A DNA stretch of 64,000 bases, from contig JAYVLQ010000093.1 of NCBI GenBank assembly GCA_043759355.1, positions 20,989 through 84,988 on the forward strand. Direction: 5' to 3'. Below are positions 1 through 64,000 of this stretch, piece after piece (positions within the stretch are counted from its first letter, which is position 1; each line of letters begins with the position of its first letter). The position numbers and the translations under genes are program-made. Below the pieces are notes generated by a model, which was not told the DNA's origin, did not search any database, and worked only from the letters and a program-made list of their open reading frames with translations. The stretch comes from Kofleriaceae bacterium (GTDB lineage: Bacteria > Myxococcota_A > Polyangia > Haliangiales > Haliangiaceae).

Positions 1-983
1 CCCGGATTCTCCATCGCACCGAACAGGTGCGGCACCGTCACGATATCGAGCTTCGGAAACGGCAGCGGGAGTTGCGTGTAGGCCTCGAGCTCATCGATCA
101 GCTTGCCGGTCTGGCGCGCGACGGCGCCGACGCTCCTCGCACGCTCCGGAAAGGTCAGCACGCGGACCGGCACGTGCTGCACACCGACCTTGCCAGCATC
201 GACGACCGCGAACGGCCCGACCGCAAGCGCGAGCAGATAGCTCGCCATCGCCGGCGTCTCGGCAAACGCGACCTCGTGCCGACCATCCGCGAGCACCTTG
301 TCGCTCGTGATCGCCATGTTGCTCGCCGCGACCTGCGCCTTCGGCACGACGACGGTCACGCGCCACGGTGTCTTCCACCGCGGCTCGTCGAAGCACGGCG
401 TGATCCTCCGCGCGAACTCCGATTCGCCTTGCGAATACAGGTACCAGCGCTCGCCTTCTTTCTGGCGAAACAGCCCCTCTTCGTCGTGCTGCGTGGTGCC
501 GGTGAACGAGAGCTTCAGCGTGATCTCGCGCGGCTCGAGTTGCGTGCCGAGCTTGAGCGCGACCATCCGATCCGCGCCGGGGACATGAACGATCTCGAGC
601 GCACCCTCGTCCCACGTTGCATCGTGGAGCTCGAGCTGATCCGCGTGGAGCCACACGCGATCGCTCGCGCGATCCAGCTTGACGTGAATGGCGACCGTGC
701 CGGTGAACGCATCGCGATCCGGATCGACCTCGAGTCGCAGATCATACGACAGCGGTGTTGCCCCGTCGGGCAGGCGCACCCCGGGCGTCGGCAGGCCCGG
801 CGTGGTCGCGGGCTTCGCATCGGCCACCGGAGGCTCGATCGCCGAGCCCCTCGCCGAGCCCGTCGGCGTCGCGGTCGTTCCCGGCATCGAGTCGCGACTC
901 GAGCACGCACTTGCGAATGCGCCCGCGAATGCGCCCGCGAATGCGAGCGTTGTCGCGAAGCGCGATTGCATGCCCCGCATCAT
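1..983 (-). CDS. M1-family aminopeptidase (aminopeptidase N-like), N-terminal part; gene runs off the left window edge
   Basis: Not in the ORF track because there is no stop inside the window. My minus-strand translation from ATG 981-983 reads MMRGMQSRFATTLAFAGAFAGAFASAC (lipoprotein-type signal, lipobox FASAC) ...RITPCFDEPRWKTPW...YLLALAVGPF...VPHLFGAMENPG. It ends on the GAMEN exopeptidase motif at the edge. Confidence 0.8.
   Translation of the reverse strand, partial: MMRGMQSRFATTLAFAGAFAGAFASACSSRDSMPGTTATPTGSARGSAIEPPVADAKPATTPGLPTPGVRLPDGATPLSYDLRLEVDPDRDAFTGTVAIHVKLDRASDRVWLHADQLELHDATWDEGALEIVHVPGADRMVALKLGTQLEPREITLKLSFTGTTQHDEEGLFRQKEGERWYLYSQGESEFARRITPCFDEPRWKTPWRVTVVVPKAQVAASNMAITSDKVLADGRHEVAFAETPAMASYLLALAVGPFAVVDAGKVGVQHVPVRVLTFPERARSVGAVARQTGKLIDELEAYTQLPLPFPKLDIVTVPHLFGAMENP
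913..948. repeat. 12-nt tandem repeat, about 3 copies (gcgaatgcgccc x2 plus gcgaatgcgagc)
   Basis: Read directly from the sequence. It encodes the AFAGAFAGAFA stretch in the aminopeptidase signal peptide on the minus strand. Confidence 0.9.
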
Positions 984-999
984 GACGTAACGTCGCGGC

Positions 1000-1227
1000 G
1001 TGTGTCCGAACATCAAGACCCTGTTCAACTTCGCACCACCCGCGACCGATGATGAAGTTCTGGCCACCTCGATCCAGTTCGCGCGCACGTTGAGCGGCTA
1101 TCAGAGCCCGTCGAAGTCCAACGAAAAGGCGTTGGGGCGCGCGGTCGAGCAGACATTAAAACCAGCACGCGCGCTGATCGATTCGCGCGAGACCGACGCT
1201 GATCCCAAGGATCGCGTGCGCCGCTAG
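1000..1227 (+). CDS. DUF2277-like small protein
   Basis: GTG start. MCPNIKTLFNFAPPATDDEVLATSIQFARTLSGYQSPSKSNEKA matches the conserved N-terminus I recall for DUF2277 (MCRNIKxLFNFEPPAT...). Confidence 0.7.
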   Translation: MCPNIKTLFNFAPPATDDEVLATSIQFARTLSGYQSPSKSNEKALGRAVEQTLKPARALIDSRETDADPKDRVRR

Positions 1228-1784
1228 GCCGTGCCGGCTTCGATCTCACCGATCGCTGCGTCGAGGTCCTCGGGCGCCAACCGCGAATTCGTGCGAATGC
1301 CCTCGAGTAGATCGTCCTTGGATCCGCCGGTGTTCTCGAGGTTCGCCACCGCGCATCTGGTGTGCATGTAGCCGGCACCGCGAGTCACCATGCTGCCGGT
1401 ATCGATCTCGCGCTCGACGGCCACCCGAAACGTGTCCTTGCCGATCGGCTCTTCGCACTGCATGCACTTCGCACGACCGGTCGGGGCGCGATCGATATAC
1501 GGGAAACCGCCCGGCTTGCCCTTGCCCTTCTTGAGCGCGTCGGCGATCGCCGTCTCGAGCTCGGCCTTGTTCGGGACGTCGCCCACGTAGCTGACCATCG
1601 CCTCTTTGAGCTCACCCGGCAATTTGTCGGCGGCGCAGAGAAGGTGATGCCACGCCATGCTCGGCGTATCGCTGAACTGGTTCGTCACTTCCACGCCGAG
1701 CCGAAGCTCGCCCTTGACGATGGTCTTCTTGCACGTGCGGCAGCTGGCGCGCCCAGACTTGGCTTCCTCGATCACGTTCGCCAT
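1224..1784 (-). CDS. Protein with two PARP-type zinc fingers (CxxC...HxxC twice)
   Basis: Tracked ORF 1224..2102 trimmed to the internal ATG at 1782-1784 ([20 protein letters not shown]...WHHLLC ... [14 protein letters not shown]...YMHTRC). The upstream 106 codons are antisense to the carboxylase gene and look nonsensical. Confidence 0.75.
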
Positions 1785-1805
1785 ACCCGGGACGCTACCG
1801 CAGGT

Positions 1806-3449
1806 ATGGCTCGTGTACCATCCAAGCCAGTGACCCGAGCCGAGCAACCGTACCCGGTCTTGCAGAGCCGGATCGATTCGCGGTCCCCAGAATTTCGCAG
1901 CAATCACGAGGCGAACAGCAAGTCGCTCGTCGGGCTGCAGGCAGCACTCGTCGAAGCCACCGTGGGTGGCGGCGAGAAGTACACGAGCCGGCACAAGGCC
2001 GCCGGCAAGCTGCTGCCGCGCGAACGGATCGAGCTGCTGCTCGATCGCGATTCGTACTTCCTCGAGCTGTGCGCCCTCGCTGGCAAGGGCGTGCCGGGTC
2101 ACACCGTCGGCGCCGGATTCATCGGCGGCATCGGCCGAGTCTCGGGCGTGGAAATCATCATCACGGCGAACGATTCGACCGTGAAGGGTGGCGCGATCAG
2201 CGAGATGACCGCGTGGAAATCAGGGCGGTGCAACGACATCGCCGATCAGAATCGGCTGCCTTCGATCTCGTTGATCGAATCGGCCGGCGCCGACCTGCCG
2301 AATCAATCGAAGATCTTTGTGCCGGGTGGGCGCGGCTTTCGCGACCTCACGAACCGGTCGGAGCAGAAGCTGCCCTCGATCTGCTTGGTGTTCGGCAGCT
2401 CGACCGCGGGTGGCGCGTACATCCCGGGGATGAGCGACTACACCGTCATGGTGCAGAACCAGGCGCAGGTCTATCTCGCCGGCCCGCCGCTCGTGAAGAT
2501 GGCGATCGGCGAGGAGACCAACCACGAAGAGCTCGGAGGCGCCGAGATGCACTCGCGGATCTCGGGCGTGAGCGACTACCTCGCGCGCGACGAACGTGAC
2601 GCGATCCGGATCGGTCGCGAGATCGTGGCGCACCTCGACTGGCACAAGGGCGCGCACGCGACGCCTCGCCCGATCGAAGCGCCGAAGTACGCGGCGGATG
2701 ATCTGCTCGGCATCGCGTCACCCGATATCAAGGTGCCGTTCGATCAGCGCGAAGTGATCGCGCGGATCGTCGATGGCTCGCGGTTCTCCGATTTCAAGCC
2801 GCTATACGGTTCGACCCTGATCTGCGGCTGGGCCCACCTGCACGGCTTTCCGATCGGCATCCTCGCGAACAACGGCACGCTGTTCTCGGAATCGGCGCAG
2901 AAGGGCGCGCAGTTCATCCAGCTGTGCAACCAGTCGAACGTGCCGCTGCTGTTCCTGCAGAACACGACCGGCTTCATGGTCGGCAAGAAGGTCGAGCAGG
3001 AAGGCATCATCAAGCACGGCGCCAAGCTCATCAACGCGGTGTCGAACTCGACGGTGCCCGCGATCACGATCATGACCGGCGCGAGCTACGGCGCCGGCAA
3101 CTACGCGATGATGGGTCGCGCCTACGCGCCGCGGTTCCTGTTCACGTGGCCGAATCACCGGATCGCGGTGATGGGCGGCAAGCAGCTCGCGGGCGTGCTC
3201 GACATCATCCAGCGCGATGCCGCGGCAAAGCGCAACGAGGCGGTCGACGAGGCCAAGCTCGGGGTCATGAAGGCGATGACCGAGCAGATGATCGATAAGG
3301 AAAGCGACCCGTACTTCGCGACCGCGCGGATGTGGGACGACGGGATCATCGATCCGCGCGACACCCGCACCGTGATCGCGATCGCGCTCTCGGCCGCCTA
3401 CTCGGCCCCCGTGCACGGCTCGACGAGCTGGGGAGTGATCCGCCATTGA
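1806..3449 (+). CDS. Acyl-CoA carboxylase carboxyltransferase (beta) subunit, methylcrotonyl/geranyl-CoA carboxylase type
   Basis: From ATG 1806 (alternative in-frame TTG 1860): [19 protein letters not shown]...[27 protein letters not shown]...[14 protein letters not shown]...[14 protein letters not shown]. The first 148 codons of tracked ORF 1362..3449 overlap the zf-PARP gene antisense. Confidence 0.9.
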
Positions 3450-5389
3450 AGAAGTTACTGATCGCCAATCGCGGCGAGATCGCGCTCCGCGTGATGCGGA
3501 CCGCGCGCGCCATGGGCATCGCGACGGTCGCGGTCTACAGCGACGCCGATGCCGATGCGCCGCACGTGCGTGTCGCCGATGAAGCGGTACGGATCGGCCC
3601 TGCGCCCGCGCGCGAGTCGTATCTCGTGATCTCGAACATCCTCGACGCCGCCCGCATCACCGGCGCCGATGCGATCCATCCCGGCTACGGCTTTCTGTCC
3701 GAGAATGCCGACTTCGCGGATGCGGTCGTCGAAGCCGGACTCACGTTCGTCGGGCCGCCTGGCGCCGTGATCCGCGCGCTCGGTGGCAAGCGCGCCGCGA
3801 AGCAGCTCGCGCAGCAACACGGCGTGCCCGTCGTGCCCGGCCTCGACGTCGCGGCCGGCGCGGATCCGACCCTCGCGGATCGCGCGAAGCAGGTCGGCTA
3901 TCCGCTGCTCGTCAAGGCCTCGGCAGGCGGTGGCGGCAAGGGTATGCGCATCGTGCGCGCCGAGGCCGAGCTCGCCGAAGCGATCGAACGCGCGCGCGGC
4001 GAAGCGCTGTCGTCATTCGGCGATGCGACGCTGTTGCTCGAGCGCTACGTCGAGAAGCCGCGCCACATCGAGATCCAGATCCTCGGCGACCAGCACGGCA
4101 CCGTCGTGCACCTCTACGAGCGCGAATGCTCGATCCAGCGCCGTCACCAGAAGATCGTCGAGGAGGCTCCGTCGGTCGCGCTCGATCCCGCGCGCCGCGA
4201 GGCGATGGGCCAGGCGGCGGTCGCGCTCGGCAAGGCCGTCGGCTACGTCGGCGCCGGCACCGTCGAGTTCATCACCGATCCCGCGGGCAACTTCTACTTC
4301 CTCGAGGTCAACACGCGCCTCCAGGTCGAGCATCCGGTGACCGAAGCGATCACCGGGCTCGATCTCGTACGCGAACAAATCCGGATCGCGCGCGGCGAGC
4401 CGCTCGGCTACACCGCCGCCCCACCCGCTCGCGGCTGGTCGATCGAAGTCCGGCTGTGCGCCGAAGATGCCGATCGCGATTTCTTGCCGACCACCGGCAC
4501 GCTGCACGCGGTCGAGCTGACCGACACCGTGCGCGCCGACCTCGGCGTCATCGCGGGCTCCGAGATCGGCATCCACTACGACTCGATGCTCGGCAAGGTG
4601 ATCGCTCACGCGCCGACCCGCACGGAGGCCGCGCAGGTGCTCGCGCGCGCGCTCGCCGGCGCCTGGCTCCCGGGCGTCGTCACGAATCGCGAGCTGCTCG
4701 TGCGCATCCTCGCGCACCCGGCGTTCCTCGCGGGCGAGCTCCACACCCACTTCCTCGATCAACACGCGGGCGAGCTCGGCGCGCCACAGCCAGGGCTCGA
4801 TCGCCTGCGCGTCGCCGCGATCGCCGCGACGCTCGCCGGGATCGAGCGTCGCCGCGAACCGCACGCGTTCGCCGCACCCGGCTGGCGCAACGTGCACGCC
4901 GCGGATCAAGCCGTCGTGTTCACGCACGGCGAGACCGAGCTCCAGCTCGGCTATCACCCGACCGCGAGCGGCTTCGATGTCGCGATCGGCGGCAAGACCA
5001 CGCCGATCAGCCGGGTCTCGCTCGTCGGCGACGCGCTCGTGTTCACCGAGTACGGCAACCACCGTCGCCGCGCCCGGGTGACCCGCGCAGGCGCGCGCAC
5101 CTACGTGCTCGCGGATGGCCTGCTGACCACGTTGCTCGAGGTCCCGCGCTTCCCTGACCACGCGGCCGCGGTGATCAAGGGCGGCCTCGTCGCGCCGATG
5201 CCTGGCAAGGTCGTCAAGGTGCTCGTCAGCGTCGACCAGGCGGTCGAAGCCGGCGCCGCGCTCGTCGTGCTCGAAGCGATGAAGATGGAGCACACCGTGC
5301 GCGCGAGCGAGCCGGGCACCGTGCGGGAGCTCCACGTCGCCATCGGCGATCAGGTCGATGCCGATCGTCTCCTCGCCGTCGTTACCTGA
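3446..5389 (+). CDS. Acyl-CoA carboxylase biotin-carboxylase/BCCP (alpha) subunit
   Basis: TTG 3446 overlaps the preceding stop (ATTGA). [20 protein letters not shown]..., ATP-grasp core, C-terminal biotinylation motif [12 protein letters not shown]. Confidence 0.9.
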
Positions 5390-5392
5390 ACG

Positions 5393-6988
5393 TCACTTGA
5401 CCGGTCCGGCCAAGAGCCACATCGGCTTGTCGGCCGTCGCTGACGCCCAGACAGCGATCGGCGTCATGCCACCTTGGTCACCCGACACGTCGGTGGCGGA
5501 GAACTTCAGCCCGGGCTTGAGCAACTTCTCGTAGCGAGCGTCGATCGTGAAGTCTCCCCACTTTTCATCATGCATGACCATGGCGGTCTTGTCGCACTGG
5601 ATCACGTAGCGCACCTCGCCATTGACGAAGCGATCGATGTGATTCGTGGTGTGCTCTTTCACGCAGTCCTCGCGTTTCACCATTATCGATGTCGGAGCGA
5701 CGACGAGCTTGCCGCCTTTCTTCGTGATCGTCTTGATCGGCGCACCTGCGCTCGTCAGATTGCCGCCGGCCAGCAGCCCGCTGTACGGATGCTTGAGGCT
5801 CGTCTTTTCGATCTTTGCACCGACCTTGTCGAGCTCGATCCCCGAGAACTCCAACTTGCCGATCGCGTAGCCGCGCGGACCACGGAGGCTCGGGACCTCG
5901 CCGAGCGCTTCGCCGACGACGCTCGCCAGGCCCTTGCGCTGATTGCACAGCGCGACCGCGATCGACGCGTTGAACACCGAGGGCGTCCGCATTGCCTGCG
6001 GCAGCGCCTTGTAGGCAAAGCCATGGAACGGATCATCGCGCACGTCGAAGATCTTCGCGAAGTCGGCAGCCTTGAGATCGCCGACCGCCTTGCCGAGCGC
6101 CGCAAACGTCTTGTCGTCGCAGCCTTCGAACATCGAGCGCGACTGCGCGAAATAGGCCGACTCCAGATCGCTCGCGAGCGCCAGGAACTCCGCATTCTTC
6201 GTCGCGATCGCGGCCCACTCGCTACGTGACTTGGTGGCGAGGTCGAAGACCTTTTTCCACGCCACGTCCGTCGCCATCAACTGGCTGACGTCCTCGGCGT
6301 GCTGCTTGATGTCGGCGGCCACGCCGACGGCCAGGATCCGGAGCTTCTGCTTGATGTCACCCTTGTGCGCGGAATCGGCGCGCAGCTCGTCGGCTAACTT
6401 CGGGAAGCTAAAGCTCGCGAGGTCGGCGGCGCAGGCGGCCCAGATCAGCTCGTTGCCCCCCGCGGAGTGTCGCTCGAGACACGCGTGGATCAGCTGGACC
6501 CTCGCGACCTGGGAGAGCTTGTCGCCAAACACATCAGCGAGATAGATCGAATCGAAGCCACCTTGCCCGCCCCCGCCGCCAGAGCCGACCACCGGTCCAT
6601 CGGCCTCGACCATGACCTCCCACTGATCGAGCGGCGTCATGTCGGCGAACTTCTTCGTCGAGAGATCCGCCTTGAGCGAGTACTGATCCTTCTGCGACCA
6701 CGCCACGGCATCGGCCCAGTCGGCTTCGACCATGCCGAGCTTCTTGGACCACGCAGCCCGCCCGGCCTCGATCTCCGCGCGATGCGCCTCGACCTCGGGC
6801 GTCGGGCTGCACTCGACACGGACGTACGCGAGCACGATCTCGCGAGCGTCCTTGGTGTTGAGCCCGCTGACGTCGGCTGCATCTGTCTTGACGCCTCCAC
6901 ACCACGCGGCAGGGCCCGCCGACGCGCTGGTTGCGGCGAGCAACCCGCCAAGGACTACGATTGCACTTCCCACGGAAAATCCACCCAT
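5393..6988 (-). CDS. Secreted hypothetical protein
   Basis: 531-aa ORF with ordinary amino-acid composition. N-terminal signal peptide MGGFSVGSAIVVLGGLLAATSASA. I recognise no family. Confidence 0.7.
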   Translation of the reverse strand: MGGFSVGSAIVVLGGLLAATSASAGPAAWCGGVKTDAADVSGLNTKDAREIVLAYVRVECSPTPEVEAHRAEIEAGRAAWSKKLGMVEADWADAVAWSQKDQYSLKADLSTKKFADMTPLDQWEVMVEADGPVVGSGGGGGQGGFDSIYLADVFGDKLSQVARVQLIHACLERHSAGGNELIWAACAADLASFSFPKLADELRADSAHKGDIKQKLRILAVGVAADIKQHAEDVSQLMATDVAWKKVFDLATKSRSEWAAIATKNAEFLALASDLESAYFAQSRSMFEGCDDKTFAALGKAVGDLKAADFAKIFDVRDDPFHGFAYKALPQAMRTPSVFNASIAVALCNQRKGLASVVGEALGEVPSLRGPRGYAIGKLEFSGIELDKVGAKIEKTSLKHPYSGLLAGGNLTSAGAPIKTITKKGGKLVVAPTSIMVKREDCVKEHTTNHIDRFVNGEVRYVIQCDKTAMVMHDEKWGDFTIDARYEKLLKPGLKFSATDVSGDQGGMTPIAVWASATADKPMWLLAGPVK

Positions 6989-7066
6989 GCAGAGACCCTC
7001 GCATATCGGGCCATTTCCTGGCCAGGAATTGGCGCCACGCTGTGCATCGCGAGATCATTTCTAGCG

Positions 7067-7924
7067 GTGCGCCTCGTCCTTCCCTTGCTCCTCGTCACGG
7101 CCCGGCTCGCGGCGGCCGAGCGGGTTGTCGTGCAACGCGGCGAAACTCTCGAGCACGTCGCGCTCGCGCATGGCTGCACGACCGAGCAGGTCGAGCGCGC
7201 GAATCACCTCGACATCTCGCTCGTGCCGGCGGGCACGGTGGTCGAGGTCCCCGCGTGCATGAAGAAACCGACCGCCGACACTAGCGACGCGAAGGCCCGG
7301 CAAGCCCTCGCCGTGATCGATGGCGCGACCCGGGTCAAGCTCGCGCCCGAGCCGCCCACACCGGTCGACGACAGCCACTGGTCGAGCTTGCTCGCGCACG
7401 CCGCGAAGCTCGAGACCGGCGCCGGCTATGTGGTGCGCCATCCCCAGCGCGCGTTTGGCGAGAAGTACGTCGTCGAATATCTTCGCCACTCGATCGCCGA
7501 GGTCCGCGCGCTCTATCCGGATGTCCCGACGCTCGCGATCGGCGACATCTCGGCCGAGCACGGCGGCAAGATCAGCCAGCACGTCTCGCACCAGACCGGC
7601 GTCGATGTCGACGTCGGCTTCTACTTCAAGACCACCGTCGATAACTTCGCGACCGCGGATCGATCCTTCGATCTCGAGGCGAACTGGGCTCTCCTAGCCG
7701 CGTTCGCGCGCACCGCCGCACTCGACGACGGTGTGAAGATGATCTTCCTCGACTACGCTATCCAGCGCCGGCTCTACGACTACGCGAAGCAGCGCGGCAC
7801 GCCCGATAGCGAGCTCGAGTTCATGTTCCAGTATCCGCGCGGCAGCGACGAGCTATCGGGGCTGGTGCGTCACTGGCCGGGCCACGACAATCACTTCCAC
7901 GTCCGCTTCAAGCCGACTAGATAA
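7067..7924 (+). CDS. LysM-like domain plus MepA-like (peptidase M74 / LAS-type) murein endopeptidase
   Basis: Trimmed to in-frame GTG 7067 (MRLVLPLLLVTARLAAA signal). VVVQRGETLEHVALAHGCTTEQVERANHL is a LysM-like segment. Metal motifs are HVSHQTGVDVDVG and GHDNHFHVRF. The upstream part of ORF 6467..7924 is antisense to the previous gene. Confidence 0.7.
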   Translation: MRLVLPLLLVTARLAAAERVVVQRGETLEHVALAHGCTTEQVERANHLDISLVPAGTVVEVPACMKKPTADTSDAKARQALAVIDGATRVKLAPEPPTPVDDSHWSSLLAHAAKLETGAGYVVRHPQRAFGEKYVVEYLRHSIAEVRALYPDVPTLAIGDISAEHGGKISQHVSHQTGVDVDVGFYFKTTVDNFATADRSFDLEANWALLAAFARTAALDDGVKMIFLDYAIQRRLYDYAKQRGTPDSELEFMFQYPRGSDELSGLVRHWPGHDNHFHVRFKPTR

Positions 7925-9170
7925 GCTTCGCGACCGGAAGCTCGAGCGGTGCCTCGTCGGTGATGCTCTCGGCGGCAGCGCCGGCGACCCGCGCGGTGCT
8001 CGCGATCACCACGACCCCGCAGATCACGAGCAATACCGTGAGTAGCAAGATGCCCTCGCGCGCCTCGCCATGGCGCAGCGCGTATTGCATCAGGCTCGAG
8101 CCGACCTGCAGGATGACGACGAGCCAGACCAGGCTCCACGCCTTCCCTTCGAGCTCGACCGCACCCGCGTTCGCCGCGTACTTCGCGATGCCGATCGCGA
8201 CCAGCACGAGCGTGATCGCAGCGACCAGGGGCAGCACGAATTCGAACGCATGCGTGCGCGCGTCAGCGCCATACCCGGACGCCAGCTTCGACAGCGTGAT
8301 GGCGCCACACCAGCCACTCCCCAACCCTGCAGCGATGAACAGCGCGCGGCTGACGCCCTCGATGTTCGAGCGCGCGATCGTGAAGGCACCGAAGGCGAAC
8401 CACATGAACGTGCCACCGCTGATCAGCGACGAGAGGGTGATCGCGGTCGAGATCGCGGATGGATCTCGCGCGCCGGCGATCATGAACGTCAACAAGATCA
8501 ACAGCACGGTCGCCATCAGCCGCCACCACATCGAGTGCTCGAGCATGCGGTAGCCGAACTTCGCGCGCCTCGGCTCCGGGATCACGAAGCCGGCCGGGAC
8601 GTCGCTCACCGCGACCATCGCGAGCGCGAGCAAGCCCAGCGTTCCGAGCAGGTAGAGCGCGAGCCCGACCTGCTGCAGCGTCGTGTGATGGTTGTCGTAG
8701 AGCCATCGCGACACCGGCGGCGGCGAATGCGCGATCAACCACACCGCGCACCCTGCGATCGCGATCACGGGCTTCTTCCACGCGATCCACGCGAAGCCAA
8801 CTCCGATCGCGGCCGCGCAGCCGAACCAGATCCACGACATCACCTGCAGGCCCCAGCTCGGCATCCAGCTCTCCTTGATCGTGAGGACGAGGTAGAGACA
8901 GCTCAGCGTCAACGACATCATCCACCCGGCCGTGATCAGCCGCGCTCCGAACCTGCGCCGAATCGGCACGATCTCGACCAGCTCGAGCGCACCGACGATC
9001 GCGGCGATCAGCGCGGCGAATTCGATGGACTCGCGAGCGCGCAAGATGTCGATGAAGGTCTCGGTCGATCCGAACGAGGGCTGGAACACGTTCCAGAACT
9101 CGACGAGCACGGTCATGATCGACGCGACGCGGAGCGCCAGGGGGACCGCGCGCCAGCTGTTGCGAAGCAT
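7917..9170 (-). CDS. Polytopic membrane protein, unknown function
   Basis: Trimmed to ATG 9168-9170 (MLRNSWRAVPLALRV...), which overlaps the stop of the upstream acyl-CoA dehydrogenase as ATGA. About 10 or more hydrophobic segments. Confidence 0.7.
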   Translation of the reverse strand: MLRNSWRAVPLALRVASIMTVLVEFWNVFQPSFGSTETFIDILRARESIEFAALIAAIVGALELVEIVPIRRRFGARLITAGWMMSLTLSCLYLVLTIKESWMPSWGLQVMSWIWFGCAAAIGVGFAWIAWKKPVIAIAGCAVWLIAHSPPPVSRWLYDNHHTTLQQVGLALYLLGTLGLLALAMVAVSDVPAGFVIPEPRRAKFGYRMLEHSMWWRLMATVLLILLTFMIAGARDPSAISTAITLSSLISGGTFMWFAFGAFTIARSNIEGVSRALFIAAGLGSGWCGAITLSKLASGYGADARTHAFEFVLPLVAAITLVLVAIGIAKYAANAGAVELEGKAWSLVWLVVILQVGSSLMQYALRHGEAREGILLLTVLLVICGVVVIASTARVAGAAAESITDEAPLELPVAKLI

Positions 9171-10330
9171 CAGTATCCCTCCGTCTTGCCGATCAGCTCG
9201 TTCATGATCTCGCGCGTACCACCCCCGATCGGATACAGCCGCGCATCGCGATACAGCCGCTCGACCAGCGTCTCGCGCATGTAGCCGTAGCCGCCAAAGA
9301 TCTGCACGGCCTGGTCGCAGACGAAGCTGCACATGTCGGTCGCGGTGTTCTTCGCCATCGCCGCGAGCCCGGCCGGTTGTTCGCCGCGCAAGATCCGCGT
9401 GCAGACCTCGCTCGTCAACGCCCGCGCCGCGGCGATCCGGCTCGCCATGTCGGCGAGCTTGTGGCGCGTGACCTGGAAGCCGACGATCGGCTTGCCGAAC
9501 GCCTGACGCTGCTTCGCGTACGCGACCGCTTCGCGATACGCCAGCTCACCGATCGCCACGCACTGCGCAGCGAGCGCGAGCCGCTCGGTCGCGAAGTTCA
9601 TCATGATCATCGGAAACCCGCCGTTCTCCGGACCGATGCGATTTGCGACGGGCACGCGACAGGCGTCGAAATGGAGCTCGGCGGTATCGCTCGCCCACCA
9701 TCCGGTCTTCTTGAGCTTCTTGCTGACCGTGAAGCCCGGCGTGCCCTTCTCGATCACGAGCAGCGAGACGCCGCCGTGGCCGGCGCCACCGGTGCGCACG
9801 GCGGTCGTGACGAAATCGGCGCGCGTACCACTCGTGATGAACGTCTTGGTGCCGGTCACCACGTAGCAGTCGCCATCGCGCTCGGCGCGCGTGGTCAAGC
9901 TGGCAACGTCACTACCACCGCCGGGCTCGGTGATCGCGAGCGCCGAGATCGTGCCGTCGACGAGGCACGGTCGCACGAACCGCGCCTGTTGCTCGGGCGT
10001 GCCGAACCGGACGATCGGGGGCAGCGCGATGCCATGGGTGCCGAGCCCGACCACGGTGCCGACCGAGCGACCTGTGAGGATGAGCTCCTCGCACGCGACG
10101 AGGACGTGGCCGATGTCGCCGCCCTGGCCGCCGAGTGCCTCGGGATAGCCGATACCGGCGATGCCCGCGCTCGCGGCGTCCGCGTAGAGCTCGATCGGAA
10201 ACTCCTCGGCCTCCTCCCACGCCGCACCATGCGGTGCGATCGCGCGGGCCGCGAACGAGCGCGCGGTCGCACGAATCGCAGCGTGCTCTTCGGTCTCGAA
10301 CAGGTACGCCATCGAAGAGCCAGTATACAT
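9170..10330 (-). CDS. Acyl-CoA dehydrogenase
   Basis: ...ALAITEPGGGSDVASL...GTKTFITSG...QIFGGYGYMRETLVERLYRDARLYPIGGGTREI. The start may be the second Met (MAYLFETEEH, 10312). Confidence 0.9.
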   Translation of the reverse strand: MYTGSSMAYLFETEEHAAIRATARSFAARAIAPHGAAWEEAEEFPIELYADAASAGIAGIGYPEALGGQGGDIGHVLVACEELILTGRSVGTVVGLGTHGIALPPIVRFGTPEQQARFVRPCLVDGTISALAITEPGGGSDVASLTTRAERDGDCYVVTGTKTFITSGTRADFVTTAVRTGGAGHGGVSLLVIEKGTPGFTVSKKLKKTGWWASDTAELHFDACRVPVANRIGPENGGFPMIMMNFATERLALAAQCVAIGELAYREAVAYAKQRQAFGKPIVGFQVTRHKLADMASRIAAARALTSEVCTRILRGEQPAGLAAMAKNTATDMCSFVCDQAVQIFGGYGYMRETLVERLYRDARLYPIGGGTREIMNELIGKTEGY

Positions 10331-10344
10331 GGTAGGAACGCGGC

Positions 10345-12000
10345 ATGGCCTTGCCGGCTCGTTTGCAGCGGTCTCGTTACATCTCGTGGTTCGCCCACAT
10401 GGGCGCGGTCTACCTGTTCCACGATCTCTACGGCTACTTGATGGAGATGAGTCCCGACATCGCGGATCTCATCGAGGCATTCGAGAACGAAGCCGACACC
10501 CACGCCGTGCTCGCGCAGTTCGCGAACCGGTTCGAAGGCGCCGATCCAGCACAGTTCCTCGACGTGCTCGTCGGACACGCCGTGTTGCTCGAGCCCGACG
10601 AGACCGAGCTCGAGAGCGTGTGGGCCTTCGTGCCGATGAAGGGCAAGTGGAACATCTGGCGTCGCCACGACGATCGCCTGACGCTCTACACCGCCTGGGG
10701 CGAGCGCCCGGTGACCGAGGTGATGCTCGATCCCGAAGAGACGTTGATGTGGGATGCGATGGATGGCGAGAAGCGGCTCGCCGAGCTCCGCCAGAAGCAC
10801 GATCCGAAAAAGCTCGCCGCCCTCGCACGCCGGCTCACGCACTCGGATGTCCAGGCGCTCAAGCTCTCGCTGATGCCGTGGTCGGCGTACGCGAAGCGGC
10901 CCGCGATGGCGCCGCCGTACCTGACCTCGACGATGCCGTACACGCCGTGGCAGCCCGGAACGCCGGTGCCTCCCGCGGTGTCGCTCACCGAGTACCACCG
11001 CACCGGCATCGACGAAGCGGACGAGCAGTTCGATCACCAAGAGACCACCCTGTCTCACTTACTGCGCGTGCCGCATCCCGCGCTCGCGCAACGCACCTAC
11101 GGCCAGGCGCTCGCCGACGTGCTCGTCACGCGCGATCTGGTGCCCGAGGGCCGCGTTCGCGTGCTCGAGATCGGTGCCGGCCTCGGCTATCTCGCAAATG
11201 ATGTGATCGCGCGCCTCGCCGCCGGCAACCGCACGGTCGAGTACACGATCCTCGAGCTGTCACCGACACTCGCCGCGGCGCAGCAGGAAAGGATCGGGGA
11301 CAAGGCCACCTGGATCGTGGGTGACGCGCTCACGGCCACGGTGCCGACTGCAGCCTTCGATCTAGTACTCAGCAACGAGATGGTCGGCGACCTCCCGGCG
11401 CGCGCGCTCTCGCGTGTCGAGCTGGGCCTCGCGATCGATGGCACGGGTAACGCGGACCCCGAGCTGGTGCGCGCCATCTCGCCCCTAGCGGCGGAGCATG
11501 CGCTTCACCTCGACGATGCGCCCGAGCCGCTGTATCTCCAGACCGGGGCGATCAACCTCATCGCACGGATCGCGACCTGGCTCGCGCCCGGAGGCACCGC
11601 GGTGATCACGGAGTTCGGCGATACGAATGCGTGGCCGCGCCTGTCATCGCATCTCGATCACCCGGAGCTGTCGACGCACTTCGGTCATCTGCTGCAAGTC
11701 GCGCGCGGTTGCGGGCTCACCGGCAGCATCGAGTTCGTGATCGATCTGCTCGACTTCGATCGCGATCAGCGTGGCCTCGCCACGACGCGTAGCCAGTTTC
11801 GCGCGTTGCGTTCACTGGCACGGGATGCCGGCGTCGAGTTATTGAAGATCGGCTATACGCGCGAGCTATTCGAGCACGCCGTAGCGAATAAGCTCGATCT
11901 AGCGGAGATCGGTGAGCTGCGTTTCGATCGCATCGAAGACCGCCTGATGGGCCTGGTTCCGCACGAATTCAGGGCTCTGATAGTCTCGAAGCCGCGCTGA
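10345..12000 (+). CDS. Class I SAM-dependent methyltransferase (MidA/DUF185-like C-terminal half) with about 230-aa N-terminal extension
   Basis: SAM motif RVRVLEIGAGLGYLAND, then FDLVLSNEMVGDLP and GGTAVITEFGD. The N-terminal region contains two PqqD-like-looking modules (see findings). The start could be the internal Met at 10399. Confidence 0.8.
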   Translation: MALPARLQRSRYISWFAHMGAVYLFHDLYGYLMEMSPDIADLIEAFENEADTHAVLAQFANRFEGADPAQFLDVLVGHAVLLEPDETELESVWAFVPMKGKWNIWRRHDDRLTLYTAWGERPVTEVMLDPEETLMWDAMDGEKRLAELRQKHDPKKLAALARRLTHSDVQALKLSLMPWSAYAKRPAMAPPYLTSTMPYTPWQPGTPVPPAVSLTEYHRTGIDEADEQFDHQETTLSHLLRVPHPALAQRTYGQALADVLVTRDLVPEGRVRVLEIGAGLGYLANDVIARLAAGNRTVEYTILELSPTLAAAQQERIGDKATWIVGDALTATVPTAAFDLVLSNEMVGDLPARALSRVELGLAIDGTGNADPELVRAISPLAAEHALHLDDAPEPLYLQTGAINLIARIATWLAPGGTAVITEFGDTNAWPRLSSHLDHPELSTHFGHLLQVARGCGLTGSIEFVIDLLDFDRDQRGLATTRSQFRALRSLARDAGVELLKIGYTRELFEHAVANKLDLAEIGELRFDRIEDRLMGLVPHEFRALIVSKPR

Positions 12001-12095
12001 GCCGTCATACCGCGCGCTTCCGCTCGTCGAGCCGAGGGTGATCGCCGGTGGCATCGCGACTGCACTACCTCCCAACAACTAGGAGGAACTGTCAC

Positions 12096-12362
12096 ATGTC
12101 GATTCGCCCCACTGCCTTTGCCCTTGCTGCTGCTCTTATCCTCGGTGCTCCGGCCGCGATGGCCACACCCAACTCCGATCGCTCTGCCGAGATGACCTCG
12201 CGGCCCATCGCCGCCCCGCGCGCCGAGAGCGCGACCTACGCACAGCGAGAGCAAAAAGACGCCGCGCACGTCGGCGACTACCAGGGCGGTAGCACCGTCG
12301 TGATTGGCATCTCCGGCGGCGCTCTGCTCGTGATCTTGATCGTCATCCTTATCCTCTTGTAG
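12096..12362 (+). CDS. Small exported protein with Gly-Gly motifs and a purely hydrophobic C-terminus
   Basis: ATG 12096 is preceded by AGGAGG (12081-12086). MSIRPTAFALAAALILGAPAAMA signal, polar middle, ...GDYQGGSTVVIGISGGALLVILIVILILL-stop. Confidence 0.6.
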   Translation: MSIRPTAFALAAALILGAPAAMATPNSDRSAEMTSRPIAAPRAESATYAQREQKDAAHVGDYQGGSTVVIGISGGALLVILIVILILL

Positions 12363-12364
12363 TG

Positions 12365-12925
12365 ATGAGGTTCGCGCTCGCACTTCTGCTCGCGACGGGC
12401 TGCCAGCTGGCATACACCGGCGGCGCCAGGCCCGTCACACCGATCGCGCTCGACGCCACGTGGGTTCACGCGGCACGCACGCCGGTCGTGGTGCAAGCAA
12501 AGGAGACCGATTGCGGGCTCGCGGCGCTCGCGATGGTGGCGGGTGCGTGGGGGAAAGCGTGGAGCGTGACCGAGCTCGCTCGGGTGATCGTGCCGGGCGA
12601 CAAGGGCGTGAAGCTCTCGGTCCTGCGCGACTACGCACGCGCCCACGGGCTCGAAGCGTACGCGCTCGCGGCGACGCCGGAGGATCTACAACGCGAGCTC
12701 ACTGCCGGTCGACCGGTCGTGCTCGGGCTGATGCTGCCGTACGACATGAAGCGCAACCAGACCCACTACGAGGTCGCGATCGCGATGCACACCGCCGACG
12801 GTACGGTGATCACGATCGATCCGGCCACCGGACGTTGGATGAAGCGGCCGAGCAAGGTGCTCGAAGCCGAATGGAACGCGGCGAGCCACGCCGCACTTGT
12901 CGTGACGGCCGAGGTCACCCCATGA
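12365..12925 (+). CDS. Lipoprotein with peptidase C39-like (double-glycine peptidase-type) domain
   Basis: Starts 2-5 nt after the previous stop (GTG 12362 / ATG 12365). Lipobox LLLATGC. QAKETDCGLAALAMVAGAWG is the Q-x5-C catalytic signature and THYEVAI is the candidate His. Confidence 0.75.
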   Translation: MRFALALLLATGCQLAYTGGARPVTPIALDATWVHAARTPVVVQAKETDCGLAALAMVAGAWGKAWSVTELARVIVPGDKGVKLSVLRDYARAHGLEAYALAATPEDLQRELTAGRPVVLGLMLPYDMKRNQTHYEVAIAMHTADGTVITIDPATGRWMKRPSKVLEAEWNAASHAALVVTAEVTP

Positions 12926-13329
12926 AACACCTACTCGCACTCGTCCTCGCGATCGCTCCTGCATGCGACTCGCATCGCGTCCGCACCGATCCGGTGACCG
13001 ACGTCTCGTTCGCGGACAAGAAGGCCGTGCGCATGCTCGGCCTCCACACCGAGAGCTCGATGCTCGCGAGCCAGCCCGACATGATCGCGACGTTCTCGGA
13101 GCAGCTCGCATTGGAGCCCGCGACGCGCGAAGCGCTCGGCACCCGCATCGAACTGTTCGCGCATGCGGTCACGGCGGCCAACGACGCGATCACGAAGCTC
13201 GAAGCGGCGAGCGCGGCGACGTGGGCGAAACGCGACGAAGACGTCGTTGTCGCAATGCGGCATCTCGAAATCGCTCGCGACGCTGCGTGGTCCGCGCTCC
13301 GAGCGGCCCGTACACCCCGCTCGTCGTGA
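12922..13329 (+). CDS. Lipoprotein, helical, unknown function
   Basis: ATG 12922 overlaps the previous stop (ATGA). MKHLLALVLAIAPAC lipobox. Trimmed from ORF 12460..13329. Confidence 0.65.
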   Translation: MKHLLALVLAIAPACDSHRVRTDPVTDVSFADKKAVRMLGLHTESSMLASQPDMIATFSEQLALEPATREALGTRIELFAHAVTAANDAITKLEAASAATWAKRDEDVVVAMRHLEIARDAAWSALRAARTPRSS

Positions 13330-13351
13330 GCGGTGTGTTAGCGTCGAGGCG

Positions 13352-14296
13352 ATGGCACCCAAGGCTCTGGAGTACAACGCCACGCTCGTCGAGCGCGTTG
13401 ATGTCACGGATGCGCTGACGATCTTCCGGATCAAGCCAGATCAGATGCCCGCCGAGCGGCCGTGGTTCGTGCCCGGTCAGTACTGCGTGCTCGGCGCGAA
13501 CAACCAGGCCAAGCCGGAGCTCGGCTCGGTCCGCCGCTCGATGTCGATCGCCTCGGCGCCCGAGGATGACGGGCCGGTCGAGTTCTACGTCCGGTTCGTG
13601 GCCAAGCCGGAGTCCGAGAATCCGCTGACCCATCTGCTGTGGAAGATCCAGCCAGGCGATCGGATCTACATGCGCCCTGTCGCGGCGGGCGTGTTCACCG
13701 TCAAGGACACGATCGGCACCGACGATCCGCGCCTCAAGGTGCTCGTCGCGGCCGGCACCGGCTCGGCGCCCTTCGTGAGCATGGTGCGCAGCGAGCTGCG
13801 TCGCAATCCCGAGGCGGACCTCTCGAAGTACGTGCTGCTCCACGGCGCGTCGTATCCCGCCGACCTCGGCTATCGCGACGAGCTCGCGCACATGATCTCC
13901 CACAACAAGCTCAAGTACTGGGGCACGGTCAGCCGGCCGAAAGAGGCCCCGGGATGGACCGGAGATACGGGCCGCGTCGAGACCTTCTTCGAGGGCGAGC
14001 GCCTCGCGGATCTCGAGCAGCGCTGCGGCCTGCCGACCGGCGGCTTCACACCGAAGAACGTCGTGGTCTACATCTGCGGCCTGACCGGCACGATCACCGG
14101 CACGGTCGTGCCGCTCATCGATAGGGGCTTCATTCCCGATTTCAAGCGCATCCGTGAAGCGCTCGGCGTACCCGCCGATGCGAAGGACTCCGTGTTCTAC
14201 GAGCAGTACGACACCGAGCCGGTGATCAACATCAAGGATCCCGCCGGCGTCGAACCCCTCAAGGCGCGCATGCAAGCGGCGCTCGCGAAGCTATGA
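13352..14296 (+). CDS. Ferredoxin-NADP+ reductase family flavoprotein
   Basis: Trimmed to ATG 13352. RSMSIAS (RxYS-type FAD motif), VLVAAGTGSAPFVSM (NAD(P) binding), YICGLTG. Confidence 0.85.
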   Translation: MAPKALEYNATLVERVDVTDALTIFRIKPDQMPAERPWFVPGQYCVLGANNQAKPELGSVRRSMSIASAPEDDGPVEFYVRFVAKPESENPLTHLLWKIQPGDRIYMRPVAAGVFTVKDTIGTDDPRLKVLVAAGTGSAPFVSMVRSELRRNPEADLSKYVLLHGASYPADLGYRDELAHMISHNKLKYWGTVSRPKEAPGWTGDTGRVETFFEGERLADLEQRCGLPTGGFTPKNVVVYICGLTGTITGTVVPLIDRGFIPDFKRIREALGVPADAKDSVFYEQYDTEPVINIKDPAGVEPLKARMQAALAKL

Positions 14297-14979
14297 CCGC
14301 CTTCGTCCTCGGGGCAACCGGGTTTGTCGGGCGCGAAGTCGTGCGTCAGCTCACCGTACGCGCCACGCCAGTGGTCGCGCATATCCGTCCAGATTCGAAG
14401 AGCCTCGCCGAGTGGAAGCAGAAGCTCGAGGCGCTTGGCGCTGTCATCGACACGACCACGTGGGATCCGGCGGCCCTCGCGGCGGCGCTCGATCGTCACG
14501 CCGCAACCCAGCTCTACATCTTGATCGGCACCACGCGCGGCAAGGCGAAGGCCGATGCTGTCGACGGCGACATCTACGAGAAGGTCGACTACGGCCTGAC
14601 GAAGATCGCGATCGAGGCGGCGCAGCAATCGCGGAGCAAGCCGCGCCTGGTCTATCTCTCCGGGATTGGCGCGAGTGCGACCGCTCGGGGCGCGTACATG
14701 CGGGCGCGCGGGAAGGCCGAAGATGCGGTGCGGGGATCCGGGCTGCCATGGGTGATGGCGCAGCCCGCGATCATCACGGGCACGCGCGACGAGAGCCGCC
14801 TCGGCGAGCACGTCGGCGCCGTCGTCGGGGATGGCTTACTCGCGGTCGTCGGCCTGTTCTCGAAGTCGCTCCAGCAGAAGTACGCGTCGACCACGCCCGA
14901 TGTACTCGCCTCGGCGCTGATCCGGATCGCCGAAGCACCCGAGCACGATCGCGCGTTCGCCGGCGCGGACCTGCGCTAG
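14293..14979 (+). CDS. NAD(P)H-binding atypical SDR / epimerase-like protein
   Basis: ATGA overlap with the previous gene. MTAFVLGATGFVGREVVRQL Rossmann motif. Confidence 0.8.
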   Translation: MTAFVLGATGFVGREVVRQLTVRATPVVAHIRPDSKSLAEWKQKLEALGAVIDTTTWDPAALAAALDRHAATQLYILIGTTRGKAKADAVDGDIYEKVDYGLTKIAIEAAQQSRSKPRLVYLSGIGASATARGAYMRARGKAEDAVRGSGLPWVMAQPAIITGTRDESRLGEHVGAVVGDGLLAVVGLFSKSLQQKYASTTPDVLASALIRIAEAPEHDRAFAGADLR

Positions 14980-17900
14980 TCGAACGATTTCTGCGGCGCG
15001 GTCGCGACCACGGCGATGGTCGCCTGGCCATTGACGGTCTCGCAGTGCAGCTCGAGCTCGTCGAGGTGCGCCATCAGCTTCTCGCGCTCCTTACGATCTT
15101 GCATGTCGCCCATGATGCCGAACGCGCAGATCGTGATCTCGCCCTCCGGTACACCCGTGAATTCGGCGACGAGATCGCCCGGTCGAAACACCTTGGCGAG
15201 GTTCTTCGGAATGCTCTCACCGGCCGGATGCTTGCCAAACAAGATCGAGAGGCCCGGGTAGCTCTGCGAGTTGAACTGGCCGGCATTCGTGAAGTTGTAG
15301 CGCCCCGGCAGCATGAATAGCTGCACGCCCTCGAGCGGCACGCTCAGGGTGCTTCGCCCGATGACATCGACCTTGCGCACCGAGCCACCCGGATCGAGCA
15401 CGAGGTTCGTGACCGGATCGCTGCCGGCATTGACGATCGTCGACGAGAACAACTTCTCCAGGTCACGCTCGACCACGAGCGAGACTTCGATCTTGTTCTG
15501 ACTCACACCGTCGATACTGAACGCACCATCTGCGCCGACCGGCGCCATCTGCCCGAAGTCGACGCGGTGATTTCCCGGGGGACCAGCGCCGACCGCGGTG
15601 ATCGTGTGATCGCGTCCACCGAGCACCACCTTGCCGGAGATCAACCGAGTCGGCTCGAGCACGAGCTTCACGTGATCCGCGATGGTGCTCGCGCCGGACC
15701 GCCGATCGGTCAGCTGCGCGATGATCGCGCCATGCTCGGCGCAATCGAGAATGACGAAGTGCCCGTTCGCATCGCTGGTCGCGACCCGCAAGTTGCCATC
15801 GCCTTGGTGCCAGCGCACATTCGGCAGGTATCCGATCGAATCCATGATGAGCACCGACCCTGCAGCGACGGTCGCGCCGGCTACCGGCCTTCCCTTTGCG
15901 TCGACGACATCGCCCTCGATGCGAACACCCTTGGTCGTGCTCGGCTTCCAGAGCCGCACGAGATCCGCATGGCCGCCCGCGATGTCCTCGCTCCAGTAAC
16001 GAACGAACGCTCGATCCTTCTCGAGCTTGAGCACCAGCTTGCTGTCGCCTTCCTGGCCTTTCAATGCACGAGCGATCGGGAGCCACCTGGTCACGAGCGC
16101 GCTGACCGCCTTGTAATCCTCGACCAGCGAGCGGCTGAACCGCAGCTCGATCTGCTCGAGCACGACGTTGATCGTGGCGCGCGGCTGGTTGAGGTTTTCG
16201 AACGTCGCGATATTGTGGTCGGAGAGTGCGAGCGCTTCTTTCCAGTTGCTCGCCTGACTCGCGACGAGGCCTCGGATGAAATCGAGCCGCGCATTGAGCG
16301 CTGGCTCGGCCACGCGCTGGACCGCCACATCTGCGCGCTTGATCGCCGCGATCCCACGTGCGCCGATCATGGGGACCTCCAGCTGATAGCTGATCGCCGC
16401 GAGCAACAGGTCGGCGCGCAACCGATCGTCGTCGCATTGTTCGACCATCGCGATCGCGTCGCTCATCGCGGTGTGCCTGGCCGGGTAGTCGGTCCCCGAT
16501 TTCTCCACCGCGTACAGCGCCAAGGACTTCGCGCAGGGATCGATGTTCGGCTTGTTGGCCAGCGCCTGTGCCGAGGCGAGCGTCTTGTCGGTGTCGACCT
16601 GGGCGCCTCCTTCGTCGTACTTTCGCGAGAGCTCGTAGGCGGCCACGACATCGGGCGTCGGCTTCAACACGAGGCGCGGTGGCGACGGCACGAGGCACAC
16701 CGCCGGATCGACGAGCGCCTGGGCGACGTCTTCCTCGTCGACATTCTTCGACGGCCCGTAGACGCGGCGCACGAGATCGATGCGCTGCAACGCGCCATCG
16801 AGGCAGTGGAGCTGCTGTGGTCGAACGATCGGCTCGGCCGTGCACGCGCTCGCGCGTGCGACCGCCCAGTGATTGATCTGCGCGTTGAACAGCTCCGACA
16901 GCGCCGGCGGCATGTCCTTCGCGAATGCTTCGCTCCACACCTTGCCCGGGTCGATCGCGGGTGGATCGCAGCTGGGGCCACGATGATGCAGCGCGAAGAA
17001 CGCGATCACGATCGCCGCGATCGCCCCGCCCCCGGCCGCGAACGCCAGCCCCGCTTTGCGCTCGGAGCTGCGCAACGCCGCGAGCAACGCATCCATGGTG
17101 GGGAACCGGTTGGCGGGATCCGTGTCCAACCCGCGCACCAAGATCTTGCGCAGCCGATGCGGCAGCTTCGAGACATCGAGCTCGGCAGGACCCCTGCGTA
17201 CTTCCGCCTTGAGCTCCTCGATCGAATCACCTTTGAACGGGCGTGCGCCGGTCAGAGCTTCCCACAGCGCGACACAGAACCCGAACTGATCCGCGGCCGC
17301 GCCGACGATGCCGCCGGTCCATTGCTCCGGCGCCATATATGCCGGCGTGCCGAGCACCGAGCCCGTCGCGGTGATGCCGGAGAGCCCGCTCGGCTGGTTC
17401 GCATCGGGGCGCAGCGTCACGTCGAGTGCGACGGCTTGCGCATCCTCGACACCGCGCGCGAGTCCGAAATCGGTGACGACGATCTTGCCGTCCTTGCGGC
17501 GCAGCACGTTGTGCGGCTTGAAGTCGCGGTGGACGAGGCCTGCGGCGTGCGCGGCGGCGAGCCCGCGACCGGCGCGGACGAACGCTTCGACGATCTCGAA
17601 CACCGTGCGCGGCTTTGCCGCCAGCCATTCGGCAAGGGTCGAGCCGTCGATCAGCTCCATCGCGACATAGTCACGATCGCCGACGGTGCCGACCTCGTGC
17701 ACGACGACGACGTTCTCGTGGGTGAGGCGCGCCATCGCGCGCGCTTCGCGCAACAACCGCTGACGTGCATCGCCTCCGACATTGGTCGTGCGCAACACCT
17801 TCAATGCGACGCGACGTTCGAGATCCGGATCGAACGCCGCGTGCACCACGCCCATGCCGCCCTCGCCGAGCATACGCTCGAGGCGATAGCGACCGAGCGT

Positions 17901-18011
17901 GGCACCGAGCTCGGGTGCAGCCGATTTCGGCGAATTGGGAGCGGTGGCGGTGTGCGCCAGCTCTTCGTCGAAGGTCGCCATCGAAGGCGCATGATAGCAG
18001 TAACTTTTCAC
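14976..18011 (-). CDS. Ser/Thr protein kinase with TM segment and large C-terminal extracytoplasmic region
   Basis: [35 protein letters not shown] segment [12 protein letters not shown]. The start may be MATFDEE at 17981. Confidence 0.9.
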
Positions 18012-18034
18012 CGTTTTCGTCGTATGCCGTGCAT

Positions 18035-18481
18035 ATGACTACCTCCCAATCCGGGTTCGACATCACCCCGTTGCCGAGCGCGCGCGTGAATGCACTCGCT
18101 GCGGACTTCACGCCCGAGGAACGTCAAGTAATCCTGCATCAGGGCACCGAGCGTCCGTTCTGCGGCGTGTTTCTCGATAACAAGAAGACCGGCACGTACG
18201 TGTGCCGGCTCTGCGGGCTCCCATTGTTCAAGTCGGGCACGAAGTTCGATTCGGGCACCGGCTGGCCATCGTTCTTCCAGCCTGTCGACAAGGCGCACGT
18301 GCGCGATATCGAAGATCGCAGCGGCGGCATGCGGCGCGTCGAGAATCGGTGCGCGCGCTGCGACGCGCATCTCGGCCACGTGTTCGACGACGGCCCCGCG
18401 CCGACGCACCTGCGCTATTGCATGAACTCGGCGTCACTCAGCTTCGTCGAAGACGGTCAGCCGATCACGTTGAGATCCTGA
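18035..18481 (+). CDS. msrB: Peptide-methionine (R)-S-oxide reductase
   Basis: Trimmed to ATG 18035. [28 protein letters not shown]...[17 protein letters not shown]...RYCMNS. Confidence 0.9.
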
Positions 18482-18486
18482 ACTGT

Positions 18487-18515
18487 TTCGAGCGTCGTCG
18501 ATCAGAGCGCTCGAA
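18487..18515. terminator. Inverted repeat between convergent msrB and the small secretin-N-like gene (possible weak bidirectional terminator)
   Basis: TTCGAGCG (18487-18494) pairs with CGCTCGAA (18508-18515), 13-nt loop. No U-tract on either side. Confidence 0.3.
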
Positions 18516-18523
18516 CCCGCCGG

Positions 18524-18841
18524 TTACTCGATCGGCCGCACGAGCAGGATATTGTCGTCGAGCGTCATCCGTAGATGATGGAGGCCCGCGATCGTGCACG
18601 CGACCGCATCCCAGGCGACGTGCTTGAGCTTGACCGTGACCTTGCCGGTCACGGTCTCGCCGACGACGAGGTTGATGTTCGCGGTCTCGGCGAGCAACCG
18701 CATGACATCGTGAACATCCGCGCTCGCGATATCGAGATCGAGGACCTTGCCGTGGTGTTGCTTGCCCGGCGTGCAGAGATCGCCGGCATCCACCGTTCCC
18801 GGCGCCGCGGCGAGGAAGCACAAAATCAGCACGGCGCGCAT
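18524..18841 (-). CDS. Small secreted protein resembling a secretin N-terminal (PilQ N0/N1-type) module
   Basis: Signal MRAVLILCFLAAAPGTVDA. LDLDIASADVHDVMRLLAETANINLVVGETVTGKVTVKLKHVAWDAVACTI resembles the I-DF-DADIRDVLRLLAE-GLNIV-KVTL-L-DVPWDQAL pattern of secretins. Confidence 0.6.
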   Translation of the reverse strand: MRAVLILCFLAAAPGTVDAGDLCTPGKQHHGKVLDLDIASADVHDVMRLLAETANINLVVGETVTGKVTVKLKHVAWDAVACTIAGLHHLRMTLDDNILLVRPIE

Positions 18842-18863
18842 GGCGCGATGATAGCGTGCTCGC

Positions 18864-19967
18864 GTGCCGCTCGCGTTGCCTTTTCAACCGCCGGTCGAGC
18901 CGATGCTCGCAAAATTATGCTCGGAGATTCCCGAAGGCGAGCAGTGGATCTACGAGCCGAAATGGGATGGCTTCCGCGCGCTCGTGTTCAAGGCCGGGGA
19001 CGAGATCTACATCCAGAGCCGCGATCTCAAGCCGCTGGGTCGTTACTTCCCCGAGCTCGAGGTCCAGCTCCGCGCGAACTTACCCGACAAGTGCGTGCTC
19101 GATGGCGAGATCGTGATCGCGCACGAAGGCCAGCTCGATTTCGATGCGATGTTGCTGCGCATTCACCCCGCGGCGACGCGCGTAGCCATGCTCGCCGCCG
19201 AGAAGCCGAGCTCTTACATCGCGTGGGACATCCTCGCGCTCGGCGATGAAGATCTGCGAGCGTTGCCGCAACTCGAGCGGCGCGATCGCCTGGTCGCCGC
19301 ACTCGCGAACGCGAAGCCGCCGATCCATCTCACGCCCGCGACGCGTGACAAGGCCGTCGCGGCCGATTGGTTCCAGCGTTTCGAGGGTGCGGGCCTCGAC
19401 GGCGTGATGGCGAAGCCCGACTCGCTCGGCTATTCGCCTGGCAAGCGCGCGATGCTAAAGATCAAGCACCAGCGCACGGCCGAGTGCGTCGTTGCCGGCT
19501 TCCGCTGGTACAAGGGCGGCAAGGACACGCTCGTCGGTTCGCTGCTGCTCGGGCTCTACGACGACAAGGGCGTGTTGCATCACGTCGGCGTGTGCGCGGG
19601 TTTCAAGCAGACTGTGCGCGCGGAGCTCGCCGAGCTCTTGAAGCCGCTCCGCGATCGCGAGAACCATCCGTGGAAAGATTGGGCAAACTTTCAGAGCGGA
19701 GGCGACGACGAAGCTGCACCGCAACGCAAACCCGGTGCGACGTCGCGCTGGAATCGCGGCAAGGATCTCTCGTGGGAGCCGCTGCGCCTCGAGCTCGTCT
19801 GCGAGGTCACCTACGACCACCTCCAGGGCACGCGGTTCCGGCACGGCACGCATTTCCAACGGTGGCGCGCGGACAAAGCGCCGAGTGACTGCCGCTACGG
19901 CCAGCTCGAAGAGGTCGCAGCGATCGAGATCGCCCAGATCTTCGGTCAGGTATCATCAAGGTCGTGA
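18864..19967 (+). CDS. ATP-dependent DNA ligase (stand-alone LigC/LigD-ligase type)
   Basis: VEPMLAKL..., adenylation motif I EPKWDGFR, later motifs GLDGVMAK and MLKIK. No Ku gene in the window. Confidence 0.85.
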   Translation: MPLALPFQPPVEPMLAKLCSEIPEGEQWIYEPKWDGFRALVFKAGDEIYIQSRDLKPLGRYFPELEVQLRANLPDKCVLDGEIVIAHEGQLDFDAMLLRIHPAATRVAMLAAEKPSSYIAWDILALGDEDLRALPQLERRDRLVAALANAKPPIHLTPATRDKAVAADWFQRFEGAGLDGVMAKPDSLGYSPGKRAMLKIKHQRTAECVVAGFRWYKGGKDTLVGSLLLGLYDDKGVLHHVGVCAGFKQTVRAELAELLKPLRDRENHPWKDWANFQSGGDDEAAPQRKPGATSRWNRGKDLSWEPLRLELVCEVTYDHLQGTRFRHGTHFQRWRADKAPSDCRYGQLEEVAAIEIAQIFGQVSSRS

Positions 19968-20120
19968 TCAGGCGGTTCGATCCAGCCGAAGGCACCGGTC
20001 TTCGCGAACGGTAGTGGCGAAGCCAGCGGCGGCGGCGGCCGACTTCGAACATCTCGTGAGTGGCTTTCGCCATCCGGGAATCCTTGCACACCCGAGTCAT
20101 CCAACGCATCGTTTGACGCC

Positions 20121-21488
20121 ATGCGTTCGCGCCTCGTGACCCTGCTCGTGCTCGCGCTACCGATGGTGCTCGCGCGCGCTAGTCAGTCGGTGATCACGTT
20201 CGCGGACGTGGTCCAGGTCAAAGACCTCGGCGAGAACGCGATCGCGGCGACCTCGACCGGCGGTCTCAACACGATGACGTTCGTGTTCTTGCCGATGGGC
20301 CTCGCCTTCATCGTCCAGAGCTTTGTCGCGCAGCTCGTCGGCCGCAAGCAGCTCGCCGATACGCGCCGATTCGCGTGGTACGGCCTCGGCTTCGCGCTGA
20401 TCGCCGGCATCGTCGGCGCTATCGCGATTCCAGTCATCCCCGCCGCACTCGAGCTCGCGAGCTACAAGCCCGAGCTCCACGATCTGATGTCGCGCTACAT
20501 GCAGATCCGCTTGCTCTCGGTAGCGGCCGCGGTCGGCATCGAAGCCCTCGGCAACTGGTACGGCGGGCTCGGCAACACGTGGATGCAGATGATCGCGGGC
20601 ATCATCACGATGGTCTCCGCGATCATCATCAACGCGCTGTTGATCACCGGCCGGCTCGGTTTTCCCGCGATGGGTGTCGACGGTGCAGCAGTCGCGTGCG
20701 TGATCGCTACGTGGCTCGGATTCATGTTCTTGCTCGTCGCGTTCTGGCGCGGCTGGGGCGGCGCACCGAAAGTGCACGGCCCGCTCGGCCTGTCGAAGCG
20801 CGAGCTGTGGCGCGTCGCGCGGTTCGGGCTACCGAACGGGCTCAACTGGTTCCTCGAGTTCGCCGCATTCGATGCGTTCATTAACATCGTCGTCGCAAAG
20901 CTCGGTGCGACCACGGTCGCCGCGCTCAACATCGTGATCGCGGTCAACTCGATGGCGTTCATGCCCGCGTTTGGACTCGCCTCCGCGGGTGCGATTCTCT
21001 CGGCGCAGGCGATCGGTGAAGGCCACCGTGATCGCGTTTGGGCAAACGTCAAGCTCACGCTCGCGTGCACGATCGCGTGGGAGGGCGCGATGGCCTTGCT
21101 CTACGTCGCTGCACCCGAGCACGTGCTGTCCTGGTTCGCACCTTCGGGCATCCGCGGCGAGGCCGTGATCGTCGTCGGCGGTTCGATGCTCGCGATGAGT
21201 GCGATCTGGCAGGTGTTCGATGCGGTCGGCATGACCTTGAACGAGACGCTGCGCGCCGCTGGCGATACCGCGTGGACTGCCGGCATGCGCATCGCGATCG
21301 CGTGGGGCTTGTTCGCGCCCGGCTCGTATCTGGTCGTGCGCGTGTGGAATGGCGGCGCAGTCGGCGCGATGGCGTGCTTGTGCGGCTACCTCATGGTGCT
21401 CGCCCTCGCACTCGCGCTTCGATTCAAGACCGGCGCGTGGAAGAAGATTGAATTGATCGAACCGACCGTCGATGCCGTCGTCGCGTAG
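20121..21488 (+). CDS. MATE family efflux transporter
   Basis: 12-TM-type profile. The N-terminus LLVLALPMVLARASQSVITFADVVQVKDLGENAIAA is typical of MATE. Confidence 0.85.
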   Translation: MRSRLVTLLVLALPMVLARASQSVITFADVVQVKDLGENAIAATSTGGLNTMTFVFLPMGLAFIVQSFVAQLVGRKQLADTRRFAWYGLGFALIAGIVGAIAIPVIPAALELASYKPELHDLMSRYMQIRLLSVAAAVGIEALGNWYGGLGNTWMQMIAGIITMVSAIIINALLITGRLGFPAMGVDGAAVACVIATWLGFMFLLVAFWRGWGGAPKVHGPLGLSKRELWRVARFGLPNGLNWFLEFAAFDAFINIVVAKLGATTVAALNIVIAVNSMAFMPAFGLASAGAILSAQAIGEGHRDRVWANVKLTLACTIAWEGAMALLYVAAPEHVLSWFAPSGIRGEAVIVVGGSMLAMSAIWQVFDAVGMTLNETLRAAGDTAWTAGMRIAIAWGLFAPGSYLVVRVWNGGAVGAMACLCGYLMVLALALALRFKTGAWKKIELIEPTVDAVVA

Positions 21489-21496
21489 GCCGCTCG

Positions 21497-22465
21497 CTAG
21501 TGAACATTGAGATCCGCGGGCGGTGGTGATGGTGGCACGACCGCATTGTCGTGCGCCGCATCCGCGAGATTCGCCGCCTTCGCGGCCGCCTCTTGCGAGC
21601 CCTCGACCTCGCGGGTATCCGCGAGCTGGGCCGCAGCCTCGCTGTGTGGGGCGCGGATATCCGCGAGCACGTCGTTGATCTCGGCGCCGACCAGCAGCGT
21701 GATGTTCGTCAACCACAGCCACAACAAGAAGATGATCGCGCCGCCGAGCGTGCCGTACGTCGCCTCGTAGCTGTTGAAGTGCGAAAGGTATAGACCGAAA
21801 AGCGCGCTGATGCCGAGCCACGCGAGGACGCCGATCACGGCACCCGGCGTGAAGATGAGCAGTGGCGCGTCGGTGTTGGGCAGGTACTTGTAAACGAGCG
21901 CCCACACGAACATCACGAGCACGCCCGCGCCGACCCAGCGGCCGACGCTCCAGATCGTGTCGAACGTATCGCCGAGCCCGAACCGGCTGAGCGCCCAGTG
22001 GCCGACGGTCGGCCCGATCACGAGGAGCGAGAGCGCGAGGACCATGAGGATCGCAACGGCGAAGGTCATCCCGATCGCGATCAGCTGGCGGCGCAACCAC
22101 GAGCGGGTCTCCGGCTTCGTGTAGATCGTACCGAGTGCGGTGGTGAGCCCGACCACGCCGCGCGATGCGCCCCACAAGGCCACGATAGCGCCAACGATCG
22201 CGAAGCCCGCGCTATTGGACTTGACGAGCGAATCGACACGCTCGACGAGGATCTGGCGCACACCGGGCGGTAGCGCCTCGCTCGCCATCCCGATGCCTTG
22301 CAACACCGTGGCTTCGGGCAGCACCAAGAGCGACAGCGATCCGACGAAGACCAACATCGGAAACAGCGCCATCACCGCGTAGTACGCCATCATCGCCGCG
22401 GAGTCGGTGATGTTGTCGTTGATGATCGCCGTGATCAGGGTCTTGAAGAACCGACGGACCTGCAT
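21497..22465 (-). CDS. YihY/BrkB (virulence factor BrkB / former RNase BN) family membrane protein
   Basis: Trimmed to ATG 22463-22465. MQVRRFFKTLITAIINDNITDSAAMMAYYAVMALFPML...GAIIFLLWLWLTNITLLVGAEIN. Confidence 0.85.
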   Translation of the reverse strand: MQVRRFFKTLITAIINDNITDSAAMMAYYAVMALFPMLVFVGSLSLLVLPEATVLQGIGMASEALPPGVRQILVERVDSLVKSNSAGFAIVGAIVALWGASRGVVGLTTALGTIYTKPETRSWLRRQLIAIGMTFAVAILMVLALSLLVIGPTVGHWALSRFGLGDTFDTIWSVGRWVGAGVLVMFVWALVYKYLPNTDAPLLIFTPGAVIGVLAWLGISALFGLYLSHFNSYEATYGTLGGAIIFLLWLWLTNITLLVGAEINDVLADIRAPHSEAAAQLADTREVEGSQEAAAKAANLADAAHDNAVVPPSPPPADLNVH

Positions 22466-22502
22466 CGTCGGGGACCAAGTGCAGCGGGTGTGCCACTGAT
22501 TG

Positions 22503-22533
22503 CGTCCCGCAGGATTTGAACCTGACCGGGACG
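22503..22533 (-). other. T-arm-like hairpin (acceptor/T-arm minihelix look-alike)
   Basis: Minus strand reads CGTCCCG-GT-CAGG-TTCAAAT-CCTG-CGGGACG. A 7-bp outer stem encloses a 4-bp stem with a GTTCAAATC T-loop-like sequence. Confidence 0.5.
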
Positions 22534-22755
22534 ACCCACAACTCTGCAAGAATCGCGTGCCCTTGCAAACGTCTCGGTCAGCATCGCCTCGCGCTCGACC
22601 AGGCGTTGGACGCGCACAACACCGCGAGGCGAGACCGCGCGTCCCCACCGAGCAATTGCAGCGCATGCACGAGAGCGCGAGAGAGCAACCGATACGCGCA
22701 ACAACCTCGACGGCCAAAGCCAAAACAAACCCAACCGTCAGCTTTAATCAGCTCG

Positions 22756-22829
22756 TGCGCCCAGCAGGATTCGAACCTGCTGCCCCGAAATTAGAAATTT
22801 CGTGCTCTATCCAAATGAGCTATGGGCGC
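22756..22829 (-). tRNA. tRNA-Arg (anticodon TCT)
   Basis: The reverse complement folds by hand into a cloverleaf: GCGCCCA TA GCTC ATTTGGATA GAGC A CGAAA TTTCTAA TTTCG GGGCA GCAGG TTCGAAT CCTGC TGGGCGC A. 74 nt, CCA not encoded. Confidence 0.93.
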
Positions 22830-23086
22830 GTGCGAAGCCCCAGAGAGGTTTCGGCTCGCGACTGTGCCGGATGCGGCCGCCGTGGACAAGTGGCGTTGTC
22901 GAGGGAGCGGAAACTCCACAGTCTTCGGGGATTTCGGTGAAGTCCTCGGCCGCACGAATGCCCTTGACCCCTGAAATTCGTGGCGCGCTGCGATCGCGTT
23001 CTTGTCGACCGCGACAGAATACACGCCGTGTTTGTCAGCCCGACAGGTCCACCTGAACCCGTAGGAACCGTCCCTTTTTTTACGCG

Positions 23087-23830
23087 ATGAGATCGAGCTC
23101 AACTCTCGTGTTAGTTTCCGCACAGATGCGGACGACGATCGCCATGTTCACCATCGTGGGTTTAGGCCTCTGTGCGTGCTCCAAGAGCGAGAACGCGGGA
23201 ATCGAGGAGGCGCGCAAGCAGGCCGCTGCCGAGAACAAGGCCAAGATGAGTGACCCGAACTTGCGGGTGAAGATGATCGATCCGCCGGTGCCGGGCCAGC
23301 AAAAGCTGACCTGCGCGCAGCTCGTCGATGCCGACAAGTTCACCCAGCTCCTCGGCGAGACCGCGCCCGTCGTCGTCCATCAGATGAAGGACGATGGCGA
23401 AGCCGCGGCCTCGTGCTCGATCATCCGCGGTGGCAAGCCCCCGAGCGAAGCGGAGCAGACCGCGCTCAAGAAGAAGAACGGCCGGCTCGGCGTGATGCCC
23501 GGCGACGAGATCTGCAACATCGCGACGTACTGCTGGACGATCGAAGCGGCCGACCGGTTCGCGAAGAAGTGCGTCGAGCAGAAGGCGAACATGGACACCA
23601 CCCTCGGCTTTCCGGCGTGCCTCCGCGTGATGCCCGAGGGCGAATCCGACAAGAACAACTACAAGTTCTTCGACGAAGATACCAAGTGCATCATCGGCGT
23701 GCGCGGCGGCCCCAGCATGGTCGACAACGACATCATCGGAAAGTGCGCGAAGAGCGCGCACGATCTCATCGGGCCCGACCAGATCAAGCCGGGCGCGGCA
23801 GCGCCCGCAGGCTCGGGTAGCGGCGCGTGA
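23087..23830 (+). CDS. Lipoprotein, unknown function
   Basis: The likely true start is the Met at 23126 (MRTTIAMFTIVGLGLCAC). Cys-containing, Lys-rich mature part with ordinary composition. Confidence 0.65.
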   Translation: MRSSSTLVLVSAQMRTTIAMFTIVGLGLCACSKSENAGIEEARKQAAAENKAKMSDPNLRVKMIDPPVPGQQKLTCAQLVDADKFTQLLGETAPVVVHQMKDDGEAAASCSIIRGGKPPSEAEQTALKKKNGRLGVMPGDEICNIATYCWTIEAADRFAKKCVEQKANMDTTLGFPACLRVMPEGESDKNNYKFFDEDTKCIIGVRGGPSMVDNDIIGKCAKSAHDLIGPDQIKPGAAAPAGSGSGA

Positions 23831-24891
23831 TCCGCGCGGCGCTGCTGCTCGTCTGCGTCGGAGCGTGCAGCGGCGCAGCGACCAAGCTGGTTCCGCCGAG
23901 AATGGCGATCGACGCCGCCGCCCATTTCGCGACGATCAGCGAGGACATCGAGCTCACCGCCGGCAGTGACAGCGTACCGGGTACGCTGGTCCGTCCCGGC
24001 GAGCCCGGCGTATTCCCCGCGATCGTGATCTTCGCGGGCAGCGGCCCCACCGATCGCGATTGGACAAGCCCGTTGATCGCGGCAAAGAACGGCAGCGGCA
24101 AGCTGCTCGCCGAGGCGCTCGCGGCACACGGCGCGGTCGTCATCCGGTTCGACAAGGCCTCGTCGGGCAAGAACCACACCTCCGTGCTGGGCAAATCGAT
24201 CGATCTCTACGTCGACGAGATGCGCGGTGCGCTCGCGTACCTGCGCACGCGCCCCGAGGTCGATCCGGCGCGGCTCTACATCGCCGGTCACAGCGAAGGC
24301 GGCCTGCATACGCTGCGGACCGCGCTCGTCGAGGGCGCGCACGTCAAGGGCGTACTGTTGCTGTCAACGCCGGGTCGCATGCTGCGGGACGTCGTCATCG
24401 GCCAGCTTCGCTCGCAGATCGAGACCAAGGCCCCGGGCCAGACTGAAACCCTGCTCGCACCGTTTCGCGCGGCGCTCGACGACTTCCTTGCGGGCCACGA
24501 GATCGATCCGGTCAAGGCCACACCGATTCCGGGCCTACAGACATTACTGCGCACGCTGACCTCGCCGTCGACCGCCGTGCTGTCGCGCGCTCTGCTCTCG
24601 TTCGATCCCGCGACCGCGGTCGCGCAGGTGACGCAGCCGGTGTTGATTTTCAACGGCATGCGCGACGTCCAGGTCGATCCGGAGCTCGACGCGAAGGTGC
24701 TCCACGCCGCGGCGAAGGGCTCGACGCTGGTGCTCGCGTCCGAGGCCGACCACGTGCTCAAGCACGAGACCAAGTCGCTCGCCGAGCTGCGCGCGGATCT
24801 GGGTGCCGTCGAGCTCGGTTACAACTCGCCGGATCGCGGTCTCGATGAAGTCACGGTGAGCGCGATCGTCGGCTGGCTCGCGACGCATTGA
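23827..24891 (+). CDS. Alpha/beta hydrolase lipoprotein
   Basis: GTG start overlapping the previous stop (GTGA). Lipobox LVCVGAC, nucleophile elbow IAGHSEGG, C-terminal ...ADHVL. Confidence 0.8.
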   Translation: MIRAALLLVCVGACSGAATKLVPPRMAIDAAAHFATISEDIELTAGSDSVPGTLVRPGEPGVFPAIVIFAGSGPTDRDWTSPLIAAKNGSGKLLAEALAAHGAVVIRFDKASSGKNHTSVLGKSIDLYVDEMRGALAYLRTRPEVDPARLYIAGHSEGGLHTLRTALVEGAHVKGVLLLSTPGRMLRDVVIGQLRSQIETKAPGQTETLLAPFRAALDDFLAGHEIDPVKATPIPGLQTLLRTLTSPSTAVLSRALLSFDPATAVAQVTQPVLIFNGMRDVQVDPELDAKVLHAAAKGSTLVLASEADHVLKHETKSLAELRADLGAVELGYNSPDRGLDEVTVSAIVGWLATH

Positions 24892-24910
24892 CCGCGTATG
24901 GTGAACCTCG

Positions 24911-25471
24911 ATGTGGTCGCTGCGCCGCCCTCGAGACGCCGAACTGGCCGCGATCCTCGCGCGCGTTGCCGGGCTCTCGCTCACGTATCCCGAGGTCGGA
25001 ATGAGCCGCACCGGTGGCGCGCCCGCGTACCACTGCGAGGACCATCGAAGCGAGCTCGCGATCGATTTCGCGACCGCGGCCGAGCGACTCGCCTCGTTCG
25101 CGACCCACGAGCTGCCGTACATGTTCGTATATCCGCGCGATGCGCGGGTGATGCTGCGCCGTGATGTCGTCGTGTGCGCGAAGGTCGGGCCGGTGTGGTC
25201 GATCAATCCGTGCCGGATCGTCCACGTCGAAGCCACGCCCGATCGGTTCGAGTACGCGTACGGCACCCTGCCCGGCCACGCCGAATCCGGCGAGGAGTAC
25301 TTCGCGGTTTCGCGCAGCGCCGACGGTCGGGTGGTCGGCGAGACCACCGCGTACGCGCGCATGGCCGATTGGATCGCGAAGCTCGGCGCGCCGATCGCGC
25401 GCCGCGTTCAGCGGAAGGTCAAGATCGACTACCTGCGCGCACTCGGGATGGTCACGACTTCGAGATCGTGA
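24911..25471 (+). CDS. DUF1990 domain protein
   Basis: FEYAYGTLPGHAESGEEYFAV and the overall size match my recollection of DUF1990. Confidence 0.7.
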   Translation: MWSLRRPRDAELAAILARVAGLSLTYPEVGMSRTGGAPAYHCEDHRSELAIDFATAAERLASFATHELPYMFVYPRDARVMLRRDVVVCAKVGPVWSINPCRIVHVEATPDRFEYAYGTLPGHAESGEEYFAVSRSADGRVVGETTAYARMADWIAKLGAPIARRVQRKVKIDYLRALGMVTTSRS

Positions 25472-25811
25472 AGCCGGTGACGCAGCGGTACGGTTTGCCC
25501 TGGTAATCGGTGCTCACGTATTCGAGCTTGACCTGATACTCCGAGCGGAACGTGGAGAACATCAACTGGATGCTCGTGTCCGACAGCTCGCGCCCCTTGC
25601 ACTGCAAGCCGCCCCAGCGATAGTTGACCGAGGCCTTGTCGAGCTCGAGCCAGACCGCGCCGTGAAACAACTTGTAGCTCGAGTCGCCAGGCTCGAGCAC
25701 CATCATCTGCGCGACCGACGTCACCGGTGTGGTGTCCGCGAACGCGGGCGGCGAGAGTGCACCGAGCACGGCAACAACCATGGCAATAACGACGAGGGGA
25801 GCGGGGCGCAT
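25452..25811 (-). CDS. Small secreted protein, unknown function
   Basis: Trimmed to ATG 25809-25811 (MRPAPLVVIAMVVAVLGALSPPAFA signal). It starts 10 nt downstream of the stop of paralog 1. The upstream part of ORF 25452..26231 is Arg/Ser-rich nonsense. Confidence 0.6.
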   Translation of the reverse strand: MRPAPLVVIAMVVAVLGALSPPAFADTTPVTSVAQMMVLEPGDSSYKLFHGAVWLELDKASVNYRWGGLQCKGRELSDTSIQLMFSTFRSEYQVKLEYVSTDYQGKPYRCVTGFTISKS

Positions 25812-25821
25812 CGTCGCTAGC

Positions 25822-27276
25822 TTAGCAGCGTCTACGTCGGCGTCGCGTGAGACCCACGACGAGAACGCCGAGCAGCAGTGCTGACCACGGCTGACCGCGC
25901 CCCTCGACCGAGCAGCAACCACCCACCGAGACCTCGACGCAGTATCCCTTGCCGCCACCGGTATCGGCGCACGTGAAGTTCCCAGGACAGCTCGAGGGCT
26001 CGTCGACCTCGCACTCCACCGAGCACTTCTTGCCCTGATCGGTGTCGATGCACTCCCAGCTCTGGCAGTACTGCGAGTACGGGCACGTTGCCCCGAGCGC
26101 GCCGGGGGGATCCGGATACGCGCACTTGCCATCGGTGCACCTCTGATCGGCCAGACATCCCGACGCATCGGTGCACGCAGCGACGCGCGTGACCGTGGTG
26201 GTCGTCGAATCGGTCGACCCGCCGAGGTCATCGGTCGCGCGCACCATTATGTCGATCACGCTGTTCGGGACGGCCGTCGGAATCTTGAGCGTGTAGTCCG
26301 ATTTGGGCTGCCCGGTCGCGTTGAACGCTGCGCCCAAGGCGACAGCCCACCGGCTGCCATTCAAGAACAGCTCGAGCTTCGCGACCCCGCGTTGCGCCGC
26401 GGCGGTCGCGTGCACGACGACCTCGCCGGCAGGGATCGCCGTGCCCGCAACACCCTCGAGCGTCACGGTCGGCGGTGTCGTGATCGGGGTGCCCGCACCG
26501 AACACGAGCAACAGCGCCGCGTGCGAGTTCTGCGTGCCGCCGCAGCGACACGCGCGCACCGCGTCTTCACCGCAGGCCGCGCGCGAGTTGCGAAAGAACT
26601 TCTGGCCGCCGCAATCATTGCGATACGTCATCGGATCGCGACACGTCGAGGTGCCGTCGGTGAACTGATACTCGTGATCGAGCCCGAAAGCGTGCGCGCT
26701 CTCCTGCGCCGCGGTCCAGCAGATATCGAGGATGCGCGGCGTGCCGAGCCCGGGATGATGATTAGCGAACGTGAACGAGATGACGTTGTCCTGCGCGGTA
26801 CAGTTCGCGGCGATCGGCGCGACGCCGAGGTTGTCGACCGGGCGACCGATATCGCCCGGTTGACCCGCGATGATTGCTTCGGTGTACGTGGCATTTTGCG
26901 GCTCGGTGTCCGTCACCGTGATCGCGTACGGCGAGTAAACCTCCTGCACGCACTTCACGACCGCGGCCCAATCGGCATCCGCGGCGCCGCCGGCGACGCC
27001 AACATCGTTCGCGAACTCCGCCATCGTGTAGTCGCCCACGGAGGGGATCGACGAGTGTTGCGTGCGCGCGTCGTTGCTCGCGCCACCGTGCACGATGCAC
27101 CCACCGACGCACCGGTTGAGGTACAGGTACGGCGAGATCTGCGGCACGACCGGACGCTGGAGCGGTGTAAACGCCTCGGCCGGCGTATCGACGACCGCAC
27201 GCACGCGTGGCGGAGCATCCGCGCTCGCGACACCGGCCATCAAAGCAACGCCGGTGACGAGGACTGCGCGGAGCAT
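25822..27276 (-). CDS. MYXO-CTERM-anchored secreted protein, metzincin-like domain with QExxHxxGLxH motif (paralog 1)
   Basis: Signal peptide. CWTAAQESAHAFGLDHEYQFTDGTSTCRDPMTY (26671-26706 covers the motif). Ig-like middle, Cys-rich module. Tail GGCCSVEGRGQPWSALLLGVLVVGLTRRRRRRC. Confidence 0.85.
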   Translation of the reverse strand: MLRAVLVTGVALMAGVASADAPPRVRAVVDTPAEAFTPLQRPVVPQISPYLYLNRCVGGCIVHGGASNDARTQHSSIPSVGDYTMAEFANDVGVAGGAADADWAAVVKCVQEVYSPYAITVTDTEPQNATYTEAIIAGQPGDIGRPVDNLGVAPIAANCTAQDNVISFTFANHHPGLGTPRILDICWTAAQESAHAFGLDHEYQFTDGTSTCRDPMTYRNDCGGQKFFRNSRAACGEDAVRACRCGGTQNSHAALLLVFGAGTPITTPPTVTLEGVAGTAIPAGEVVVHATAAAQRGVAKLELFLNGSRWAVALGAAFNATGQPKSDYTLKIPTAVPNSVIDIMVRATDDLGGSTDSTTTTVTRVAACTDASGCLADQRCTDGKCAYPDPPGALGATCPYSQYCQSWECIDTDQGKKCSVECEVDEPSSCPGNFTCADTGGGKGYCVEVSVGGCCSVEGRGQPWSALLLGVLVVGLTRRRRRRC

Positions 27277-27300
27277 CCGGCCTAGTCTACATGACGCGGG

Positions 27301-28764
27301 TCAGCGGTGACGGCGACGTAACACGAAGCCGAGCGCGACCATGCCGAGCCCGATCGGCGCGTACGGCACGTGGTTGCCATCGTGACCAACGTTACAGCAG
27401 CCACCACCCGTGCTCTGTGGGAGGCACACGCCACCGGTCTCGCTCGTCGCGATACAGTCGAACGTCGCGGGGCACCCATCCGTCGAGCCGACGACGCACG
27501 ATTGCGTGCAGTACTGGCCGATATCGGACTGCTGGCACAGGCCGGTCGTGCAGTACTCGTTGTACGTGCACGTAGCGCCGAGCAGCCCGACCGGCGCGTC
27601 CCAGAAACACTTACCGGCTTCACACTTCTGACCGGTCAAGCAGGTCGAGGCGCTCGCGCACGCGGCACCCTTATGCACCGTCGTGACCGAGCTCGCCGTC
27701 ACGTTGTCGAGATCGTCGTACGCCTTGAGCTGTACGTCGATCACGCCATCGGGCACGTTCGCCGGCGCCGTGACCGTGTAGTTCGCCGGGTTCGGTTGAC
27801 CGTTGAGCCCGAACGCCGCACCCGCCGTGGTCGCCCACAGGTGGTCGTTGAGATAAAGATCGATCTTCGCGACACCGCGGCGCGAGCCAGCGCTCGCGAG
27901 CACCGTGAAACCGGACTGCACGGCAGCGCCCGTCGCCGGCGAGCTCAGCACCAGCGACGGCGCTGGAATCGACGAGGTGCCGGCACCGAGCGTCTTGGTG
28001 AGCCGAACGACCGAGTTCTGCATGCCACCGCAAGTACAGAGCCGCGTCGCGTACTCGCCGCAGGCCGCCGGCTTGTTGCGGAAGAACTTTTGACCACCGC
28101 AGTCCATGCGATACGTCATCGGATCGTTGCAGGCCGACTGACCGTCGGTGAACTGGTACTCGTGTTCGAGCCCGAAGTTGTGAGCGGTCTCCTGCGCGAT
28201 CGTCCAGCACTGATCGAGCACGCGAGCTTGACCGGTACCACCTTCGTGGTTCGAGAACGAGAACGAGATCACGTTGTCGAGCGGGGTGCAGGTCCCGAGA
28301 CCAACGCCGAGGATGTCGTTACCGAGGCCGATGTCAGTGGGTTGGCCCGCGGCGATCGCCATCGTGTAGCCGACACCGTTGATCGGGAGCTGATCGCTCA
28401 CCCTCACCGCGAACGGCGAGTAGACCTCCTGCACGCACGTGACAAGCGCGGTCCACGCCGCATCGGCAGGGGCGCCGGTCTGACCCTGTTCGTTCTCGAA
28501 TTCGCCGACGACACCGTTGTTCGCGATCGAAGAGGTCAACGAGCGCGCATCGTCCGAGCCGTGCATCAACGCGCAACCGCCCTTGCAGCGGTTCATGTAG
28601 ATGTACTGCGACGTCTGCGCCGCGACCGGGCGCGCCGGCCCCGTGTACGGGATCGAGATCCGGCGGCCTTGGCCGTGAGGCAGCCGACCCGGACGTTCGT
28701 CCGCGCGGGCGATCGAGCCGGCAGCGGCGATCGCGACGAGCGAAATCAATAGCGCTTTACCCAT
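27301..28764 (-). CDS. MYXO-CTERM-anchored secreted protein, metzincin-like domain with QExxHxxGLxH motif (paralog 2)
   Basis: CWTIAQETAHNFGLEHEYQFTDGQSACNDPMTY (28159-28194). Tail GGGCCNVGHDGNHVPYAPIGLGMVALGFVLRRRHR. Confidence 0.85.
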   Translation of the reverse strand: MGKALLISLVAIAAAGSIARADERPGRLPHGQGRRISIPYTGPARPVAAQTSQYIYMNRCKGGCALMHGSDDARSLTSSIANNGVVGEFENEQGQTGAPADAAWTALVTCVQEVYSPFAVRVSDQLPINGVGYTMAIAAGQPTDIGLGNDILGVGLGTCTPLDNVISFSFSNHEGGTGQARVLDQCWTIAQETAHNFGLEHEYQFTDGQSACNDPMTYRMDCGGQKFFRNKPAACGEYATRLCTCGGMQNSVVRLTKTLGAGTSSIPAPSLVLSSPATGAAVQSGFTVLASAGSRRGVAKIDLYLNDHLWATTAGAAFGLNGQPNPANYTVTAPANVPDGVIDVQLKAYDDLDNVTASSVTTVHKGAACASASTCLTGQKCEAGKCFWDAPVGLLGATCTYNEYCTTGLCQQSDIGQYCTQSCVVGSTDGCPATFDCIATSETGGVCLPQSTGGGCCNVGHDGNHVPYAPIGLGMVALGFVLRRRHR

Positions 28765-28846
28765 GGACCGGAGGGAGTACTACAGGCGCCCCAACCCGTC
28801 AGTAGGTTTTGTCACGCCTCTGTTTTTCGAGAGTCCGCGAAGCTTG

Positions 28847-30283
28847 CTACGCGCAGCGACGGCGACGTCGACGCAGCACCAAGCCGAGCGCCACGAGGCC
28901 CAGCGCGATCGGTGCCCACGGAGCACGGTTGCCGTGCGCGACGCTGCAGCAACCGCTGCTGCCGGCGCTCTGCGGCAAGCACACGCCACCGGTTTCGCTG
29001 GTCGCGATGCAATCGAAGCTGGACGGACAGCCATCGGTCGAGCCGACGACACACGCTTGCGAGCAGTACTGGCCGACGTCCGAGTCCTGACAGATGCCCG
29101 TCGTGCAGAACTCGTTGTACGTGCAGGCACCACCGAGGAGGCCGGCCGGCGGATCCCAGAAACACTTGCCGGCTTCGCACTTCTGACCGGTCAAGCAGGT
29201 CGAGGCGGTCGCGCACGCGGCGCCCTTGGTCACCGTCGAGGTGGTCGAGTCGGTCTCGATCCCGAGGTCGTCGTACGCCTTGACCATCACGTCGATGACA
29301 CCGTCGGGAACGTTCGCCGGAGCGAGCATCGAGTAGGTCGTCATCAGTTGACCCGAAAGCGAGAACTTCGCGCCGGGCGTCGTCGCCCAGAGATGGTTGT
29401 TGAGATAGAGGTCGAGGTGCTTCACGCCGCGGCGAGAGAACGCGGTCGGGGCCACGACGAAGCCCTTCGCGACCGTCGCGCCGGTGGCCGGTGAATCGAG
29501 CGTCACGGTCGGGGCCGGAATCAGCGACGTACCAGGGCCGAACACCGAGGTCAGCTTGAGGTGCGAGTTGACGACCGACGCGCACGCGCAGGGCTTCGCA
29601 GTGAAGTCACCGCAGTTCGCGGTGCGGTTGCGGAAGAACTTCTGGCCGCCGCAGTTCGACAGGTACGTCATCGGATCGCTGCACGCAGACTCGCCATCGG
29701 TGAACGAAATCTCGTGATCGGGAAGACCGTATGCGTGGGCGATTTCCTGCGAGATAACCCAGCAAATGCCCCACACGCGGTTGCCGTTGTCTTCCTGCGC
29801 GAAGTCATTGACCGCGGTCTCGGCGAACGCGAACGCGATCTGGTTCGTCATCGGCGAACAGTCCGGCGAGCCCGGCCCGACCCCACCGACGCCGGTCGGC
29901 AGGCCGATATCTTGCGGGCGACCTGCGACGATCGCTTCGCTGTACTCGGTGTTCGGACGGACGTCCGTGACGGCCACGGCGAACGGCGAGTAGACCTCGC
30001 GGACGCATTGAACGACCTGAGCCCATTCGCCCGGCTGCCACGCGTACTCGCTGAACACGGATTGGGCCTGCGCCAGCGACGTGGTGTCGGTACGCGCGTC
30101 GGTCGAGCCCGGCTTGATCGTGCAGCCACCCGCGCAGTTGTTGAGAAAGATCGTCTCGCCGGTCAGCACGGTGCTCGGCGGATGCTGCGGCGGTTGGATG
30201 ACGGTGCGAATCTCCGGTGTCGCGGACGCGACGGCGACAGACGTGACGATCAGCGCGGCAACGGCGAAACGGACATTCAACAT
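28847..30283 (-). CDS. MYXO-CTERM-anchored secreted protein, metzincin-like domain with QExxHxxGLPxH motif (paralog 3)
   Basis: CWVISQEIAHAYGLPDHEISFTDGESACSDPMTY (29711-29749). Tail SGCCSVAHGNRAPWAPIALGLVALGLVLRRRRRRCA. Confidence 0.85.
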   Translation of the reverse strand: MLNVRFAVAALIVTSVAVASATPEIRTVIQPPQHPPSTVLTGETIFLNNCAGGCTIKPGSTDARTDTTSLAQAQSVFSEYAWQPGEWAQVVQCVREVYSPFAVAVTDVRPNTEYSEAIVAGRPQDIGLPTGVGGVGPGSPDCSPMTNQIAFAFAETAVNDFAQEDNGNRVWGICWVISQEIAHAYGLPDHEISFTDGESACSDPMTYLSNCGGQKFFRNRTANCGDFTAKPCACASVVNSHLKLTSVFGPGTSLIPAPTVTLDSPATGATVAKGFVVAPTAFSRRGVKHLDLYLNNHLWATTPGAKFSLSGQLMTTYSMLAPANVPDGVIDVMVKAYDDLGIETDSTTSTVTKGAACATASTCLTGQKCEAGKCFWDPPAGLLGGACTYNEFCTTGICQDSDVGQYCSQACVVGSTDGCPSSFDCIATSETGGVCLPQSAGSSGCCSVAHGNRAPWAPIALGLVALGLVLRRRRRRCA

Positions 30284-30330
30284 CGGCCTGATGAAGTACT
30301 ACAGGAATCCCCAAGCGTCAGCAGGATTTG

Positions 30331-32130
30331 TCACGGTGGCTCGTGGTGGCCGGTGACACGTGCTGACGTGTTGATGATGTCCGGGGCCGCCCACACCACA
30401 TCGACTTCGAGGTCGAGCGCTTCGGTCCCACTCGGATAGGCGACGCGAGAGACCGCGGACTCGATACAGAGCTTGAGGCTCGGCGAGCGTTCGGTGTCCT
30501 CGCCCTTGGCCTCGGCATCCGAGGTCGCACCATCGGGTGCGACACGCAGCGTGACCACCACATCGGAATCATTCGCACGCACCAGCGCGCTGCCGTGGCC
30601 GATCGACTCCGCGGTCAGCGGCCGGGAGGCCCACTCGTCGAAGCAGCCCTCGAGGTCGCGTTGTGCGGTCGCGACCGACGTGACGACCCGGCTGCTCTGC
30701 GACACCACGTGAGGCACGGCCTTCGCTATGCGCAGGTTGGTGACTTGCTCGAACAGCGAGTTGATCTCGGCCTCTTTCGCGACCAGCAGCTCCTTGTCGT
30801 GCTCGAGCGACTTGATGTCGTCTTCGTGCGCGAGGTCGCGTTCGATCAGGCGCTTGCGCAGCTGCTTCTTCTCGAGCTCGAGCTGGTTGATCCGGTCGAC
30901 TAGCACGCGAACCGTTTCGGTATCAGGCGGCTCGGGCAGGCGCGTGCCATGACCGCGCGACTCGAGCACCGCGGCGGTTGCACCACCGAGGACGACGAGC
31001 GCGACCGCGGCGAATGCGAGCGTACGACCACGCGCGTGTTGCACCGGAGGCGTGAGCTCGCCGATCAGCGCGGCCAGCGTGGGGAATCGATCGGTGCGCT
31101 CCTTCGAGAGCCCGCGCATCACGGCCTTCGCGACCGACGCCGGAATCTTCGAAGCATCGGGCGGCGGCCGTGCGGGCTCGCCGTGCTCGAGCATCGCGAC
31201 CGAGGTCGAATCGCGCAGCGGGTGGTGCCCCCAGAGCGCCTCGTAGAGCGCGACGCAGAAGCTGAACTGGTCGCTGCGCGCGTCGATGTTCGGGCCGAGT
31301 AGCTGCTCCGGCGCCATGTAGCGCGGCGTGCCGAGAACGGTGCCCGTCGCGGTCAGATCGACCTCGAGCGGCGAACCATTCGCGCGCGGCATGTCCGACG
31401 GCGAGGTCGGGCCGCGATTCGAATCGTCGATGCCGAACAGCGAGCGCGCGAGCCCGAAGTCCGTCACTCGGACGCGACCATCGCCACCGACGAGCACGTT
31501 GTCGGGTTTGAAGTCGCGGTGCAAAAGGCCCACCGAATGGGCGGCCATCAACCCGCGCGCCGCTTGATGAAAGATCTCGAGGGTCTCGCGCCACGTGCGC
31601 GGCCACTTCTTGAGCCACGAGGTCAGCGTGTCGCCCTCGACGAACTCCATCGCGATGTAGACGTCTTCGTTGTCTCCAGTCGTCCCCACGTCGTAGACGC
31701 CGACGACGTTCGGATGGTTGAGCTGAGCGATCGCTTGGGCCTCGCGCTTCAACCGTACGCGCGCCTCCTTCGCATTGACGCCGAGGTTCGCGCGCAGAAC
31801 CTTCAGCGCGATCTTGCGATCGAGCTGGGGATCGTACGCGGCGAACACGTGGCCCATGCCGCCCGAGCCGAGCGTCGAGAGCACGAGATAGCGACCGACG
31901 CGATCACCGATCGCGAACACCGGGAGCTTGCCGACCTGCGACTCGCTCACCTTTTCGTGCGGGTGAGTCTGGACATTACTGTCCATGTCGTCGGCACCCG
32001 CGAGCGCGGCGACCAGCGTGCGGCAGTCCCGGCACGACGCGAGGTGGGCTTCGACCTTGGTGGACGCGCTCGCGGTCATCCCCCCCGAAACGAACTCGCT
32101 GACGGTGTTGTCGTCGAGGTGATCGATCAT
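30331..32130 (-). CDS. Membrane Ser/Thr protein kinase with N-terminal zf-HC2-like motif
   Basis: Start chosen at [10 protein letters not shown] (alternative Met at 32208). [59 protein letters not shown], coiled coil, C-terminal extracytoplasmic domain. Confidence 0.85.
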
Positions 32131-32357
32131 CGAGGCATACAAGGCCGGGGCCGGCCGTTGGTCAGGGTAGCGCAGCTCGGCAGACGAACTCTTTAATTGC
32201 AAACACATGCCTGGTTGCCGAACCCTGGTATAAGGCCGGCTCACGAGAGACACCGCGGACTGCGCTGGGTTTCGCTTGCATCCGTTTGACGGGTGGGGTA
32301 GCAAACGCAGGATTTTTTAGGCTTTTACGGGTTTACGACACCTCCAGGAGACGCATC

Positions 32358-34496
32358 GTGCTGACCGACCTTTCCAAAGTTCGCAACATCGGGATCTCGG
32401 CCCACATCGACAGCGGTAAGACCACGCTGACCGAGCGCATCCTCTACTACACCAACCGGATCCACGCGATTCACGAGGTCAAGGGTAAAGACGGCGTCGG
32501 CGCCAAGATGGATTCGATGGAGCTCGAGCGCGAGCGCGGCATCACGATCCAGTCGGCCGCGACGTTCTGCCAGTGGCCGCCGGCCGCGACGGCCAAGACC
32601 GTCATGGCGGTCCCGGGCTCGCCGATCAAGGCGACCCACTGGATCAACATCATCGACACCCCGGGCCACGTCGACTTCACGATCGAGGTCGAGCGTTCGC
32701 TCCGCGTGCTCGACGGCGCCGTCATGGTGCTGTGCGGCGTCGCTGGCGTGCAGTCGCAGTCGTACACCGTCGATCGCCAGATGCGCCGCTACAAAGTCCC
32801 GCGCATCGCCTTCATCAACAAGCTCGATCGCACCGGTGCGAACCCGTACAAGGTGAAGGATCAGCTGCGCGAGAAGCTCAAGCTCAACCCGATCCTCATC
32901 CAGATGCCGATCGGTCTCGAGGACAAGCTCGAAGGCATCATCGACCTCGTCGAGATGCAGGCGTTCATGTTCTACGGGGACAACGGCGAGACGATCGAGC
33001 GAGTCGCGATCCCGGCCGACCTCAAGGAGAAGGCTGAAGAGCTGCGCGCCGAGATGCTCGATGGGCTCTCGCTCGTGAGCGATTCGCTGACCGAAGCGAT
33101 GCTCGAGGACAAGGTCACGCCGGAGCTCATCCGCGCGTCGCTCCGTGAAGTCACGATCGCGCTCAAGGCGACGCCCGTCATGATGGGCTCGGCGCTCGGC
33201 AACAAGGCCGTCCAGCTGCTCCTCGACGGCGTTTGCAACTACCTCCCCGAGCCGCGCGACGTCGAGAACATCGCGCTCGATCTCGACAAGGAAGAGGCGC
33301 CGGTCATCGTCCAGTCGGACGCGACCAAGCCGCTCGTCATGCTCGCGTTCAAGCTCGAGGATGGCCGCTACGGTCAGCTCACGTACGTCCGCATCTACCA
33401 GGGTGCGATTCGCAAGGACGAGTTCATCGTGAACTCGCGTAACGGAAAGAAGGTCAAGGTCGGCCGTCTCGTCCGCATGCACTCCGATGATCGCGAAGAG
33501 ATCACTGACGCGGGCGCCGGCGACATCTGCGCGGTGTTCGGCGTCGACTGCAACTCGGGCGACACGTTCACCGACGGCACCATCAACTACGCGATGACCT
33601 CGATGTTCGTGCCCTCGGCCGTCATCTCGGTCGCCGTGAAGCCGAAGGATGCCGGCGCCGAGATCAACATGTCCAAGGCGCTCCAGCGCTTCACGAAGGA
33701 AGATCCGACCTTCCGCGTGCACGTCGACCCGGAGTCCAACGAGACGATCATCGCGGGCATGGGCGAGCTCCACCTCGAGGTCTACATCGAGCGCATGAAG
33801 CGCGAGTACAAGGCCGAGGTCGTCACCTCGCCGCCGCAGGTCGCGTACCGCGAGACCATCACGAAGAAGACCGAGTACAACTACACCCACAAGAAGCAGA
33901 CGGGTGGCTCGGGTCAATACGGTAAGGTCGGCGGCCACTGCGAGCCATTCGATGGCGACTTCGAGTTCGCCGACGAGATCAAGGGTGGCTCGATTCCACG
34001 CGAGTTCATCTCGTCCGTCGAGAAGGGCTTCAAGTCGATGATCATGAAGTCGCCGCGTCTCGGCGTGCCGGTCGTCGGTCTGCGCGTCGTCCTCAACGAC
34101 GGTGGCGCCCACGCGGTCGACTCGAGCGATATCGCGTTCCAGGAAGCGGCTCGCGGTGCGTTCCGTGACTTCTTCCCGCGTGCCTCGCCGAAGATCCTCG
34201 AGCCGATCATGAAGCTCTCGATCGAGGGGCCGGCCGAGTTCTCGGGCAACATCCTCGGCCTCATCATGCAGCGTCGTGGCATCGTCCTCGGATCGACCGA
34301 AGAAGATGGCAACGCGCGCGTCGATGCCGAGGTGCCGCTCGCCGAAATGTTTGGCTTCTCGACGCCGCTCCGAAGCTCGACGCAGGGCAAGGCCGAGTTC
34401 TCGATGGAGTTCGCGAAGTATTCCGAGACCCCGGCGAACATCACCGAGGAGCTGCTCAAGAAGGCCGCTGCTGCGAAGGAAGCTGCTCGCAAGTAA
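32358..34496 (+). CDS. fusA: Elongation factor G family GTPase (paralog type not resolved)
   Basis: GTG 32358 is preceded by [38 protein letters not shown]. All five EF-G domains are readable. Confidence 0.9.
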
Positions 34497-35702
34497 CTAC
34501 AGCAAGCAGCCGATCGCGATGATCCCCATCGCGAGGGCAAGTGCGACCACGACCGCGCGCCAGCTCGTCGAACTGTAGTTCGACGAGCTAGTCGCGGCCG
34601 TGACGCTTTCGGCCAAGGCGTTCGGTTTCGGTGGACCATTCGAGATCGGCGAGGTCCCCGCTGCGAGCCGCGGATGCGCATCGATCGCGAGCTGCGAGGG
34701 CCGGATCGGCGCGATGCCCGGGATCGTCGAATTCAAGCTGTTCGATCCGACCCACGCCAGCGGCATGTGTAGCGGCGGCGTCATGAGGGTCGGTGCGTCT
34801 TCATCGAGGTGCGCCATCGCGGCCGACAGCTCGGTCGCGTATCGATAGCGGCGCTGTGGATCCGCATCGAGGCACCGGAGAATGATCTGCGACAGGTTCG
34901 GCGGCACGTTCGAGATCGTGGGCGGCGGACCCGCGAGCACGGCGGCGAGCTGCGCGGCCGGACCGTTGACGTCGCCGTACGGGCGCTCGCCAACAATCAT
35001 CTCGTACATCACGACGCCGAGCGTGAAGATGTCGCTCTGCGCTGTCGCCATGCCGGTCATCTGTTCGGGCGCCATGTAATCGCCGGTGCCGATGATCTGG
35101 CCGATATGCGTGAGCGCGGCGTTGTCGAGCACGCTGGACTCGACGACCTTCGCGATGCCGAAGTCGAGGACCTTGACGTGATCGCGATCGGCGCCGCGAC
35201 GTTCGAGATGAATGTTCGCCGGTTTGAGATCGCGATGGACGATGCCGAGCGCATGCGCTTCGGCGAGCGAGCTGCATACGCCGCGCGCGATATGGACGAC
35301 GCGCTGCCACGTCAACACTCCCTGCGCTTTGTAGTGCTCGTACAAGCTCTCGCCCGAGAGCAGCTCCATCACGAGGAACGGGGTGCCATCGTCAGCCTCG
35401 CCCGCATCGACGGCGGAGACCGTATGCGGATCAGCCAGCGATGCGAGCGCTTCGATCTCGCGTCTGAACCGCGCCGCGATCGACGTATCGCGCGCGTGCT
35501 TCGCGTGCACGAGCTTCACCGCGACGTCTGATCCGGTCGCGAGATCGGTCGCGATGTACACCGCTCCGAAGCCGCCGGTGGCGAGCAAGTGCACGAGGCG
35601 ATAGCGCTCGCCGAGGATCTGGCCCAGCCGTGGATCGAGAGCCTCGATCAAGGTGTTGTCTGGGTCGGTCTCGGTCAGCATCGGCCCTCCTAATACGGAC
35701 AA
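34497..35702 (-). CDS. Tail-anchored Ser/Thr protein kinase
   Basis: ATGGFGAVY, VAVKLV, HRDLKPANI, DFGIA, APE. C-terminal TM AVVVALALAMGIIAIGCLL. Its stop abuts the EF-G stop (TAACTA). Confidence 0.85.
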   Translation of the reverse strand: MSVLGGPMLTETDPDNTLIEALDPRLGQILGERYRLVHLLATGGFGAVYIATDLATGSDVAVKLVHAKHARDTSIAARFRREIEALASLADPHTVSAVDAGEADDGTPFLVMELLSGESLYEHYKAQGVLTWQRVVHIARGVCSSLAEAHALGIVHRDLKPANIHLERRGADRDHVKVLDFGIAKVVESSVLDNAALTHIGQIIGTGDYMAPEQMTGMATAQSDIFTLGVVMYEMIVGERPYGDVNGPAAQLAAVLAGPPPTISNVPPNLSQIILRCLDADPQRRYRYATELSAAMAHLDEDAPTLMTPPLHMPLAWVGSNSLNSTIPGIAPIRPSQLAIDAHPRLAAGTSPISNGPPKPNALAESVTAATSSSNYSSTSWRAVVVALALAMGIIAIGCLL

Positions 35703-35860
35703 CTCGCGCCGGATGTTTACTCCGACTTTATCGAGCTCGTTTCGCCATCTGGACGCGGCTCTCTGCGTTTGCGGCGCGGGAATATTTCGTCACGGATGGT
35801 ACTTAATGTCCGCCGATGTAACCGCATGTAGGCAAGCCAAGCCGTAGTAACTTCCAGCCA

Positions 35861-37465
35861 ATGCTGAGCCCGACGATGATGGATGTCCCGCTGACGATCG
35901 ATTGGATCGCCGATCGCGCCGAGCGCTGGATGGCGGATGGCGAAGTGGTCTCGCGTCGCCCCGATCGCAGCTTGTCGCGCACGACCTACGGCGCGCTGAT
36001 CGGTCGCGCGAAGCAGCTCGCGCGCGCCTTGGTCGGCATGGGCGTGAACAAGGGCGATCGCGTGGCGACGTTGATGTGGAATCACGCGGAGCACCTCGAG
36101 ACCTACTTCGGCATTCCGCTCTCGGGCGCCGTGATCCACACGCTGAACTTGCGGTTGCATCCCGACGAGATCGCGTTCATCGCGAAGGACGCGGGCGATC
36201 GCATGTTGATCGTCGATGACGTGCTCGTACCGCTGCTCGAGAAGGTGCTCGCCGCGGGCGCGAAATTCGAGAAGATCTGGGTGGTCGGCAACCACGGCAC
36301 GTACGACAGCTACGAGGCGCTGCTCGCGAGCTCCCTGGGGGCTGATGTTGTCGCGCTGCCGAAGCTCGCCGAGACCGACGCGCTCGGCCTCTGCTACACG
36401 AGTGGCACGACGGGCCGCTTGAAGGGCGTCGTGTACTCGCATCGCTCGACAGTGCTGCACTCGCTCGTGGTCGCCCTGCCCGACTCGTTAAACGTGTGTC
36501 GCAACGACGTGCTGTTGCCCGTCGTGCCGATGTTCCACGTCAACGCGTGGGGCTTGCCGTACGTGTGCGCGATGACCGGTGCGAAGCTCGTGTTTCCCGG
36601 CCCGTACCTCGATGCGGCAAGCTGTCTCGAATTGATGGAGAGCGAACAGGTGACCTGCGCCGCAGGTGTGCCGACGATCTGGATCGGCATTCGCGATGCG
36701 CTCGAGGCGAACCCCACCAAGTACAAGCTGCTGCCCACGATCCGGATGATCGTCGGCGGCTCGGCCGCACCCGAGCAACTGATCCGCGACTTCGACAAGT
36801 TCGGCCTCCGCCTCTTACACGCGTGGGGCATGACCGAGACGTCGCCCGTCGGTACCGTGTCGCGGCTCTCGCCCGAGCTCGAGCAGGCGGACCTCGATAC
36901 TCAGTACAAGCAGCGCGCGAAGCAGGGTCGGCCCGTGCCGCTCGTCGATCTGCGCGTGCGCAACGAAGCAGGCGACGTGCCGGCCGACGACAAGACCAGC
37001 GGCGAGGTCCAGATCCGCGGGCCGTTCATCGCCGGCAGTTACCTGGGTGGCTACACGCCGGAGCGTTGGACCGACGACGGTTACTTCAAGACCGGCGATG
37101 TCGCGCGGATCGACAAGCACGGCTATATCCAGCTCACGGATCGCGTCGCCGATATGATCAAGTCGGGCGGCGAGTGGATCGCATCGCAGGAGCTCGAGAA
37201 CGCGTTGATGGGCCATCCCGCGGTCAAGGAAGCGGCGGTGATCGGCGTCGCGCATCCCAGGTGGAGCGAGCGGCCCCTCGCGGTGGTCGTGTTGAAAGAT
37301 GGCGCGCAGGTCACCGGCGAAGAACTGCGTTCGTTCCTCGCGCCGAAGTTCGCGAAGTTCTGGCTTCCCGAAGCGGTCGAGTTCGTCGATGCGATTCCAC
37401 GCACCTCGGCGGGCAAGTTCAAGAAGACCGAGCTGCGCGAGAAGTTCCGCGACCGGAAGTGGTAA
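35861..37465 (+). CDS. Fatty-acid-CoA ligase (AMP-dependent synthetase/ligase)
   Basis: LCYTSGTTGRLKGVVYSH, WGMTETSP, GYFKTGDVARIDKHGYIQLTDR, SGGEWI, SAGKFKK. Confidence 0.9.
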   Translation: MLSPTMMDVPLTIDWIADRAERWMADGEVVSRRPDRSLSRTTYGALIGRAKQLARALVGMGVNKGDRVATLMWNHAEHLETYFGIPLSGAVIHTLNLRLHPDEIAFIAKDAGDRMLIVDDVLVPLLEKVLAAGAKFEKIWVVGNHGTYDSYEALLASSLGADVVALPKLAETDALGLCYTSGTTGRLKGVVYSHRSTVLHSLVVALPDSLNVCRNDVLLPVVPMFHVNAWGLPYVCAMTGAKLVFPGPYLDAASCLELMESEQVTCAAGVPTIWIGIRDALEANPTKYKLLPTIRMIVGGSAAPEQLIRDFDKFGLRLLHAWGMTETSPVGTVSRLSPELEQADLDTQYKQRAKQGRPVPLVDLRVRNEAGDVPADDKTSGEVQIRGPFIAGSYLGGYTPERWTDDGYFKTGDVARIDKHGYIQLTDRVADMIKSGGEWIASQELENALMGHPAVKEAAVIGVAHPRWSERPLAVVVLKDGAQVTGEELRSFLAPKFAKFWLPEAVEFVDAIPRTSAGKFKKTELREKFRDRKW

Positions 37466-37475
37466 CTTTGCCCCC

Positions 37476-38105
37476 GTGCCGTCGGTCCGCGCAGCGATCA
37501 AGAACGCGATGTTCGACCGCGTACCGGGCCTGCTCCGCCGTGGCCCCGCGACCACCAAGCGCGTCGCGCTCACCTTCGACGACGGCCCCGACGAGCTGAC
37601 GCCGCGCTACCTCGAGCTGCTTGATGATCTCGGCGTGCCGGCGACGTTCTTCGTGCTCGGCGAGCTCGCGAACAAGTACCCGGAGCACATCCGCGAGTAC
37701 CTCCGGCGCGGGCACCAGGTCGCGGGTCACGGCTACGATCACCAGCGATTCACGAAGCTGTCGCGGCGTGACTTACTCGATCAGTGCAAGCGCACCGACG
37801 AGGCGATCGGCGGCCAGGCCACGGGCACGTCCTGGGTCCGCCCGCCGCACGGTTCGCTCGATTCGATGTCACTGATCAACCTGCGCACGTCGGGCTACAC
37901 GGTCGCTCTGTGGTCGCTCGATTCGTGTGACTACTCCGATCGCGATCCGGCCACGCTCGCGCAGCGCTGCGTCTCGACCGCTGGCGAAGTGCTCCTGTTT
38001 CACGAGGGCCAGGAGTGGACGCTCGATGCGCTGCCGCGGATCGTCGCGGCGATCCACGGCGCGGGCCTCGAGTGCGTGACGATGTTCGATTTGTTCGCGC
38101 GCTAA
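37476..38105 (+). CDS. Polysaccharide deacetylase (NodB homology) family protein
   Basis: In-frame GTG 37476 (alternative ATG 37509) after the ligase stop. VALTFDDGPDE, GHQVAGHGYDH, RPPHG. The upstream part of ORF 37299 overlaps the ligase gene. Confidence 0.8.
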   Translation: MPSVRAAIKNAMFDRVPGLLRRGPATTKRVALTFDDGPDELTPRYLELLDDLGVPATFFVLGELANKYPEHIREYLRRGHQVAGHGYDHQRFTKLSRRDLLDQCKRTDEAIGGQATGTSWVRPPHGSLDSMSLINLRTSGYTVALWSLDSCDYSDRDPATLAQRCVSTAGEVLLFHEGQEWTLDALPRIVAAIHGAGLECVTMFDLFAR

Positions 38106-39130
38106 CCGGCGCGGGTCGCCCAGAATTTCGACATGATCGGCCATAACCGATCCGCCGCCTTGCGCGAGACGACCGCGCCGACGTGGCCGCCGCCTTGGAC
38201 GACCAGCTGTTTGTCGACAGACGACGTGCGATCGACGATCGGGGCGGCGCTATCGACCGGCACGATGTGATCGTCGGTGAATGCGATCGCGAGGATCGGG
38301 CACTTGATCGCCGAGAGATTCACGGGACGACCGGCGAGCGAGAACCCGCCGGTGATCAGGCGATTCTCCCGATAGAGCTCCTGGATGTACTGCGCGTAGC
38401 ACGCGCCCGGGAACGAGACATTGTCGCTGCCCCAGCGCTCGGTCGCGAGCATGCCTTCGAGGAACTCGTCGTCCCACGCGCGATCGAGGAGCGCGACGGT
38501 CTTCACCATGTCGCCCGCGGGCTTCAACATCTTGAACGTCGCCTGCATCAGCGGCCACGGCACGTTGCCGAATGCAGCGATCATCGAGCCGATATCGAAC
38601 GTCGGGACGCGCGTCCACGTCGTCATGATGCCGGCCTTGTCGAAGTCCAGTGGCGCGGCGAGCGCGAGGTACGAGGCGACGTGCTCGGGGAATGCGGCGA
38701 TGTAGGTCGTCGCGAGTGTCCCGCCGAGGCAGTAGCCAAGCATGTGGACCTTGCCCGACGGGCTGTAGCGCGCCGCGATCCGCGTCGCGCGGCCGATGTA
38801 GCGGCCGGCGATGTCGTCCCACGTGAGGTAGCGATCTTCGGCGCCAGGTGTGCCCCAATCGATGCAGAACACCTCGTGGCCCTGCGCGACGAGCCACTCG
38901 ATCAGCGAGCGCTCAGGCCCGAGATCGAGCACGTACCAGCGGTTGATGAGCGACGGGACCATCAGGATCGGCGTCTTGTACTTCGGCACCGCCGGTGCGA
39001 AGCGCATGAGCTTCCACTTGTTCTCGGTCCACACCACGGTGTGAGGCGTCGCACCGACGAGCGCGGGGCCCTTCGGCGCGCGCTTCCACAGCGCGACGAT
39101 CGAATCGAGTGGAGACTTCTGCGGCTTCAT
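38102..39130 (-). CDS. phaC: Class III-type poly(R)-hydroxyalkanoate synthase PhaC
   Basis: Trimmed to ATG 39128-39130 (MKPQKSPLDS), which overlaps the upstream stop as ATGA. 342 aa, lipase-box-like GYCLGG. ...ILMVPSLINRWYVLDL... ...FTDDHIVP... ...GGHVG. Confidence 0.85.
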   Translation of the reverse strand: MKPQKSPLDSIVALWKRAPKGPALVGATPHTVVWTENKWKLMRFAPAVPKYKTPILMVPSLINRWYVLDLGPERSLIEWLVAQGHEVFCIDWGTPGAEDRYLTWDDIAGRYIGRATRIAARYSPSGKVHMLGYCLGGTLATTYIAAFPEHVASYLALAAPLDFDKAGIMTTWTRVPTFDIGSMIAAFGNVPWPLMQATFKMLKPAGDMVKTVALLDRAWDDEFLEGMLATERWGSDNVSFPGACYAQYIQELYRENRLITGGFSLAGRPVNLSAIKCPILAIAFTDDHIVPVDSAAPIVDRTSSVDKQLVVQGGGHVGAVVSRKAADRLWPIMSKFWATRAG

Positions 39131-40752
39131 CACGCGTACAGCGCTTCGAAGCGCGCGTTGAGCCGCTCGTAGACGGCCTTGCGGCGGAGCTTGAGCGACG
39201 AGGTCAACGTGCCGTCTTCGACGGACAGCGGCGACTCCGCGATGAAGAACTTCTTGATCGATTCGTAGCGCGCGAGCTCGGCATTGATCGCCTCGACGCG
39301 CTGGGCGACGAGCTGATCGCGCTCGCCGGCCGACACCTCGGGGCGCGTCCAGATCGCGGCGACGAGGTAGCTGCGCGCATCTCCGTAGACCACGAGCCGC
39401 TCGATCACCGGATCGTCGACGAACTTCGCCTCGATGTTCGCGGGCGGCACGTTCTTGCCGCCGGCGGTGACGAGGATGTCCTTCTTGCGATCGATGATCT
39501 GGAGGAAGCCATCCTCGGTCCAGCGCCCGACATCGCCGGTGCGGAACCAGCCGTCTTCGGTGAACGCGGCCTTCGTCGCCTCGGGATCCTTGAAGTAGCC
39601 CTTGAACACGTTGTCGCCGCGCGCGAGGATCTCGCCATCGTCGTCGAGGCGCAGCTCGACCGAGGGGAACGCCTTGCCGACGGTGTCGAAGCGATACGCC
39701 TCGGGCTTGTTGAGCGTGAGCGTCGGCGAGGTCTCGGTCAGGCCGTAGCCCTCGATGATCAGCATGCCGTGCGCGTGGAGCTGCTGCTTGATCTCGACCT
39801 TGAGGCCGGCGCCGCCCGAGAGGCAGAACCGCAGGTTGCCGCCGGTGACGGTCTTCAGCGCGGCCTTGGTATCCGTTTGCGCCGCGACGAGCCGCGCGAT
39901 CTTTTCCCAGTAGGCAGGCACCGACATGAACACGTGCGGGGCGATCATCGGGAGGAGCTCGAGCACATCCGCGGGCGTCGCGAGGTAGGTCTCCCATGCG
40001 AGCACGTTGCCGGCGCACAGCTCCCCCCAGCCGAAGATATGGCTGAGCGGCAACCACAATAGATCGCGATCGCCTTCTTCGAGGAGCGCGGCGTTGCTCT
40101 CGAGCCAGTCGCGGCCGTTCGAGCCGACGTTGCGGTGCGACAGCGGCACGCCCTTCGGATTGCCCGAGGTGCCACTCGTGTAGAGCATCTCGGCCGGGTG
40201 ATCGAGCTCGAGCGCGGCGAGGCGCGCGTCGACGATCGCGGGGGTGACCGCATCGCGGCTCGCCGCGGCTTGCACCGAGTGCGGATCCGAGACCGTCGCA
40301 TCGGTCGCCCACGCACAGCTGTCAAGATCGAGGATCTGCGGCTTCGTGGCGAGCTGTGCGAGCGCCTTCTCGAGCCGCGACAAGGGCTCCTTGCCCGCGA
40401 CGAACACGTGCTCGATCTCGGCGTGACCGAGGATGTATGCGACTTGATCGGGCGTGGAGGCCGGATAGATCGGCACGAACACCGCGCCGGCGGTCTGCGC
40501 GCCGAGCGCCGCGCTGGCCCACGCGACAGAGTTCGCGGCGAAGATCGCGACGCGATCACCGACCGCGACATCCTGATCGATCAGCCAGCGAGCGACGCCG
40601 CGGATCTGGATCGCGAACTGACCCCACGAGACGGGCTGCCACGCGCCGGCCTTGTCGCGAACCTGGAAGCGCGGCTTGTCGCGATGGGTCGCGACGCGCG
40701 AGAACACCGCGGCAGGCGCCGGCGCGATCGTGAGGAGCTGGCTGACGTCCAT
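39130..40752 (-). CDS. Long-chain acyl-CoA synthetase (AMP-forming)
   Basis: Trimmed to ATG 40750-40752 (MDVSQLLT). MLYTSGTSGNPKGVPLSH, GYGLTETSP, GWFRTGDVGRWTEDGFLQIIDRKKD, GGKNV, LKLRRK. Confidence 0.85.
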   Translation of the reverse strand: MDVSQLLTIAPAPAAVFSRVATHRDKPRFQVRDKAGAWQPVSWGQFAIQIRGVARWLIDQDVAVGDRVAIFAANSVAWASAALGAQTAGAVFVPIYPASTPDQVAYILGHAEIEHVFVAGKEPLSRLEKALAQLATKPQILDLDSCAWATDATVSDPHSVQAAASRDAVTPAIVDARLAALELDHPAEMLYTSGTSGNPKGVPLSHRNVGSNGRDWLESNAALLEEGDRDLLWLPLSHIFGWGELCAGNVLAWETYLATPADVLELLPMIAPHVFMSVPAYWEKIARLVAAQTDTKAALKTVTGGNLRFCLSGGAGLKVEIKQQLHAHGMLIIEGYGLTETSPTLTLNKPEAYRFDTVGKAFPSVELRLDDDGEILARGDNVFKGYFKDPEATKAAFTEDGWFRTGDVGRWTEDGFLQIIDRKKDILVTAGGKNVPPANIEAKFVDDPVIERLVVYGDARSYLVAAIWTRPEVSAGERDQLVAQRVEAINAELARYESIKKFFIAESPLSVEDGTLTSSLKLRRKAVYERLNARFEALYA

Positions 40753-40754
40753 GG

Positions 40755-41054
40755 CTAGGGGACCTTCCGTGCGTGGAGTTGTTCTTCGAGATCGAACAAG
40801 CGGCTCTCCATCTGGTTGAGCTTGTGGAGCGTGAGCTCCTGGTCGCGGCGGTTCGGCAAGCCGCACATCGACCACCAGCGAGTCATCGCTTGATCAGTCG
40901 CGGCCTTGGTCTTCATCACGGTCGTGAGCAGTGCGCCGGCCGGACCGATCACGCTCGGGTTCGAGAGCGCCTTCTCGACGAATTGCGTCGTCGCCTTTTC
41001 CCACGCTCCGAAACCTTTTTTCCATGTGTCCCAGATGTTCAGCATCGTCGTCAT
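40755..41054 (-). CDS. Small PhaE/PhaR-like putative PHA synthase partner (coiled-coil C-terminus)
   Basis: 99 aa, Trp-rich N-terminus (WDTWKKGFGAWEKA). C-terminus GLPNRRDQELTLHKLNQMESRLFDLEEQL resembles the 'LPTRxDvdxLxkrlxeLe' end of PhaE-type subunits. Its stop lies 2 nt before the next start. Confidence 0.5.
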   Translation of the reverse strand: MTTMLNIWDTWKKGFGAWEKATTQFVEKALSNPSVIGPAGALLTTVMKTKAATDQAMTRWWSMCGLPNRRDQELTLHKLNQMESRLFDLEEQLHARKVP

Positions 41055-41055
41055 T

Positions 41056-41856
41056 TTAAGGCGTGCTCACTTTCTGGCCGAGGGCGAACCGCCGGACGTA
41101 CGTGGCGGTCGTGAAGTCCTCGGCGGCTTCGTCTTGCCTGCTCTCGGCGCGCGCGACCTCGCCGAAACACTCGAACATGAAGATCGTGGTGCGCTTGCTC
41201 ACCACTGGCGTGCCGGTCGAAGGCGTGCGCACCACGTTCGTGCGCACGCGGAGCACCGGCGAAAACTCGACGTAGGGGACATCCAGCCGCTCGCCCGCAG
41301 TGACATCGACCTCGACCTTGTCGGTGCCGACGAACGGCAGGCCCGCGACGATGGCGCTCGCGAGTGCCGCGGTCGTCGAGTACGTCAGACCATCGGTCAA
41401 CGGGAACCGGAGCAGCGCGATCGGATCGGCGTAGCGGATCAGGGTCTTGCCCGCGGCCGGCGCTGCTTCTTGCGAGGCCGTGCCGTCGAGCCAGAGCGCG
41501 CGATCATCCTGGTGATAGATGCCGTCGAGCCCCGAGCCCGCATCGACCGTGAACTGGCCGGTCGGAAATTGATTCGCGTACCATTGCGCGGCGAGCTGGA
41601 TCGGGCCGAGCGCGACGACCGCGTCCTCGGCAGACTCGACCGAGAGATCGTAGATGCCGTTCGATGGCGTGAGGTTGACCGTGCGATTCACGCCCGCGTA
41701 GTAGTCGACCGTGAAGCCGTATGCGATCGGCAGCTCGTCGGCGGTGATCTGGCCATCTCGGTTCGGCACGCAGTTGGGCAGCACCGGGGTGGGATCGGGT
41801 TGCGGCGTGAGGTTCGTGCTGCACGCAGCCAGGCCGATGAGAATTGCAGCGCGCAT
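41056..41856 (-). CDS. Lipoprotein, paralog of the C-terminal domain of 44435..45364
   Basis: Lipobox LIGLAAC. VPNRDGQITADELP ... TIFMFECFGEVARAES...YVRRF aligns with APNHDGMIEANEVP ... YAWITECFGSVATAT...EVRRL. The ATG overlaps the upstream stop (ATGA at 41854-41858). Confidence 0.7.
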   Translation of the reverse strand: MRAAILIGLAACSTNLTPQPDPTPVLPNCVPNRDGQITADELPIAYGFTVDYYAGVNRTVNLTPSNGIYDLSVESAEDAVVALGPIQLAAQWYANQFPTGQFTVDAGSGLDGIYHQDDRALWLDGTASQEAAPAAGKTLIRYADPIALLRFPLTDGLTYSTTAALASAIVAGLPFVGTDKVEVDVTAGERLDVPYVEFSPVLRVRTNVVRTPSTGTPVVSKRTTIFMFECFGEVARAESRQDEAAEDFTTATYVRRFALGQKVSTP

Positions 41857-44438
41857 CAGAATGCAAACCCCGCGCGGACGCGAAACGACTGTGCGGTCTG
41901 CGCCTTGAGAATGGTGTTATCGAACGCCGCGCCCGGTGCGAACACGCCGTAATCGAGCGTGAGGGCGAAGCCATCGCGGCTGACGTAGCGGAGCTCGGGA
42001 TCGAGCTCGATGCCAAGCGCGCGCTGCCCGCTCGGCGTGGACGTCGCCTCGATCGCCCACGAGGCGATCAGCGCCGCGCCGGCCTCGAGGTGACCGCCGC
42101 CGACCTCGAGCAGCGTCATCTTCGCGTGCGGGCGCAGATACACCGCGTCGGTGATCGTGCCGATGACCTCGCGGAACAAGATCTGATCGATGTGGTAGTC
42201 GGGATGAAACCGGAAGTTGTCGACGGTGCGATCACCCGGCGCACTCGCCTGTGGTCCATCGAATTGGCCCGGGATGGTCGCGGCCTGGCCCGCGGCCGGG
42301 AAGGCGCCGAAGCCCGGCGCGCTATCGCCGCTCGCGTAGCCGAGATCGAAGCCAATCTTACCGACACCGACGTTGGCGTCGCTCTCGACCGCGAGGCCGA
42401 GCTGCTTCGACGTGATCGGCTCGGTCACCGCGGCGCCCGGAATCAAGGAGGGCTGCGCGACGTTCGCCGCGAGGTACGCGAGCTCGGCCTCGATCCGGAA
42501 TCGGTCGCTCGAGATCCGGAACCAGCCACCGGTCGCGGTTGCCGTGAAGCCACGCGCGCTGAGGTCATGGCTGGTGAAGCTGGTGACCGGCGCGGCGGTC
42601 GGCAGGTACGAGGCCGGGACGTCGCGATCTTGCGTGCGATGCGAGATGTAGACCGCGTACTCGACGCTGGTCTTGCCGGCGGCGGCACGGCGCGCGAGCG
42701 CCGCGGGCGAATGGACCTTGAGGATCGCGAGCGTCGGACCGGCGACCGCATCGCTCGGCTCGAGCGCGATCGGGCGACCGCCATCCTTGCTCGTCGTGAA
42801 CGGGCCGCTCGAGGTCCAGTCGTAGGCAATGGCGAGCAAGTGACCGAACAGCGGCGACACGAACGCCGCGCGATCCGCGGAATCACCATGATCGCAATCT
42901 TCGCAGTCGCCACCGTTCGCATTGATTCCGAGCCCGAAGTGCGCGCCCATGCGACCGACCGCGAGCGTGCCGGCCGGCGTGAGTGCTTCGGCCCACGCGC
43001 GCTTGACGACGACCGTCGTCGGCCGCTGCCCGCCGCTGGTCGCCGGCGAACCGCCCGCGAGATCAGGTGAGCCTCCAAGCGCGACGTTATCGAGCCAGTC
43101 GACGCGCGCCTTGACCGCCACGCCGACACCCGGCGCGTACGCCGCGAGATCGGTGCGCGCACGCATGTCGTTGCTCTGGATCAGCTGACCGCCGCCGAGT
43201 GGAATCGGAAAGACCGGCTTGCCGGTCGTATCGAGCCCGCGATCGAGATCGAGGTTGTAGAGCTGTGCCGTGCGTACGCGGAGCGCACCGTGAATCACGA
43301 GCTCGACCTTCTCGCGCGGCGCCGCGTACATCCGCGGCGTGAGCTCCGAGCCGAGCGACGCGAGGTCCGCGCCGAGCGGTAGCCGATTCGAATCGTCGAC
43401 GGGCGGCGGGCCGAAGCCTTCGGGCACTTTCGGGGTCTCTTCCGGATCCACGTGCGCGGCATTGCTGTCGTTGCCGCCGGTACCACCGCCGCTGCCGCCA
43501 CTCGTCTCGGTGGGCATGGGCGCAGGTGCCGGCTCTGGTTCCGCCCCCGCGCGGTCGGTATCGAGGAAGGTAACGAGATCCCTCGTCGAGGCGTTGTGAG
43601 CCTCGACCATCGGGATGTGGCCACAGTGCTGGTAGATCTCGAGTTTGGCATTCTGCAGCTCGTTGACGAGCCGATACGCGAAGCTCACCGGCGTCACCTG
43701 ATCCTGCGCGCCCCACAGCAACAGCACCGGCTTCGCGAAGCCACGCAGCTGCTCGTGCAGCCCGGCGAAGTGATGGCCACGCGCGACCGCGAGCGCGGCC
43801 GCCGTGGTGCCCGGTCGATCCATGCTGTCCTCGACACGCTCGACGCGCGCCTGCGTGACCCAGCGCTCGTCGTAGTACGCGAGTGGCGCACGGTCTTCCA
43901 TACGCTCCGTGTAGAACAGCCCGAACAGGAGTTCGCCGAGGCCCGATTTCTGCGCCCAGCGGAAGAAGCTCGGCACTTGATCGTCGTAGACGTACGCGTC
44001 GTAGAGTGCGACGCGCCGCACGCGTTCGGGATGCTGGACCGCCATCGCGACCGATACCGACGCGCCCCACGAGTGGCCGACGATCGCTACGTCGTCGACG
44101 CCGAGCTTGTCGAGCACGTGCCACACGAGGTCTGCTTGCGCGGCTGGCGAGTAATCGCCTTCGGGCCGGCTCGTCCAGCCGAAGCCCTTGAGATCGATCG
44201 CGATCACGCGATGATGCGCGGCGACCGGAGGAGCGACACTGGCCCAGCTATCGAGCGAGGCGCCGTAGCCGTGGATCATCACGACCCCAGGACCGGAGCC
44301 GGTTTCACGATAGCGCACGCGGATCCCGTCGACGTCGACGAACGTCGCATCGGCGGGCGCACCTCGAAGCGGTCCCGCATGGAAGCTCGGGCAACCCGCG
44401 AGGACGAGCGCCAACGCGCAGGTGGCGAGGGCTCTCAA
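41856..44438 (-). CDS. Lipoprotein alpha/beta-hydrolase fused to a large C-terminal putative outer-membrane beta-barrel domain
   Basis: Trimmed to TTG 44436-44438, which overlaps the upstream stop (TTGA). MRALATCALALVLAGC lipobox. VMIHGYG, GHSWGAS, CGHIPM triad elements. Gly/Pro linker. About 500-aa domain with alternating pattern ending ...FRVRAGFAF (C-terminal Phe). Confidence 0.75.
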   Translation of the reverse strand: MRALATCALALVLAGCPSFHAGPLRGAPADATFVDVDGIRVRYRETGSGPGVVMIHGYGASLDSWASVAPPVAAHHRVIAIDLKGFGWTSRPEGDYSPAAQADLVWHVLDKLGVDDVAIVGHSWGASVSVAMAVQHPERVRRVALYDAYVYDDQVPSFFRWAQKSGLGELLFGLFYTERMEDRAPLAYYDERWVTQARVERVEDSMDRPGTTAAALAVARGHHFAGLHEQLRGFAKPVLLLWGAQDQVTPVSFAYRLVNELQNAKLEIYQHCGHIPMVEAHNASTRDLVTFLDTDRAGAEPEPAPAPMPTETSGGSGGGTGGNDSNAAHVDPEETPKVPEGFGPPPVDDSNRLPLGADLASLGSELTPRMYAAPREKVELVIHGALRVRTAQLYNLDLDRGLDTTGKPVFPIPLGGGQLIQSNDMRARTDLAAYAPGVGVAVKARVDWLDNVALGGSPDLAGGSPATSGGQRPTTVVVKRAWAEALTPAGTLAVGRMGAHFGLGINANGGDCEDCDHGDSADRAAFVSPLFGHLLAIAYDWTSSGPFTTSKDGGRPIALEPSDAVAGPTLAILKVHSPAALARRAAAGKTSVEYAVYISHRTQDRDVPASYLPTAAPVTSFTSHDLSARGFTATATGGWFRISSDRFRIEAELAYLAANVAQPSLIPGAAVTEPITSKQLGLAVESDANVGVGKIGFDLGYASGDSAPGFGAFPAAGQAATIPGQFDGPQASAPGDRTVDNFRFHPDYHIDQILFREVIGTITDAVYLRPHAKMTLLEVGGGHLEAGAALIASWAIEATSTPSGQRALGIELDPELRYVSRDGFALTLDYGVFAPGAAFDNTILKAQTAQSFRVRAGFAF

Positions 44439-45364
44439 GGAATCAGCCTGCGGACTTCCGCGTCCGAGCCGAACTCGCTGTCCGGCGAGACCGAGGTTGT
44501 CGAACCAGCTGTCGCCGTGGCAACCGAGCCAAAGCACTCCGTGATCCACGCGTAGGAATGCACCGAGTAGTAGACCGAGCCGAGCTGCGACTGCGCGAGA
44601 ATGGTGCTGACGCGGAGGACCGGAAAATCTCCGTACGGCGTCGACATCGTGCCTGTCTGATCGACGTTCGAGACGTACTTCTCGGTGTAGTTCACACCGA
44701 ACGGGAACGCCGCCGTGGTTCCGGTTACCGTACTGCTGGACGTCCACGTCGAGCTCGCACCGAACGGCACCGCGAGAATCCTCGCCGGCGGGTCGTACGT
44801 GAGCTCGGTGGATCCAGAGCCACCGCTCGGCGACACGACGCCGAGCAGCGTTACGCCAGTCGAGTCGACGTGAAAAACGCCTTGAAGATCCGAACTTTTT
44901 GCGAGCGTCGTCACGTACGTCGCCGTCGAGAAGCTCGCGTCGGCCGCCCACCACTTGCCTGCCGGAGCGTCGAGCGTGACCGCGCCATCGGCATCGTTCG
45001 CGAGCGCACCGGTCAGCGACCACGTGCGCGTTTCGCCGCTCGAGGCGGTGCCTTGCGTGTTCCAGGTCGCGCTGGTCGCGATCCGGTAGTTCGCCATCTT
45101 GCCCGCTGCGAGCGGCACTTCATTCGCCTCGATCATGCCGTCGTGATTCGGCGCGCACAGCGCATTCGATCCGCTATCGACGTTGCTGCCACTACCACTG
45201 CCATCGCCGGCATCAGTCGTGGCCGGGCCGCACGTGCCGTCCGCGCGGCAGAAGTGCGAGGCGCACTGGTCACGGCTCGTGCACGGCGTACCCGAGCTCG
45301 ACCCGCACCCGCCGACGACGAGCATGCTGCAGCGCAGCACGAAATTAGCGATTCGGGTCGACAT
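44435..45364 (-). CDS. Lipoprotein with Cys-rich N-terminal knot and paralogous C-terminal domain
   Basis: Start chosen at MSTRIANFVLRCSMLVVGGC (45362-45364; the ORF extends to 45394). CTSRDQCASHFCRADGTC, Gly/Ser linker, then a domain paralogous to 41056..41856. Confidence 0.7.
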   Translation of the reverse strand: MSTRIANFVLRCSMLVVGGCGSSSGTPCTSRDQCASHFCRADGTCGPATTDAGDGSGSGSNVDSGSNALCAPNHDGMIEANEVPLAAGKMANYRIATSATWNTQGTASSGETRTWSLTGALANDADGAVTLDAPAGKWWAADASFSTATYVTTLAKSSDLQGVFHVDSTGVTLLGVVSPSGGSGSTELTYDPPARILAVPFGASSTWTSSSTVTGTTAAFPFGVNYTEKYVSNVDQTGTMSTPYGDFPVLRVSTILAQSQLGSVYYSVHSYAWITECFGSVATATAGSTTSVSPDSEFGSDAEVRRLIP

Positions 45365-45409
45365 GCGGCGCACGCTAGCGAGCGTGATGAGCATCTGTCA
45401 AGGCTTCTT

Positions 45410-45420
45410 TTGCGGCGCAA
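45410..45420. promoter_or_regulatory. Perfect 11-bp palindrome TTGCGGCGCAA (TGC-N3-GCA core) in the phaR/operon divergent intergenic region
   Basis: Read directly. It lies between start 45364 (minus) and phaR ATG 45445. Confidence 0.5.
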
Positions 45421-45444
45421 CAAAATCCGCCCTTGCAGTGCGAC

Positions 45445-46119
45445 ATGGCTCCCCGTAAGGTGCAGCCCGTGGCGACGGTCCTCATCAAGAAGTACGGAAA
45501 TCGCCGCCTCTACGATACCGGAGATTCGCGCTACATCACGCTGGACGAGCTCGCGACCAAGGTCCGCGGCGGCACCGATGTTCGCGTGGTCGATGCGCAG
45601 ACGGGTGACGACCTCACGCAAGCGAGCCTCGTGCAGGTCGTGCTCGAGACCGGTAACGCCGCGAAGTTTCTGCCGACCCAGCTGCTCACGCAGATGATCC
45701 GGCTCTCGGATGATTCGCTCGCGGAGTTCTTCAGCCGTTACGTCACCAATGCGCTCGACCTCTATCTCCAGGCCAAGCGCGGTGTGCAGTCACTCGGCGG
45801 TTACAGCCCGCTCGCGCAGATCCCGATGGCCGCGACCGATGCCCTCACGCGGATGTGGATGGGGTCGCCGTTCGGCGGCTACCCGCCCCAGTACGGCGGC
45901 GGTTACGCCGCTCCACCGCCGAGCTATCCCACGCAGGCTCCGCCTCCGGAGCCACCGCCGTTCGATGCCCACGACGTTCAGCCGGAGCCGGTCGTCGCGA
46001 AATCGAATGGGGATGAAGTCGCGGCGATGCGACGCGAGCTCGAAGAGCTCAAGCAAGCCGTGCGAGAGAGCATCAGCGCGCGACCCGCGGCACGCAAGAA
46101 AAAGAAACAGACCGAGTAG
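45445..46119 (+). CDS. phaR: PHA synthesis repressor PhaR
   Basis: MAPRKVQPVATVLIKKYGNRRLYDTGDSRYITLDEL is the hallmark N-terminal PhaR DNA-binding domain. Pro/Tyr-rich linker, charged C-terminus. The tracked ORF starts at TTG 45433. Confidence 0.85.
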   Translation: MAPRKVQPVATVLIKKYGNRRLYDTGDSRYITLDELATKVRGGTDVRVVDAQTGDDLTQASLVQVVLETGNAAKFLPTQLLTQMIRLSDDSLAEFFSRYVTNALDLYLQAKRGVQSLGGYSPLAQIPMAATDALTRMWMGSPFGGYPPQYGGGYAAPPPSYPTQAPPPEPPPFDAHDVQPEPVVAKSNGDEVAAMRRELEELKQAVRESISARPAARKKKKQTE

Positions 46120-46283
46120 CGGGCGTCAGTCTGCGCCGTACTAGCTGCGCGGTGCGCGTCTGCAGCACGCGAAGGACGTGCTCGCGAACCACGTCGTCGA
46201 GCGCTTGCACCTGCGGGAGCGCTTGCGCGTGCGGGGCGGCTTGTTCGGTCGAGCTGCGCGCGGTTGGGGAGAGTTCCTGTATG

Positions 46284-46294
46284 CTGCATCGCAA
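46284..46294. promoter_or_regulatory. CTGCATCGCAA (TGC-N3-GCA core), upstream of the MFS gene
   Basis: Read directly in the AT-richer 46120-46395 intergenic region. Confidence 0.4.
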
Positions 46295-46358
46295 CAAAAC
46301 TGATCACCCAACGCACCGCGTAACTCTATGTTTTTGTGTGGCTGAAATTTGTTGTCTA

Positions 46359-46369
46359 TTGCGTCGCAG
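46359..46369. promoter_or_regulatory. TTGCGTCGCAG (TGC-N3-GCA core), 27 nt upstream of the MFS start
   Basis: Read directly. Confidence 0.4.
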
Positions 46370-46395
46370 TATATTTTTGGGCTATCGCAGCACGC

Positions 46396-47724
46396 ATGGA
46401 GCGGACTCTTCAACCGTCGGTGCCCACCATGACCGCCCTGACCCCCGGCTCGCCAACCAGGGCTTATCGCCATTATGTCCTGGCGATCCTGGTGGTCGTC
46501 TACACGATGAACTTCGTCGATCGACAGATCCTCGCGATCCTCGGGCCTTCGGTCATCAAAGAGTTCACGCTGACCGATTCGCAGTTCGGCTTGATGTACG
46601 GCACCGCGTTCGCGTTGCTCTACACCACGCTCGCACTGCCGATCGCGTGGTTCGCGGATCGCAGCTCGCGCCGTAACATCATGTCGGTCGCGGTGCTCGT
46701 GTGGAGCGCTTTCACCGCGCTGTGCGGAGTCACGCACTCGTTCACCCAGATCTTTCTCGCGCGTGTCGGCGTCGGCGTCGGTGAGGCCGGTGGCGTCGCA
46801 CCCGCCTACTCGTTCATCGCGGACTACTTCCCGAAGTCGCAGCGTGCGCGCGCTCTCTCGGTTTACTCGCTCGGCATCCCGCTCGGCAGCGCGTTCGGGA
46901 TCTTGTTCGGCGGCTTGATCGCGCATGCCTTGAGCTGGCGCTGGGCGTTCGTGCTCGTCGGTGGTGTCGGCGTGCTCGTCGCCCCGATCTTCCGCCTCAC
47001 CGTGCGCGATCCCAAGCGCGGCGGCTACGAGACCTCGGCGGTCCTCGCCGACGCACCGGCCGCAGTCACGGCCACGCCTCCGTCGCTGCTCGAGGTGTTC
47101 CGCATCGTCTCGAAGAAGTCCTCGTTCTGGCTTCTCTCGTTCGGCGCCGCGGCGTCTTCGGTGTGCGGCTACGGCGTGGCCGGTTGGCTGCCGAGCTTTT
47201 TCAAGCGCAGCCTCCACCTCGGTGATGTCGATCGCGCCTGGTACTACGCCGGCATCACGCTGATCGGCGGCTGCCTCGGCGTCCTCGGCGGCGGCATCCT
47301 CGCCGACCGCGCGGGCAAGGCGAGCAAGCGCGCGTATCCGATCATCCCCGCGCTCGCCTTCCTCGTCTCGCTACCGTGCTTCTTCCTCGCGATGAACACC
47401 TCGTCGCTGGTGGTCGCGTTCCCGCTGTTCCTGATCCCGACCGGCCTCAACCTGATGTGGCTCGGCCCGATCATCACGGCGGTGCAGCACCTCGTGCCCG
47501 CTCACATGCGCACGACCGCCTCGGCGATGTTCCTGCTCATCAACAACCTGCTCGGCATCGCCGTCGGTCTCTGGTACTTCGGCTTCATCTCGGACAAGCT
47601 CAAGCCGCACTTCGGTGACGAGTCGCTGCGCTACGCGCTCTACACGGGCCTGGGCTTCTATCTGGTCTCGTCCGCGCTGTTCCTGCTGGCCTCGCGCAAG
47701 CTCACCAAGCACTGGGTTGAATAG
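46396..47724 (+). CDS. MFS transporter
   Basis: Start chosen at MERTLQPS (alternative Met at 46429). NFVDRQILAILGPS, WFADRSSRRN (motif A-like), LARVGVGVGEAG, 12-TM pattern. Confidence 0.85.
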   Translation: MERTLQPSVPTMTALTPGSPTRAYRHYVLAILVVVYTMNFVDRQILAILGPSVIKEFTLTDSQFGLMYGTAFALLYTTLALPIAWFADRSSRRNIMSVAVLVWSAFTALCGVTHSFTQIFLARVGVGVGEAGGVAPAYSFIADYFPKSQRARALSVYSLGIPLGSAFGILFGGLIAHALSWRWAFVLVGGVGVLVAPIFRLTVRDPKRGGYETSAVLADAPAAVTATPPSLLEVFRIVSKKSSFWLLSFGAAASSVCGYGVAGWLPSFFKRSLHLGDVDRAWYYAGITLIGGCLGVLGGGILADRAGKASKRAYPIIPALAFLVSLPCFFLAMNTSSLVVAFPLFLIPTGLNLMWLGPIITAVQHLVPAHMRTTASAMFLLINNLLGIAVGLWYFGFISDKLKPHFGDESLRYALYTGLGFYLVSSALFLLASRKLTKHWVE

Positions 47725-47736
47725 CTGCGATGCAGC
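47724..47736. promoter_or_regulatory. Inverted repeat GCTGC-GAT-GCAGC (contains CTGC-N3-GCAG)
   Basis: Read directly. It begins at the last base of the MFS stop codon, about 100 nt upstream of the phasin start. Confidence 0.5.
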
Positions 47737-47765
47737 AACTTTTTAAATTTCTCGTCGCTGAGTAT

Positions 47766-47782
47766 TTTGTGCAATGCACAAA
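47766..47782. promoter_or_regulatory. Perfect 17-bp palindrome TTTGTGCAATGCACAAA (TGC-N3-GCA core), abutting the -35
   Basis: Read directly, 8-1-8 symmetry. Confidence 0.55.
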
Positions 47783-47789
47783 TTTGGTC

Positions 47790-47818
47790 TTGACGACCCC
47801 CGGCATCGAACGTAAGGT
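47790..47818 (+). promoter_or_regulatory. Sigma70-like promoter TTGACG-N17-TAAGGT for the phasin gene
   Basis: TTGACG 47790-47795 and TAAGGT 47813-47818, then AAGGAG 47829-47834 and ATG 47837. Confidence 0.5.
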
Positions 47819-47836
47819 GGGGACACTCAAGGAGCC

Positions 47837-48163
47837 ATGCCTATGTCGACCGATACCAAGAACCAGCCTCCCGTCACCGCCACCCCCTCGATGCAGAACC
47901 CGTTCGTCGGATTTGACCCGATGACCGCCTGGGCGCAGGGCCAAGCCCAGATGCAGCAGATGATGGCGGACGCGTTCGGCCGCATGGCGTCGTTCGCGAC
48001 CGAGTACGCCTCGATGGAGTCGCAGTTCGTCGCCAAGGCGCAGGACGCGATGAAGAACTTCGCGCAGCTCTCGGCCGACGCGCTCGCGAATGGTGCGCAG
48101 CTCTCGACGCAGGCCCGCAAGGTCGGCCTCGAGAACGCGAAGAAGCTCTCGAACCTCGCGTAG
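47837..48163 (+). CDS. Phasin-like small helical protein
   Basis: 108 aa, Ala/Gln/Met-rich with predicted helices. Strong RBS and promoter with PhaR-type palindromes. The assignment rests mainly on context. Confidence 0.6.
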   Translation: MPMSTDTKNQPPVTATPSMQNPFVGFDPMTAWAQGQAQMQQMMADAFGRMASFATEYASMESQFVAKAQDAMKNFAQLSADALANGAQLSTQARKVGLENAKKLSNLA

Positions 48164-48176
48164 TTCGTCCTGGCAC

Positions 48177-48245
48177 GCGCCAGATCCGGCTGCCCATGCG
48201 TGGCGCTTTGATGCGCCAGACACGCATGGGCATCTGGCGTTTCGG
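48177..48245 (+). terminator. Long imperfect hairpin downstream of the phasin gene
   Basis: GCGCCAGAT (48177-85) pairs with ATCTGGCGt (48232-40). GCCCATGCGTG (48192-202) pairs with CACGCATGGGC (48221-31). Inner pair GGCGC/GCGCC. Followed by TTTCGG. Confidence 0.5.
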
Positions 48246-48338
48246 CTCAGGTCGTCCAGCACCAGAGACCGACATCGTGAGCGCTTAGCCGCATATTTCG
48301 GCGATGAAAATCGTGTACTTACGTGATAAGACACGGGC

Positions 48339-49637
48339 ATGGCTTCGGGGATTTTTGCGGCACCAGCGGGTTTCCGCGATAGCCCCACCCGTCCGCTGAG
48401 CCACGGCGAGGTGGTCGCTTCGACCTACGCTATCCGCGACGAGATCAGCCGCACCGACACCGGCATCGTGTTCGAAGCACGCGACATGCTGCTCGACCGC
48501 TCGGTCGCGTTCAAGCTCGCGTGGCGCGACCCGGGGTTTCCGTCGCTGCTCGCCGAAGCGCGGCGCTGCGCGGCCGTGCGCGACCCGTGCGCGGTGCAGG
48601 TCCACGGCATGGGCGTCCACAACGGCGCCGAGTACGTCGTCGGCGAGCGCGTCGAAGGTCACCTGCTACGCGACGAGCTGATCCGACCCCTCGCAGCCGA
48701 GGTCTTCCTCGCGCGATTGCGAACGCTGATCGCCGCGGTCACACGCGCGCATGATGGCGGCATCGCGGTCGGTGACATCTCGGGATCGACCGTGATGGTC
48801 GATCCGGGCGCGCGCTCGAACGGCGGCATCAGCGACCGCTTGGTCCTGGGCCGGCTGTCGCTGTCGCAGATTCCAGCGTTCGGTCCGCACGGTCGGATCA
48901 TGGCTCCGGAGGTCGTGCGCGGTGACGTCGAACCCGGAGATCCAGCGGCGGCCGAAGCGATCGATCTCTACGGTCTCGGGTGCGTCGCGATCGAGATGGC
49001 GTCCGGTGCGCCTCCCTTTGCCGATGACGATCCGATGGTCGAAGCACGCGGCCATGCCTCGGCGCCGTCACCGCGGATCACGGATCTGCGCCCTGACTTG
49101 CCGAGCGAGGTTTCGGACATTGTCGATTGGTTGCTCGCCAAGGCGCCCGCGGCGCGTCCACGCTCGGCGGGCGACGTGTTGCTCCAGCTCGAAGCGATCA
49201 CCGAACGGCTCGGCCATCGCAGCCGCACGCTGCGGATCCTGATCGTCGATGACGATACGGCACGTGCGCGCTGGCTGTGGAGCCTCGCTCGCCGCGCGCA
49301 TCCGGCCGCCGCGGTCGAGATCGCGAGCGAAGGCACCGATGCGGCGCACAAGCTCAATCGCGACCAACCCGACCTCGTATTCGTCGATGCGGCGCTGCGC
49401 GGGGTGATGAACGCGCTCGAGCTCTGCATGTACGCTCGCGGCCTCGAAGGTGGGGGGCGCAGCCAGATGGTGATGGTCGGCTCGGTCGGTGAGCGCGACA
49501 AGGCGCTGTTTGCCGAGGCATCGGTACACTTTATCCCCGATGACGCCGCGCTCCCGAACGCGATCCTCGAGCGGGTTCGCCAGGCGTTCACCGAGGCCCC
49601 GCGTGTTCGCAAAACGCGCGTCACGGTCTCGGGTTAA
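48339..49637 (+). CDS. Degenerate protein-kinase (pseudokinase-like) domain fused to a C-terminal receiver (REC) domain
   Basis: VAFKLAW (Lys kept). HDGGIAVGDISGSTV stands in place of H-GIVHRDLKPxN. No DFG. APE kept (IMAPEV). C-terminus RILIVDDD...PDLVFVDAAL...MVMVGS. Confidence 0.75.
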   Translation: MASGIFAAPAGFRDSPTRPLSHGEVVASTYAIRDEISRTDTGIVFEARDMLLDRSVAFKLAWRDPGFPSLLAEARRCAAVRDPCAVQVHGMGVHNGAEYVVGERVEGHLLRDELIRPLAAEVFLARLRTLIAAVTRAHDGGIAVGDISGSTVMVDPGARSNGGISDRLVLGRLSLSQIPAFGPHGRIMAPEVVRGDVEPGDPAAAEAIDLYGLGCVAIEMASGAPPFADDDPMVEARGHASAPSPRITDLRPDLPSEVSDIVDWLLAKAPAARPRSAGDVLLQLEAITERLGHRSRTLRILIVDDDTARARWLWSLARRAHPAAAVEIASEGTDAAHKLNRDQPDLVFVDAALRGVMNALELCMYARGLEGGGRSQMVMVGSVGERDKALFAEASVHFIPDDAALPNAILERVRQAFTEAPRVRKTRVTVSG

Positions 49638-49667
49638 CCACGCGCCGGATCGCGCGTCTTAGCGGGC

Positions 49668-49973
49668 ATGAAGCTCGCCGCCGTCCTCGCCGCGCTCGTC
49701 TCGCTCGTCTCGCTCGCTGGAGCCGCCCCCGCCGATGATGGCGCACCGCAACACCCGACTCGTGAACAGCGCATGGAGCGCAAGCAGCGGCGAATGGAGC
49801 GCCGTGCGCGGCGGATCCAGAGCGTGATCCGCAAGTATGATCTGAACCATGACGGCGTCGTCGATCGCAGCGAGCTACCACCGCGGCTCGCCGCGAGGAT
49901 GCAGAAGCTCGATCGCAACCACGATGGCTGGGTCGATGCCGCGGATCTAAACGCGCCGGCGCCGCATCGCTAG
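49668..49973 (+). CDS. Secreted EF-hand protein (two Ca-binding loops)
   Basis: Signal MKLAAVLAALVSLVSLAGAAPA. Loops DLNHDGVVDRSE and DRNHDGWVDAAD. Confidence 0.7.
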   Translation: MKLAAVLAALVSLVSLAGAAPADDGAPQHPTREQRMERKQRRMERRARRIQSVIRKYDLNHDGVVDRSELPPRLAARMQKLDRNHDGWVDAADLNAPAPHR

Positions 49974-52883
49974 CAGGATCACGCCGAGGCCAAGCACGAG
50001 CGAGCCGCTACCGCCGCTCGCCGAGCAGCAACCGCCGGTATCGATCGCGATGACCTTGCAGGTCGCCGAGCAGGTGTCGGTCGCGGAACCTTGGTCGCAC
50101 TCTTCACCGACGTCGACGATACCGTCGCCGCAGGCGGGCAGCTTGCAGTAGGTCCGGCACTTGTTGGGCAAATCCGCGTTGGCAGAGCCTTCGTCGCAGC
50201 TCTCGGTGTTGGTCTTCACACCGTCGCCGCAGATCGAATTCGGGTTCGCGACGACGCAGACATCGTCGATCTGCCAGCCACCGAGGTTCAGGCCTTCATC
50301 GGAAACCAGCGACCACCGCACGTTCAACGTGTGGCCAAAGAACGCGGGCGTCAGCGACACGTCCTGGAACCGCCACTCTTTATCGATGTGATGGGTCGAG
50401 CTCGAGTCGCCGATGTTTGCGGTGTAGTTGACCCAGGTCTGCGCGCCGTTCGCCTGGATCGTCGCCTTGTCGTAGTGGCTATCCTCGACCGCGAGCCAGC
50501 GGCGATATTGCAAGCGCACGTCAGTGTACCGACCAACGTCGACCGGCGGCATCTGCAACCACGAGCTCGTCGTCGGGGCGTAGTCGCCGTCGAGGACCTG
50601 CGCGATGATCTTGCCGCCCGAGAACGCGGCGTGCGGATCGGTCGCGCCGCCGGTCGGAGTGCCCCACGCCCACGTGGTCGCGAGCGGCATGCCCTTCGTC
50701 GTCACGCTGCTGGTCCAGCCGCTCGCGAACGGATCTTCGGACTCGAAGTCGGTGCAGTACAGCTTCACGACGTGGCCCGTGTAGGTCTGGTAGTACGGAT
50801 CGCCGAGATTGTCGGGAAGCGTGAACACCGAGCCGTCGGCGAACCCGACCTGCGCCTGGTACTTCATCACGCCATACGGGGCGAGCGGCAGCTGCGCGAA
50901 GAACTGATTCGCGGCATTACCCGTCGCGGTGACCGAGCCATCGACCGGATCGCCGTTGACGATGCCGGCATAGGCGAGCTTGGTGTCGCCGAGAGCATCG
51001 CCGGTGCAGCGCTCGCTGAGGCCGGCAACCGAGATCACGATGCCGACCGAGAGGACGTCGTCGTCGATCTCGCCGGGCGCGTTCACGGTGCCGGTGACCG
51101 AGCGCAGGCCGTGCGCGCCGTAGCTGTTACGGATCGCACACTCGTTCGGCGTGCCATCCGTGAGGTCGCCGTTGTCGTCGTCCGCCGCGAGGACCGCGAG
51201 CAGGCTCGTCGGGATATCGACCGAGCGGCGCAACGCTCCGACATAGAGCTTGTTCGCGAGGACGACACCATCGACGTCGCCGAGCTTGCTGATGAAGGCC
51301 TTGCGGAGGTCCCACAGCGTGCCGCCGATGATCATGCCGGTGTGGTGGATCTCGCCGATGTCGATCGGCCAGCGCCATTCATGGTCGGGTGGATCGAGCT
51401 CGCGCAGCGCCGCATCGGTGTAGAAGAAGCCGCGGCCCATACCGGAATCGCCGGTGATGCTGACCGCGAGAAAATCGGCGACCCCTTCGCTCATCGCGCC
51501 GTCGAACGACCCGACGCCGTTGATGATCTCGGCGGTGTGCACGCGGTGACCGTACTCGTGGAACACCACGTCCTGGATGAGGGCGGTGTTCTCGCACATC
51601 GCGGTGGCGTGGAAGAAGTTGAGCGCCGCGCCATCGAAGAAGGCGTTGCAATCCTGCGCGAGGTTGACGTTGACCTTGATCACGTCCTCGAGCGTCAGCA
51701 TCTGCGCGTCGACATGTGCGCGCACGTACTGCTTCGCGAGGTTCGCGTTGATGTACGCGTTGACCTGCGCATCGTTTGGCTTTGCATCGGCCGAGCCGCC
51801 GCCGCTCGCATCCCAGATCGTTGTGCTGCCCGGATCGATCGCGAATTCGCCGAGCGCCAGACCCTCGATCGCGTCGACGATCGTGACCTTGTCACCGTCC
51901 GTGGTGGTCTCGAGTGCGATCGAGCCATCGCCCCAGCTGATCGTGCCGTCTTCACCCGTGGTCTGCGGCGCACCCGCGACCGTGACGTGCGCGCTGACCG
52001 CCGGGTAGTCCTTGCGACCTCGACCGGGATAGCGATCGGTGCCGTGATACCGCACGGTCCCGGTCGCGTACTCGTTGAGCTGGTGGATCGCGATCACGTC
52101 GCCGCTCGTCGGATCGACGTACGCCTGATAGCGGCCCTCGGCGCCACCATCGATCGTGAACGGCGAGACCAGGCGATAGCCCATCACCGCGGCATCGCCG
52201 ATCAGCGGCAGCACGACATCGTCGCCATTGGCGACCACCGGTGCTTGCGGCAGCGTCACGGCATCACGAATCGTGACGGTCGCGCGCGGGCCGAGCAGGT
52301 CCGGCGCGAGCCGGCTGCGGGTGGTCGAGAACGAGATGTACGGCAGCGCCTGCGACGAGATCACGAACAGATGATCGTTCTCGAACCAGAAGCTGAGCTG
52401 CGCACCGACCACGCGATGACCGCTCGCGTATTGCGCGAACGCGACGGTGCGAATGTGGCCGTCATCGGTGTTCGAGACGAGCTGGAAATCCGCGACGCTC
52501 GCTCCGGGCGCTAGCAGGGCGAGCTGATCCGCGAGCATCGAGCGCGCGGCGGCCAAGCCGATCGCGGCGTTCGCATTCGCGTGCGCGATCGTGACGCCGC
52601 GGCCCCAGATCTGGCGGGGCACGCCGGTCGCTGGATCCCACGTTGCTTCCCAGTGACCCTTCGCGGCGAGCGCCATCCACGCGACCGGAGGTCGCGCGAC
52701 CGAGACCAGTGGTGTGCTCGTGCGCAGGGGCTTCGCGAGTTGAGCGGCCGGCATCGCAGTCAGCGTGTCAGCGACAATCCGAGTGGCGGGCTGCGTGGTG
52801 CTGCGTGGCGTGGTGGCGCCGGCCACCGTGGGGAGCAACGCAACGCAGGCAAGGAGGAGGAGCCTGCGAACCCGTACGACCAT
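49947..52883 (-). CDS. Secreted gluzincin metalloprotease (M36 fungalysin / M4 thermolysin-like) with Cys-rich repeats and MYXO-CTERM tail
   Basis: Trimmed to MVVRVRRLLLLACVALLPTVAGA (52881-52883). VVFHEYGHRVH plus MSEGVADF. C-terminal CGDGVKTNTESCDEG / CGDGIVDVGEECDQG repeats. Tail TGGCCSASGGSGSLVLGLGVILLAMRRRRV. Confidence 0.85.
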   Translation of the reverse strand: MVVRVRRLLLLACVALLPTVAGATTPRSTTQPATRIVADTLTAMPAAQLAKPLRTSTPLVSVARPPVAWMALAAKGHWEATWDPATGVPRQIWGRGVTIAHANANAAIGLAAARSMLADQLALLAPGASVADFQLVSNTDDGHIRTVAFAQYASGHRVVGAQLSFWFENDHLFVISSQALPYISFSTTRSRLAPDLLGPRATVTIRDAVTLPQAPVVANGDDVVLPLIGDAAVMGYRLVSPFTIDGGAEGRYQAYVDPTSGDVIAIHQLNEYATGTVRYHGTDRYPGRGRKDYPAVSAHVTVAGAPQTTGEDGTISWGDGSIALETTTDGDKVTIVDAIEGLALGEFAIDPGSTTIWDASGGGSADAKPNDAQVNAYINANLAKQYVRAHVDAQMLTLEDVIKVNVNLAQDCNAFFDGAALNFFHATAMCENTALIQDVVFHEYGHRVHTAEIINGVGSFDGAMSEGVADFLAVSITGDSGMGRGFFYTDAALRELDPPDHEWRWPIDIGEIHHTGMIIGGTLWDLRKAFISKLGDVDGVVLANKLYVGALRRSVDIPTSLLAVLAADDDNGDLTDGTPNECAIRNSYGAHGLRSVTGTVNAPGEIDDDVLSVGIVISVAGLSERCTGDALGDTKLAYAGIVNGDPVDGSVTATGNAANQFFAQLPLAPYGVMKYQAQVGFADGSVFTLPDNLGDPYYQTYTGHVVKLYCTDFESEDPFASGWTSSVTTKGMPLATTWAWGTPTGGATDPHAAFSGGKIIAQVLDGDYAPTTSSWLQMPPVDVGRYTDVRLQYRRWLAVEDSHYDKATIQANGAQTWVNYTANIGDSSSTHHIDKEWRFQDVSLTPAFFGHTLNVRWSLVSDEGLNLGGWQIDDVCVVANPNSICGDGVKTNTESCDEGSANADLPNKCRTYCKLPACGDGIVDVGEECDQGSATDTCSATCKVIAIDTGGCCSASGGSGSLVLGLGVILLAMRRRRV

Positions 52884-52997
52884 GCTCAAATTAGACCCGA
52901 TCTCGGGCCGATCGCGAAGCGATCCGCGTAACCGATGCTGACCGACCGAGATGCGCAACCTGCCTCGGCGCTCCGCCCCGAGTGCGAGGCGTCAACG

Positions 52998-54002
52998 CTA
53001 GCCCAGCAGGACGTCGCGCATCGCCTCGCGCTGGCTGCGCACGTCGTGCGCGAGCGCGAGCTGGCCCTGCGAACGAATCAGGTTGTGCTCGCGGCGCGAG
53101 GCGAAGCGCTGCGGATCCCAGCCGAAATAGCAATCCTCGAACACGTCGATACAGAACCGAGCCGCGAGCTCTACGCACACGGTCTCGAGCCCGGTCGCGA
53201 TCGAGGCGCGCTCGGCCTCGGTCACGATCGGATCCGCGATCCGCCGGAACCCCGTGATCGCGGCCGCAAAGTTCGCGAGCTCGAACTTCACGCGCCCCGC
53301 GTCTTCGCCATGTGGGTTGCACCACGAGCGCATCGCATCGCCGAGCTCGAACGCGAGCGTGCCCTTCGCGAGCGTATCGAGATCGACGAGCGCGGCACCG
53401 CGAACCGGATCGGTGTGGAACAACAAGTTCGAGATCTTGAGATCACCGTGAACGTGGCGCAGCGGCTGATCGCCGAGGACCGGGATCTCGGTCGCGAGGA
53501 TCTCGTGCGCGAGTCGCAGCCACGCCGAATCGCCCGCGCCGCTCGCGAGCTCGCGCAAGCGCTGCAGATGATGCGCGGTATCGTGCACGCCGCCGCGCGT
53601 GAATCGATACTCGTAGTGGAGATCCGCGACCGCGCGGTGGAACCGCCCGACAAGCTCGCCTCCTGCTTCGGCCCAGCTCGGATCGGGAACCGCCGCGATC
53701 GTGATCCCATCGACCCAGCTCGTCGCACGCCACACGCCTTCGTGCTCGACGCACTGTCGCTGATCGAGCGTGTGGATCAAGCGCGGCGTGGCCAGGCCGC
53801 GCGCCGCGAGGTGCGTGGTCACCGCATCGAGATCGAGGTTCACGTCGGCGTTGAAGATGGGATGCAGGCGCTGGAGCACCGCGATCGGACGCCCCGCTTC
53901 ACGTACCGCGTAAGTGGCGTTTATGAGGCCGCCGGAAAGCGGTGCGATCTGATCGATCGACCATCCCCACGCGCTCGCGACGGCGACCGGAATCGCGGCC
54001 AC
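52998..54002 (-). CDS. Aminoglycoside-phosphotransferase-fold (APH/ChoK family) kinase
   Basis: GTG 54000-54002 overlaps the FKBP stop (TAGTG). LSGGLINATYAV, HVHGDLKISNLLF, LVDLD. The upstream part of ORF 52998..54692 is antisense/out-of-frame to the FKBP gene. Confidence 0.8.
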   Translation of the reverse strand: MAAIPVAVASAWGWSIDQIAPLSGGLINATYAVREAGRPIAVLQRLHPIFNADVNLDLDAVTTHLAARGLATPRLIHTLDQRQCVEHEGVWRATSWVDGITIAAVPDPSWAEAGGELVGRFHRAVADLHYEYRFTRGGVHDTAHHLQRLRELASGAGDSAWLRLAHEILATEIPVLGDQPLRHVHGDLKISNLLFHTDPVRGAALVDLDTLAKGTLAFELGDAMRSWCNPHGEDAGRVKFELANFAAAITGFRRIADPIVTEAERASIATGLETVCVELAARFCIDVFEDCYFGWDPQRFASRREHNLIRSQGQLALAHDVRSQREAMRDVLLG

Positions 54003-55345
54003 TACGGGTGGTGCGGCGGCGGCGGCGACGGTGGCGGTGGCGGTGGCGGCGGATGATCGGCAGCGCCCGGGCTCGCAAGCGCCGGCGCCTTGATCTCGAC
54101 GAGCTCGATGTCGAACACGAGCATGCCTTGCGGCCGACCGGGAGCGCCCTTGTAGGCGAGCTCGTCCGGGATCCAGAACCGATACTTGTCGCCGATCGAC
54201 ATCAGCGGCACGCCATCCGTCCACCCAGCGACGACGCCTTGCAAACTGAACTCCGCCGGCGTGCCGCGCATCGTCGACGAATCGAACATTCTCCCGTCCG
54301 TGGTCCAGCCCGTGTAGTTGAGCTTGACGGTATCGGTCGGCTTTGGCTTGGGACCTCCCTTGCCAGCCTTCAGCACCTTGTAGAAGGTGCCCTTCGGCGT
54401 CTTCGAGGCATCGCCCGGCGGCTTCGCGACGTCGGGCGGCGTGGGCGGCGGGGCAACCCCTGGCTCGATCGTGATCACTTCGATCTCGTAGCAAACCGGA
54501 CCCGTCGGCGCGCCCGGCGCAGGCTTGCCATTCTGGGCCATCTTCTCGCCCGTGCTCCACACGCGCAGGCGCTCGCCGGAGGTCATCTGCGTGAGCACCT
54601 CCTCGAGGGCCGCGGACTGGCGATACGGCGCGATCTTCGACGGTCGCTTCTTGGTCTCGGTCGTCTCGAACATCCGGCCCGTGGTGTCCCACGCGGTGAA
54701 GTTATACGTGACGGTGTCGTAGAACTTCGCCTTCTCGGCGCCGGTGCCGGGACGAACGACGATGAACTTCAAGCCACCCTTTGTAATCTCCGCTGTCGCG
54801 GGTGCCGCGGCGACATCCGCCGGCACGGCTGGCGCCGGGCGAATCTCGACGATCTCCATCTGGTAAACGAGCGTCTCGGGCGCGCTGCCCTTGTGCTCGT
54901 CCTTGTAACCGATCGATGGCGGCACCCAGAGCACGGCCTTCTCGCCGGTCTTCAATAGCTGCATCGCCTCGGTGAACGCCGCGGCGGTCGTCGACAGGTT
55001 CAGCATCATCGGCTGACCCTTGGATTGGTTCGTGAAGAACGTCTCGCCGGTCGCGGGCTTCCAGCCAGTGTAGTTGACCATCACGGTGTCATTGCGCTTC
55101 GGCGATTGGCCGGCGGCGTTCAAGACGAGCTTCTTGTAGATCAACCCCGACGTCGTCTTCACGGCATCGGCCGGCGGGGTCTTGAGATCGAACGGAGGGG
55201 GCACCTGCTCCACTTTGAATGCCGCGCCGCTACCGGTCTTGAGAGGCGCCGGCGTATCGGACTTCTTGTCGGCGCTCTTATGACATCCACACAGGAGTGC
55301 GACCGCGATGAATGCTCCGAAACCACGCATATACGCGCGGAACAT
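54002..55345 (-). CDS. Lipoprotein with three FKBP-type peptidyl-prolyl isomerase domains and a poly-Pro C-terminus
   Basis: Lipobox ALLCGC. Three repeats of the ...V.Y.GW..G..F... pattern ending in LVF/Y.IE... Tail HPPPPPPPPSPPPPHHP. Confidence 0.85.
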   Translation of the reverse strand: MFRAYMRGFGAFIAVALLCGCHKSADKKSDTPAPLKTGSGAAFKVEQVPPPFDLKTPPADAVKTTSGLIYKKLVLNAAGQSPKRNDTVMVNYTGWKPATGETFFTNQSKGQPMMLNLSTTAAAFTEAMQLLKTGEKAVLWVPPSIGYKDEHKGSAPETLVYQMEIVEIRPAPAVPADVAAAPATAEITKGGLKFIVVRPGTGAEKAKFYDTVTYNFTAWDTTGRMFETTETKKRPSKIAPYRQSAALEEVLTQMTSGERLRVWSTGEKMAQNGKPAPGAPTGPVCYEIEVITIEPGVAPPPTPPDVAKPPGDASKTPKGTFYKVLKAGKGGPKPKPTDTVKLNYTGWTTDGRMFDSSTMRGTPAEFSLQGVVAGWTDGVPLMSIGDKYRFWIPDELAYKGAPGRPQGMLVFDIELVEIKAPALASPGAADHPPPPPPPPSPPPPHHP

Positions 55346-55366
55346 ACGGCGGCCGGTTCGCGAACG

Positions 55367-56692
55367 CTAGGCGCTGAATGCCTCGCGCGTCAAATTACGA
55401 ACTCCGCCCGTGCGGACCAGGATGTTGTCCTCGATCCGGATGCCTCCGAACGGGCGCAATTCATCGACCGCCTTCCAGTCGACCAGCGCCCTCGTGTCGC
55501 CTTCGCGCAGCGGGCCGAGCAGGCCCTCGATAAAGTACAGGCCAGGTTCGATCGTGAACACCTGACCGGCCTCGATCGTGGACGTATTCCGTAGGAACTT
55601 GTTTTCGGGCCGTGGAGGGCGCTGCTTCATGCCCACGTCGTGGACCGTGACGCCAAGCGAGTGGCCGAGCCCGTGTGGCAGGAACGCGCGCGTGACCCCG
55701 CGTGTCGCCAGCTCGTCTACGCTGCCTTTGCAGATGCCGGTCTCGATCAATAGCTTCGCGAGCATGCGATGCGTTTTGTCGTGGAGATCTTCGTACGGGA
55801 TGCCCGGCTTGATCAGCGCCACGACCTGCTGCTGCATCTCGTCGAGCCGCCCGATCAACGCGCGGAACCGATTCGCGGCGGCACCCACACCGCGCGCGTA
55901 CGTGCGCGTGATATCGCTGCCGTAGCTCTGACACTTCGCACCCGCGTCGACCAGCATCGAGGTCGGCCCCGCGATCTTCACCTTCTGATACGCGACGTAG
56001 TGCAACACCGCGCAGTGCTCGCCGAGCGCCACGATGTTCTTGTACGGCGCGGCCGCATCATCTTGCTCCGAGGCGAGCAAGTACGTCAGGTGGAGCTCGA
56101 GCTCCGAGACATCACCTTCGAGGAAGCGCTTCTCGATCGCGCGATGCCCGATCACCGCGCGCCGTGTCGCCTCGGCGAGACACTCGATCTCGTACGCGGT
56201 CTTGACCGTGCGCAGCTGATCCAGCGCGCCGATCAGCGCAGTCGGGTTCACCTCACCCGGTGGCGCTTGTCCCGCATCGCGGGTGATCACCGCGACCTTG
56301 CCCCCCGGCAACACGTCGCCCGCGAGGCCCGGACCCACAGTCACCACGTCGAACGCATCCCAGAAGTGATCGCTCTCCGGTGGCACCGCGGTCTCCCAGA
56401 AATCATCGACGACGGTTCGCACGAGAGTCGGCTTTCGGCCCGGTCGCACGATCACGTAGGCATCCGGCTCGACGAGCGGACACCAGTGCGCGTAGGTCGG
56501 CGTCGGCGACAGCGGCCACATCTGATCGTCGAACCGGTTCTTCAGCTGCGCCGCGCCGGAGCACAGAACGAGCGCCTCGAACTCGTGCTTCGCCAACGCC
56601 GCCTCGGTCGCTTGCTGCAGATGCGCGATGTGCTCTGCGTACGTTTCGTAGCTCACCAAACCGAGACTACCCCCGAATAGGGACGGTAACAC
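55367..56692 (-). CDS. pepQ: Xaa-Pro dipeptidase
   Basis: M24B signature: VDAGAKCQSYGSDITRT, HGLGHSLGVTVHD, FTIEPGLYF, GIRIEDN. PepQ-like N-terminus. Confidence 0.85.
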   Translation of the reverse strand: MLPSLFGGSLGLVSYETYAEHIAHLQQATEAALAKHEFEALVLCSGAAQLKNRFDDQMWPLSPTPTYAHWCPLVEPDAYVIVRPGRKPTLVRTVVDDFWETAVPPESDHFWDAFDVVTVGPGLAGDVLPGGKVAVITRDAGQAPPGEVNPTALIGALDQLRTVKTAYEIECLAEATRRAVIGHRAIEKRFLEGDVSELELHLTYLLASEQDDAAAPYKNIVALGEHCAVLHYVAYQKVKIAGPTSMLVDAGAKCQSYGSDITRTYARGVGAAANRFRALIGRLDEMQQQVVALIKPGIPYEDLHDKTHRMLAKLLIETGICKGSVDELATRGVTRAFLPHGLGHSLGVTVHDVGMKQRPPRPENKFLRNTSTIEAGQVFTIEPGLYFIEGLLGPLREGDTRALVDWKAVDELRPFGGIRIEDNILVRTGGVRNLTREAFSA

Positions 56693-56831
56693 TCCGCTGA
56701 ATCAAACAGGCGCCGAGGGACGGTTACTCACATCGCGCGAATTCGCATCGCTCGAGCTCTCGAACCTCGACCGAGCAAGCTGCGCACCTCTTCACCATCG
56801 TGATCTCGATAGCTTGCCCATTCAGGCCGCC

Positions 56832-57707
56832 TCAACGAGTCGCGGCGAATACGCTGGCGGGCGTCCGCTCGACCGTGAACGTGCGCCCCTCGACGAGGTC
56901 ACCGACGAGCAAGCGCACTGCCGGCACCGCGAGAGGACCGCGCTTCACGGGCACGGAGAACCGGCGCACGATCGCGCGCACGGCTTCGGCATCGGCGGGC
57001 TTGAGCGACGCGACGGTCGCGTCGCCGTGGAACGCCGCGGCGGCTTCGAGGAGCTGCGTCTTCTTCGCCGCCGGCAGCGTGCCGTACGCGACGAGCACCG
57101 GACCCGAGATCGTGGGTAGGTCGAGCAGCTTCGAGGTGCCGCTCGGCAAGTCGCTGCCGCTCGGCACCACCGCGCCATCGGCCTTGCCGAGCCCGAGCGA
57201 CGCGAGCGCGGAGGCTGTATCGGGGGCGGACTCGAGCTTGGCGAAGAAGTCTTTGCCGACCTCGCCGCCGAACAAGACGTTCAACACGAAGTCGTTCTCG
57301 CGCCCGCCGATCGCCGGCACGAGCACGCGCTTACCTTTGAGATCCGCGATCTTCGCGGCGCCGCGACCGACGAGGATCCAGCCGTGGCTGCTCTCGCCGT
57401 TGCGCACCGCTGCGGCGAGAATCGTGTAGTTGCCGCCGGCAGCCGCGAGATAGGTCGCATCGACGACGGCGAGCGTGACCTCGCCCTTCTTTACCGCGCT
57501 CGCGAAATCACCCGCGCGCGCGTACACCTTGCCGGTGCCGGTGGCGCCGACGGCTTTGCCGAACTGCTCGCCGAGCTTGGTCGCGAGCTCGACGCGCGCC
57601 GCGGTCGAAGGGAACGGCGCGGTCGGTGCGAACAGGCCAACGGTGAGCGTGTCGGCCTGCGCCGTCGCCACACCGAGCACACACGTCAGGGTGAGCGCGA
57701 GCTTCAC
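56832..57707 (-). CDS. Periplasmic substrate-binding protein, PhnD-like fold (function uncertain)
   Basis: GTG 57705-57707 is preceded by GGAGG and overlaps the upstream stop (GTGA). Signal VKLALTLTCVLGVATAQA. ...FASAVKKGEVTLAVV... KGKRVLVPAIGG. Confidence 0.7.
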   Translation of the reverse strand: MKLALTLTCVLGVATAQADTLTVGLFAPTAPFPSTAARVELATKLGEQFGKAVGATGTGKVYARAGDFASAVKKGEVTLAVVDATYLAAAGGNYTILAAAVRNGESSHGWILVGRGAAKIADLKGKRVLVPAIGGRENDFVLNVLFGGEVGKDFFAKLESAPDTASALASLGLGKADGAVVPSGSDLPSGTSKLLDLPTISGPVLVAYGTLPAAKKTQLLEAAAAFHGDATVASLKPADAEAVRAIVRRFSVPVKRGPLAVPAVRLLVGDLVEGRTFTVERTPASVFAATR

Positions 57708-60112
57708 GGCGCACCTCCGTAGATGCGTTCCTTCGCATCGATCCACTCGGGCAAGGGCGCGAACCGGACCCCGGCTTTCTTGGCGCGACGCCAAGCCTCG
57801 AGCGCCTTCGGTTGATCGCCTTTGCGCTCGTACGCGATACCGAGGTTGACGAGCGCCTCGGGCACCCTACCGGCGAGCCGATCGAGTTGCTGGATCGCTG
57901 CATCGAGCTTGCCATCGGCGAGATCGAGCACCGCCAGGGTATGCGCAACTTCATCGGTCCCGACGCGCGCATTCGCGGCCTTCGCACTCGCGAGGTAGCG
58001 CCGGGCACCCGCGATGTCACCGTCGTGGTACGCATCGGAGGCGGCGTTGAGCGCGACGACGCGGATCGCTGTACCGAGCAGGGCGGCCGCAGGACCACTC
58101 GATTTGCCACCGAGCGCGGTCAGCCGATCGAGCGCCTTCGCGGCGCGCTTCGGATTCAAGCCTTCGGTGAACGCGACGAGGATCGGCGCGGCCTGGGTAT
58201 CGGCAGGCGGCGGGAACGGGCATGTCGCGCCACTCACCGCTTTGAGGGCCGCGACCGCCGCGGTCGTGTCGCCAGATGCGACCGCGGCGACCGCGAGGTC
58301 GCAGCGATTCGCGAGCGAGTTGTCGCTGGCAGACACGGCGCGCATGAGCTCGAGTGCCTTTGCGCCGTTGCCGGCTCGCAGCATCGCGAGGGCTGCCGCA
58401 TGCCGCGCGATCGCGAGCGCTTGCTTGTGACGTTGCGCGAGCGGACCGGACTTCGCTTGCGGTGCGGTGCGCTCGAGCGCGGTCACCGCGATCGCCGGAT
58501 CCCCATTCGCCACTTCGGAGGCAGCCCAGTCGAGCGAGATCTCGACGGCGTTGTCTTTCTCGCCCGAGAGCGCGCGATCGTAGAGCGCACGGGAACCGGC
58601 GACATCGTTCGTGAGTGCGTGGGCGCGTGCATCGAGCATCGCGACGATCGGCGATGCATCGGCCTTCGCAGCGCGATCGAGCACGCCGAGCGCCTCCGCG
58701 GGCTTGTCGAGCGCGAGCCGGGCGACACCGAGGTTGCGCCACACGAGCGGGTTGGTCTCGTCGAGTTGATACGCGCGCGCGAGCATCGGCTCGGCGGTCG
58801 CCGCATCATTCGCCGAGAGCTTCGCGACCGCGGTCGCGACGAGCGCATCGACGAGCAGCTTCTTGCCGCGCGTCGAGGACTGGATCTGTTCGGCCTCCTC
58901 GAGCGACTTGATCGCAGGCTCGCTCTGGCTCGTCGCGAGCTGGGCGGCACCGAAGACGACCCGGACCGGCGCGCTTTTCGGCAGCTCGGAAACGACCGAG
59001 GCAAGCTTCGCGACCGCACCCGCGGCGTCGCCTTTCGCGAGCAATGCTTCACCTTCTTCGACGTACCAATCGGGATCCGAGGCGGGCTCGGTCGGCGCAC
59101 CGATCTTGTCGAGGGCCGCAAGTGCCTCGGCAGGATGGTTGCCGCGACGCAGGACCAGCGCGAGCCGCACGGTGAACCGGCGCTTCCCGGGCTCGAGCTC
59201 GTGCGCGGTCTCGAGCTCGCGCGTTGCCTCGGCCAGGTTGCCGCGTGCGGCCTGGGCTTCACCGACGAGTGCGTGGCCAGCGGCGCTCGCCTTGGGTACC
59301 TTATCGAGATAGCGACGGCCGAGCGAGAGCGCGCCGTTGACATCGCCGAGGGCGAGCGCGCACTGGCCATCGACGAGCCAGATCTCCGGATGTGCCTCCG
59401 CGATCGGCTCGAGCTCGCGCAGGTTTTTCCGCGCTAGCTTGCAATCGGTCGCCGCAGTCGCCCATGCCGCACCGAGCTTCGCGCGCAACAACGTGCCGCT
59501 CGCCCTCGGCGGTGTGTGCTGCACGGCTTGATCGAACAACGCGAGCGCTTGCTTGGGCTGATGCGAGCGGAGATACGCATCGCCGAGATCGACTTGGTGG
59601 CGCGCGTCTTCTTTCGCGAGCGCCTCCGGGCGATGAGTGAAGTAGGCCTCGAGCGCGGTGATCGCATCGGGCCACTTTGCGGTGTCGCGCCAGTGGTTGC
59701 CGAGCAGGAGCTGCGCGTCGTAACGCGCCGGTTCCTTCGCGACGACCTGCTGGAGCAGCGGTACGCCATCAGCTGGATCGCCGGAGAGCACGAGCTGCGA
59801 GCCGAGCGCGGTTAGCACATCCGGATCCGTGGGCGCGAGTGCCTGCGCGCGCTTCATCAGCGCGACGCCCTCCTGATACTGCTTCTTGGCCGCGTAGACC
59901 GCCGAGCGCAACACGTATGCTTCGACGCGCCGCGGGTTGAGCGAGAGGGCCTGGTCGAGTGCCTTCGCCGCGTTCTCGAGCTCGCCCTGCTTGAGCGCCG
60001 CGCGACCTTCCTCGACGAACGCGGTGCTTTCATCTTCGGCCTGGTTCGGGCGCTGCGCATACGCAGCTGTGGAGGCAAATAGCGCGAGGAGCGCGAGGAG
60101 CGCGAGCTTCAC
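57704..60112 (-). CDS. Secreted TPR-repeat protein (about 800 aa)
   Basis: GTG 60110-60112 overlaps the upstream stop (GTGA). Signal VKLALLALLALFASTAAYA, then repeated A-x-x-A/Y/L TPR-like helices throughout. Confidence 0.8.
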   Translation of the reverse strand: MKLALLALLALFASTAAYAQRPNQAEDESTAFVEEGRAALKQGELENAAKALDQALSLNPRRVEAYVLRSAVYAAKKQYQEGVALMKRAQALAPTDPDVLTALGSQLVLSGDPADGVPLLQQVVAKEPARYDAQLLLGNHWRDTAKWPDAITALEAYFTHRPEALAKEDARHQVDLGDAYLRSHQPKQALALFDQAVQHTPPRASGTLLRAKLGAAWATAATDCKLARKNLRELEPIAEAHPEIWLVDGQCALALGDVNGALSLGRRYLDKVPKASAAGHALVGEAQAARGNLAEATRELETAHELEPGKRRFTVRLALVLRRGNHPAEALAALDKIGAPTEPASDPDWYVEEGEALLAKGDAAGAVAKLASVVSELPKSAPVRVVFGAAQLATSQSEPAIKSLEEAEQIQSSTRGKKLLVDALVATAVAKLSANDAATAEPMLARAYQLDETNPLVWRNLGVARLALDKPAEALGVLDRAAKADASPIVAMLDARAHALTNDVAGSRALYDRALSGEKDNAVEISLDWAASEVANGDPAIAVTALERTAPQAKSGPLAQRHKQALAIARHAAALAMLRAGNGAKALELMRAVSASDNSLANRCDLAVAAVASGDTTAAVAALKAVSGATCPFPPPADTQAAPILVAFTEGLNPKRAAKALDRLTALGGKSSGPAAALLGTAIRVVALNAASDAYHDGDIAGARRYLASAKAANARVGTDEVAHTLAVLDLADGKLDAAIQQLDRLAGRVPEALVNLGIAYERKGDQPKALEAWRRAKKAGVRFAPLPEWIDAKERIYGGAP

Positions 60113-61737
60113 GCCGCGCCCCGACCTGATTGGCGTTGCACGGGCGGATCGTACTGACACAGCACGAACGTCACGTCGTCCTCGGCAAGCTGACCTTCGG
60201 CATGAACCTCGAGCGCCGCGAGCACGCGGTCGCGGAGCAACACGAGCGCGTTGCCATCGGGAATCGGCTGACCGGTGAGTGCGCTGCGCAGCCGGCGATC
60301 GCCAAACAGCTTGCCGGCCCGGTTCGCGCGCTCGACGACACCGTCGGTGAAGCACACGAAGAGATCGCCCGGCCGCAGTTGCAGCGTGCCCTTGCGAATC
60401 TCGACCTGGATGTTGCGATCGCCGAGCGGGTTGCCACTCGCAGCGATGATGCTCGCCTCTTCGAGGACGCGAGTCTGGCCGAGCTTGATCACGTACGGAA
60501 AGTTCTGGCCGGCGTTCGCATAATGCAGCATGGCCTGCTGCGAATCGAACACCGCGGCGAACGCGGTCATCAGCACGTTGTGCTCGCCGACCATCGCGAT
60601 CGCTTGATCGATCGCGCGCAGCACCTGATCTGGCGTGAGCAGGCGTTCGTCGACCGCCGCGAGCGCTTCGACGGCACCGCGCGCGGTCGCCGCGATCATC
60701 GCCGAGTGGATGCCGTGGCCGGTGGCATCGCCGAGCACGAGCAGCATGCAACCGTTCGAAAGCTTGCGATACATCCACCAGTCGCCACCGCACTGCGAGG
60801 CCGGCTGGCAGTAGCCGACGACCTTCAAGTAGCCGTGCTGATCGAGATTGGTCGGCGGCAGCATCGCTTGTTGGACCTGGCGCGCGAGCTCCATCTCCTT
60901 TTCGAGCGACGCCTTTTGCGCGTTCTGCGCGAGCAGCTGGACCATCGCGTCGCTCATGAAGTTGAAGGTGCGCGCGAGCACGCCGAGCTCGTCGCTGCGA
61001 TCCTCGGGCACGCGCATCTGGAAATCGCCTTTCGCGATCCGATTCGCCTGACCGGTCAGCACGCGGATCGGCCGGGCGATCGAGACACTTTGAAGTCCCG
61101 CCGCTATCACACCGATGCCGAGCACGACGAGCGCGATCACGAGCAGCTTCTGGCGCGAGGCCTGGGCCGCCGCATCTGCCTCGGTCAACGATTTCGCGAG
61201 CTCGGACTCGAGTCCGGCACTCGTGACACCGATCCGGATCTTGCCAATCATGTTGCCACCGATCTTGATCGGTGCTGCGTAGATCCAATCCGAGCCTGTG
61301 CCGACTCGTGCGTGGGCGACGTCGCCTGGTGGGAGAGACTTGACGAGGTCGGCGAGCTTGCCGTCTTCGGGGGCGCCGGGGGTGGCGCCGATGACCAAGC
61401 CACTCGCCTCGGCGATGCTGATCCACTGGAGTTGATTGATGCCCGCTTTGTCCTCGGCGATCGCGGCCTGGAGGACGTTCGGAATATCGGAGTACTGGGT
61501 GTTCGCGATCGCCTGCGCCGAGGCGTTGCCGATGCTCTCCGCGACGAGCTCAGCCTGGCGCGAGATCGCGATCTCGCCAGCGGTCCGCCGCTGCTTGATC
61601 TGATCGGCCGTGAGCTCCTGAATCGATCGCTGGCTGAACCACGTCGCCGCGGCCACCGCGAGCGCGACCACGAACGAGGTCGTGAAGATGAGCTTGGCAG
61701 AGATTGGAATCCCGGCCCGCTTTGACATGCCTTCCAC
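60109..61737 (-). CDS. Membrane sensor phosphatase: periplasmic domain, HAMP, PP2C/SpoIIE
   Basis: Two TM segments. HAMP: IARPIRVLTGQANRIAKGDF...DELGVLARTFNFM. SpoIIE: GGDWWMY, VLGDATGHG, FTDGVVE. The start may be the Met at 61728. Confidence 0.85.
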   Translation of the reverse strand: MEGMSKRAGIPISAKLIFTTSFVVALAVAAATWFSQRSIQELTADQIKQRRTAGEIAISRQAELVAESIGNASAQAIANTQYSDIPNVLQAAIAEDKAGINQLQWISIAEASGLVIGATPGAPEDGKLADLVKSLPPGDVAHARVGTGSDWIYAAPIKIGGNMIGKIRIGVTSAGLESELAKSLTEADAAAQASRQKLLVIALVVLGIGVIAAGLQSVSIARPIRVLTGQANRIAKGDFQMRVPEDRSDELGVLARTFNFMSDAMVQLLAQNAQKASLEKEMELARQVQQAMLPPTNLDQHGYLKVVGYCQPASQCGGDWWMYRKLSNGCMLLVLGDATGHGIHSAMIAATARGAVEALAAVDERLLTPDQVLRAIDQAIAMVGEHNVLMTAFAAVFDSQQAMLHYANAGQNFPYVIKLGQTRVLEEASIIAASGNPLGDRNIQVEIRKGTLQLRPGDLFVCFTDGVVERANRAGKLFGDRRLRSALTGQPIPDGNALVLLRDRVLAALEVHAEGQLAEDDVTFVLCQYDPPVQRQSGRGAA

Positions 61738-61788
61738 TCGTCCCCGAGGATATGACCGCTGCCCTACCGTGACAATGGCGGGAGCCGG

Positions 61789-62370
61789 TTACGGTTTGGT
61801 TAGACGCCCGGTGCGGTTCGCGCGCTCGACGGCGACTTCGAACAGACGATCCAACGGTCCGCTGGTGGTCTCGCCCTCGAGGATCCGCAGGGCAGCCGCG
61901 ATCGCCTCGATCGTCGAAACCTGGCCGGGACCGGGCGAGCTCCGCAACCGCTGCGCCGCCATCGGCAGCCCGTCGGGGAGCCGCAACACCGGCAGGCCGC
62001 GGACGACCGCGAGCTTTTGATACATTTTGCGCGCCTTCGACCACGACCCGTCGAGCACGACGAGCTTCTCGGGCAACACCGCCGGTGCCTCGGTCGTGGG
62101 CTCGCCGATGGGATAGAGCACCCACGCCCTCGAAAGGTCCGGGAGCGAGGCCGGGCCCGAGATATGGCCGTAATCGATGATCTCGCTATTCGGCAACGCC
62201 TGGTGCGCGAGCCGTGCCGTGTTCGACGAGCGGTTCTGCTCCGAGTAGTGCCGGATGATGACCACGCGCGTGCGGGTCAGCACGGTTGGAATTTCGGCGC
62301 ACAAGCACACGCGCTGCGGCAACAGGCAGCGCGCGCACTTCAGCTCACTTGCAGCAACGGAACCCGACAT
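61789..62370 (-). CDS. DTW-domain protein (tRNA-uridine aminocarboxypropyltransferase family)
   Basis: N-terminal Cys motif CARCLLPQRVCLC. VVLDGSWSKARKM (DTW-type DGSW). ...STIEAIAAAL. Confidence 0.8.
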   Translation of the reverse strand: MSGSVAASELKCARCLLPQRVCLCAEIPTVLTRTRVVIIRHYSEQNRSSNTARLAHQALPNSEIIDYGHISGPASLPDLSRAWVLYPIGEPTTEAPAVLPEKLVVLDGSWSKARKMYQKLAVVRGLPVLRLPDGLPMAAQRLRSSPGPGQVSTIEAIAAALRILEGETTSGPLDRLFEVAVERANRTGRLTKP

Positions 62371-62703
62371 CCGGGAACAAGAACGTGTCGTTTGCGGGCG
62401 TGAAGTTCAAGGTGCAACTCGTTCCAACATCCGTATTGTTCGAGGCGCCACCACGAATCGGATTCTGACCGGCTTGTTGCGCGAGGGTCCACCCCTTGAC
62501 GTTGCTCGACATGTCGAACGCTTTGTCGGTGCTCGGTAGCGCCGCGTAGCGAGCCTTCGGCAACGTCGAATCGCTGTTCGCATCGTAGTCGTGGCCGTTG
62601 CAGGTGGTCGCCTGATACTTGCTCGCGTTCGTCGCGTACGCAAATGCGACATGTCGATCGGCGTGCCGGTGCCGTCGAACGCGGTGTTCTTCGCACCGGA
62701 CAC
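62345..62703 (-). pseudogene. Frameshifted relic of an FGE-sulfatase (SUMF1-like) domain C-terminus
   Basis: One frame reads ...AFAYATNASKYQATTCNGHDYDANSDSTLPKARYAALPSTDKAFDMSSNVKGWTLAQ...IRGGASNN...DVGFRCCK-stop. The only upstream start (GTG 62703, VSGAKNTAFDGTGTPIDMS) is in another frame, and the frames meet near 62640-62650. The 3' end overlaps the DTW gene start by 26 nt. Confidence 0.45.
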
Positions 62704-62707
62704 GCCG

Positions 62708-63964
62708 CTACCTGGCGAGCAGCGATCGGCCGACGACCTTGAGCGCGAGGATCGGTTTCACACCTTCAAAGATCGGGAGCACCTGGGCATCGGCCACGTA
62801 GCGGCTGATCGGGTACTCCTCGGCGTAGCCCCACCCACCGTGTAGGAGCTGACCGAGCTGCGTGACCTCGACGGCGACGTCGCACGAAAACAGCTTTGCC
62901 ATCGCGGCGATAGGCGCGGCGCCGCGCTCGTCGGCGTCCATCTCACGTGCCGCGGTATAGGTGATCGCCCGGGCCGCGATCAGCCGCGCCGCCATTCGCC
63001 CGAGGTGATAACGCGTCAGGCCGTACTCGCCGATGGACTTGCCGAACTGTTTGCGCTCGGCGACGTAGCGCGAGGTTTGCTCGAGCGCAGCCGCGGTCAG
63101 ACCGCAGGCCCGACCACCGGTCTGGAGCCGGCCGGCGGCAAAGCCCGCCATCTGGAGACCAAAGCCACGGCCGAGGCCGGCGTCACCACCGACCAGGTTG
63201 GACTCCGGAACGAACCAGCGATCGAACGAGAGCCCGAACGAATGCATGCCGCGATAGCCCGGCGTGCGATCAGCTTTACCTTCCAGCGTGCCGCCGGCCG
63301 GCTGCTTCGCCGCGAACGCGTGACCATCGAAGCGCGGCTTCTCAACGATGAACAGCGTGAGCCCCTTTGCACCATCACTCGTGCGTGCGAGCAGCGCGAT
63401 CACATCGGCGCGACCCGCGAACGTGCACCACGCCTTCGCACCCGTGATCTCCCAACCGCCTTGAACCCTCGTCGCGCGACACGAGACCGCAGCGACATCC
63501 GAGCCGGTGTTCGGTTCGGTCACCGAGATCGCGGCCATGATCTCGCCCGAGGCGAGCTTGGGTAGCCACTGCTGCTTCTGTGCTTCGGTGCCGCCCGCGA
63601 TCAGCGCCTTCGCGAGAATCTCGGGGCGCGTGATCAACGAGCCGGCGGCCGCGAGCGAGGCCCGCGATAGTTCCTCGGTCGTGAGGATCATCGCGAGGTT
63701 GCCGAGCTCGTAACCGCCGTACGTCTCCGGGATCGAAAGGCCGAAGTAGCCGAGCTTGGCCATCTCGGTGATGAAGCGCTCGGGCACGAGCTCGTCATGG
63801 TGGTGGATGCGCTCCGCGTGAGGTGCGATCTCGCGCTCCGCGAAAGCGCGCACGTTCGAGCGCACTTCGTTGAGCGTTTCGTCGAGCGGCCAGGCGAACC
63901 GACCGGCGTTGGTGATCGCGAGCTGGCCCAACGCCTCGACGGTTTCGGGCTTCGTCGTATTCAC
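62708..63964 (-). CDS. Acyl-CoA dehydrogenase (possibly longer, see evidence)
   Basis: AISVTEPNTGSDVAAV, GAKAWCTFAG, LHGGWGYAEEYPISRYVADAQVLPIFEG. The tracked start is GTG 63964, but the frame stays open to the window edge (…EPRYDDATRDAIV-NTTK), so the true start may lie beyond 64000. Confidence 0.85.
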   Translation of the reverse strand: MNTTKPETVEALGQLAITNAGRFAWPLDETLNEVRSNVRAFAEREIAPHAERIHHHDELVPERFITEMAKLGYFGLSIPETYGGYELGNLAMILTTEELSRASLAAAGSLITRPEILAKALIAGGTEAQKQQWLPKLASGEIMAAISVTEPNTGSDVAAVSCRATRVQGGWEITGAKAWCTFAGRADVIALLARTSDGAKGLTLFIVEKPRFDGHAFAAKQPAGGTLEGKADRTPGYRGMHSFGLSFDRWFVPESNLVGGDAGLGRGFGLQMAGFAAGRLQTGGRACGLTAAALEQTSRYVAERKQFGKSIGEYGLTRYHLGRMAARLIAARAITYTAAREMDADERGAAPIAAMAKLFSCDVAVEVTQLGQLLHGGWGYAEEYPISRYVADAQVLPIFEGVKPILALKVVGRSLLAR

Positions 63965-64000
63965 GATCGCGTCGCGCGTCGCGTCGTCGTAGCGCGGCTC

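Follow-up and report, generated by a model that had tools for sequence, protein, structure and literature searches.

The catalytic-looking domain shared by three proteins that are encoded side by side in a Kofleriaceae genome is, as judged from alignments and a predicted structure, a metzincin fold in which Gln stands in the register of the first metal-binding His. Family-wide comparisons also indicate that this substitution is under purifying selection and is more than a chance change. The explanation proposed here, to which we give a probability of roughly 0.55, is that these proteins are active hydrolases of a metzincin family specific to Kofleriaceae/Haliangiales, in which the metal would be held by the two remaining His (His2) and the carboxamide oxygen of the Gln, possibly together with a Tyr.

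The three genes lie on the minus strand of the stretch of DNA that was analysed (64 kb, the window) as co-directional ORFs of 478, 487 and 484 aa, called here copies A, B and C in the order of transcription, and they are separated by 82 nt (A/B) and 24 nt (B/C). Copy A (28847-30283) encodes a signal peptide, a Gln-type metzincin domain (29525-30160), a Big_7 Ig-like domain (29354-29512), a Cys-rich module and a MYXO-CTERM tail (28859-28957). The same components are found in copy B (27301-28764; metzincin domain 27973-28614, Big_7 27766-27960, MYXO-CTERM-like tail 27304-27408) and in copy C (25822-27276; metzincin domain 26485-27138, Ig-like domain 26296-26466, MYXO-CTERM 25828-25923). An earlier note on this DNA had described three co-directional paralogues with these two gaps, which agrees with the ORF list, and had given lengths of 479-488 aa, which do not. 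From the domain layout that it proposed, the signal peptides and the Cys-rich module (around 10 Cys, with no matching Pfam or NCBIfam model) hold for the three proteins, whereas the Ig-like domain exceeds the Pfam cut-off for Big_7 only in copies A and B, and the tripartite MYXO-CTERM signal with its invariant Cys exceeds the TIGR03901 cut-off of 20 bits only in copies A (24.6 bits) and C (23.1 bits). The tail of copy B shows the GCC...hydrophobic...RRRHR layout but reaches only 12 bits. Promoters and terminators were not found at positions 24800-32600 by simple scans, which are uninformative for this organism.

Related to the origin of these genes, they had been described as a tandem triplication. 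The array itself is real, but a recent local event is ruled out, since the copies are only 46-59% identical to each other and each of them has its own orthologues in other genomes. According to these comparisons the three genes are an ancient paralogue array, with 1-4 copies, that is conserved across Kofleriaceae, and copy C is the "core" paralogue type found in single-copy loci.

The gene that precedes the array (30331-32304, minus strand) codes for a membrane Ser/Thr protein kinase (Pkinase, E=8.7e-38) and ends 47 nt upstream of copy A, as had been claimed. In its product an N-terminal anti-sigma-like zf-HC2 finger precedes the kinase domain, which is followed by a transmembrane segment, a coiled coil and an extracytoplasmic region at the C-terminus. 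Translation probably begins at the Met at residue 59 (about 32130), and the alignment with most orthologues starts only at residue 56-60. Of 74 related loci, 65 have a kinase homologue immediately before the array, and the gene order across Kofleriaceae is kinase first, then the array and then a small secreted protein.

In all three copies the pattern QExxHxxGL(x)xH is followed by DPMTY, the latter within F.DG.S.C.DPMTY. The motif is QEIAHAYGLPDH in copy A (29714-29749; Met-turn 29663-29677), QETAHNFGLEH in copy B (28162-28194; Met-turn 28111-28125) and QESAHAFGLDH in copy C (26674-26706; Met-turn 26623-26637), all on the minus strand. The Gln is encoded by CAG in the three genes (Gln179, 29747-29749; Gln191, 28192-28194; Gln191, 26704-26706). 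The metzincin-clan motif HExxHxxGxxH/D is hence altered at its first His in every copy, with Glu, the second His, Gly and the third His present, just as the earlier note had read it. That note had also reported a Pro insertion (GLPDH) and placed it in copy 3; the one-residue insertion before the third His does exist, but in copy A, the first copy in transcription order. Orthologues of copy A with GLPDH or GLPNH are found in six other loci (L001, L002, L004, L005, L006 and L012).

Several lines of evidence place the Gln on the first His. In 26 homologues from the same family, HE[AV]GHxxGLxH aligns with the Gln motif column by column and without gaps, and HHalign against MMP-3 sets the Gln of copy C on the first His of HEIGHSLGLFH and the Met of the family on the Met-turn. 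This Met lies downstream of the third His, at a distance of 15 residues, or 8 in a shorter subfamily. The AF2 model of the N-terminal domain of copy C (pLDDT 97.1, pTM 0.93) predicts an active-site helix ending at the second His, then the Gly turn and a C-terminal helix. In a Foldseek search with this model against the PDB, which gave 61 matches at E<=1e-3, the best 50 of the 61 are all metzincins (MMPs, ADAM8 and serralysins), with probabilities of 0.99-1.00, so the domain has the predicted fold of a metzincin catalytic domain. The model was built from a 41-sequence alignment; in a first one, from 21 sequences, the Met-turn region (residues 153-194) was disordered and the Foldseek scores, to the same fold families, were weak, and the region became ordered in the final one. 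The two refuting conditions named in the earlier note, a zinc motif placed elsewhere and a fold other than that of a metzincin, were both put to the test, and its reading withstood them.

The N-terminal domain has no Pfam or NCBIfam family model, and neither copy B nor the N-domain alignment matched the PDB above chance level in direct sequence and profile searches. The matches of the window proteins to Reprolysin_2-5 and M10 are weak and below the cut-offs, so that the curated thresholds of the M12B reprolysin-like models (Reprolysin_2/3/4/5) are not reached; the best of copy B, to Reprolysin_4, scores 19.6-21.9 bits against a cut-off of 22 and covers some 45 residues around the motif. The M43/pappalysin-like layout suggested earlier does not receive specific support, as Peptidase_M43 (PF05572) gave no match in the window proteins, or in their N-domains even at E<=10. 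Peptidase_M11 did not match the window proteins or their relatives in any Pfam scan.

The exhaustive family search returned 1,821 representatives at E<=0.001, the sampled members being almost entirely soil and freshwater Kofleriaceae, and conservation was analysed in 267 Gln-type domains with a mean identity of ~47%. The first-ligand position is Gln in 267/267 of them, and the remaining site residues are Glu (98.5%), second His (99%), Gly (95%), third His (99%), Met (97%) and Tyr (98.5%), the family consensus being Q-E-[ST]-A-H-x-x-G-L-D-H ... D-P-M-T-Y. Together with the Cys, the site residues are the most conserved positions of the domain. The dN/dS ratios, 0.10-0.11 for copy A (against L001/L002), 0.12-0.18 for copy B and 0.13-0.20 for copy C, are the same as that of the neighbouring kinase gene, and the Gln is retained although a single transversion (CAG to CAC) would yield His. 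The selection that the earlier note had argued for from three copies is thus confirmed at family scale. Its proposal to survey His versus Gln across homologues was also followed: among 296 sampled domains there are 26 of the His type, aligned in the same columns, and the window has none. Gln-type and His-type domains covary only at columns +2 ([ST] versus [AV]) and +3 (Ala versus Gly), and no compensating ligand separates the 267 Gln-type from the 26 His-type sequences. A neighbour-joining tree contains around seven His/Gln interconversions with the rest of the site intact, the direction of these changes not being inferable from it because the sampling was centred on a Gln-type query.

It is conceivable, though on balance not probable, that these proteins are surface pseudoproteases that have lost tight metal binding and work as non-catalytic binding or adhesion modules, e.g. 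by trapping substrates or as a receptor with input to the kinase, the other residues of the active site being kept for ligand binding or fold stability. Pseudoenzymes serving as binding modules can keep most active-site residues, and here no copy has retained the first metal ligand, and four Gln-type sequences (QQxxH) have lost the Glu as well. That the family is flanked by a sensor kinase on one side and the small secreted protein on the other could also suggest signalling instead of degradation. Two further observations count against an enzyme with a Gln ligand. First, the strict G-x-x-H spacing is broken by an extra residue in 25/289 domains, copy A and 24 others, all of them Gln-type. Second, a few arrays (L030, L036, L041, L053 and L065) hold one canonical His-type paralogue among Gln-type ones, as enzyme/pseudoenzyme pairs do. 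On the other hand, a His-type partner is missing from most arrays and from every single-copy locus. The single-copy loci carry a Gln-type gene only, so a His-type gene in the cluster is not required by the Gln type. Known metzincin pseudoenzymes accumulate several lesions, unlike the Gln-type family, and the repeated His/Gln interchange in an otherwise intact site also speaks against loss of function. Besides, VMP3 from Volvox carteri, a natural QEXXH metzincin, is reported to be enzymatically active. Taken as a whole, the conservation pattern favours a working His2-Gln(-Tyr) site over a dead pseudoprotease, in view of the invariant Gln, of 97-99% conservation for each of Glu, both His, Met and Tyr over 267 diverged sequences and of dN/dS values of 0.1-0.2. 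The earlier note had offered both altered metal ligation and a pseudoprotease, and the evidence leans to the former without settling the question.

The small secreted protein (25452-25811, minus strand; 119 aa, signal peptide included) is encoded 10 nt downstream of copy C, counted from the TAA stop of the latter, which bears out what had been claimed for it. Its mature part of ~94 aa has two invariant Cys and the invariant stretches LFHGA and NYRWGGLQCKGR. The gene is found beside the array in 55 of the 74 loci (~70% identity), with a dN/dS of 0.014-0.05, and is far more conserved than the metzincin-like proteins; it is thus a partner that the array has kept. Homologues occur in at least 859 database clusters, all of them "hypothetical" or unnamed. 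No Pfam domain or NCBIfam family was found in it, and a PDB profile search gave only spurious P450 matches.

This partner matters for another explanation, in which the proteins are active metallopeptidases but the Gln is not a ligand, and the coordination sphere is completed by the Met-x-Tyr tyrosine, by water or by a residue in trans, such as the invariant His of the 119-aa protein, which could be an activator, a metallochaperone or a cognate inhibitor. The Tyr is conserved at 98.5-100%, and the Met-x-Tyr spacing is that of the zinc-binding Tyr in astacins and serralysins; the adjacency and strong conservation of the small protein, with its LFHGA, would also fit. However, the Tyr is equally conserved in His-type members and is therefore not a specific compensation, the small-protein gene is on the opposite strand in five loci and was not detected in L053, and its product does not resemble known protease inhibitors in structure or sequence. 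That the position is strictly Gln, and not just any small polar residue, argues for a direct role of the side chain, and this explanation seems quite improbable.

The enzyme that we infer would bind metal through the Gln and be catalytically active at the cell surface. Each protein would be exported by its signal peptide and, from the known behaviour of the MYXO-CTERM sorting signal, most likely be tethered to the cell surface after myxosortase cleavage at the invariant Cys; the myxosortase is not encoded beside its substrates (Haft 2023). The catalytic domain, which keeps the general-base Glu, the second and third His, the Gly turn, the Met-turn and the tyrosine of Met-x-Tyr, would use the obligatory Gln as first metal ligand, through its carboxamide oxygen, with the two His and possibly the Tyr. 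A carboxamide is a weaker zinc ligand than an imidazole. By analogy with VMP3, such a site may have a changed metal affinity or preference, possibly for copper. No copper-handling genes were found near the array, which counts against this explanation. A broader proposal appears unlikely as a whole: a large bacterial clade of cell-surface metzincins using copper or another non-zinc metal, with a His2-Gln switch independent of the Volvox VMPs, extracellular proteolysis, repeated His/Gln toggling among the paralogues of one operon that diversifies metal use and the small protein as cognate regulator or metal-delivery factor. Very improbable is a different chemistry on the metzincin scaffold, either that of a non-peptidase hydrolase or that of a redox copper site. 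The changed ligand set, the reported copper preference of the QEXXH precedent and the lack of a characterised relative constraining the function would be in line with it, but the domain has kept its general-base Glu and a Met-turn architecture of the kind seen in peptide hydrolysis, and VMP3 itself is still a protease.

Metzincins are defined by a zinc site of three histidines. The one natural case described so far with Gln as the first of these residues is an algal enzyme family, reported to prefer copper, and here a whole bacterial family has this substitution fixed under purifying selection. The close His-type paralogues found alongside Gln-type ones constitute a natural matched His/Gln series, which could be used to test how the identity of a first-shell ligand affects metal selectivity and activity in metzincins. 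Family members publicly named "hypothetical" or "MYXO-CTERM domain-containing" should be annotated as metzincin-like, and kinase, protease array and small protein form a conserved module of an almost uncultured myxobacterial family (Kofleriaceae).

Among the systems closest to these proteins are the His-type family members (e.g. P0043, P0056 and P0103; middle genes of L030, L036 and L041), which are 44-57% identical in the domain, share the Ig-like, Cys-rich and MYXO-CTERM architecture, sometimes within the same array, and have H-E-[AV]-G-H where the Gln-type proteins have Q-E-[ST]-A-H. The canonical metzincins (MMPs, M10A; serralysins, M10B; adamalysins/ADAMs, M12B; astacins, M12A) have the same fold with Foldseek probabilities of 0.99-1.00 and TM values of 0.4-0.55 for alignments that cover most of the target structure (among the best 50 of 61 matches). 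They share with the Kofleriaceae domain the helix ending at the second His, the Gly turn, the third His, the Met-turn and the C-terminal helix; nevertheless, they have His at the first position, their sequence identity is only 9-16%, and ten conserved Cys are specific to the Kofleriaceae family. No prodomain or cysteine switch is recognisable in the window copies. The M43 pappalysins/cytophagalysins resemble the family in belonging to the metzincin clan, in GLxH with Cys-rich surroundings and in the Tyr after the Met-turn, but the only M43 match (E=0.036) was that of one His-type relative, and none appears among the best 50 of the 61 structural matches.

The main precedent is VMP3 from Volvox carteri, a gametolysin-type metalloproteinase of the extracellular matrix (bioRxiv 10.1101/2020.06.30.165720) whose QEXXHXXGXXH site is naturally functional and favours Cu(II) (Heitzer & Hallmann 2002, J Biol Chem 277:28280, cited and described in that preprint); it is the only case found of Gln at the first metzincin His. 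The motif is exact in copies B and C and has one inserted residue in copy A. Both are modular and extracellular, by prediction for the Kofleriaceae proteins, and VMP3 is reported to be experimentally active with a copper preference. VMP3 belongs to a eukaryotic green alga and to an unrelated metzincin family, with no homology detectable beyond clan level, and its accessory modules are hydroxyproline-rich instead of Ig-like, Cys-rich and MYXO-CTERM, for which reasons the change from His to Gln arose independently in the two groups.

The array consists of three co-directional genes, named here copies A, B and C in transcription order: copy A (28847-30283, minus strand, 478 aa), copy B (27301-28764, minus strand, 487 aa) and copy C (25822-27276, minus strand, 484 aa), separated by gaps of 82 and 24 nt and sharing pairwise identities of 46-59%. 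Upstream of copy A, a Ser/Thr kinase ORF (30331-32304, minus strand) stops 47 nt short of it, and an ORF of 119 aa with a signal peptide (25452-25811, minus strand) starts 10 nt past the TAA stop of copy C. The ORF list agrees with the earlier note on these tandem paralogues, their spacing and the two adjacent genes, and that description was correct overall apart from lengths off by one and the strand, which is minus. Each copy is composed of a hydrophobic N-terminal signal sequence, a domain (the N-domain, about 215 aa) that holds QExxHxxGL(x)xH ... DPMTY, a Big_7 Ig-like domain (Pfam), a module of about ten Cys and a tail of the GCC / hydrophobic / RRRR type. The MYXO-CTERM layout claimed for the three tails is present in each, but only copies A and C score above the NCBIfam cut-off, copy B falling below it. 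The Gln codon is CAG in all three copies, one transversion away from a His codon.

The N-domain of the window copies falls in no Pfam or NCBIfam family. The Pfam matches to Reprolysin_2/3/4/5 and Peptidase_M10 all stay below threshold, span about 45 residues and are centred at the motif. A specific M43/pappalysin-like affinity, as proposed earlier, is not supported. Three independent tests (in-family homologues, profile comparison and fold) settle the registration of the motif. First, the profile, searched exhaustively against 1.84 billion representatives, yielded 1,821 relatives at E<=1e-3, and in 22 domains among the 150 best relatives a canonical HE[AV]GHxxGLxH occupies columns identical, without gaps, to those of the Gln motif. 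Second, HHalign of the family profile against the MMP-3 catalytic domain places Gln opposite the first His of HEIGHSLGLFH (E=1.3e-4) and the family Met opposite the MMP Met-turn. Third, in the AlphaFold2 model that a 41-sequence alignment gave for the copy C domain (pLDDT 97.1, pTM 0.93), a long helix ends at the second His, and a Gly turn and a C-terminal helix come after it; a Foldseek search of the PDB with this model gave 61 matches at E<=1e-3, and the best 50 are metzincins without exception (MMP-1/2/3/13, ADAM8, serralysins), with probabilities of 0.99-1.00 and TM scores of 0.4-0.55 where the alignment spans most of the target. The window domain is therefore a metzincin in fold and registration, with Gln at the position of the first zinc His as had been proposed, and its family stands far from all characterised metzincin families. 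In a shorter subfamily (GLEHEYLCEDPMTY), which lacks the F.DG.S insertion, Met lies 8 residues past the third His, which is an MMP-like spacing.

The best relatives and the genome loci together contain 26 domains with the canonical HExxH motif (His-type) and 267 with QExxH (Gln-type). In the latter, whose mean pairwise identity is about 47%, Gln is present in 100% of the domains, the catalytic Glu in 98.5%, the second His in 99%, Gly in 95%, the third His in 99%, Met in 97% and the Tyr two residues after Met in 98.5%; conservation in the domain is highest at these residues and at ten Cys. About five disulfides are expected in the N-domain of copy C (roughly residues 22-265), and likewise in a His-type relative. 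For copies A, B and C, dN/dS against the closest genomes is 0.10-0.20 (dS 0.15-0.36), indistinguishable from that of the adjacent kinase (0.11-0.14). The invariance of Gln and these ratios bear out the earlier argument for selection on this residue. It could be thought that the domain is a pseudoprotease or a binding module, as one metal ligand has been lost and some copies carry a spacing insertion, but every other catalytic residue is retained in 97-99% of the domains. The insertion, a single residue added just ahead of the third His, occurs in 25 of 289 domains, all of them Gln-type and copy A among them; its forms (GLPDH, GLPNH, GMADH, GIPNH, GLAYH and others) keep the His invariant, not the residue preceding it.

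Gln- and His-type domains differ systematically only at two positions of the helix, +2 (Ser/Thr in the Gln-type, Ala/Val in the His-type) and +3 (Ala and Gly, respectively), and comparison of their columns revealed no alternative ligand gained or lost elsewhere. A site in which Gln is not a ligand and which is completed by the conserved Tyr or by the small partner protein seems improbable, and a changed chemistry more improbable still. On a neighbour-joining tree the His-type sequences fall in about seven clades, so His and Gln have been interchanged repeatedly (in an unpolarised sense) with the remaining site intact. Ten state changes are counted at the first-ligand column, three of which are singletons to E, F or M. 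Two of these three single sequences carry further lesions (EETGELLGLEH in the database protein P0085, FEIGYFTGLK in P0091), and in four Gln-type sequences Gln also replaces the catalytic Glu (QQxxH). The QQxxH and E/F/M sequences are likely true pseudoenzymes inside the family.

Scanning the species genomes of GTDB yielded 198 encoding stretches, and 74 loci were retained from these. Kofleriaceae, Haliangiales or "Myxococcales" MAGs account for most of the loci, and the remainder are labelled more broadly, for example as Deltaproteobacteria or Proteobacteria. Each locus contains 1-4 co-directional copies, and of the 156 domains that have a residue at the first-ligand column, 151 carry Gln and 5 His. 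The His-type gene is flanked by two Gln-type genes in L030 (11608-12285), L036 (11539-12222) and L041 (11533-12216), and it is the last of a Q-H or Q-Q-H array in L053 (3793-4467) and L065 (6911-7564). These mixed arrays are natural matched His/Gln pairs inside one operon. The occasional presence of a His-type partner would also suit a pseudoprotease; against this, single-copy loci are Gln-only, their sole family gene being of the copy C type. His-type relatives share the whole architecture of the Gln-type, including the MYXO-CTERM tail. Copy A orthologues with the GLPDH/GLPNH insertion form are found in L001, L002, L004, L005, L006 and L012. Since each window copy has recognisable orthologues elsewhere, the array is old; the "tandem triplication" of the earlier note holds as three adjacent paralogues, not as a recent event, which is ruled out. 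L001, the closest relative (94% identity), has a fourth member (8400-9113, motif QETAHSFGLDH) between the copy A and copy B orthologues; thus, copy number varies even among near-identical genomes.

The neighbourhood is also conserved. In the window, a divergent EF-G paralogue (32286-34496, plus strand) is followed in turn by the kinase, the array, the 119-aa protein, a gene on the opposite strand (23087-23830, plus strand) and a YihY/BrkB membrane protein, and the family shows this arrangement repeatedly. Of the 74 loci, 65 have the kinase, 61 EF-G, 55 the small protein and 56 the 23087-23830 product (247 aa, N-terminal hydrophobic segment, no Pfam match), which again lies on the opposite strand. 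This signalling-like setting is the last point in favour of a pseudoprotease or binding module, which on balance we consider less likely. At its N-terminus the kinase has an anti-sigma-like zf-HC2 finger, and at its C-terminus a weak AgmX/PglI-type domain. Its listed TTG start at 32304 overlaps the start of the EF-G paralogue, and the real start is probably Met59, since the alignment with most orthologues begins only at residue 56-60. Within 15 kb there are two more Ser/Thr kinase genes and one gene for an ATP-dependent DNA ligase (14976-18011, minus strand; 34497-35702, minus strand; 18864-19967, plus strand), a picture typical of myxobacterial genomes rich in kinases. Near the array, no genes for copper or zinc handling were found.

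The small gene usually lies a few nt past the last or core copy on the same strand (it is convergent in five loci), and in the window its 3' end overlaps a convergent DUF1990 gene (24911-25471, plus strand) by 20 nt. Its product is about 70% identical across loci, with dN/dS of 0.014-0.05, two invariant Cys and the invariant motifs LFHGA and NYRWGGLQCKGR. It has no Pfam domain, no sequence similarity to solved structures and at least 859 database clusters, all "hypothetical" or unnamed, and defines a large, very conserved and wholly unannotated Kofleriaceae family. The array members themselves, a real feature of an unannotated family, are publicly named only "hypothetical protein", "MYXO-CTERM domain-containing protein", "Ig-like domain-containing protein" or "TIGR03382 family".

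The N-domain is a secreted metzincin-fold domain with strongly constrained catalytic residues and an obligatory Gln at the first-ligand position. MYXO-CTERM tails contain an invariant Cys and are processed by a CPBP-family myxosortase encoded away from its substrates (Haft 2023), so the domain is probably tethered to the surface. The preferred reading, to which we give a probability of about 0.55, is that of an active enzyme whose metal centre is altered, and the proposal of metzincin variants in the earlier note is supported. The metal would be held by two His and the carboxamide oxygen of Gln, the tyrosine of Met-x-Tyr might join the site as in astacins and serralysins, and the site would hydrolyse peptides. 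Copper is one possible metal among other candidates.

A literature search for QEXXH found a single biological precedent, and no bacterial case: VMP3 from Volvox carteri. According to the account that bioRxiv 10.1101/2020.06.30.165720 gives of Heitzer & Hallmann 2002, its QEXXHXXGXXH site functions naturally, with a preference for Cu(II). VMP3 is a member of another metzincin family, and the window family gave no Peptidase_M11 signal; therefore, the Gln change arose independently. As a natural Gln-for-His metzincin was already known in one algal family, the array does not constitute a new category. The value lies in the scale of a whole bacterial family, in matched His/Gln paralogues that make metal selectivity directly testable, and in a conserved module that joins the kinase, the protease array and the small protein.

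Follow-up and report, generated by a model that had tools for sequence, protein, structure and literature searches.

A conserved polyhydroxyalkanoate operon of Polyangia and Bradymonadales, probably under PhaR control, with a possible salvage route

A six-gene operon of a Kofleriaceae bacterium combines a polyhydroxyalkanoate (PHA) synthase and an acyl-CoA synthetase with three genes for envelope proteins. The window, which is the whole stretch of DNA that was analyzed, has a length of 64,000 nucleotides. The operon is conserved in soil and predatory myxobacteria, sets these genes behind one PHA-sensing promoter, and suggests a possible uptake-and-store route. Its gene content, conservation, and PhaR control are, taken jointly, highly probable. 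The locus is best explained as a PHA operon of a kind typical of Polyangia and Bradymonadales, controlled by PhaR and serving a salvage route; this explanation is plausible but somewhat short of probable. The preliminary description knew of no PHA system with this composition, and no description of the six-gene arrangement was found in the searchable literature. The genes and their parts are:

44435..45364, minus strand: g1, lipoprotein of an uncharacterized family, 309 aa (lipobox LVVGGC; paralogue of g3)
43548..44438, minus strand: N-terminal portion of g2, with the LAGC lipoprotein signal and then a serine alpha/beta-hydrolase domain (aa 30-297; Abhydrolase_1, E 7.5e-36)
43305..43547, minus strand: g2 Gly/Pro-rich disordered linker (aa 298-378; AF2 pLDDT <50 for aa 299-373)
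41856..43304, minus strand: g2 C-terminal outer-membrane beta-barrel (aa 379-860, ends in Phe; TIGR04551, 304.5 bits, cut-off 300)
41056..41856, minus strand: g3, paralogous lipoprotein, 266 aa (lipobox LAAC)
40755..41054, minus strand: g4, "mini-PhaE", 99 aa, comprising just the conserved C-terminal region of PhaE, the class III synthase subunit (PF09712 positions 230-307 of 311, E 3e-3)
39130..40752, minus strand: g5, AMP-forming acyl-CoA synthetase of the long-chain (ACSL/FadD11-like) type (AMP-binding, E 2e-68, and AMP-binding_C_3)
38102..39130, minus strand: g6, PhaC, class-III-type PHA synthase catalytic subunit, 342 aa (TIGR01836, 262.6 bits, below the cut-off of 365.3)

All six minus-strand reading frames were located where the preliminary description had placed them. 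A second, independent gene prediction for this contig (ENA ERZ27314299, locus L090) gave the same products of 860, 266, 99, 540, and 342 aa for g2 to g6 and differed for g1, which it started at ATG 45394. The start at 45364 is favored because the conserved promoter fits it. The g1/g2 junction is a 4-nt overlap (TTGA), and the gaps at g3/g4 and g4/g5 are 1 nt and 2 nt, as had been reported. The g2/g3 and g5/g6 junctions had both been worded as ATGA and are instead TGATG, each with a 1-nt overlap. These 1-nt overlaps were already implied by the coordinates of the preliminary description. Because no internal gap exceeds 2 nt, no terminator-like site was found on the operon strand, and one conserved operator and promoter lie ahead of g1, the six genes very likely form one tightly packed transcription unit. 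The composition of the operon is unremarkable (GC 0.66-0.69), and thus the block is not an island.

The g4 and g6 products can be assigned with good confidence to a two-subunit PHA synthase of the class III type. TIGR01836 is the best PhaC model for g6, and the best PDB match is PhaC of C. necator (E 1e-37). Cys134, Asp287, and His316 align to the PhaC catalytic triad and are invariant in 21 homologues; the nucleophile is the Cys in GYCLGG. The g4 family has 176 representatives, nearly all of 95-160 aa. PF09712 is matched by 31 of 79 family members (best E 4.8e-11), so the PhaE likeness proposed for the 99-aa protein holds at the family level. The class III PhaE/PhaC systems of the Allochromatium vinosum and Synechocystis type also combine a co-transcribed PhaE-related partner with a catalytic subunit (~340-360 aa) that has the G-x-C-x-G-G box and the Cys-Asp-His triad. 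The present locus differs in that the 99-aa partner covers the last ~80 positions of the 311-position PhaE model, the ligase gene lies between phaE and phaC, three envelope genes are upstream in the same operon, and PhaC reaches 262 bits against a trusted cut-off of 365. Haloarchaeal PhaE is also a short version.

The product might not be PHA. The PhaC-like enzyme and the ligase would then make or turn over an acylglycerol or wax-type store, on the model of the actinobacterial PhaC-like/acyl-CoA synthetase fusions (NCBIfam PRK07868). PhaC matches positions 37-358 of this 994-residue model (E 5e-22) and falls short of the class III cut-off, and the ligase belongs to the long-chain type. However, the invariant Cys nucleophile in GYCLGG is a synthase hallmark, and PhaC has as neighbors a PhaE relative, PhaR and its operator, and a phasin-like gene. 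Relatives such as Bradymonas form Nile-blue-positive PHA granules (PMC7460792). A store other than PHA is considered very improbable.

The three upstream genes most likely encode exported proteins, namely a serine esterase with a lipid anchor that is linked to an outer-membrane barrel, in this locus by fusion, and two flanking paralogous lipoproteins. Export is proposed because of the lipoboxes (VGGC, LAGC, and LAAC in g1, g2, and g3), the conserved Cys pairs, the signals of the stand-alone forms, and the barrel model of ~18 strands with its C-terminal Phe. The g1 and g3 proteins share 30% identity (E 3e-20) as paralogues; a substrate-binding or accessory role is probable for both. No match for g1 was found in Pfam or NCBIfam. 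None of the 455 members of the g3 family has a name or a Pfam domain. Cys12, Cys29, and Cys230 of g3 are invariant; its AF2 model is all-beta, and a PDB fold search gave no significant match. The domain calls of the preliminary description hold for all six products after profile annotation, with g1 and g3 as paralogous lipoproteins.

In g2, Ser123 (GHSWG), Asp246, His274, and Cys16 are invariant among 35 homologues. The hydrolase fold matches C-C hydrolases, esterases, the phospholipase A PlaF, and a Bacillus PhaZ. The domain is generic, with C-C hydrolases, esterases, lipases, and one PhaZ equally close. In loci L087 and L170, hydrolase and barrel are encoded separately, and the gene boundary falls at the position of the linker. 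The stand-alone hydrolase carries a lipobox and the stand-alone barrel its own signal peptide (AQA/TGF). The g2 barrel, of ~18 strands, shows about 19 long strands in the AF2 model and has no sequence relative in the PDB and no match in Pfam.

The barrel could possibly serve outward transport. Hydroxyacids, oligomers, or another hydrophobic product would be shed through it in mobilization, and the esterase would trim them in the envelope. Two of 17 barrel family members weakly match the alginate-export porin family (Alginate_exp), a polymer exporter, and P. putida releases extracellular (R)-hydroxyalkanoic acids with active PhaZ (PMC8764540). However, the Alginate_exp matches are weak and not significant, the operon has an acid-consuming ligase and a synthase rather than a depolymerase, and the neighboring MFS proteins belong to H+-symporter (uptake) families. 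Outward transport appears improbable.

The regulatory features and the neighboring genes are:

45445..46119, plus strand: phaR, PHA-responsive regulator, divergent from the operon (PHB_acc_N, E 1.3e-24)
45408..45425, no strand: main PhaR-operator-like palindrome TTTTGTTGCGCCGCAAAA (operon orientation), core TGC-N3-GCA at 45411-45419, palindrome TTGCGGCGCAA at 45410-45420
45434..45442, no strand: a second operator half-site, CGCACTGCA, degenerate and directly next to the phaR start codon (the aligned spacers conserve [T/C]GCNNNGCAAG here)
45372..45401, minus strand: putative operon promoter (TTGACA 45396-45401, 18-nt spacer, TAGCGT 45372-45377)
46429..47724, plus strand: MFS organic-anion symporter, candidate inner-membrane importer (MFS_1, E 2.4e-53)
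47843..48163, plus strand: small, helical, phasin-like protein that may be a granule protein of the same regulon (two TGC-N3-GCA sites upstream, 47726 and 47770)

The phaR start at ATG 45445 matches a 224-aa gene call in L090 and gives a phaR-g1 spacer of 80 nt, the distance that had been reported. Its product scores 94.3 bits against TIGR01848, under the cut-off of 109.45. Where one palindrome had been noted in the spacer, two were seen, TTGCGGCGCAA and the imperfect CGCACGCTAGCGAGCG (45369-45384). Of 50 phaR-g1 spacers, 49 contain the TGC-N3-GCA core, often in two copies separated by 23 bp; its chance density is ~0.5 per kb over the whole window. The operator is the conserved block TTTTGYTGCNNNGCAAAA in the spacer alignment, and CTTGACA and TAGCGTGC are also conserved blocks (18 aligned spacers). 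The putative TAGCGT is 7 nt from the g1 ATG, which implies a leaderless mRNA. The operator-then-TTGACA layout recurs in the distant loci L087 and L082.

TGC-N3-GCA is taken here to be the Rhodobacter PhaR site; no literature statement of this was found on searching. Upstream of the phasin-like orthologue, the core occurs in 26 of 26 loci, with a density of 9.4 per kb where the background is 0.6 per kb. The phasin-like protein itself had no family match in profile searches (Pfam, NCBIfam). Because the same motif fronts g1 and the phasin-like gene, the whole operon looks PhaR-controlled. The PhaR-PhaP circuits of Paracoccus, Cupriavidus, and Rhodobacter similarly have a PHB_acc_N regulator divergent from its targets and TGC-N3-GCA-type palindromes in the regulator's own and the phasin-like promoters. 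Here, in contrast, the operator also fronts the synthase, ligase, and envelope genes.

The best NCBIfam matches of the MFS gene are D-galactonate, PgtP, and aromatic-acid symporter families. TGC-N3-GCA is present at 46285 and 46360, upstream of its start. Its orthologues adjoin phaR in ~9 genome loci, and carboxylate MFS of other types fill its place in other loci. Genes for thiolase, PhaB-type reductase, or MaoC/PhaJ were not found within 10 kb on either side of the operon or among 20 further ORFs of the window, which bears out the reported local absence of phaA, phaB, and phaJ.

A lack of synteny across Myxococcota had been set beforehand as a refuting outcome for the preliminary description. 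All six genes were found in 43 of 47 informative species-level genomes, which span Kofleriaceae, Haliangiales, Polyangiaceae, Labilithrix, Sandaracinaceae, and Bradymonadales. This recurrence is far beyond chance. The ligase gene adjoins phaC, with the PhaE-like gene upstream (phaE-acs-phaC), in 63 of 64 loci. In a reverse search from g3, g4 and g5 (and g6 if the contig reaches) directly follow g3 in 38 of 39 informative metagenome loci; in the exception, L170, phaR, PhaC, an ACS, and PhaJ are still alongside g3. Most loci are from one class, Polyangia, and the counts are therefore inflated by shared ancestry. The adjacency could then be inherited gene order with no functional link. This reading, already disfavored, is hardly credible. 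The association lasts at 39-50% protein identity, it is kept with altered order, strands, and fusion states and even with a different PhaC and ligase (L082, L087, L170), and the operator is common to loci and genes.

Alternatively, the modules could share regulation and yet be separate in mechanism. The ligase would belong to an internal PHA cycle or beta-oxidation supply, for example re-activating monomers freed by an intracellular depolymerase. The envelope proteins would do other work, such as outer-membrane lipid turnover (as PldA/FadD) or general nutrient hydrolysis, merely timed with storage. A PHA-cycle role of acyl-CoA synthetase is established in P. putida (PMC8764540), and L037 has phaE-acs-phaC but no envelope genes. 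TIGR04551 barrels extend beyond the locus, with g2 barely passing the family cut-off, and the hydrolase is as like the membrane phospholipase PlaF as anything else. However, the envelope module was found away from PHA genes in none of the 47 genome loci and 39 metagenome loci. It also follows the PHA genes through gene fission (L087, where hydrolase and barrel are split), strand inversion (L082, where the envelope genes share the strand of phaR and MFS-phaE-acs lie opposite), and replacement of the synthase type. The conserved block is without an intracellular depolymerase gene. Separate modules are rather unlikely.

The preferred reading is import, activation, and storage, and this mechanism is proposed tentatively. 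The transcript would be leaderless, probably starting at the g1 ATG and running through the six genes. The first step would be the hydrolysis of esters at the envelope, for example polyester oligomers or lipids with acyl or 3-hydroxyacyl groups, whose source may be prey, detritus, or the envelope of the cell itself. The released acids would pass the outer membrane through the g2 barrel and the inner membrane unaided or via the neighboring carboxylate MFS symporter. The g5 ligase would then trap them by conversion to CoA thioesters, like fatty acids in the FadL/FadD pathway. In vectorial acylation by E. coli FadL/FadD, an outer-membrane barrel and a cytoplasmic AMP-forming ligase trap the imported acid as a CoA ester, and PldA-FadD lipid signaling adds an outer-membrane lipase step. 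The barrel, the AMP-forming ligase, and the lipase step are alike. The present barrel has no sequence relation to theirs and no Pfam match, the esterase is a separate alpha/beta-hydrolase domain, and the output would go to a polymerase, not to beta-oxidation. Here, 3-hydroxyacyl-CoA could go straight to PhaC for polymerization, and ordinary fatty acids would first need beta-oxidation and a PhaJ encoded elsewhere. PhaR would leave the operator once polymer appears. If true, uptake, synthase, and phasin-like protein would be induced together in a feed-forward manner.

The P. putida PHA cycle (PhaC1/C2, PhaZ, FadD1/ACS1) has the same triad of hydrolase, acyl-CoA synthetase, and synthase. It re-activates free (R)-3-hydroxyacids for polymerization, and FadD1 supplies the re-activated (R)-3-hydroxyalkanoic acids to PhaC (PMC8764540). 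In P. putida, the depolymerase is cytoplasmic and granule-bound and the ligase is encoded elsewhere, whereas the hydrolase of the present locus is exported as a lipoprotein and joined to an outer-membrane barrel, with the ligase gene inside the synthase operon. The salvage route fits ecologically because Bradymonabacteria, which are without FabB/F and FabI, build up PHA during predation (PMC7460792) and a Persicimonas MAG (L067) carries the block.

Several points count against salvage. The hydrolase domain is generic, and PhaC itself lies below the class III trusted cut-off. PhaR control suggests a response to internal polymer and not to external substrate. In addition, a long-chain-type ligase is an uneasy match for a class-III-type PhaC, as class III PhaC is usually a short-chain enzyme (PMC6403647). 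The g5 matches in NCBIfam are all under their cut-offs and its PDB relatives are generic ANL enzymes; the substrate is not readable from sequence. The route is not universally self-contained, because L037 and L032 (the latter with the synthase alone) are without envelope genes, and PhaJ or an SDR is beside the locus in L170 or L087, respectively. Overall, the preliminary description is partly supported. Its synteny, PhaE relative, and locally missing phaA/phaB/phaJ stand, its single transcript is very likely, and its scavenging-to-storage reading is a coherent hypothesis.

By analogy only, the Sus-like polysaccharide utilization loci of Bacteroidota also encode together a barrel, a lipoprotein hydrolase, accessory lipoproteins, an inner-membrane MFS, and a regulator. 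Unlike those loci, the present one has a TonB-independent barrel and no SusD homologue, and it would presumably act on an ester instead of a glycan. The association also goes beyond the single case first described, in its persistence through fission, inversion, and synthase swap, in the PhaR operator shared with the phasin-like gene, and in the recurring carboxylate MFS.

The predicted PHA synthase gene, phaC, is the last in a run of six minus-strand genes (g1 to g6) that diverge from phaR, the gene for a predicted PHA-responsive regulator. The six open reading frames recognized in the preliminary description were borne out at their coordinates. The products of g2 to g6 were the same in an independent gene caller (ENA ERZ27314299, a record of the same contig, L090), and only the start of g1 differs there, ATG 45394 having been chosen. 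The genes, with junctions read from the sequence, are as follows.

44435-45364 (-): g1, lipoprotein; TTGA junction, 4-nt overlap with g2
41856-44438 (-): g2, hydrolase/barrel fusion, 860 aa; TGATG junction, 1-nt overlap with g3
41056-41856 (-): g3, lipoprotein paralogous to g1, 266 aa; 1-nt gap to g4
40755-41054 (-): g4, small PhaE-like protein, 99 aa; 2-nt gap to g5
39130-40752 (-): g5, acyl-CoA synthetase (ligase), 540 aa; TGATG junction, 1-nt overlap with g6
38102-39130 (-): g6, PhaC, 342 aa
45445-46119 (+): phaR
46429-47724 (+): major facilitator superfamily (MFS) gene
47843-48163 (+): gene for a phasin-like protein

All junction positions were as first described, and the wording ATGA has to be corrected to TGATG for g2/g3 and g5/g6. 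The distance of 80 nt between phaR and g1 was also confirmed, phaR beginning at ATG 45445. A terminator scan found no terminator-like site on the operon strand, and base composition is flat across the locus.

To our knowledge, PHA metabolism is viewed as purely cytoplasmic and as fed by phaA/phaB, phaJ, or phaG. The early statement that phaA, phaB, and phaJ are absent here holds for the region covered, in that no thiolase, PhaB-type reductase, or PhaJ was found within 10 kb on either side of the locus or among 20 other open reading frames of the window. Two acyl-CoA dehydrogenase genes, 9170-10330 (-) and 62708-63964 (-), lie distant from the locus.

The g6 product has the domain architecture of a class III PhaC (PF07167, E 3.3e-11; PF00561, E 2.1e-13) and aligns with the Cupriavidus necator PhaC (E 1e-37). 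Its Cys134, which lies in a GYCLGG box, Asp287, and His316 align with the triad in 5hz2 and are invariant in 21 homologues. Among PhaC models the class III model TIGR01836 scores best (262.6 bits, against 178 for class I and 69 for class II); because this is below the curated TIGR01836 cut-off of 365.3 bits, g6 is termed class-III-type and not a bona fide class III member. For g4, the match to PF09712 is below the gathering threshold (17.2 against 25.7 bits) and is confined to model positions 230-307 of 311. An exhaustive HMMER search placed g4 in a family of 176 cluster representatives, nearly all of 95-160 aa, and 31 of 79 relatives match PF09712 individually (best E 4.8e-11). The homology is to the C-terminal region of PhaE only and therefore g4 is not a full-length PhaE; at 99 aa, it is a predicted minimal PhaE. 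Longer members of the family contained no informative fusions, and g4 has no similarity to the phasin-like protein. The g5 product is a predicted ANL acyl-CoA synthetase (PF00501, E 2e-68; PF23562, E 2.1e-9). Its lid, AMP-binding_C_3, is typical of long-chain ligases. No curated NCBIfam subfamily claims it, and its relatives in the PDB are CoA ligases and the adenylation domains of CAR enzymes.

A scan seeded with PhaC, using one genome per species, gave 80 loci in Kofleriaceae, Haliangiales, Polyangiaceae, Labilithrix, Sandaracinaceae, and Bradymonadales (Persicimonas), with taxonomy checked. The six-gene block proved to be syntenic across Myxococcota, all six genes being present at 43 of the 47 loci whose sequence reaches 7.6 kb or more upstream of phaC, and 42 of these 43 have a divergent phaR. 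The other four comprise two with the hydrolase only, one with phaE-acs-phaC, and one with phaE-phaC. Where at least 2.3 kb was available upstream of phaC, 63 of 64 loci have the ligase gene adjacent and a PhaE-like gene upstream. Median junctions across loci are only a few nucleotides. A cytoplasmic PhaZ was considered for the two hydrolase-only loci and dropped. The hydrolase domain still looks exported in both, because one (L027) keeps the lipobox and the other (L024), in which Ala replaces the lipobox Cys, retains an N-terminus that is hydrophobic and signal-like.

About 21 genomes have a second PhaC paralogue (PhaC2, about 45% identical to g6) on the far side of phaR, next to the phasin-like gene (loci L007, L010, L024, L027, L032, L036, L037, L041, L045, L047, L050, L058, L062, L067, L070, L073, L078, and L079; for example, L041:1904-2851). 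It is present in all four genomes without the full envelope module of g1 to g3. It was not found in the 64-kb window.

The products of g1, g2, and g3 are predicted lipoproteins, each with a signal peptide ending in a lipobox (VGGC, LAGC, and LAAC, respectively, as read from sequence); the lipobox cysteines of g2 (Cys16) and g3 (Cys12) are invariant. The g1 and g3 proteins are paralogous (30% identity over 243 aa, E 3e-20) and have further invariant cysteines in common, as would fit a protein that is exported and disulfide-bonded. Their family has 455 detectable members, none of which is named or has a Pfam domain. The AlphaFold model of g3 (pLDDT 67) is all-beta and has no significant match among PDB folds (best E 0.08, TM 0.25 or less). 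Two motifs recur in the pair. C-x-P-N-x-D-G-x-I-x-A-x-E-x-P, at aa 70-84 of g1 (about 45113-45157) and aa 29-43 of g3 (about 41728-41772), resembles an EF-hand or dockerin-type calcium loop, and ECFG is conserved in both.

In g2 the lipobox is followed by a hydrolase domain, a disordered Gly/Pro linker, and a C-terminal barrel of 480 aa. The hydrolase is of the serine alpha/beta type (Abhydrolase_1, E 7.5e-36), with Ser123 (in GHSWG), Asp246, and His274 invariant among homologues. Its fold is generic, with matches to C-C hydrolases, esterases, and the phospholipase A PlaF, and Bacillus PhaZ only at rank 43. Membership of the intracellular PHA depolymerase families was rejected, the scores being 76 bits against 300 for NF050089 and 43 against 250 for TIGR02240 (nPHAscl and mcl PhaZ). 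The barrel passes the cut-off of TIGR04551, a family of Myxococcota outer-membrane barrels, marginally (304.5 against 300 bits, model positions 3-518 of 519), and homologues are named "TIGR04551 family protein" in source databases. It was modelled with about 18 strands and its last residue is Phe. A FadL or Toluene_X channel was also considered and rejected, as no such Pfam match was present in 17 barrel sequences; two of these matched Alginate_exp weakly and there were no other Pfam matches. A barrel profile found no relative among PDB sequences, and alpha/beta-hydrolase matches crowded out all others when the whole of g2 was used for a fold search.

The window's phaR scores 94.3 bits with TIGR01848, below the cut-off of 109.45, and contains the PHB_acc_N DNA-binding domain (E 1.3e-24). 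In the spacer between phaR and g1, TGC-N3-GCA is present at 49 of the 50 loci, in many cases twice, with 23 bp between the two sites. In Rhodobacter sphaeroides, the PhaR site has this motif at its core; no paper on it was found in the literature searched. An alignment of 18 spacers contains the following conserved blocks.

Block 1, at the phaR start codon: [T/C]GCNNNGCAAG
Block 2, putative palindromic operator: TTTTGYTGCNNNGCAAAA
Blocks 3 to 5, 45362-45401 (-): CTTGACA, 18 nt, TAGCGT, 7 nt, g1 ATG (45364)

Because TTGACA, 18 nt, TAGCGT, 7 nt, and ATG are conserved in this layout, a leaderless g1 mRNA is predicted. The layout ends at ATG 45364 and thus supports the start first proposed for g1. 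The automatic call at 45394 is disfavoured, since that ATG lacks conservation and falls between the -35 and -10 elements. A sigma-70 scan of the operon strand found nothing, and the promoter is visible only in the multi-genome alignment. The order of operator and then TTGACA also occurs in L087 and L082, two of the rearranged loci.

Eight of the 34 copies of TGC-N3-GCA in the window lie within 45328-47778. Two of these are upstream of the MFS gene and two are upstream of the phasin-like gene, where the motif is present at 26 of 26 loci (9.4 copies per kb; background density, 0.6 per kb). Since the motif is common to all, the operon, phaR, the MFS gene, and the phasin-like gene look like one predicted PhaR regulon. 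The MFS protein resembles organic-anion:H+ symporters, and other carboxylate-type MFS proteins hold the same position in other genomes. Three kinds of organic-acid-type MFS symporter were seen to recur beside phaR (L082:5034-6290; cluster-7 in 18 loci, for example, L047:908-2872). The phasin-like protein is small (106/108 aa), Ala/Gln-rich, and helical. No model in Pfam or NCBIfam, phasin families included, matches it, and its label comes from size, composition, position, and PhaR motifs (window sites 47726 and 47770). It is a candidate new phasin family.

The envelope module was also approached from g3 by a reverse search of metagenomes. The g4 and g5 genes directly follow g3 in 38 of 39 loci with enough flank, at identities down to 40%, and g6 is present where the contig extends to it. 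At several loci the genes are rearranged. Hydrolase (lipobox LLPGC) and barrel (with its own signal peptide, AQA/TGF) are encoded by separate genes in L087-L089, and so g2 in the window is a fusion. These loci also have a short-chain dehydrogenase and a small protein beside phaR; in L087:121-870 the dehydrogenase (adh_short/KR, PhaB-like) adjoins the small protein and phaR. The phaR strand of L082 and L083 carries the genes for lipoprotein, hydrolase, and barrel. In both, an MFS gene and a longer PhaE-like gene overlap, and the ligase gene comes after the latter. In L170 (303-10795; GC 59%), g1, hydrolase, barrel, and g3 come after a PhaC/PHB-depolymerase-like gene (PHB_depo_C/DUF3141-like), divergent from phaR. 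On the other side of this locus, in order towards phaR, come a MaoC/PhaJ gene, one for a small protein, one for a different, AMP-binding_C-type ligase, and another PhaC gene. By eye, a small ORF upstream of the PhaC-like gene resembles PhaE; the profile comparison gave E 0.02 at a probability of 2%. The reverse search, the rearranged versions, and the shared regulation are three independent indications that the envelope module is tied to PHA genes, as judged by genome comparison.

A scavenging-to-storage role had been proposed for these genes. The operon stands, as do its composition, conservation, and apparent novelty, and the route itself is plausible. What the sequences show is the gene content, signals for export, hydrolase and PhaC with their catalytic residues intact, a g4 homologous to PhaE, conserved linkage, and a shared operator. 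Envelope esters would be hydrolysed, and the released acids would cross through the barrel and then the MFS symporter or the bilayer. The ligase would trap the imported acids as CoA esters, which PhaE/PhaC would polymerise. Here 3-hydroxyacids would go directly to PhaC, and ordinary fatty acids would need beta-oxidation and a PhaJ encoded elsewhere; in L170, PhaJ adjoins the locus. FadL/FadD vectorial acylation is a precedent for import through a barrel with CoA trapping. In the PHA cycle of Pseudomonas putida, FadD1 re-activates free (R)-hydroxyacids (PMC8764540), a precedent for the ligase step here.

A more detailed reading is doubtful. A surface or periplasmic esterase-channel complex with two novel binding lipoproteins might capture (R)-3-hydroxyacyl esters, and the ligase and minimal PhaE/PhaC might re-polymerise the intact monomers. 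Just as tentatively, the ligase could be coupled to the channel, PhaR could act by feed-forward, and the monomers could enter the predator's own granules, bypassing central metabolism. The sources would be prey or detritus (for example, PHA oligomers or lipid A acyl chains). On this reading as a whole, which we consider rather unlikely, the genes would be a dedicated "polyester or lipid recycling line" of predatory and saprophytic Myxococcota and Bradymonadales.

Salvage by import, activation, and storage has weak points. A long-chain-type ligase is combined with a class-III-type synthase, and synthases of this type usually take short-chain monomers (PMC6403647). Control by PhaR points to an internal rather than an external cue. 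The start of synthesis is hard to account for, with phaC itself behind the PhaR operator and no PhaC2 nearby. The ecology of Bradymonabacteria, which fill with PHA during predation and are without FabB/F and FabI (PMC7460792), fits the salvage mechanism.

None of the parts is new in kind: the synthase is of the PhaC/PhaE type, the ligase is an ANL enzyme, and PhaR, lipoproteins, and an outer-membrane barrel make up the rest. The composition of the operon appears to be undescribed, as the preliminary description had supposed. The literature searched contained no description of this operon or of TIGR04551, and no combination of a 99-aa PhaE, a ligase between phaE and phaC, and an esterase-channel set in a PhaR-controlled operon. 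Widely conserved control of synthase, ligase, and outer-envelope proteins from one PHA-responsive promoter would imply a link between the cell surface and the storage granule. If the operon is an import route, the accumulation of PHA by feeding predators that are fatty-acid auxotrophs would be accounted for, and soil carbon cycling would gain a path leading directly from polymer to polymer. The operon could then also supply parts for upcycling hydroxyacids and polyester hydrolysates, namely the 99-aa minimal PhaE, the synthase-coupled ligase, and the esterase-channel. Two orphan families, the TIGR04551 barrels and the g1/g3 lipoproteins, gain a testable context, and a PhaR operator and a leaderless promoter are predicted for a poorly studied phylum.

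The surroundings of the locus were also explored. The single Rfam match in the window is a tRNA, 22756-22829 (-), irrelevant to the operon, and a tandem-repeat scan of 37000-49000 found nothing relevant. A second acyl-CoA ligase is encoded at 35861-37465 (+) (PRK06187, 544 bits, above the cut-off of 476) and a polysaccharide deacetylase at about 37476-38105 (+), its stop overlapping that of phaC by 4 nt. These two genes converge on phaC, and several genomes have the same pair close to the locus. At 48339-49637 (+), a Ser/Thr-kinase-like domain is fused to a response-regulator receiver. Its orthologues are found near the PHA locus in 29 genomes, there on the phaC side and not the phaR side.

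Follow-up and report, generated by a model that had tools for sequence, protein, structure and literature searches.

OprD/Occ, ChiP, LamB/ScrY, and MOMP channels take up small carboxylates or oligomers, which are then processed by periplasmic enzymes; to our knowledge, neither an enzyme fusion nor a lipoprotein form of these channels exists. AlgE of Pseudomonas aeruginosa works with partners encoded separately, a TPR lipoprotein and an inner-membrane synthase, and comparable export pairs are the lipoprotein PgaB beside the PgaA porin and AlgL/AlgX beside AlgE. An N-terminal enzyme and a C-terminal barrel occur in one chain in EstA (type Va), PlpD (type Vd), and NalP, the last of which combines a lipobox with a barrel. 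With 12 or 16 strands, the barrels of these proteins act to secrete their own passenger: in type V secretion, a 12-stranded barrel (Va) or a 16-stranded Omp85-type barrel with POTRA domains (Vd) translocates the N-terminal passenger. PHA metabolism is usually treated as cytoplasmic, and PhaC-type synthases are soluble enzymes of the cytoplasm. Our literature search found no paper carrying the name of the barrel family TIGR04551.

Here we analyzed a window of 64,000 nucleotides from a Kofleriaceae bacterium (GCA_043759355.1 JAYVLQ010000093.1:20989-84988), in which one gene of a PHA synthase operon encodes, in this order, a lipobox (Cys16), an alpha/beta-hydrolase, a disordered linker of ca. 75 aa, and a barrel at the C-terminus whose last residue is Phe. 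The operon runs LP1, fusion gene, LP2, PhaE-like ORF, acyl-CoA synthetase, and PhaC, with phaR divergent (Table 1). The gene is best explained as an evolutionary fusion of two neighboring genes from a conserved myxobacterial envelope module.

Table 1 Features of the fusion gene and its operon in the window.
Feature	Position	Strand	Basis
Lipoprotein-hydrolase-barrel fusion gene	41856-44438	-	single 860-aa ORF
Signal peptide with lipobox LAGC, residues 1-16	44391..44438	-	sequence; Cys16 invariant 48/48
Alpha/beta-hydrolase domain, residues about 29-296 (Ser123, Asp246, His274)	43551..44354	-	PF00561, fold match, invariant triad
Low-complexity Pro/Gly/Glu linker, residues about 297-375	43314..43550	-	pLDDT <50 for 299-372
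TIGR04551 18-stranded outer-membrane barrel (predicted), residues 376-860, and stop codon	41856..43313	-	TIGR04551, fold model
LP1, lipoprotein of unknown family, lipobox VVGGC, LP2 paralogue	44435..45364	-	sequence; alternative start 45394
LP2, lipoprotein, lipobox LAAC, LP1 paralogue	41056..41856	-	sequence
99-aa ORF, possibly short PhaE-like synthase subunit	40755..41054	-	weak PF09712 match
Acyl-CoA synthetase, AMP-binding, FadD-like	39130..40752	-	PF00501 E 2.5e-68
PhaC-like PHA synthase, class III type, GYCLGG box	38102..39184	-	TIGR01836; PhaC_N and Abhydrolase_1 domains
Two PhaR-type palindromes between divergent phaR and LP1	45411..45442	.	motif match
phaR, PHA synthesis repressor, divergent from operon	45445..46119	+	PF07879 E 1.3e-24

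The fusion ORF starts with TTG at position 44438, stops at 41856-41858, and has no internal stops; the preliminary description was thus right that no stop separates the two domains. Its TTG shares bases with the upstream gene's TGA stop (TTGA), and one base of its own stop is also part of the ATG that starts the downstream gene. An in-frame GTG ca. 10 codons upstream is an alternative start; the choice would leave the mature protein, cleaved at Cys16, unchanged. The N-terminus reads MRALATCALALVLAGC. Signal peptidase II substrates carry a lipobox [LVI][ASTVI][GAS]C behind a positively charged n-region and a hydrophobic h-region; applying this pattern to the sequence gave the layout M-R-ALATCALALV-LAGC, in which all three elements are present and the lipobox reads L-A-G-C. 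The lipobox already pointed out in the preliminary description has its Cys invariant in all 48 full-length homologues aligned, and F19 and H20 behind it are nearly invariant. The fusion protein is therefore predicted to be an outer-membrane lipoprotein cleaved by signal peptidase II.

Pfam Abhydrolase_1 (PF00561) matched residues 52-279 (E 7.5e-36; 124.5 bits against a gathering threshold of 25.8). The HGYG, GHSWG, and CGHIP motifs on which a complete Ser-Asp-His hydrolase had been proposed are all present (IHGYGAS, residues 55-61; GHSWG, 121-125; CGHIP, 272-276), and Ser123 in GHSWG, Asp246, and His274 are invariant in the same 48 homologues. Placed by sequence pattern, these residues occupy the standard sites of the fold, with the nucleophile in the GxSxG elbow, the acid behind strand 7, and the His behind strand 8, and the catalytic triad thus appears intact. 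The closest fold was CumD (1iun_A; Z 30.1, rmsd 2.2, 255 residues aligned), and the nearest solved sequence relatives were the membrane phospholipase A 6i8w (E 1.4e-27, partial; rank 4 in Foldseek, Z 28.5) and C-C bond (MCP) hydrolases. The solved PhaZ 8ynv reached Z 28.6, a value level with those of dozens of unrelated hydrolases. Models for PHA depolymerases and 3HB-oligomer hydrolases did not claim the domain (NF050089, 76.4 bits against a cut-off of 300), nor did TIGR02240 (42.9 bits against 250.6). The hydrolase is a generic one, and this, the tie of PhaZ, and the low depolymerase scores speak against the uptake reading given below. The low scores weaken membership in the depolymerase families but not a possible action on such esters, and the earlier idea of a PHB-related esterase would fit the gene neighborhood.

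Since 6i8w is the best solved sequence relative, the protein might instead turn over envelope lipids, as a tethered phospholipase or lysophospholipase acting at the barrel on glycerolipids of the outer membrane or of prey. By a logic like that of MlaA-porin or PldA, the fatty acids would be recycled via the FadD-like synthetase, and PHA would be merely a sink. The lipid anchor and the barrel would hold such an enzyme at the membrane. However, the 6i8w match is confined to residues 17-131 of the domain and does not stand out from the matches to MCP hydrolases, and lipid turnover has no clear need for an 18-stranded, water-filled channel.

Between the hydrolase and the barrel lies the Pro/Gly/Glu-rich linker noted before, whose end is a conserved segment, GADLAxLGxELTPR, that also precedes the barrel of a free-standing relative (P0122). 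The barrel belongs to NCBIfam TIGR04551 by a small margin (304.5 bits against a cut-off of 300, E 1.6e-90; 305.7 bits in a genome search with the model), with residues 382-859 aligned to profile positions 3-518 of 519. Folded alone, the C-terminal 485 residues, which end in FRVRAGFAF, gave an 18-stranded beta-barrel (mean pLDDT 94.4, pTM 0.92), so that the integral outer-membrane barrel suspected from the sequence now has a model and a strand count. As in the free-standing TIGR04551 proteins of Myxococcota, with which it is 40-56% identical, the barrel matches the model end to end, has a terminal Phe, and carries motifs around ASGDxAPGFG and NFRFxPDY(H/R)(I/V)DxIL(F/W)RE. TIGR04551 barrels mostly occur free-standing; unlike the fusion, typical members have 500-650 aa and their own Sec signal and lack an enzyme domain. 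In the fusion, the lipoprotein hydrolase and the linker take the place of that signal peptide.

The best Foldseek match of the barrel was AlgE (4b61_A; E 1.7e-14, TM 0.56/0.62), itself an 18-stranded monomeric barrel. Structural comparison (VIA) gave Z values of 25.0 for MOMP, 23.6 for AlgE (4xnk_A; rmsd 4.7, 357 residues aligned), about 22 for OprD/Occ, 20.6 for ChiP, and 19.9 for ScrY/LamB. The barrel thus has an AlgE-like 18-stranded fold, which other 18-stranded channels match equally well. At the sequence level, it is only 10-14% identical to AlgE, gave no match to Alginate_exp (PF13372) at E up to 1, and has no sequence-family match to OprD/Occ, ChiP, LamB/ScrY, or MOMP. As an observation that runs against uptake, the best structural match to a specialized channel is AlgE, an exporter.

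An AlgE-like barrel could release oligo- or polyester derived from PhaC, or attach polyester to the envelope, with chain trimming or transfer carried out by the hydrolase in the periplasm. AlgE ranks first in Foldseek and second by Z, Alginate_exp was the commonest family in an atlas feature search with the barrel (27 of 30 named-cluster matches), PF13372 weakly matched 4 of 64 aligned relatives (best E 4.4e-05), and the module always adjoins a polymer synthase. In contrast, the PhaC-type synthase is a soluble cytoplasmic enzyme, an inner-membrane synthase, a co-polymerase, and an exporter are all absent as fixed operon members, and neither the TPR lipoprotein nor the inner-membrane synthase of the AlgE type is found at the window locus. 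The conserved acyl-CoA synthetase makes more sense with a free acid coming in than with a polymer going out, and the uptake channels fit the fold about as well as AlgE does (Z 20 to 25). We therefore consider export rather unlikely. A related trans-envelope route, amounting to a system for polyester secretion or decoration, appears quite improbable: in it, the AlgE-like barrel and the tethered hydrolase, acting as transacylase, would secrete hydroxyalkanoate oligomers made by PhaC or couple them to the envelope, LP1 and LP2 would serve as carriers in the periplasm, and the two independent fusions would mark the exit complex.

The order enzyme, linker, and barrel with a final Phe also resembles that of the esterase autotransporter EstA and the lipidated NalP; by analogy, the C-terminal barrel of the fusion protein would carry the N-terminal hydrolase to the cell surface. 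This self-secretion is very improbable here: the confidently modeled barrel is 18-stranded instead of 12- or 16-stranded, and a Pfam search of the fusion protein at E up to 0.01 yielded neither POTRA nor autotransporter domains. The two-partner/Omp85 translocators scored far below the channels (FhaC, Z 14.0; TamA, Z 12.9; top channel, 25.0), and in most lineages the barrel and the hydrolase are separate proteins, each with its own signal. Type V secretion was accordingly rejected as a class for this protein, Omp85/TpsB barrels giving Z 12 to 14. Unlike the barrels of EstA, PlpD, and NalP, the window barrel is an ancestrally separate channel. The suggestion of the preliminary description that the enzyme is tethered to its own translocation pore was not borne out, given a channel-like barrel, a predicted periplasmic N-terminus, a family that mostly stands alone, and split genes in all 10 loci fetched from elsewhere in the Myxococcota.

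In the model, the connections from odd to even strands have 24, 22, 21, 22, 20, 14, 62, 11, and 13 residues and those from even to odd strands 4, 4, 2, 16, 3, 2, 2, and 3 residues. In outer-membrane barrels, outer loops are long and periplasmic turns short; by this rule, applied to the predicted model, both barrel termini would be periplasmic. The linker and the hydrolase would then lie on the periplasmic side, where the enzyme, joined to the N-terminus of the barrel, should act. Docking of the hydrolase to the barrel scored 0.36 (runs 0.35, 0.36, and 0.40; best control 0.00), and the runs shared at least 94% of contacts with partner pLDDT of at least 84. Solved complexes reached that mark in 116 of 157 cases and mismatched pairs in 2 of 215; with scores of 0.60 or lower, only 18 of the 157 solved complexes passed, together with both passing mismatched pairs. 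The model thus hints weakly that the hydrolase may dock onto the barrel.

One stop-free frame was found in 44 of 50 related Kofleriaceae/Haliangiales loci; such recurrence excludes chance and misassembly as the origin of the single ORF. Among 701 homologues, the best 120 all have the fused length (817-961 aa) and hydrolase Pfam domains. Two loci (L038 and L039) carry the hydrolase and barrel parts in different frames, and one fused representative (P0201) retains an apparent barrel signal peptide inside its "linker", as might be expected if a frameshift or assembly error had joined adjacent genes. However, the 44 loci are independent and come from many assemblies, and the linker of the window protein has a conserved end and no signal-peptide remnant; we give such an artefact next to no weight.

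In other lineages of Myxococcota, the esterase and the barrel were adjacent genes in different frames in all 10 loci fetched, each encoding a signal of its own, a lipobox on the esterase and a Sec signal on the barrel. Fused and split forms were 37-65% identical in the hydrolase and 38-57% in the barrel. These loci hold a four-gene module (LP1, lipoprotein esterase, TIGR04551 barrel, and LP2) with the same genes and order as here, and its neighbors are likewise PhaR, the PhaE-like ORF, the synthetase, and PhaC; they differ in that the esterase and the barrel are two genes, whereas the window and one further genome (G082) encode one polypeptide. In the tree, split and free-standing forms surround the fused clade (SH-aLRT 99 to 100), showing that the fusion is derived and the split state ancestral. 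The closest branch to the fusion protein of G082 (P0162) is a barrel that stands alone (SH-aLRT 100, sister position); the junction of P0162 is clean and Pro-rich, and its gene has LP1, LP2, and PhaC as neighbors; this fusion arose independently of that in the window. Since fusion has occurred at least twice, the lipoprotein esterase and the TIGR04551 channel would act, by the Rosetta-stone argument, as one unit, which suggests that they work together in the cell envelope.

LP1 gave no match in Pfam or NCBIfam and is 30% identical to LP2 (E 4e-20); the two are the only members of their family in their own genome. LP2 was found in 49 of the 50 loci, and its 455 homologues are all unnamed or "hypothetical" and without Pfam domains. 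The 99-aa ORF, whose position is kept in 49 of 50 loci, matched the C-terminal part of PF09712 below the cut-off (E 0.0032, 17.2 bits against 25.7). The top NCBIfam match of the synthetase was long-chain-fatty-acid--CoA ligase (237.7 bits, under the cut-off). A scan of 11 flanking ORFs revealed no phaA-, phaB-, or phaJ-type family, and the synthetase is therefore the cluster's only encoded precursor-supplying enzyme. The PhaC-like protein matched TIGR01836 with E 5.5e-78 and 262.4 bits, under the cut-off of 365.3 but the best such match in the genome. Its gene directly follows that of the synthetase in 41 of 50 loci, the contig ending first in the other 9, and in each of the 10 loci fetched from other lineages the split module has PhaC-like genes beside it. 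In 42 of 50 loci, phaR lies upstream of LP1 in divergent orientation, and in the remaining 8 the contig ends first; the phaR product of the window scored 94.3 bits with TIGR01848, under the cut-off of 109.45. That PhaR and PhaC both fall under their NCBIfam cut-offs is a further observation on the side against uptake.

These neighbors also bear on lipid turnover. The top NCBIfam matches of the synthetase being long-chain fatty-acid-CoA ligases would agree with it, as would the automatic name of the LP2 atlas clusters, "outer membrane lipoprotein-sorting protein family" (score 0.96), a name of this kind being the sole lead on LP1 and LP2. Lipid turnover alone, however, leaves unexplained the strict linkage to PhaC, the PhaE-like ORF, and PhaR with PhaR-type boxes, and on balance we regard it as unlikely.

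The palindromes in the phaR-LP1 spacer are TGCGGCGCA and, 23 bp on, TGCAGTGCG. This double box, with up to 1 mismatch allowed, was the sole match in the window; with 0.39 expected by chance and at least one in 35 of 100 shuffles, the count alone is not significant. Among 48 phaR-LP1 spacers, 47 hold a perfect TGC-N3-GCA box and 28 hold paired boxes 22-24 bp apart. Both boxes of the window match YGCRNYGCR, the core of the PhaR motif, which a study in S. meliloti describes as palindromic, often present in two copies, and supported by EMSA (PMC12542648). With a predicted operator and an adjacent phaR, the cluster has the features of a putative PhaR-controlled PHA operon.

Taking the locus as a whole, we tentatively favor, at somewhat less than an even chance, a periplasm-facing esterase that lies below a substrate channel and provides the synthetase and the PHA synthase with acids. 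After cleavage by signal peptidase II, the lipidated N-terminus would sit in the inner leaflet of the outer membrane, and the hydrolase would hang in the periplasm on the ca. 75-residue linker, right below the C-terminal barrel. An ester substrate of extracellular origin, possibly a hydroxyalkanoate oligomer or another acyl ester, would pass in through the barrel and be hydrolyzed by the periplasmic domain, and the paralogous LP1 and LP2 may help at the barrel. The freed carboxylic acid would cross the inner membrane, be activated by the acyl-CoA synthetase, and be polymerized by PhaC. Against this reading, the operon has no inner-membrane importer as a fixed member: MFS genes (at least 60% identity) lie within 6 kb in only about 20 of the 50 loci. 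The fusion would fix a 1:1 pairing of enzyme and channel, which split systems would reach by assembly.

The PHA synthase operon across many Myxococcota thus carries a conserved outer-membrane module behind PhaR-type sites, and the uncharacterized TIGR04551 family gains a predicted fold, that of a channel of the AlgE/OprD type with 18 strands, as well as a role that can be tested. If uptake by the channel and the esterase holds, external esters, possibly the polyester or lipids of other cells, would be turned directly into stored PHA, which would be relevant for soil carbon turnover and for efforts to recycle PHA.

The TTG start of the fusion gene shares bases with the TGA that ends the gene upstream (TTGA), and the stop of the fusion gene has one base in common with the ATG of the next gene downstream. 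These overlaps indicate that the three tightly packed genes form a single unit of transcription and translation. The preliminary description had read the gene as a single open frame, and no internal stop was found over its 860 residues; all the motifs listed there were also located (MRALATCALALVLAGC, HGYG, GHSWG, CGHIP, the Pro/Gly/Glu linker, and the C-terminal FRVRAGFAF). The G+C content ranged from ~0.63 to 0.69 over the window and did not shift locally at the fusion gene. The PSFHAGP segment behind the lipid-bearing Cys was conserved in the fused esterases and in those encoded apart from the barrel (split form) alike. Phe-19 and His-20 of this segment were nearly invariant, which is unusual in a lipoprotein tether.

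Coordinates of the features discussed in the text (window positions unless a locus is named)
Feature	Position	Strand	Remarks
LP1	44435-45364		Upstream flank; lipoprotein, paralogue of LP2
Fusion gene	41856-44438	-	TTG at 44438; stop at 41856-41858
PSFHAGP segment	44370-44390		Residues 17-23
Abhydrolase_1 domain			Residues 52-279
TIGR04551 domain			Residues 382-859
Cys pair in GGDCEDCDHGD	42891-42902		Residues 512-515; in the long connection that joins strands 5 and 6
LP2	41056-41856		Downstream flank; lipoprotein, paralogue of LP1
Third PhaR-like box	45329-45339		Perfect CTGCAGCGCAG palindrome
phaR-LP1 spacer boxes	45411-45442		TGCGGCGCA, then TGCAGTGCG 23 bp on
MFS transporter gene	46336-47724	+	Beside phaR; adjoins the 108-aa ORF
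108-aa ORF	47837-48163	+	Phasin-like position
Second AMP-binding acyl-CoA synthetase and CE4 polysaccharide deacetylase	35861-38105	+	Convergent with the operon end
Related locus L038	6046-8780 (L038)
Related locus L039	6040-8675 (L039)
Second TIGR04551 gene of the genome	1498-3417 (L001; G000:C20:58487-63091)	-	Free-standing; 411.8 bits

The protein belongs to the alpha/beta-hydrolase superfamily (Pfam, E 7.5e-36) and to TIGR04551 (NCBIfam, 304.5 bits; cut-off, 300). Cys-16, Ser-123, Asp-246, and His-274 were unchanged in all 48 aligned full-length homologues (65-94% identical), and from this invariance the hydrolase looks enzymatically active. Its fold is generic: CumD was matched at Z 30.1, dozens of esterases, dehalogenases, and epoxide hydrolases fell within 2 to 3 Z units, and the generic matches included a solved PHB depolymerase (Z 28.6). 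The closest solved relatives in sequence were the membrane phospholipase A 6i8w (E 1.4e-27, covering residues 17-131 only) and C-C hydrolases. The hydrolase scored far under the cut-offs of the PHA-depolymerase models of NCBIfam. By these tests, the fusion is unlike a known PHA depolymerase in how it works.

In the full-length AlphaFold model, which drew on a shallow alignment of closely related sequences, the barrel was of low quality (mean pLDDT 67.9), and hydrolases were the only matches in fold searches with this model. Because of the poor barrel, we gathered distant barrel relatives (a library of 50%-identity representatives contained 922 with E values up to 0.001), the nearest of which were mostly free-standing proteins of 500-650 aa, and folded residues 376-860 on their own with a diverse alignment of 64 relatives. 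The resulting model contained 18 long strands (pLDDT 94.4, pTM 0.92), in agreement with the beta-barrel originally proposed for the C-terminal domain. Foldseek ranked AlgE first (E 1.7e-14), followed by MOMP, OpdK/Occ, and chitoporins. An exhaustive structure aligner gave Z values of 25.0 for MOMP, 23.6 for AlgE, ~22 for OprD/Occ, 20.6 for ChiP, and 19.9 for ScrY/LamB, compared with only 12 to 14 for Omp85/TpsB barrels and 10.3 for FadL. Alginate_exp clusters accounted for 27 of the 30 hits in an atlas feature search with the barrel; the PF13372 HMM matched only 4 of the 64 relatives and did not match the window's own barrel. The strand count and the structural matches argue that the predicted barrel is a monomer-type 18-stranded channel rather than a type V translocator, and the earlier suggestion that the barrel is the enzyme's own translocation pore was not borne out. 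By the same tests, the fusion is unlike an autotransporter in how it works.

In the barrel model, the connections behind odd-numbered strands were long (11 to 62 residues, the one of 62 joining strands 13 and 14), and those behind even-numbered strands were short (2 to 4 residues, with a single exception of 16). Under the rule that outer-membrane proteins commonly follow, such a pattern would place the N-terminus of the barrel, and hence the linker and the hydrolase, in the periplasm. The arginines R387, R389, R426, R428, and R496 of the barrel are conserved and may face the lumen. A complex prediction of the hydrolase with the barrel scored 0.36 (controls, 0.00), a hint that the hydrolase might dock on the barrel. 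A Cys pair in the motif GGDCEDCDHGD was invariant in the 48 fused homologues, mostly kept as CxDC in the wider family, and absent in P0162, a distant fused protein; it may form a disulfide or a metal site.

The best 120 of 701 fusion homologues were 817-961 aa long, all had hydrolase domains, came from Kofleriaceae or Myxococcales MAGs, and, where named, were annotated as 'TIGR04551 family protein' or 'alpha/beta fold hydrolase'. A scan with one genome per species provided 50 related loci, in 44 of which the hydrolase and the barrel shared one stop-free frame; the contig ended before the hydrolase in four. The frames differed in the remaining two (L038 and L039), which lie within the fused clade (~71-72% identity) and have a stop shortly past the hydrolase; a secondary fission could account for this, as could a frameshift or an error in sequencing. 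In a phylum sample of 151 genomes, neighbouring hydrolase and barrel matches on the same strand were counted by eye in at least 28 genomes among the matches listed. Ten such loci were fetched, one of them from the family to which the window's genome belongs, and the two domains were in different frames in every case. Most of the ten had a hydrolase with its own lipobox and a barrel with its own Sec signal peptide, the N-terminus or C-end being not cleanly resolved in a few.

Fifty-five barrel sequences were placed in a quick maximum-likelihood tree (SH-aLRT support only): those of 36 free-standing proteins at the top of the relatives' list, 8 fused proteins, and the 10 split loci, together with the paralogue from the window's genome as the outgroup. 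The window's fused clade formed one group (support 99) sitting among split and free-standing forms (support 100). P0162 was sister to a free-standing barrel (support 100); its gene, in genome G082, adjoins LP1-like, LP2-like, and PhaC-like genes, and its junction is short, Pro-rich, and free of any signal-peptide trace. We take P0162 as an independent fusion. P0201, a protein of 944 aa, was not counted as a third clean fusion, since its linker retains a signal-peptide-like stretch: residues ~300-440 comprise an odd basic sequence and this stretch ahead of the barrel. Either read-through or the mistaken joining of a split pair may explain P0201.

The second TIGR04551 protein of the window's genome carries a Sec signal and a stretch rich in Gly, Met, and Pro, and it ends in LVLTF. 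Its gene has no LP1 or LP2 neighbours; beside it lies a large lipoprotein-like ORF that contains a CxxCH motif. In G115, a genome of the same genus (~98% complete), a whole-protein search with the fusion found no orthologue, the sole find being a distant TIGR04551 paralogue (E 2.7e-30).

LP1 and LP2 share 30% identity (E 4e-20), and their family occurs in the window's genome at these two places only. No Pfam or NCBIfam family was found for either; a 24-sequence LP1/LP2 profile gave only chance-level matches to PDB sequences (best E 0.65), and the atlas offered only automatic cluster names. Downstream, a 99-aa ORF has a weak match (E 0.0032, under the cut-off) to the C-terminal portion of PhaE and is followed by a FadD-like acyl-CoA synthetase and a class III-type PhaC; phaR is upstream and divergent. 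This order was kept in all 50 related loci as far as the contigs extend, with PhaC directly behind the synthetase in 41 (contig ends cut the remaining 9) and PhaR in 42 (contig ends cut the other 8), and it was largely retained beside split modules too.

A study of 2025 defined a YGCRNYGCR core for PhaR, which EMSA in S. meliloti confirmed (PMC12542648), and both boxes of the phaR-LP1 spacer fit the core as given there. The double-box count within the window was not significant on its own; the case is built on position and conservation across loci. A perfect TGC-N3-GCA box was present in 47 of the 48 spacers examined, and 28 of them had two boxes 22-24 bp apart. A third PhaR-like box lies inside the LP1 coding start, downstream of both spacer boxes.

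The esterase-barrel module is strictly linked to the synthetase, the PHA synthase, and PhaR sites. We propose that an ester would pass in via the barrel and be cleaved by the esterase held beneath it, and that the freed acid would be activated by the acyl-CoA synthetase and then stored as PHA. This proposal is based on an active-looking lipoprotein esterase, a predicted 18-stranded channel, repeated fusion, and two dedicated lipoproteins. An incoming free acid is favoured mainly by the presence of a synthetase in place of the usual thiolase/reductase route; no thiolase, reductase, or hydratase was found among 11 further ORFs scanned around the cluster. Export, as the opposite direction, and lipid turnover, as another role of the module, are kept as rivals to ester uptake. 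No paper was found under the name TIGR04551, and among the titles and abstract openings listed in searches of the freely accessible literature, none described the esterase-barrel-LP1/LP2 module. The fused form and its independent recurrence are new, as is their bearing on enzyme-channel pairing and topology.

Near the cluster, a CE4 polysaccharide deacetylase was found in about one-third of the related loci. The 108-aa ORF, for which no family was found, and the MFS transporter gene each recurred in many, not all, of these loci.
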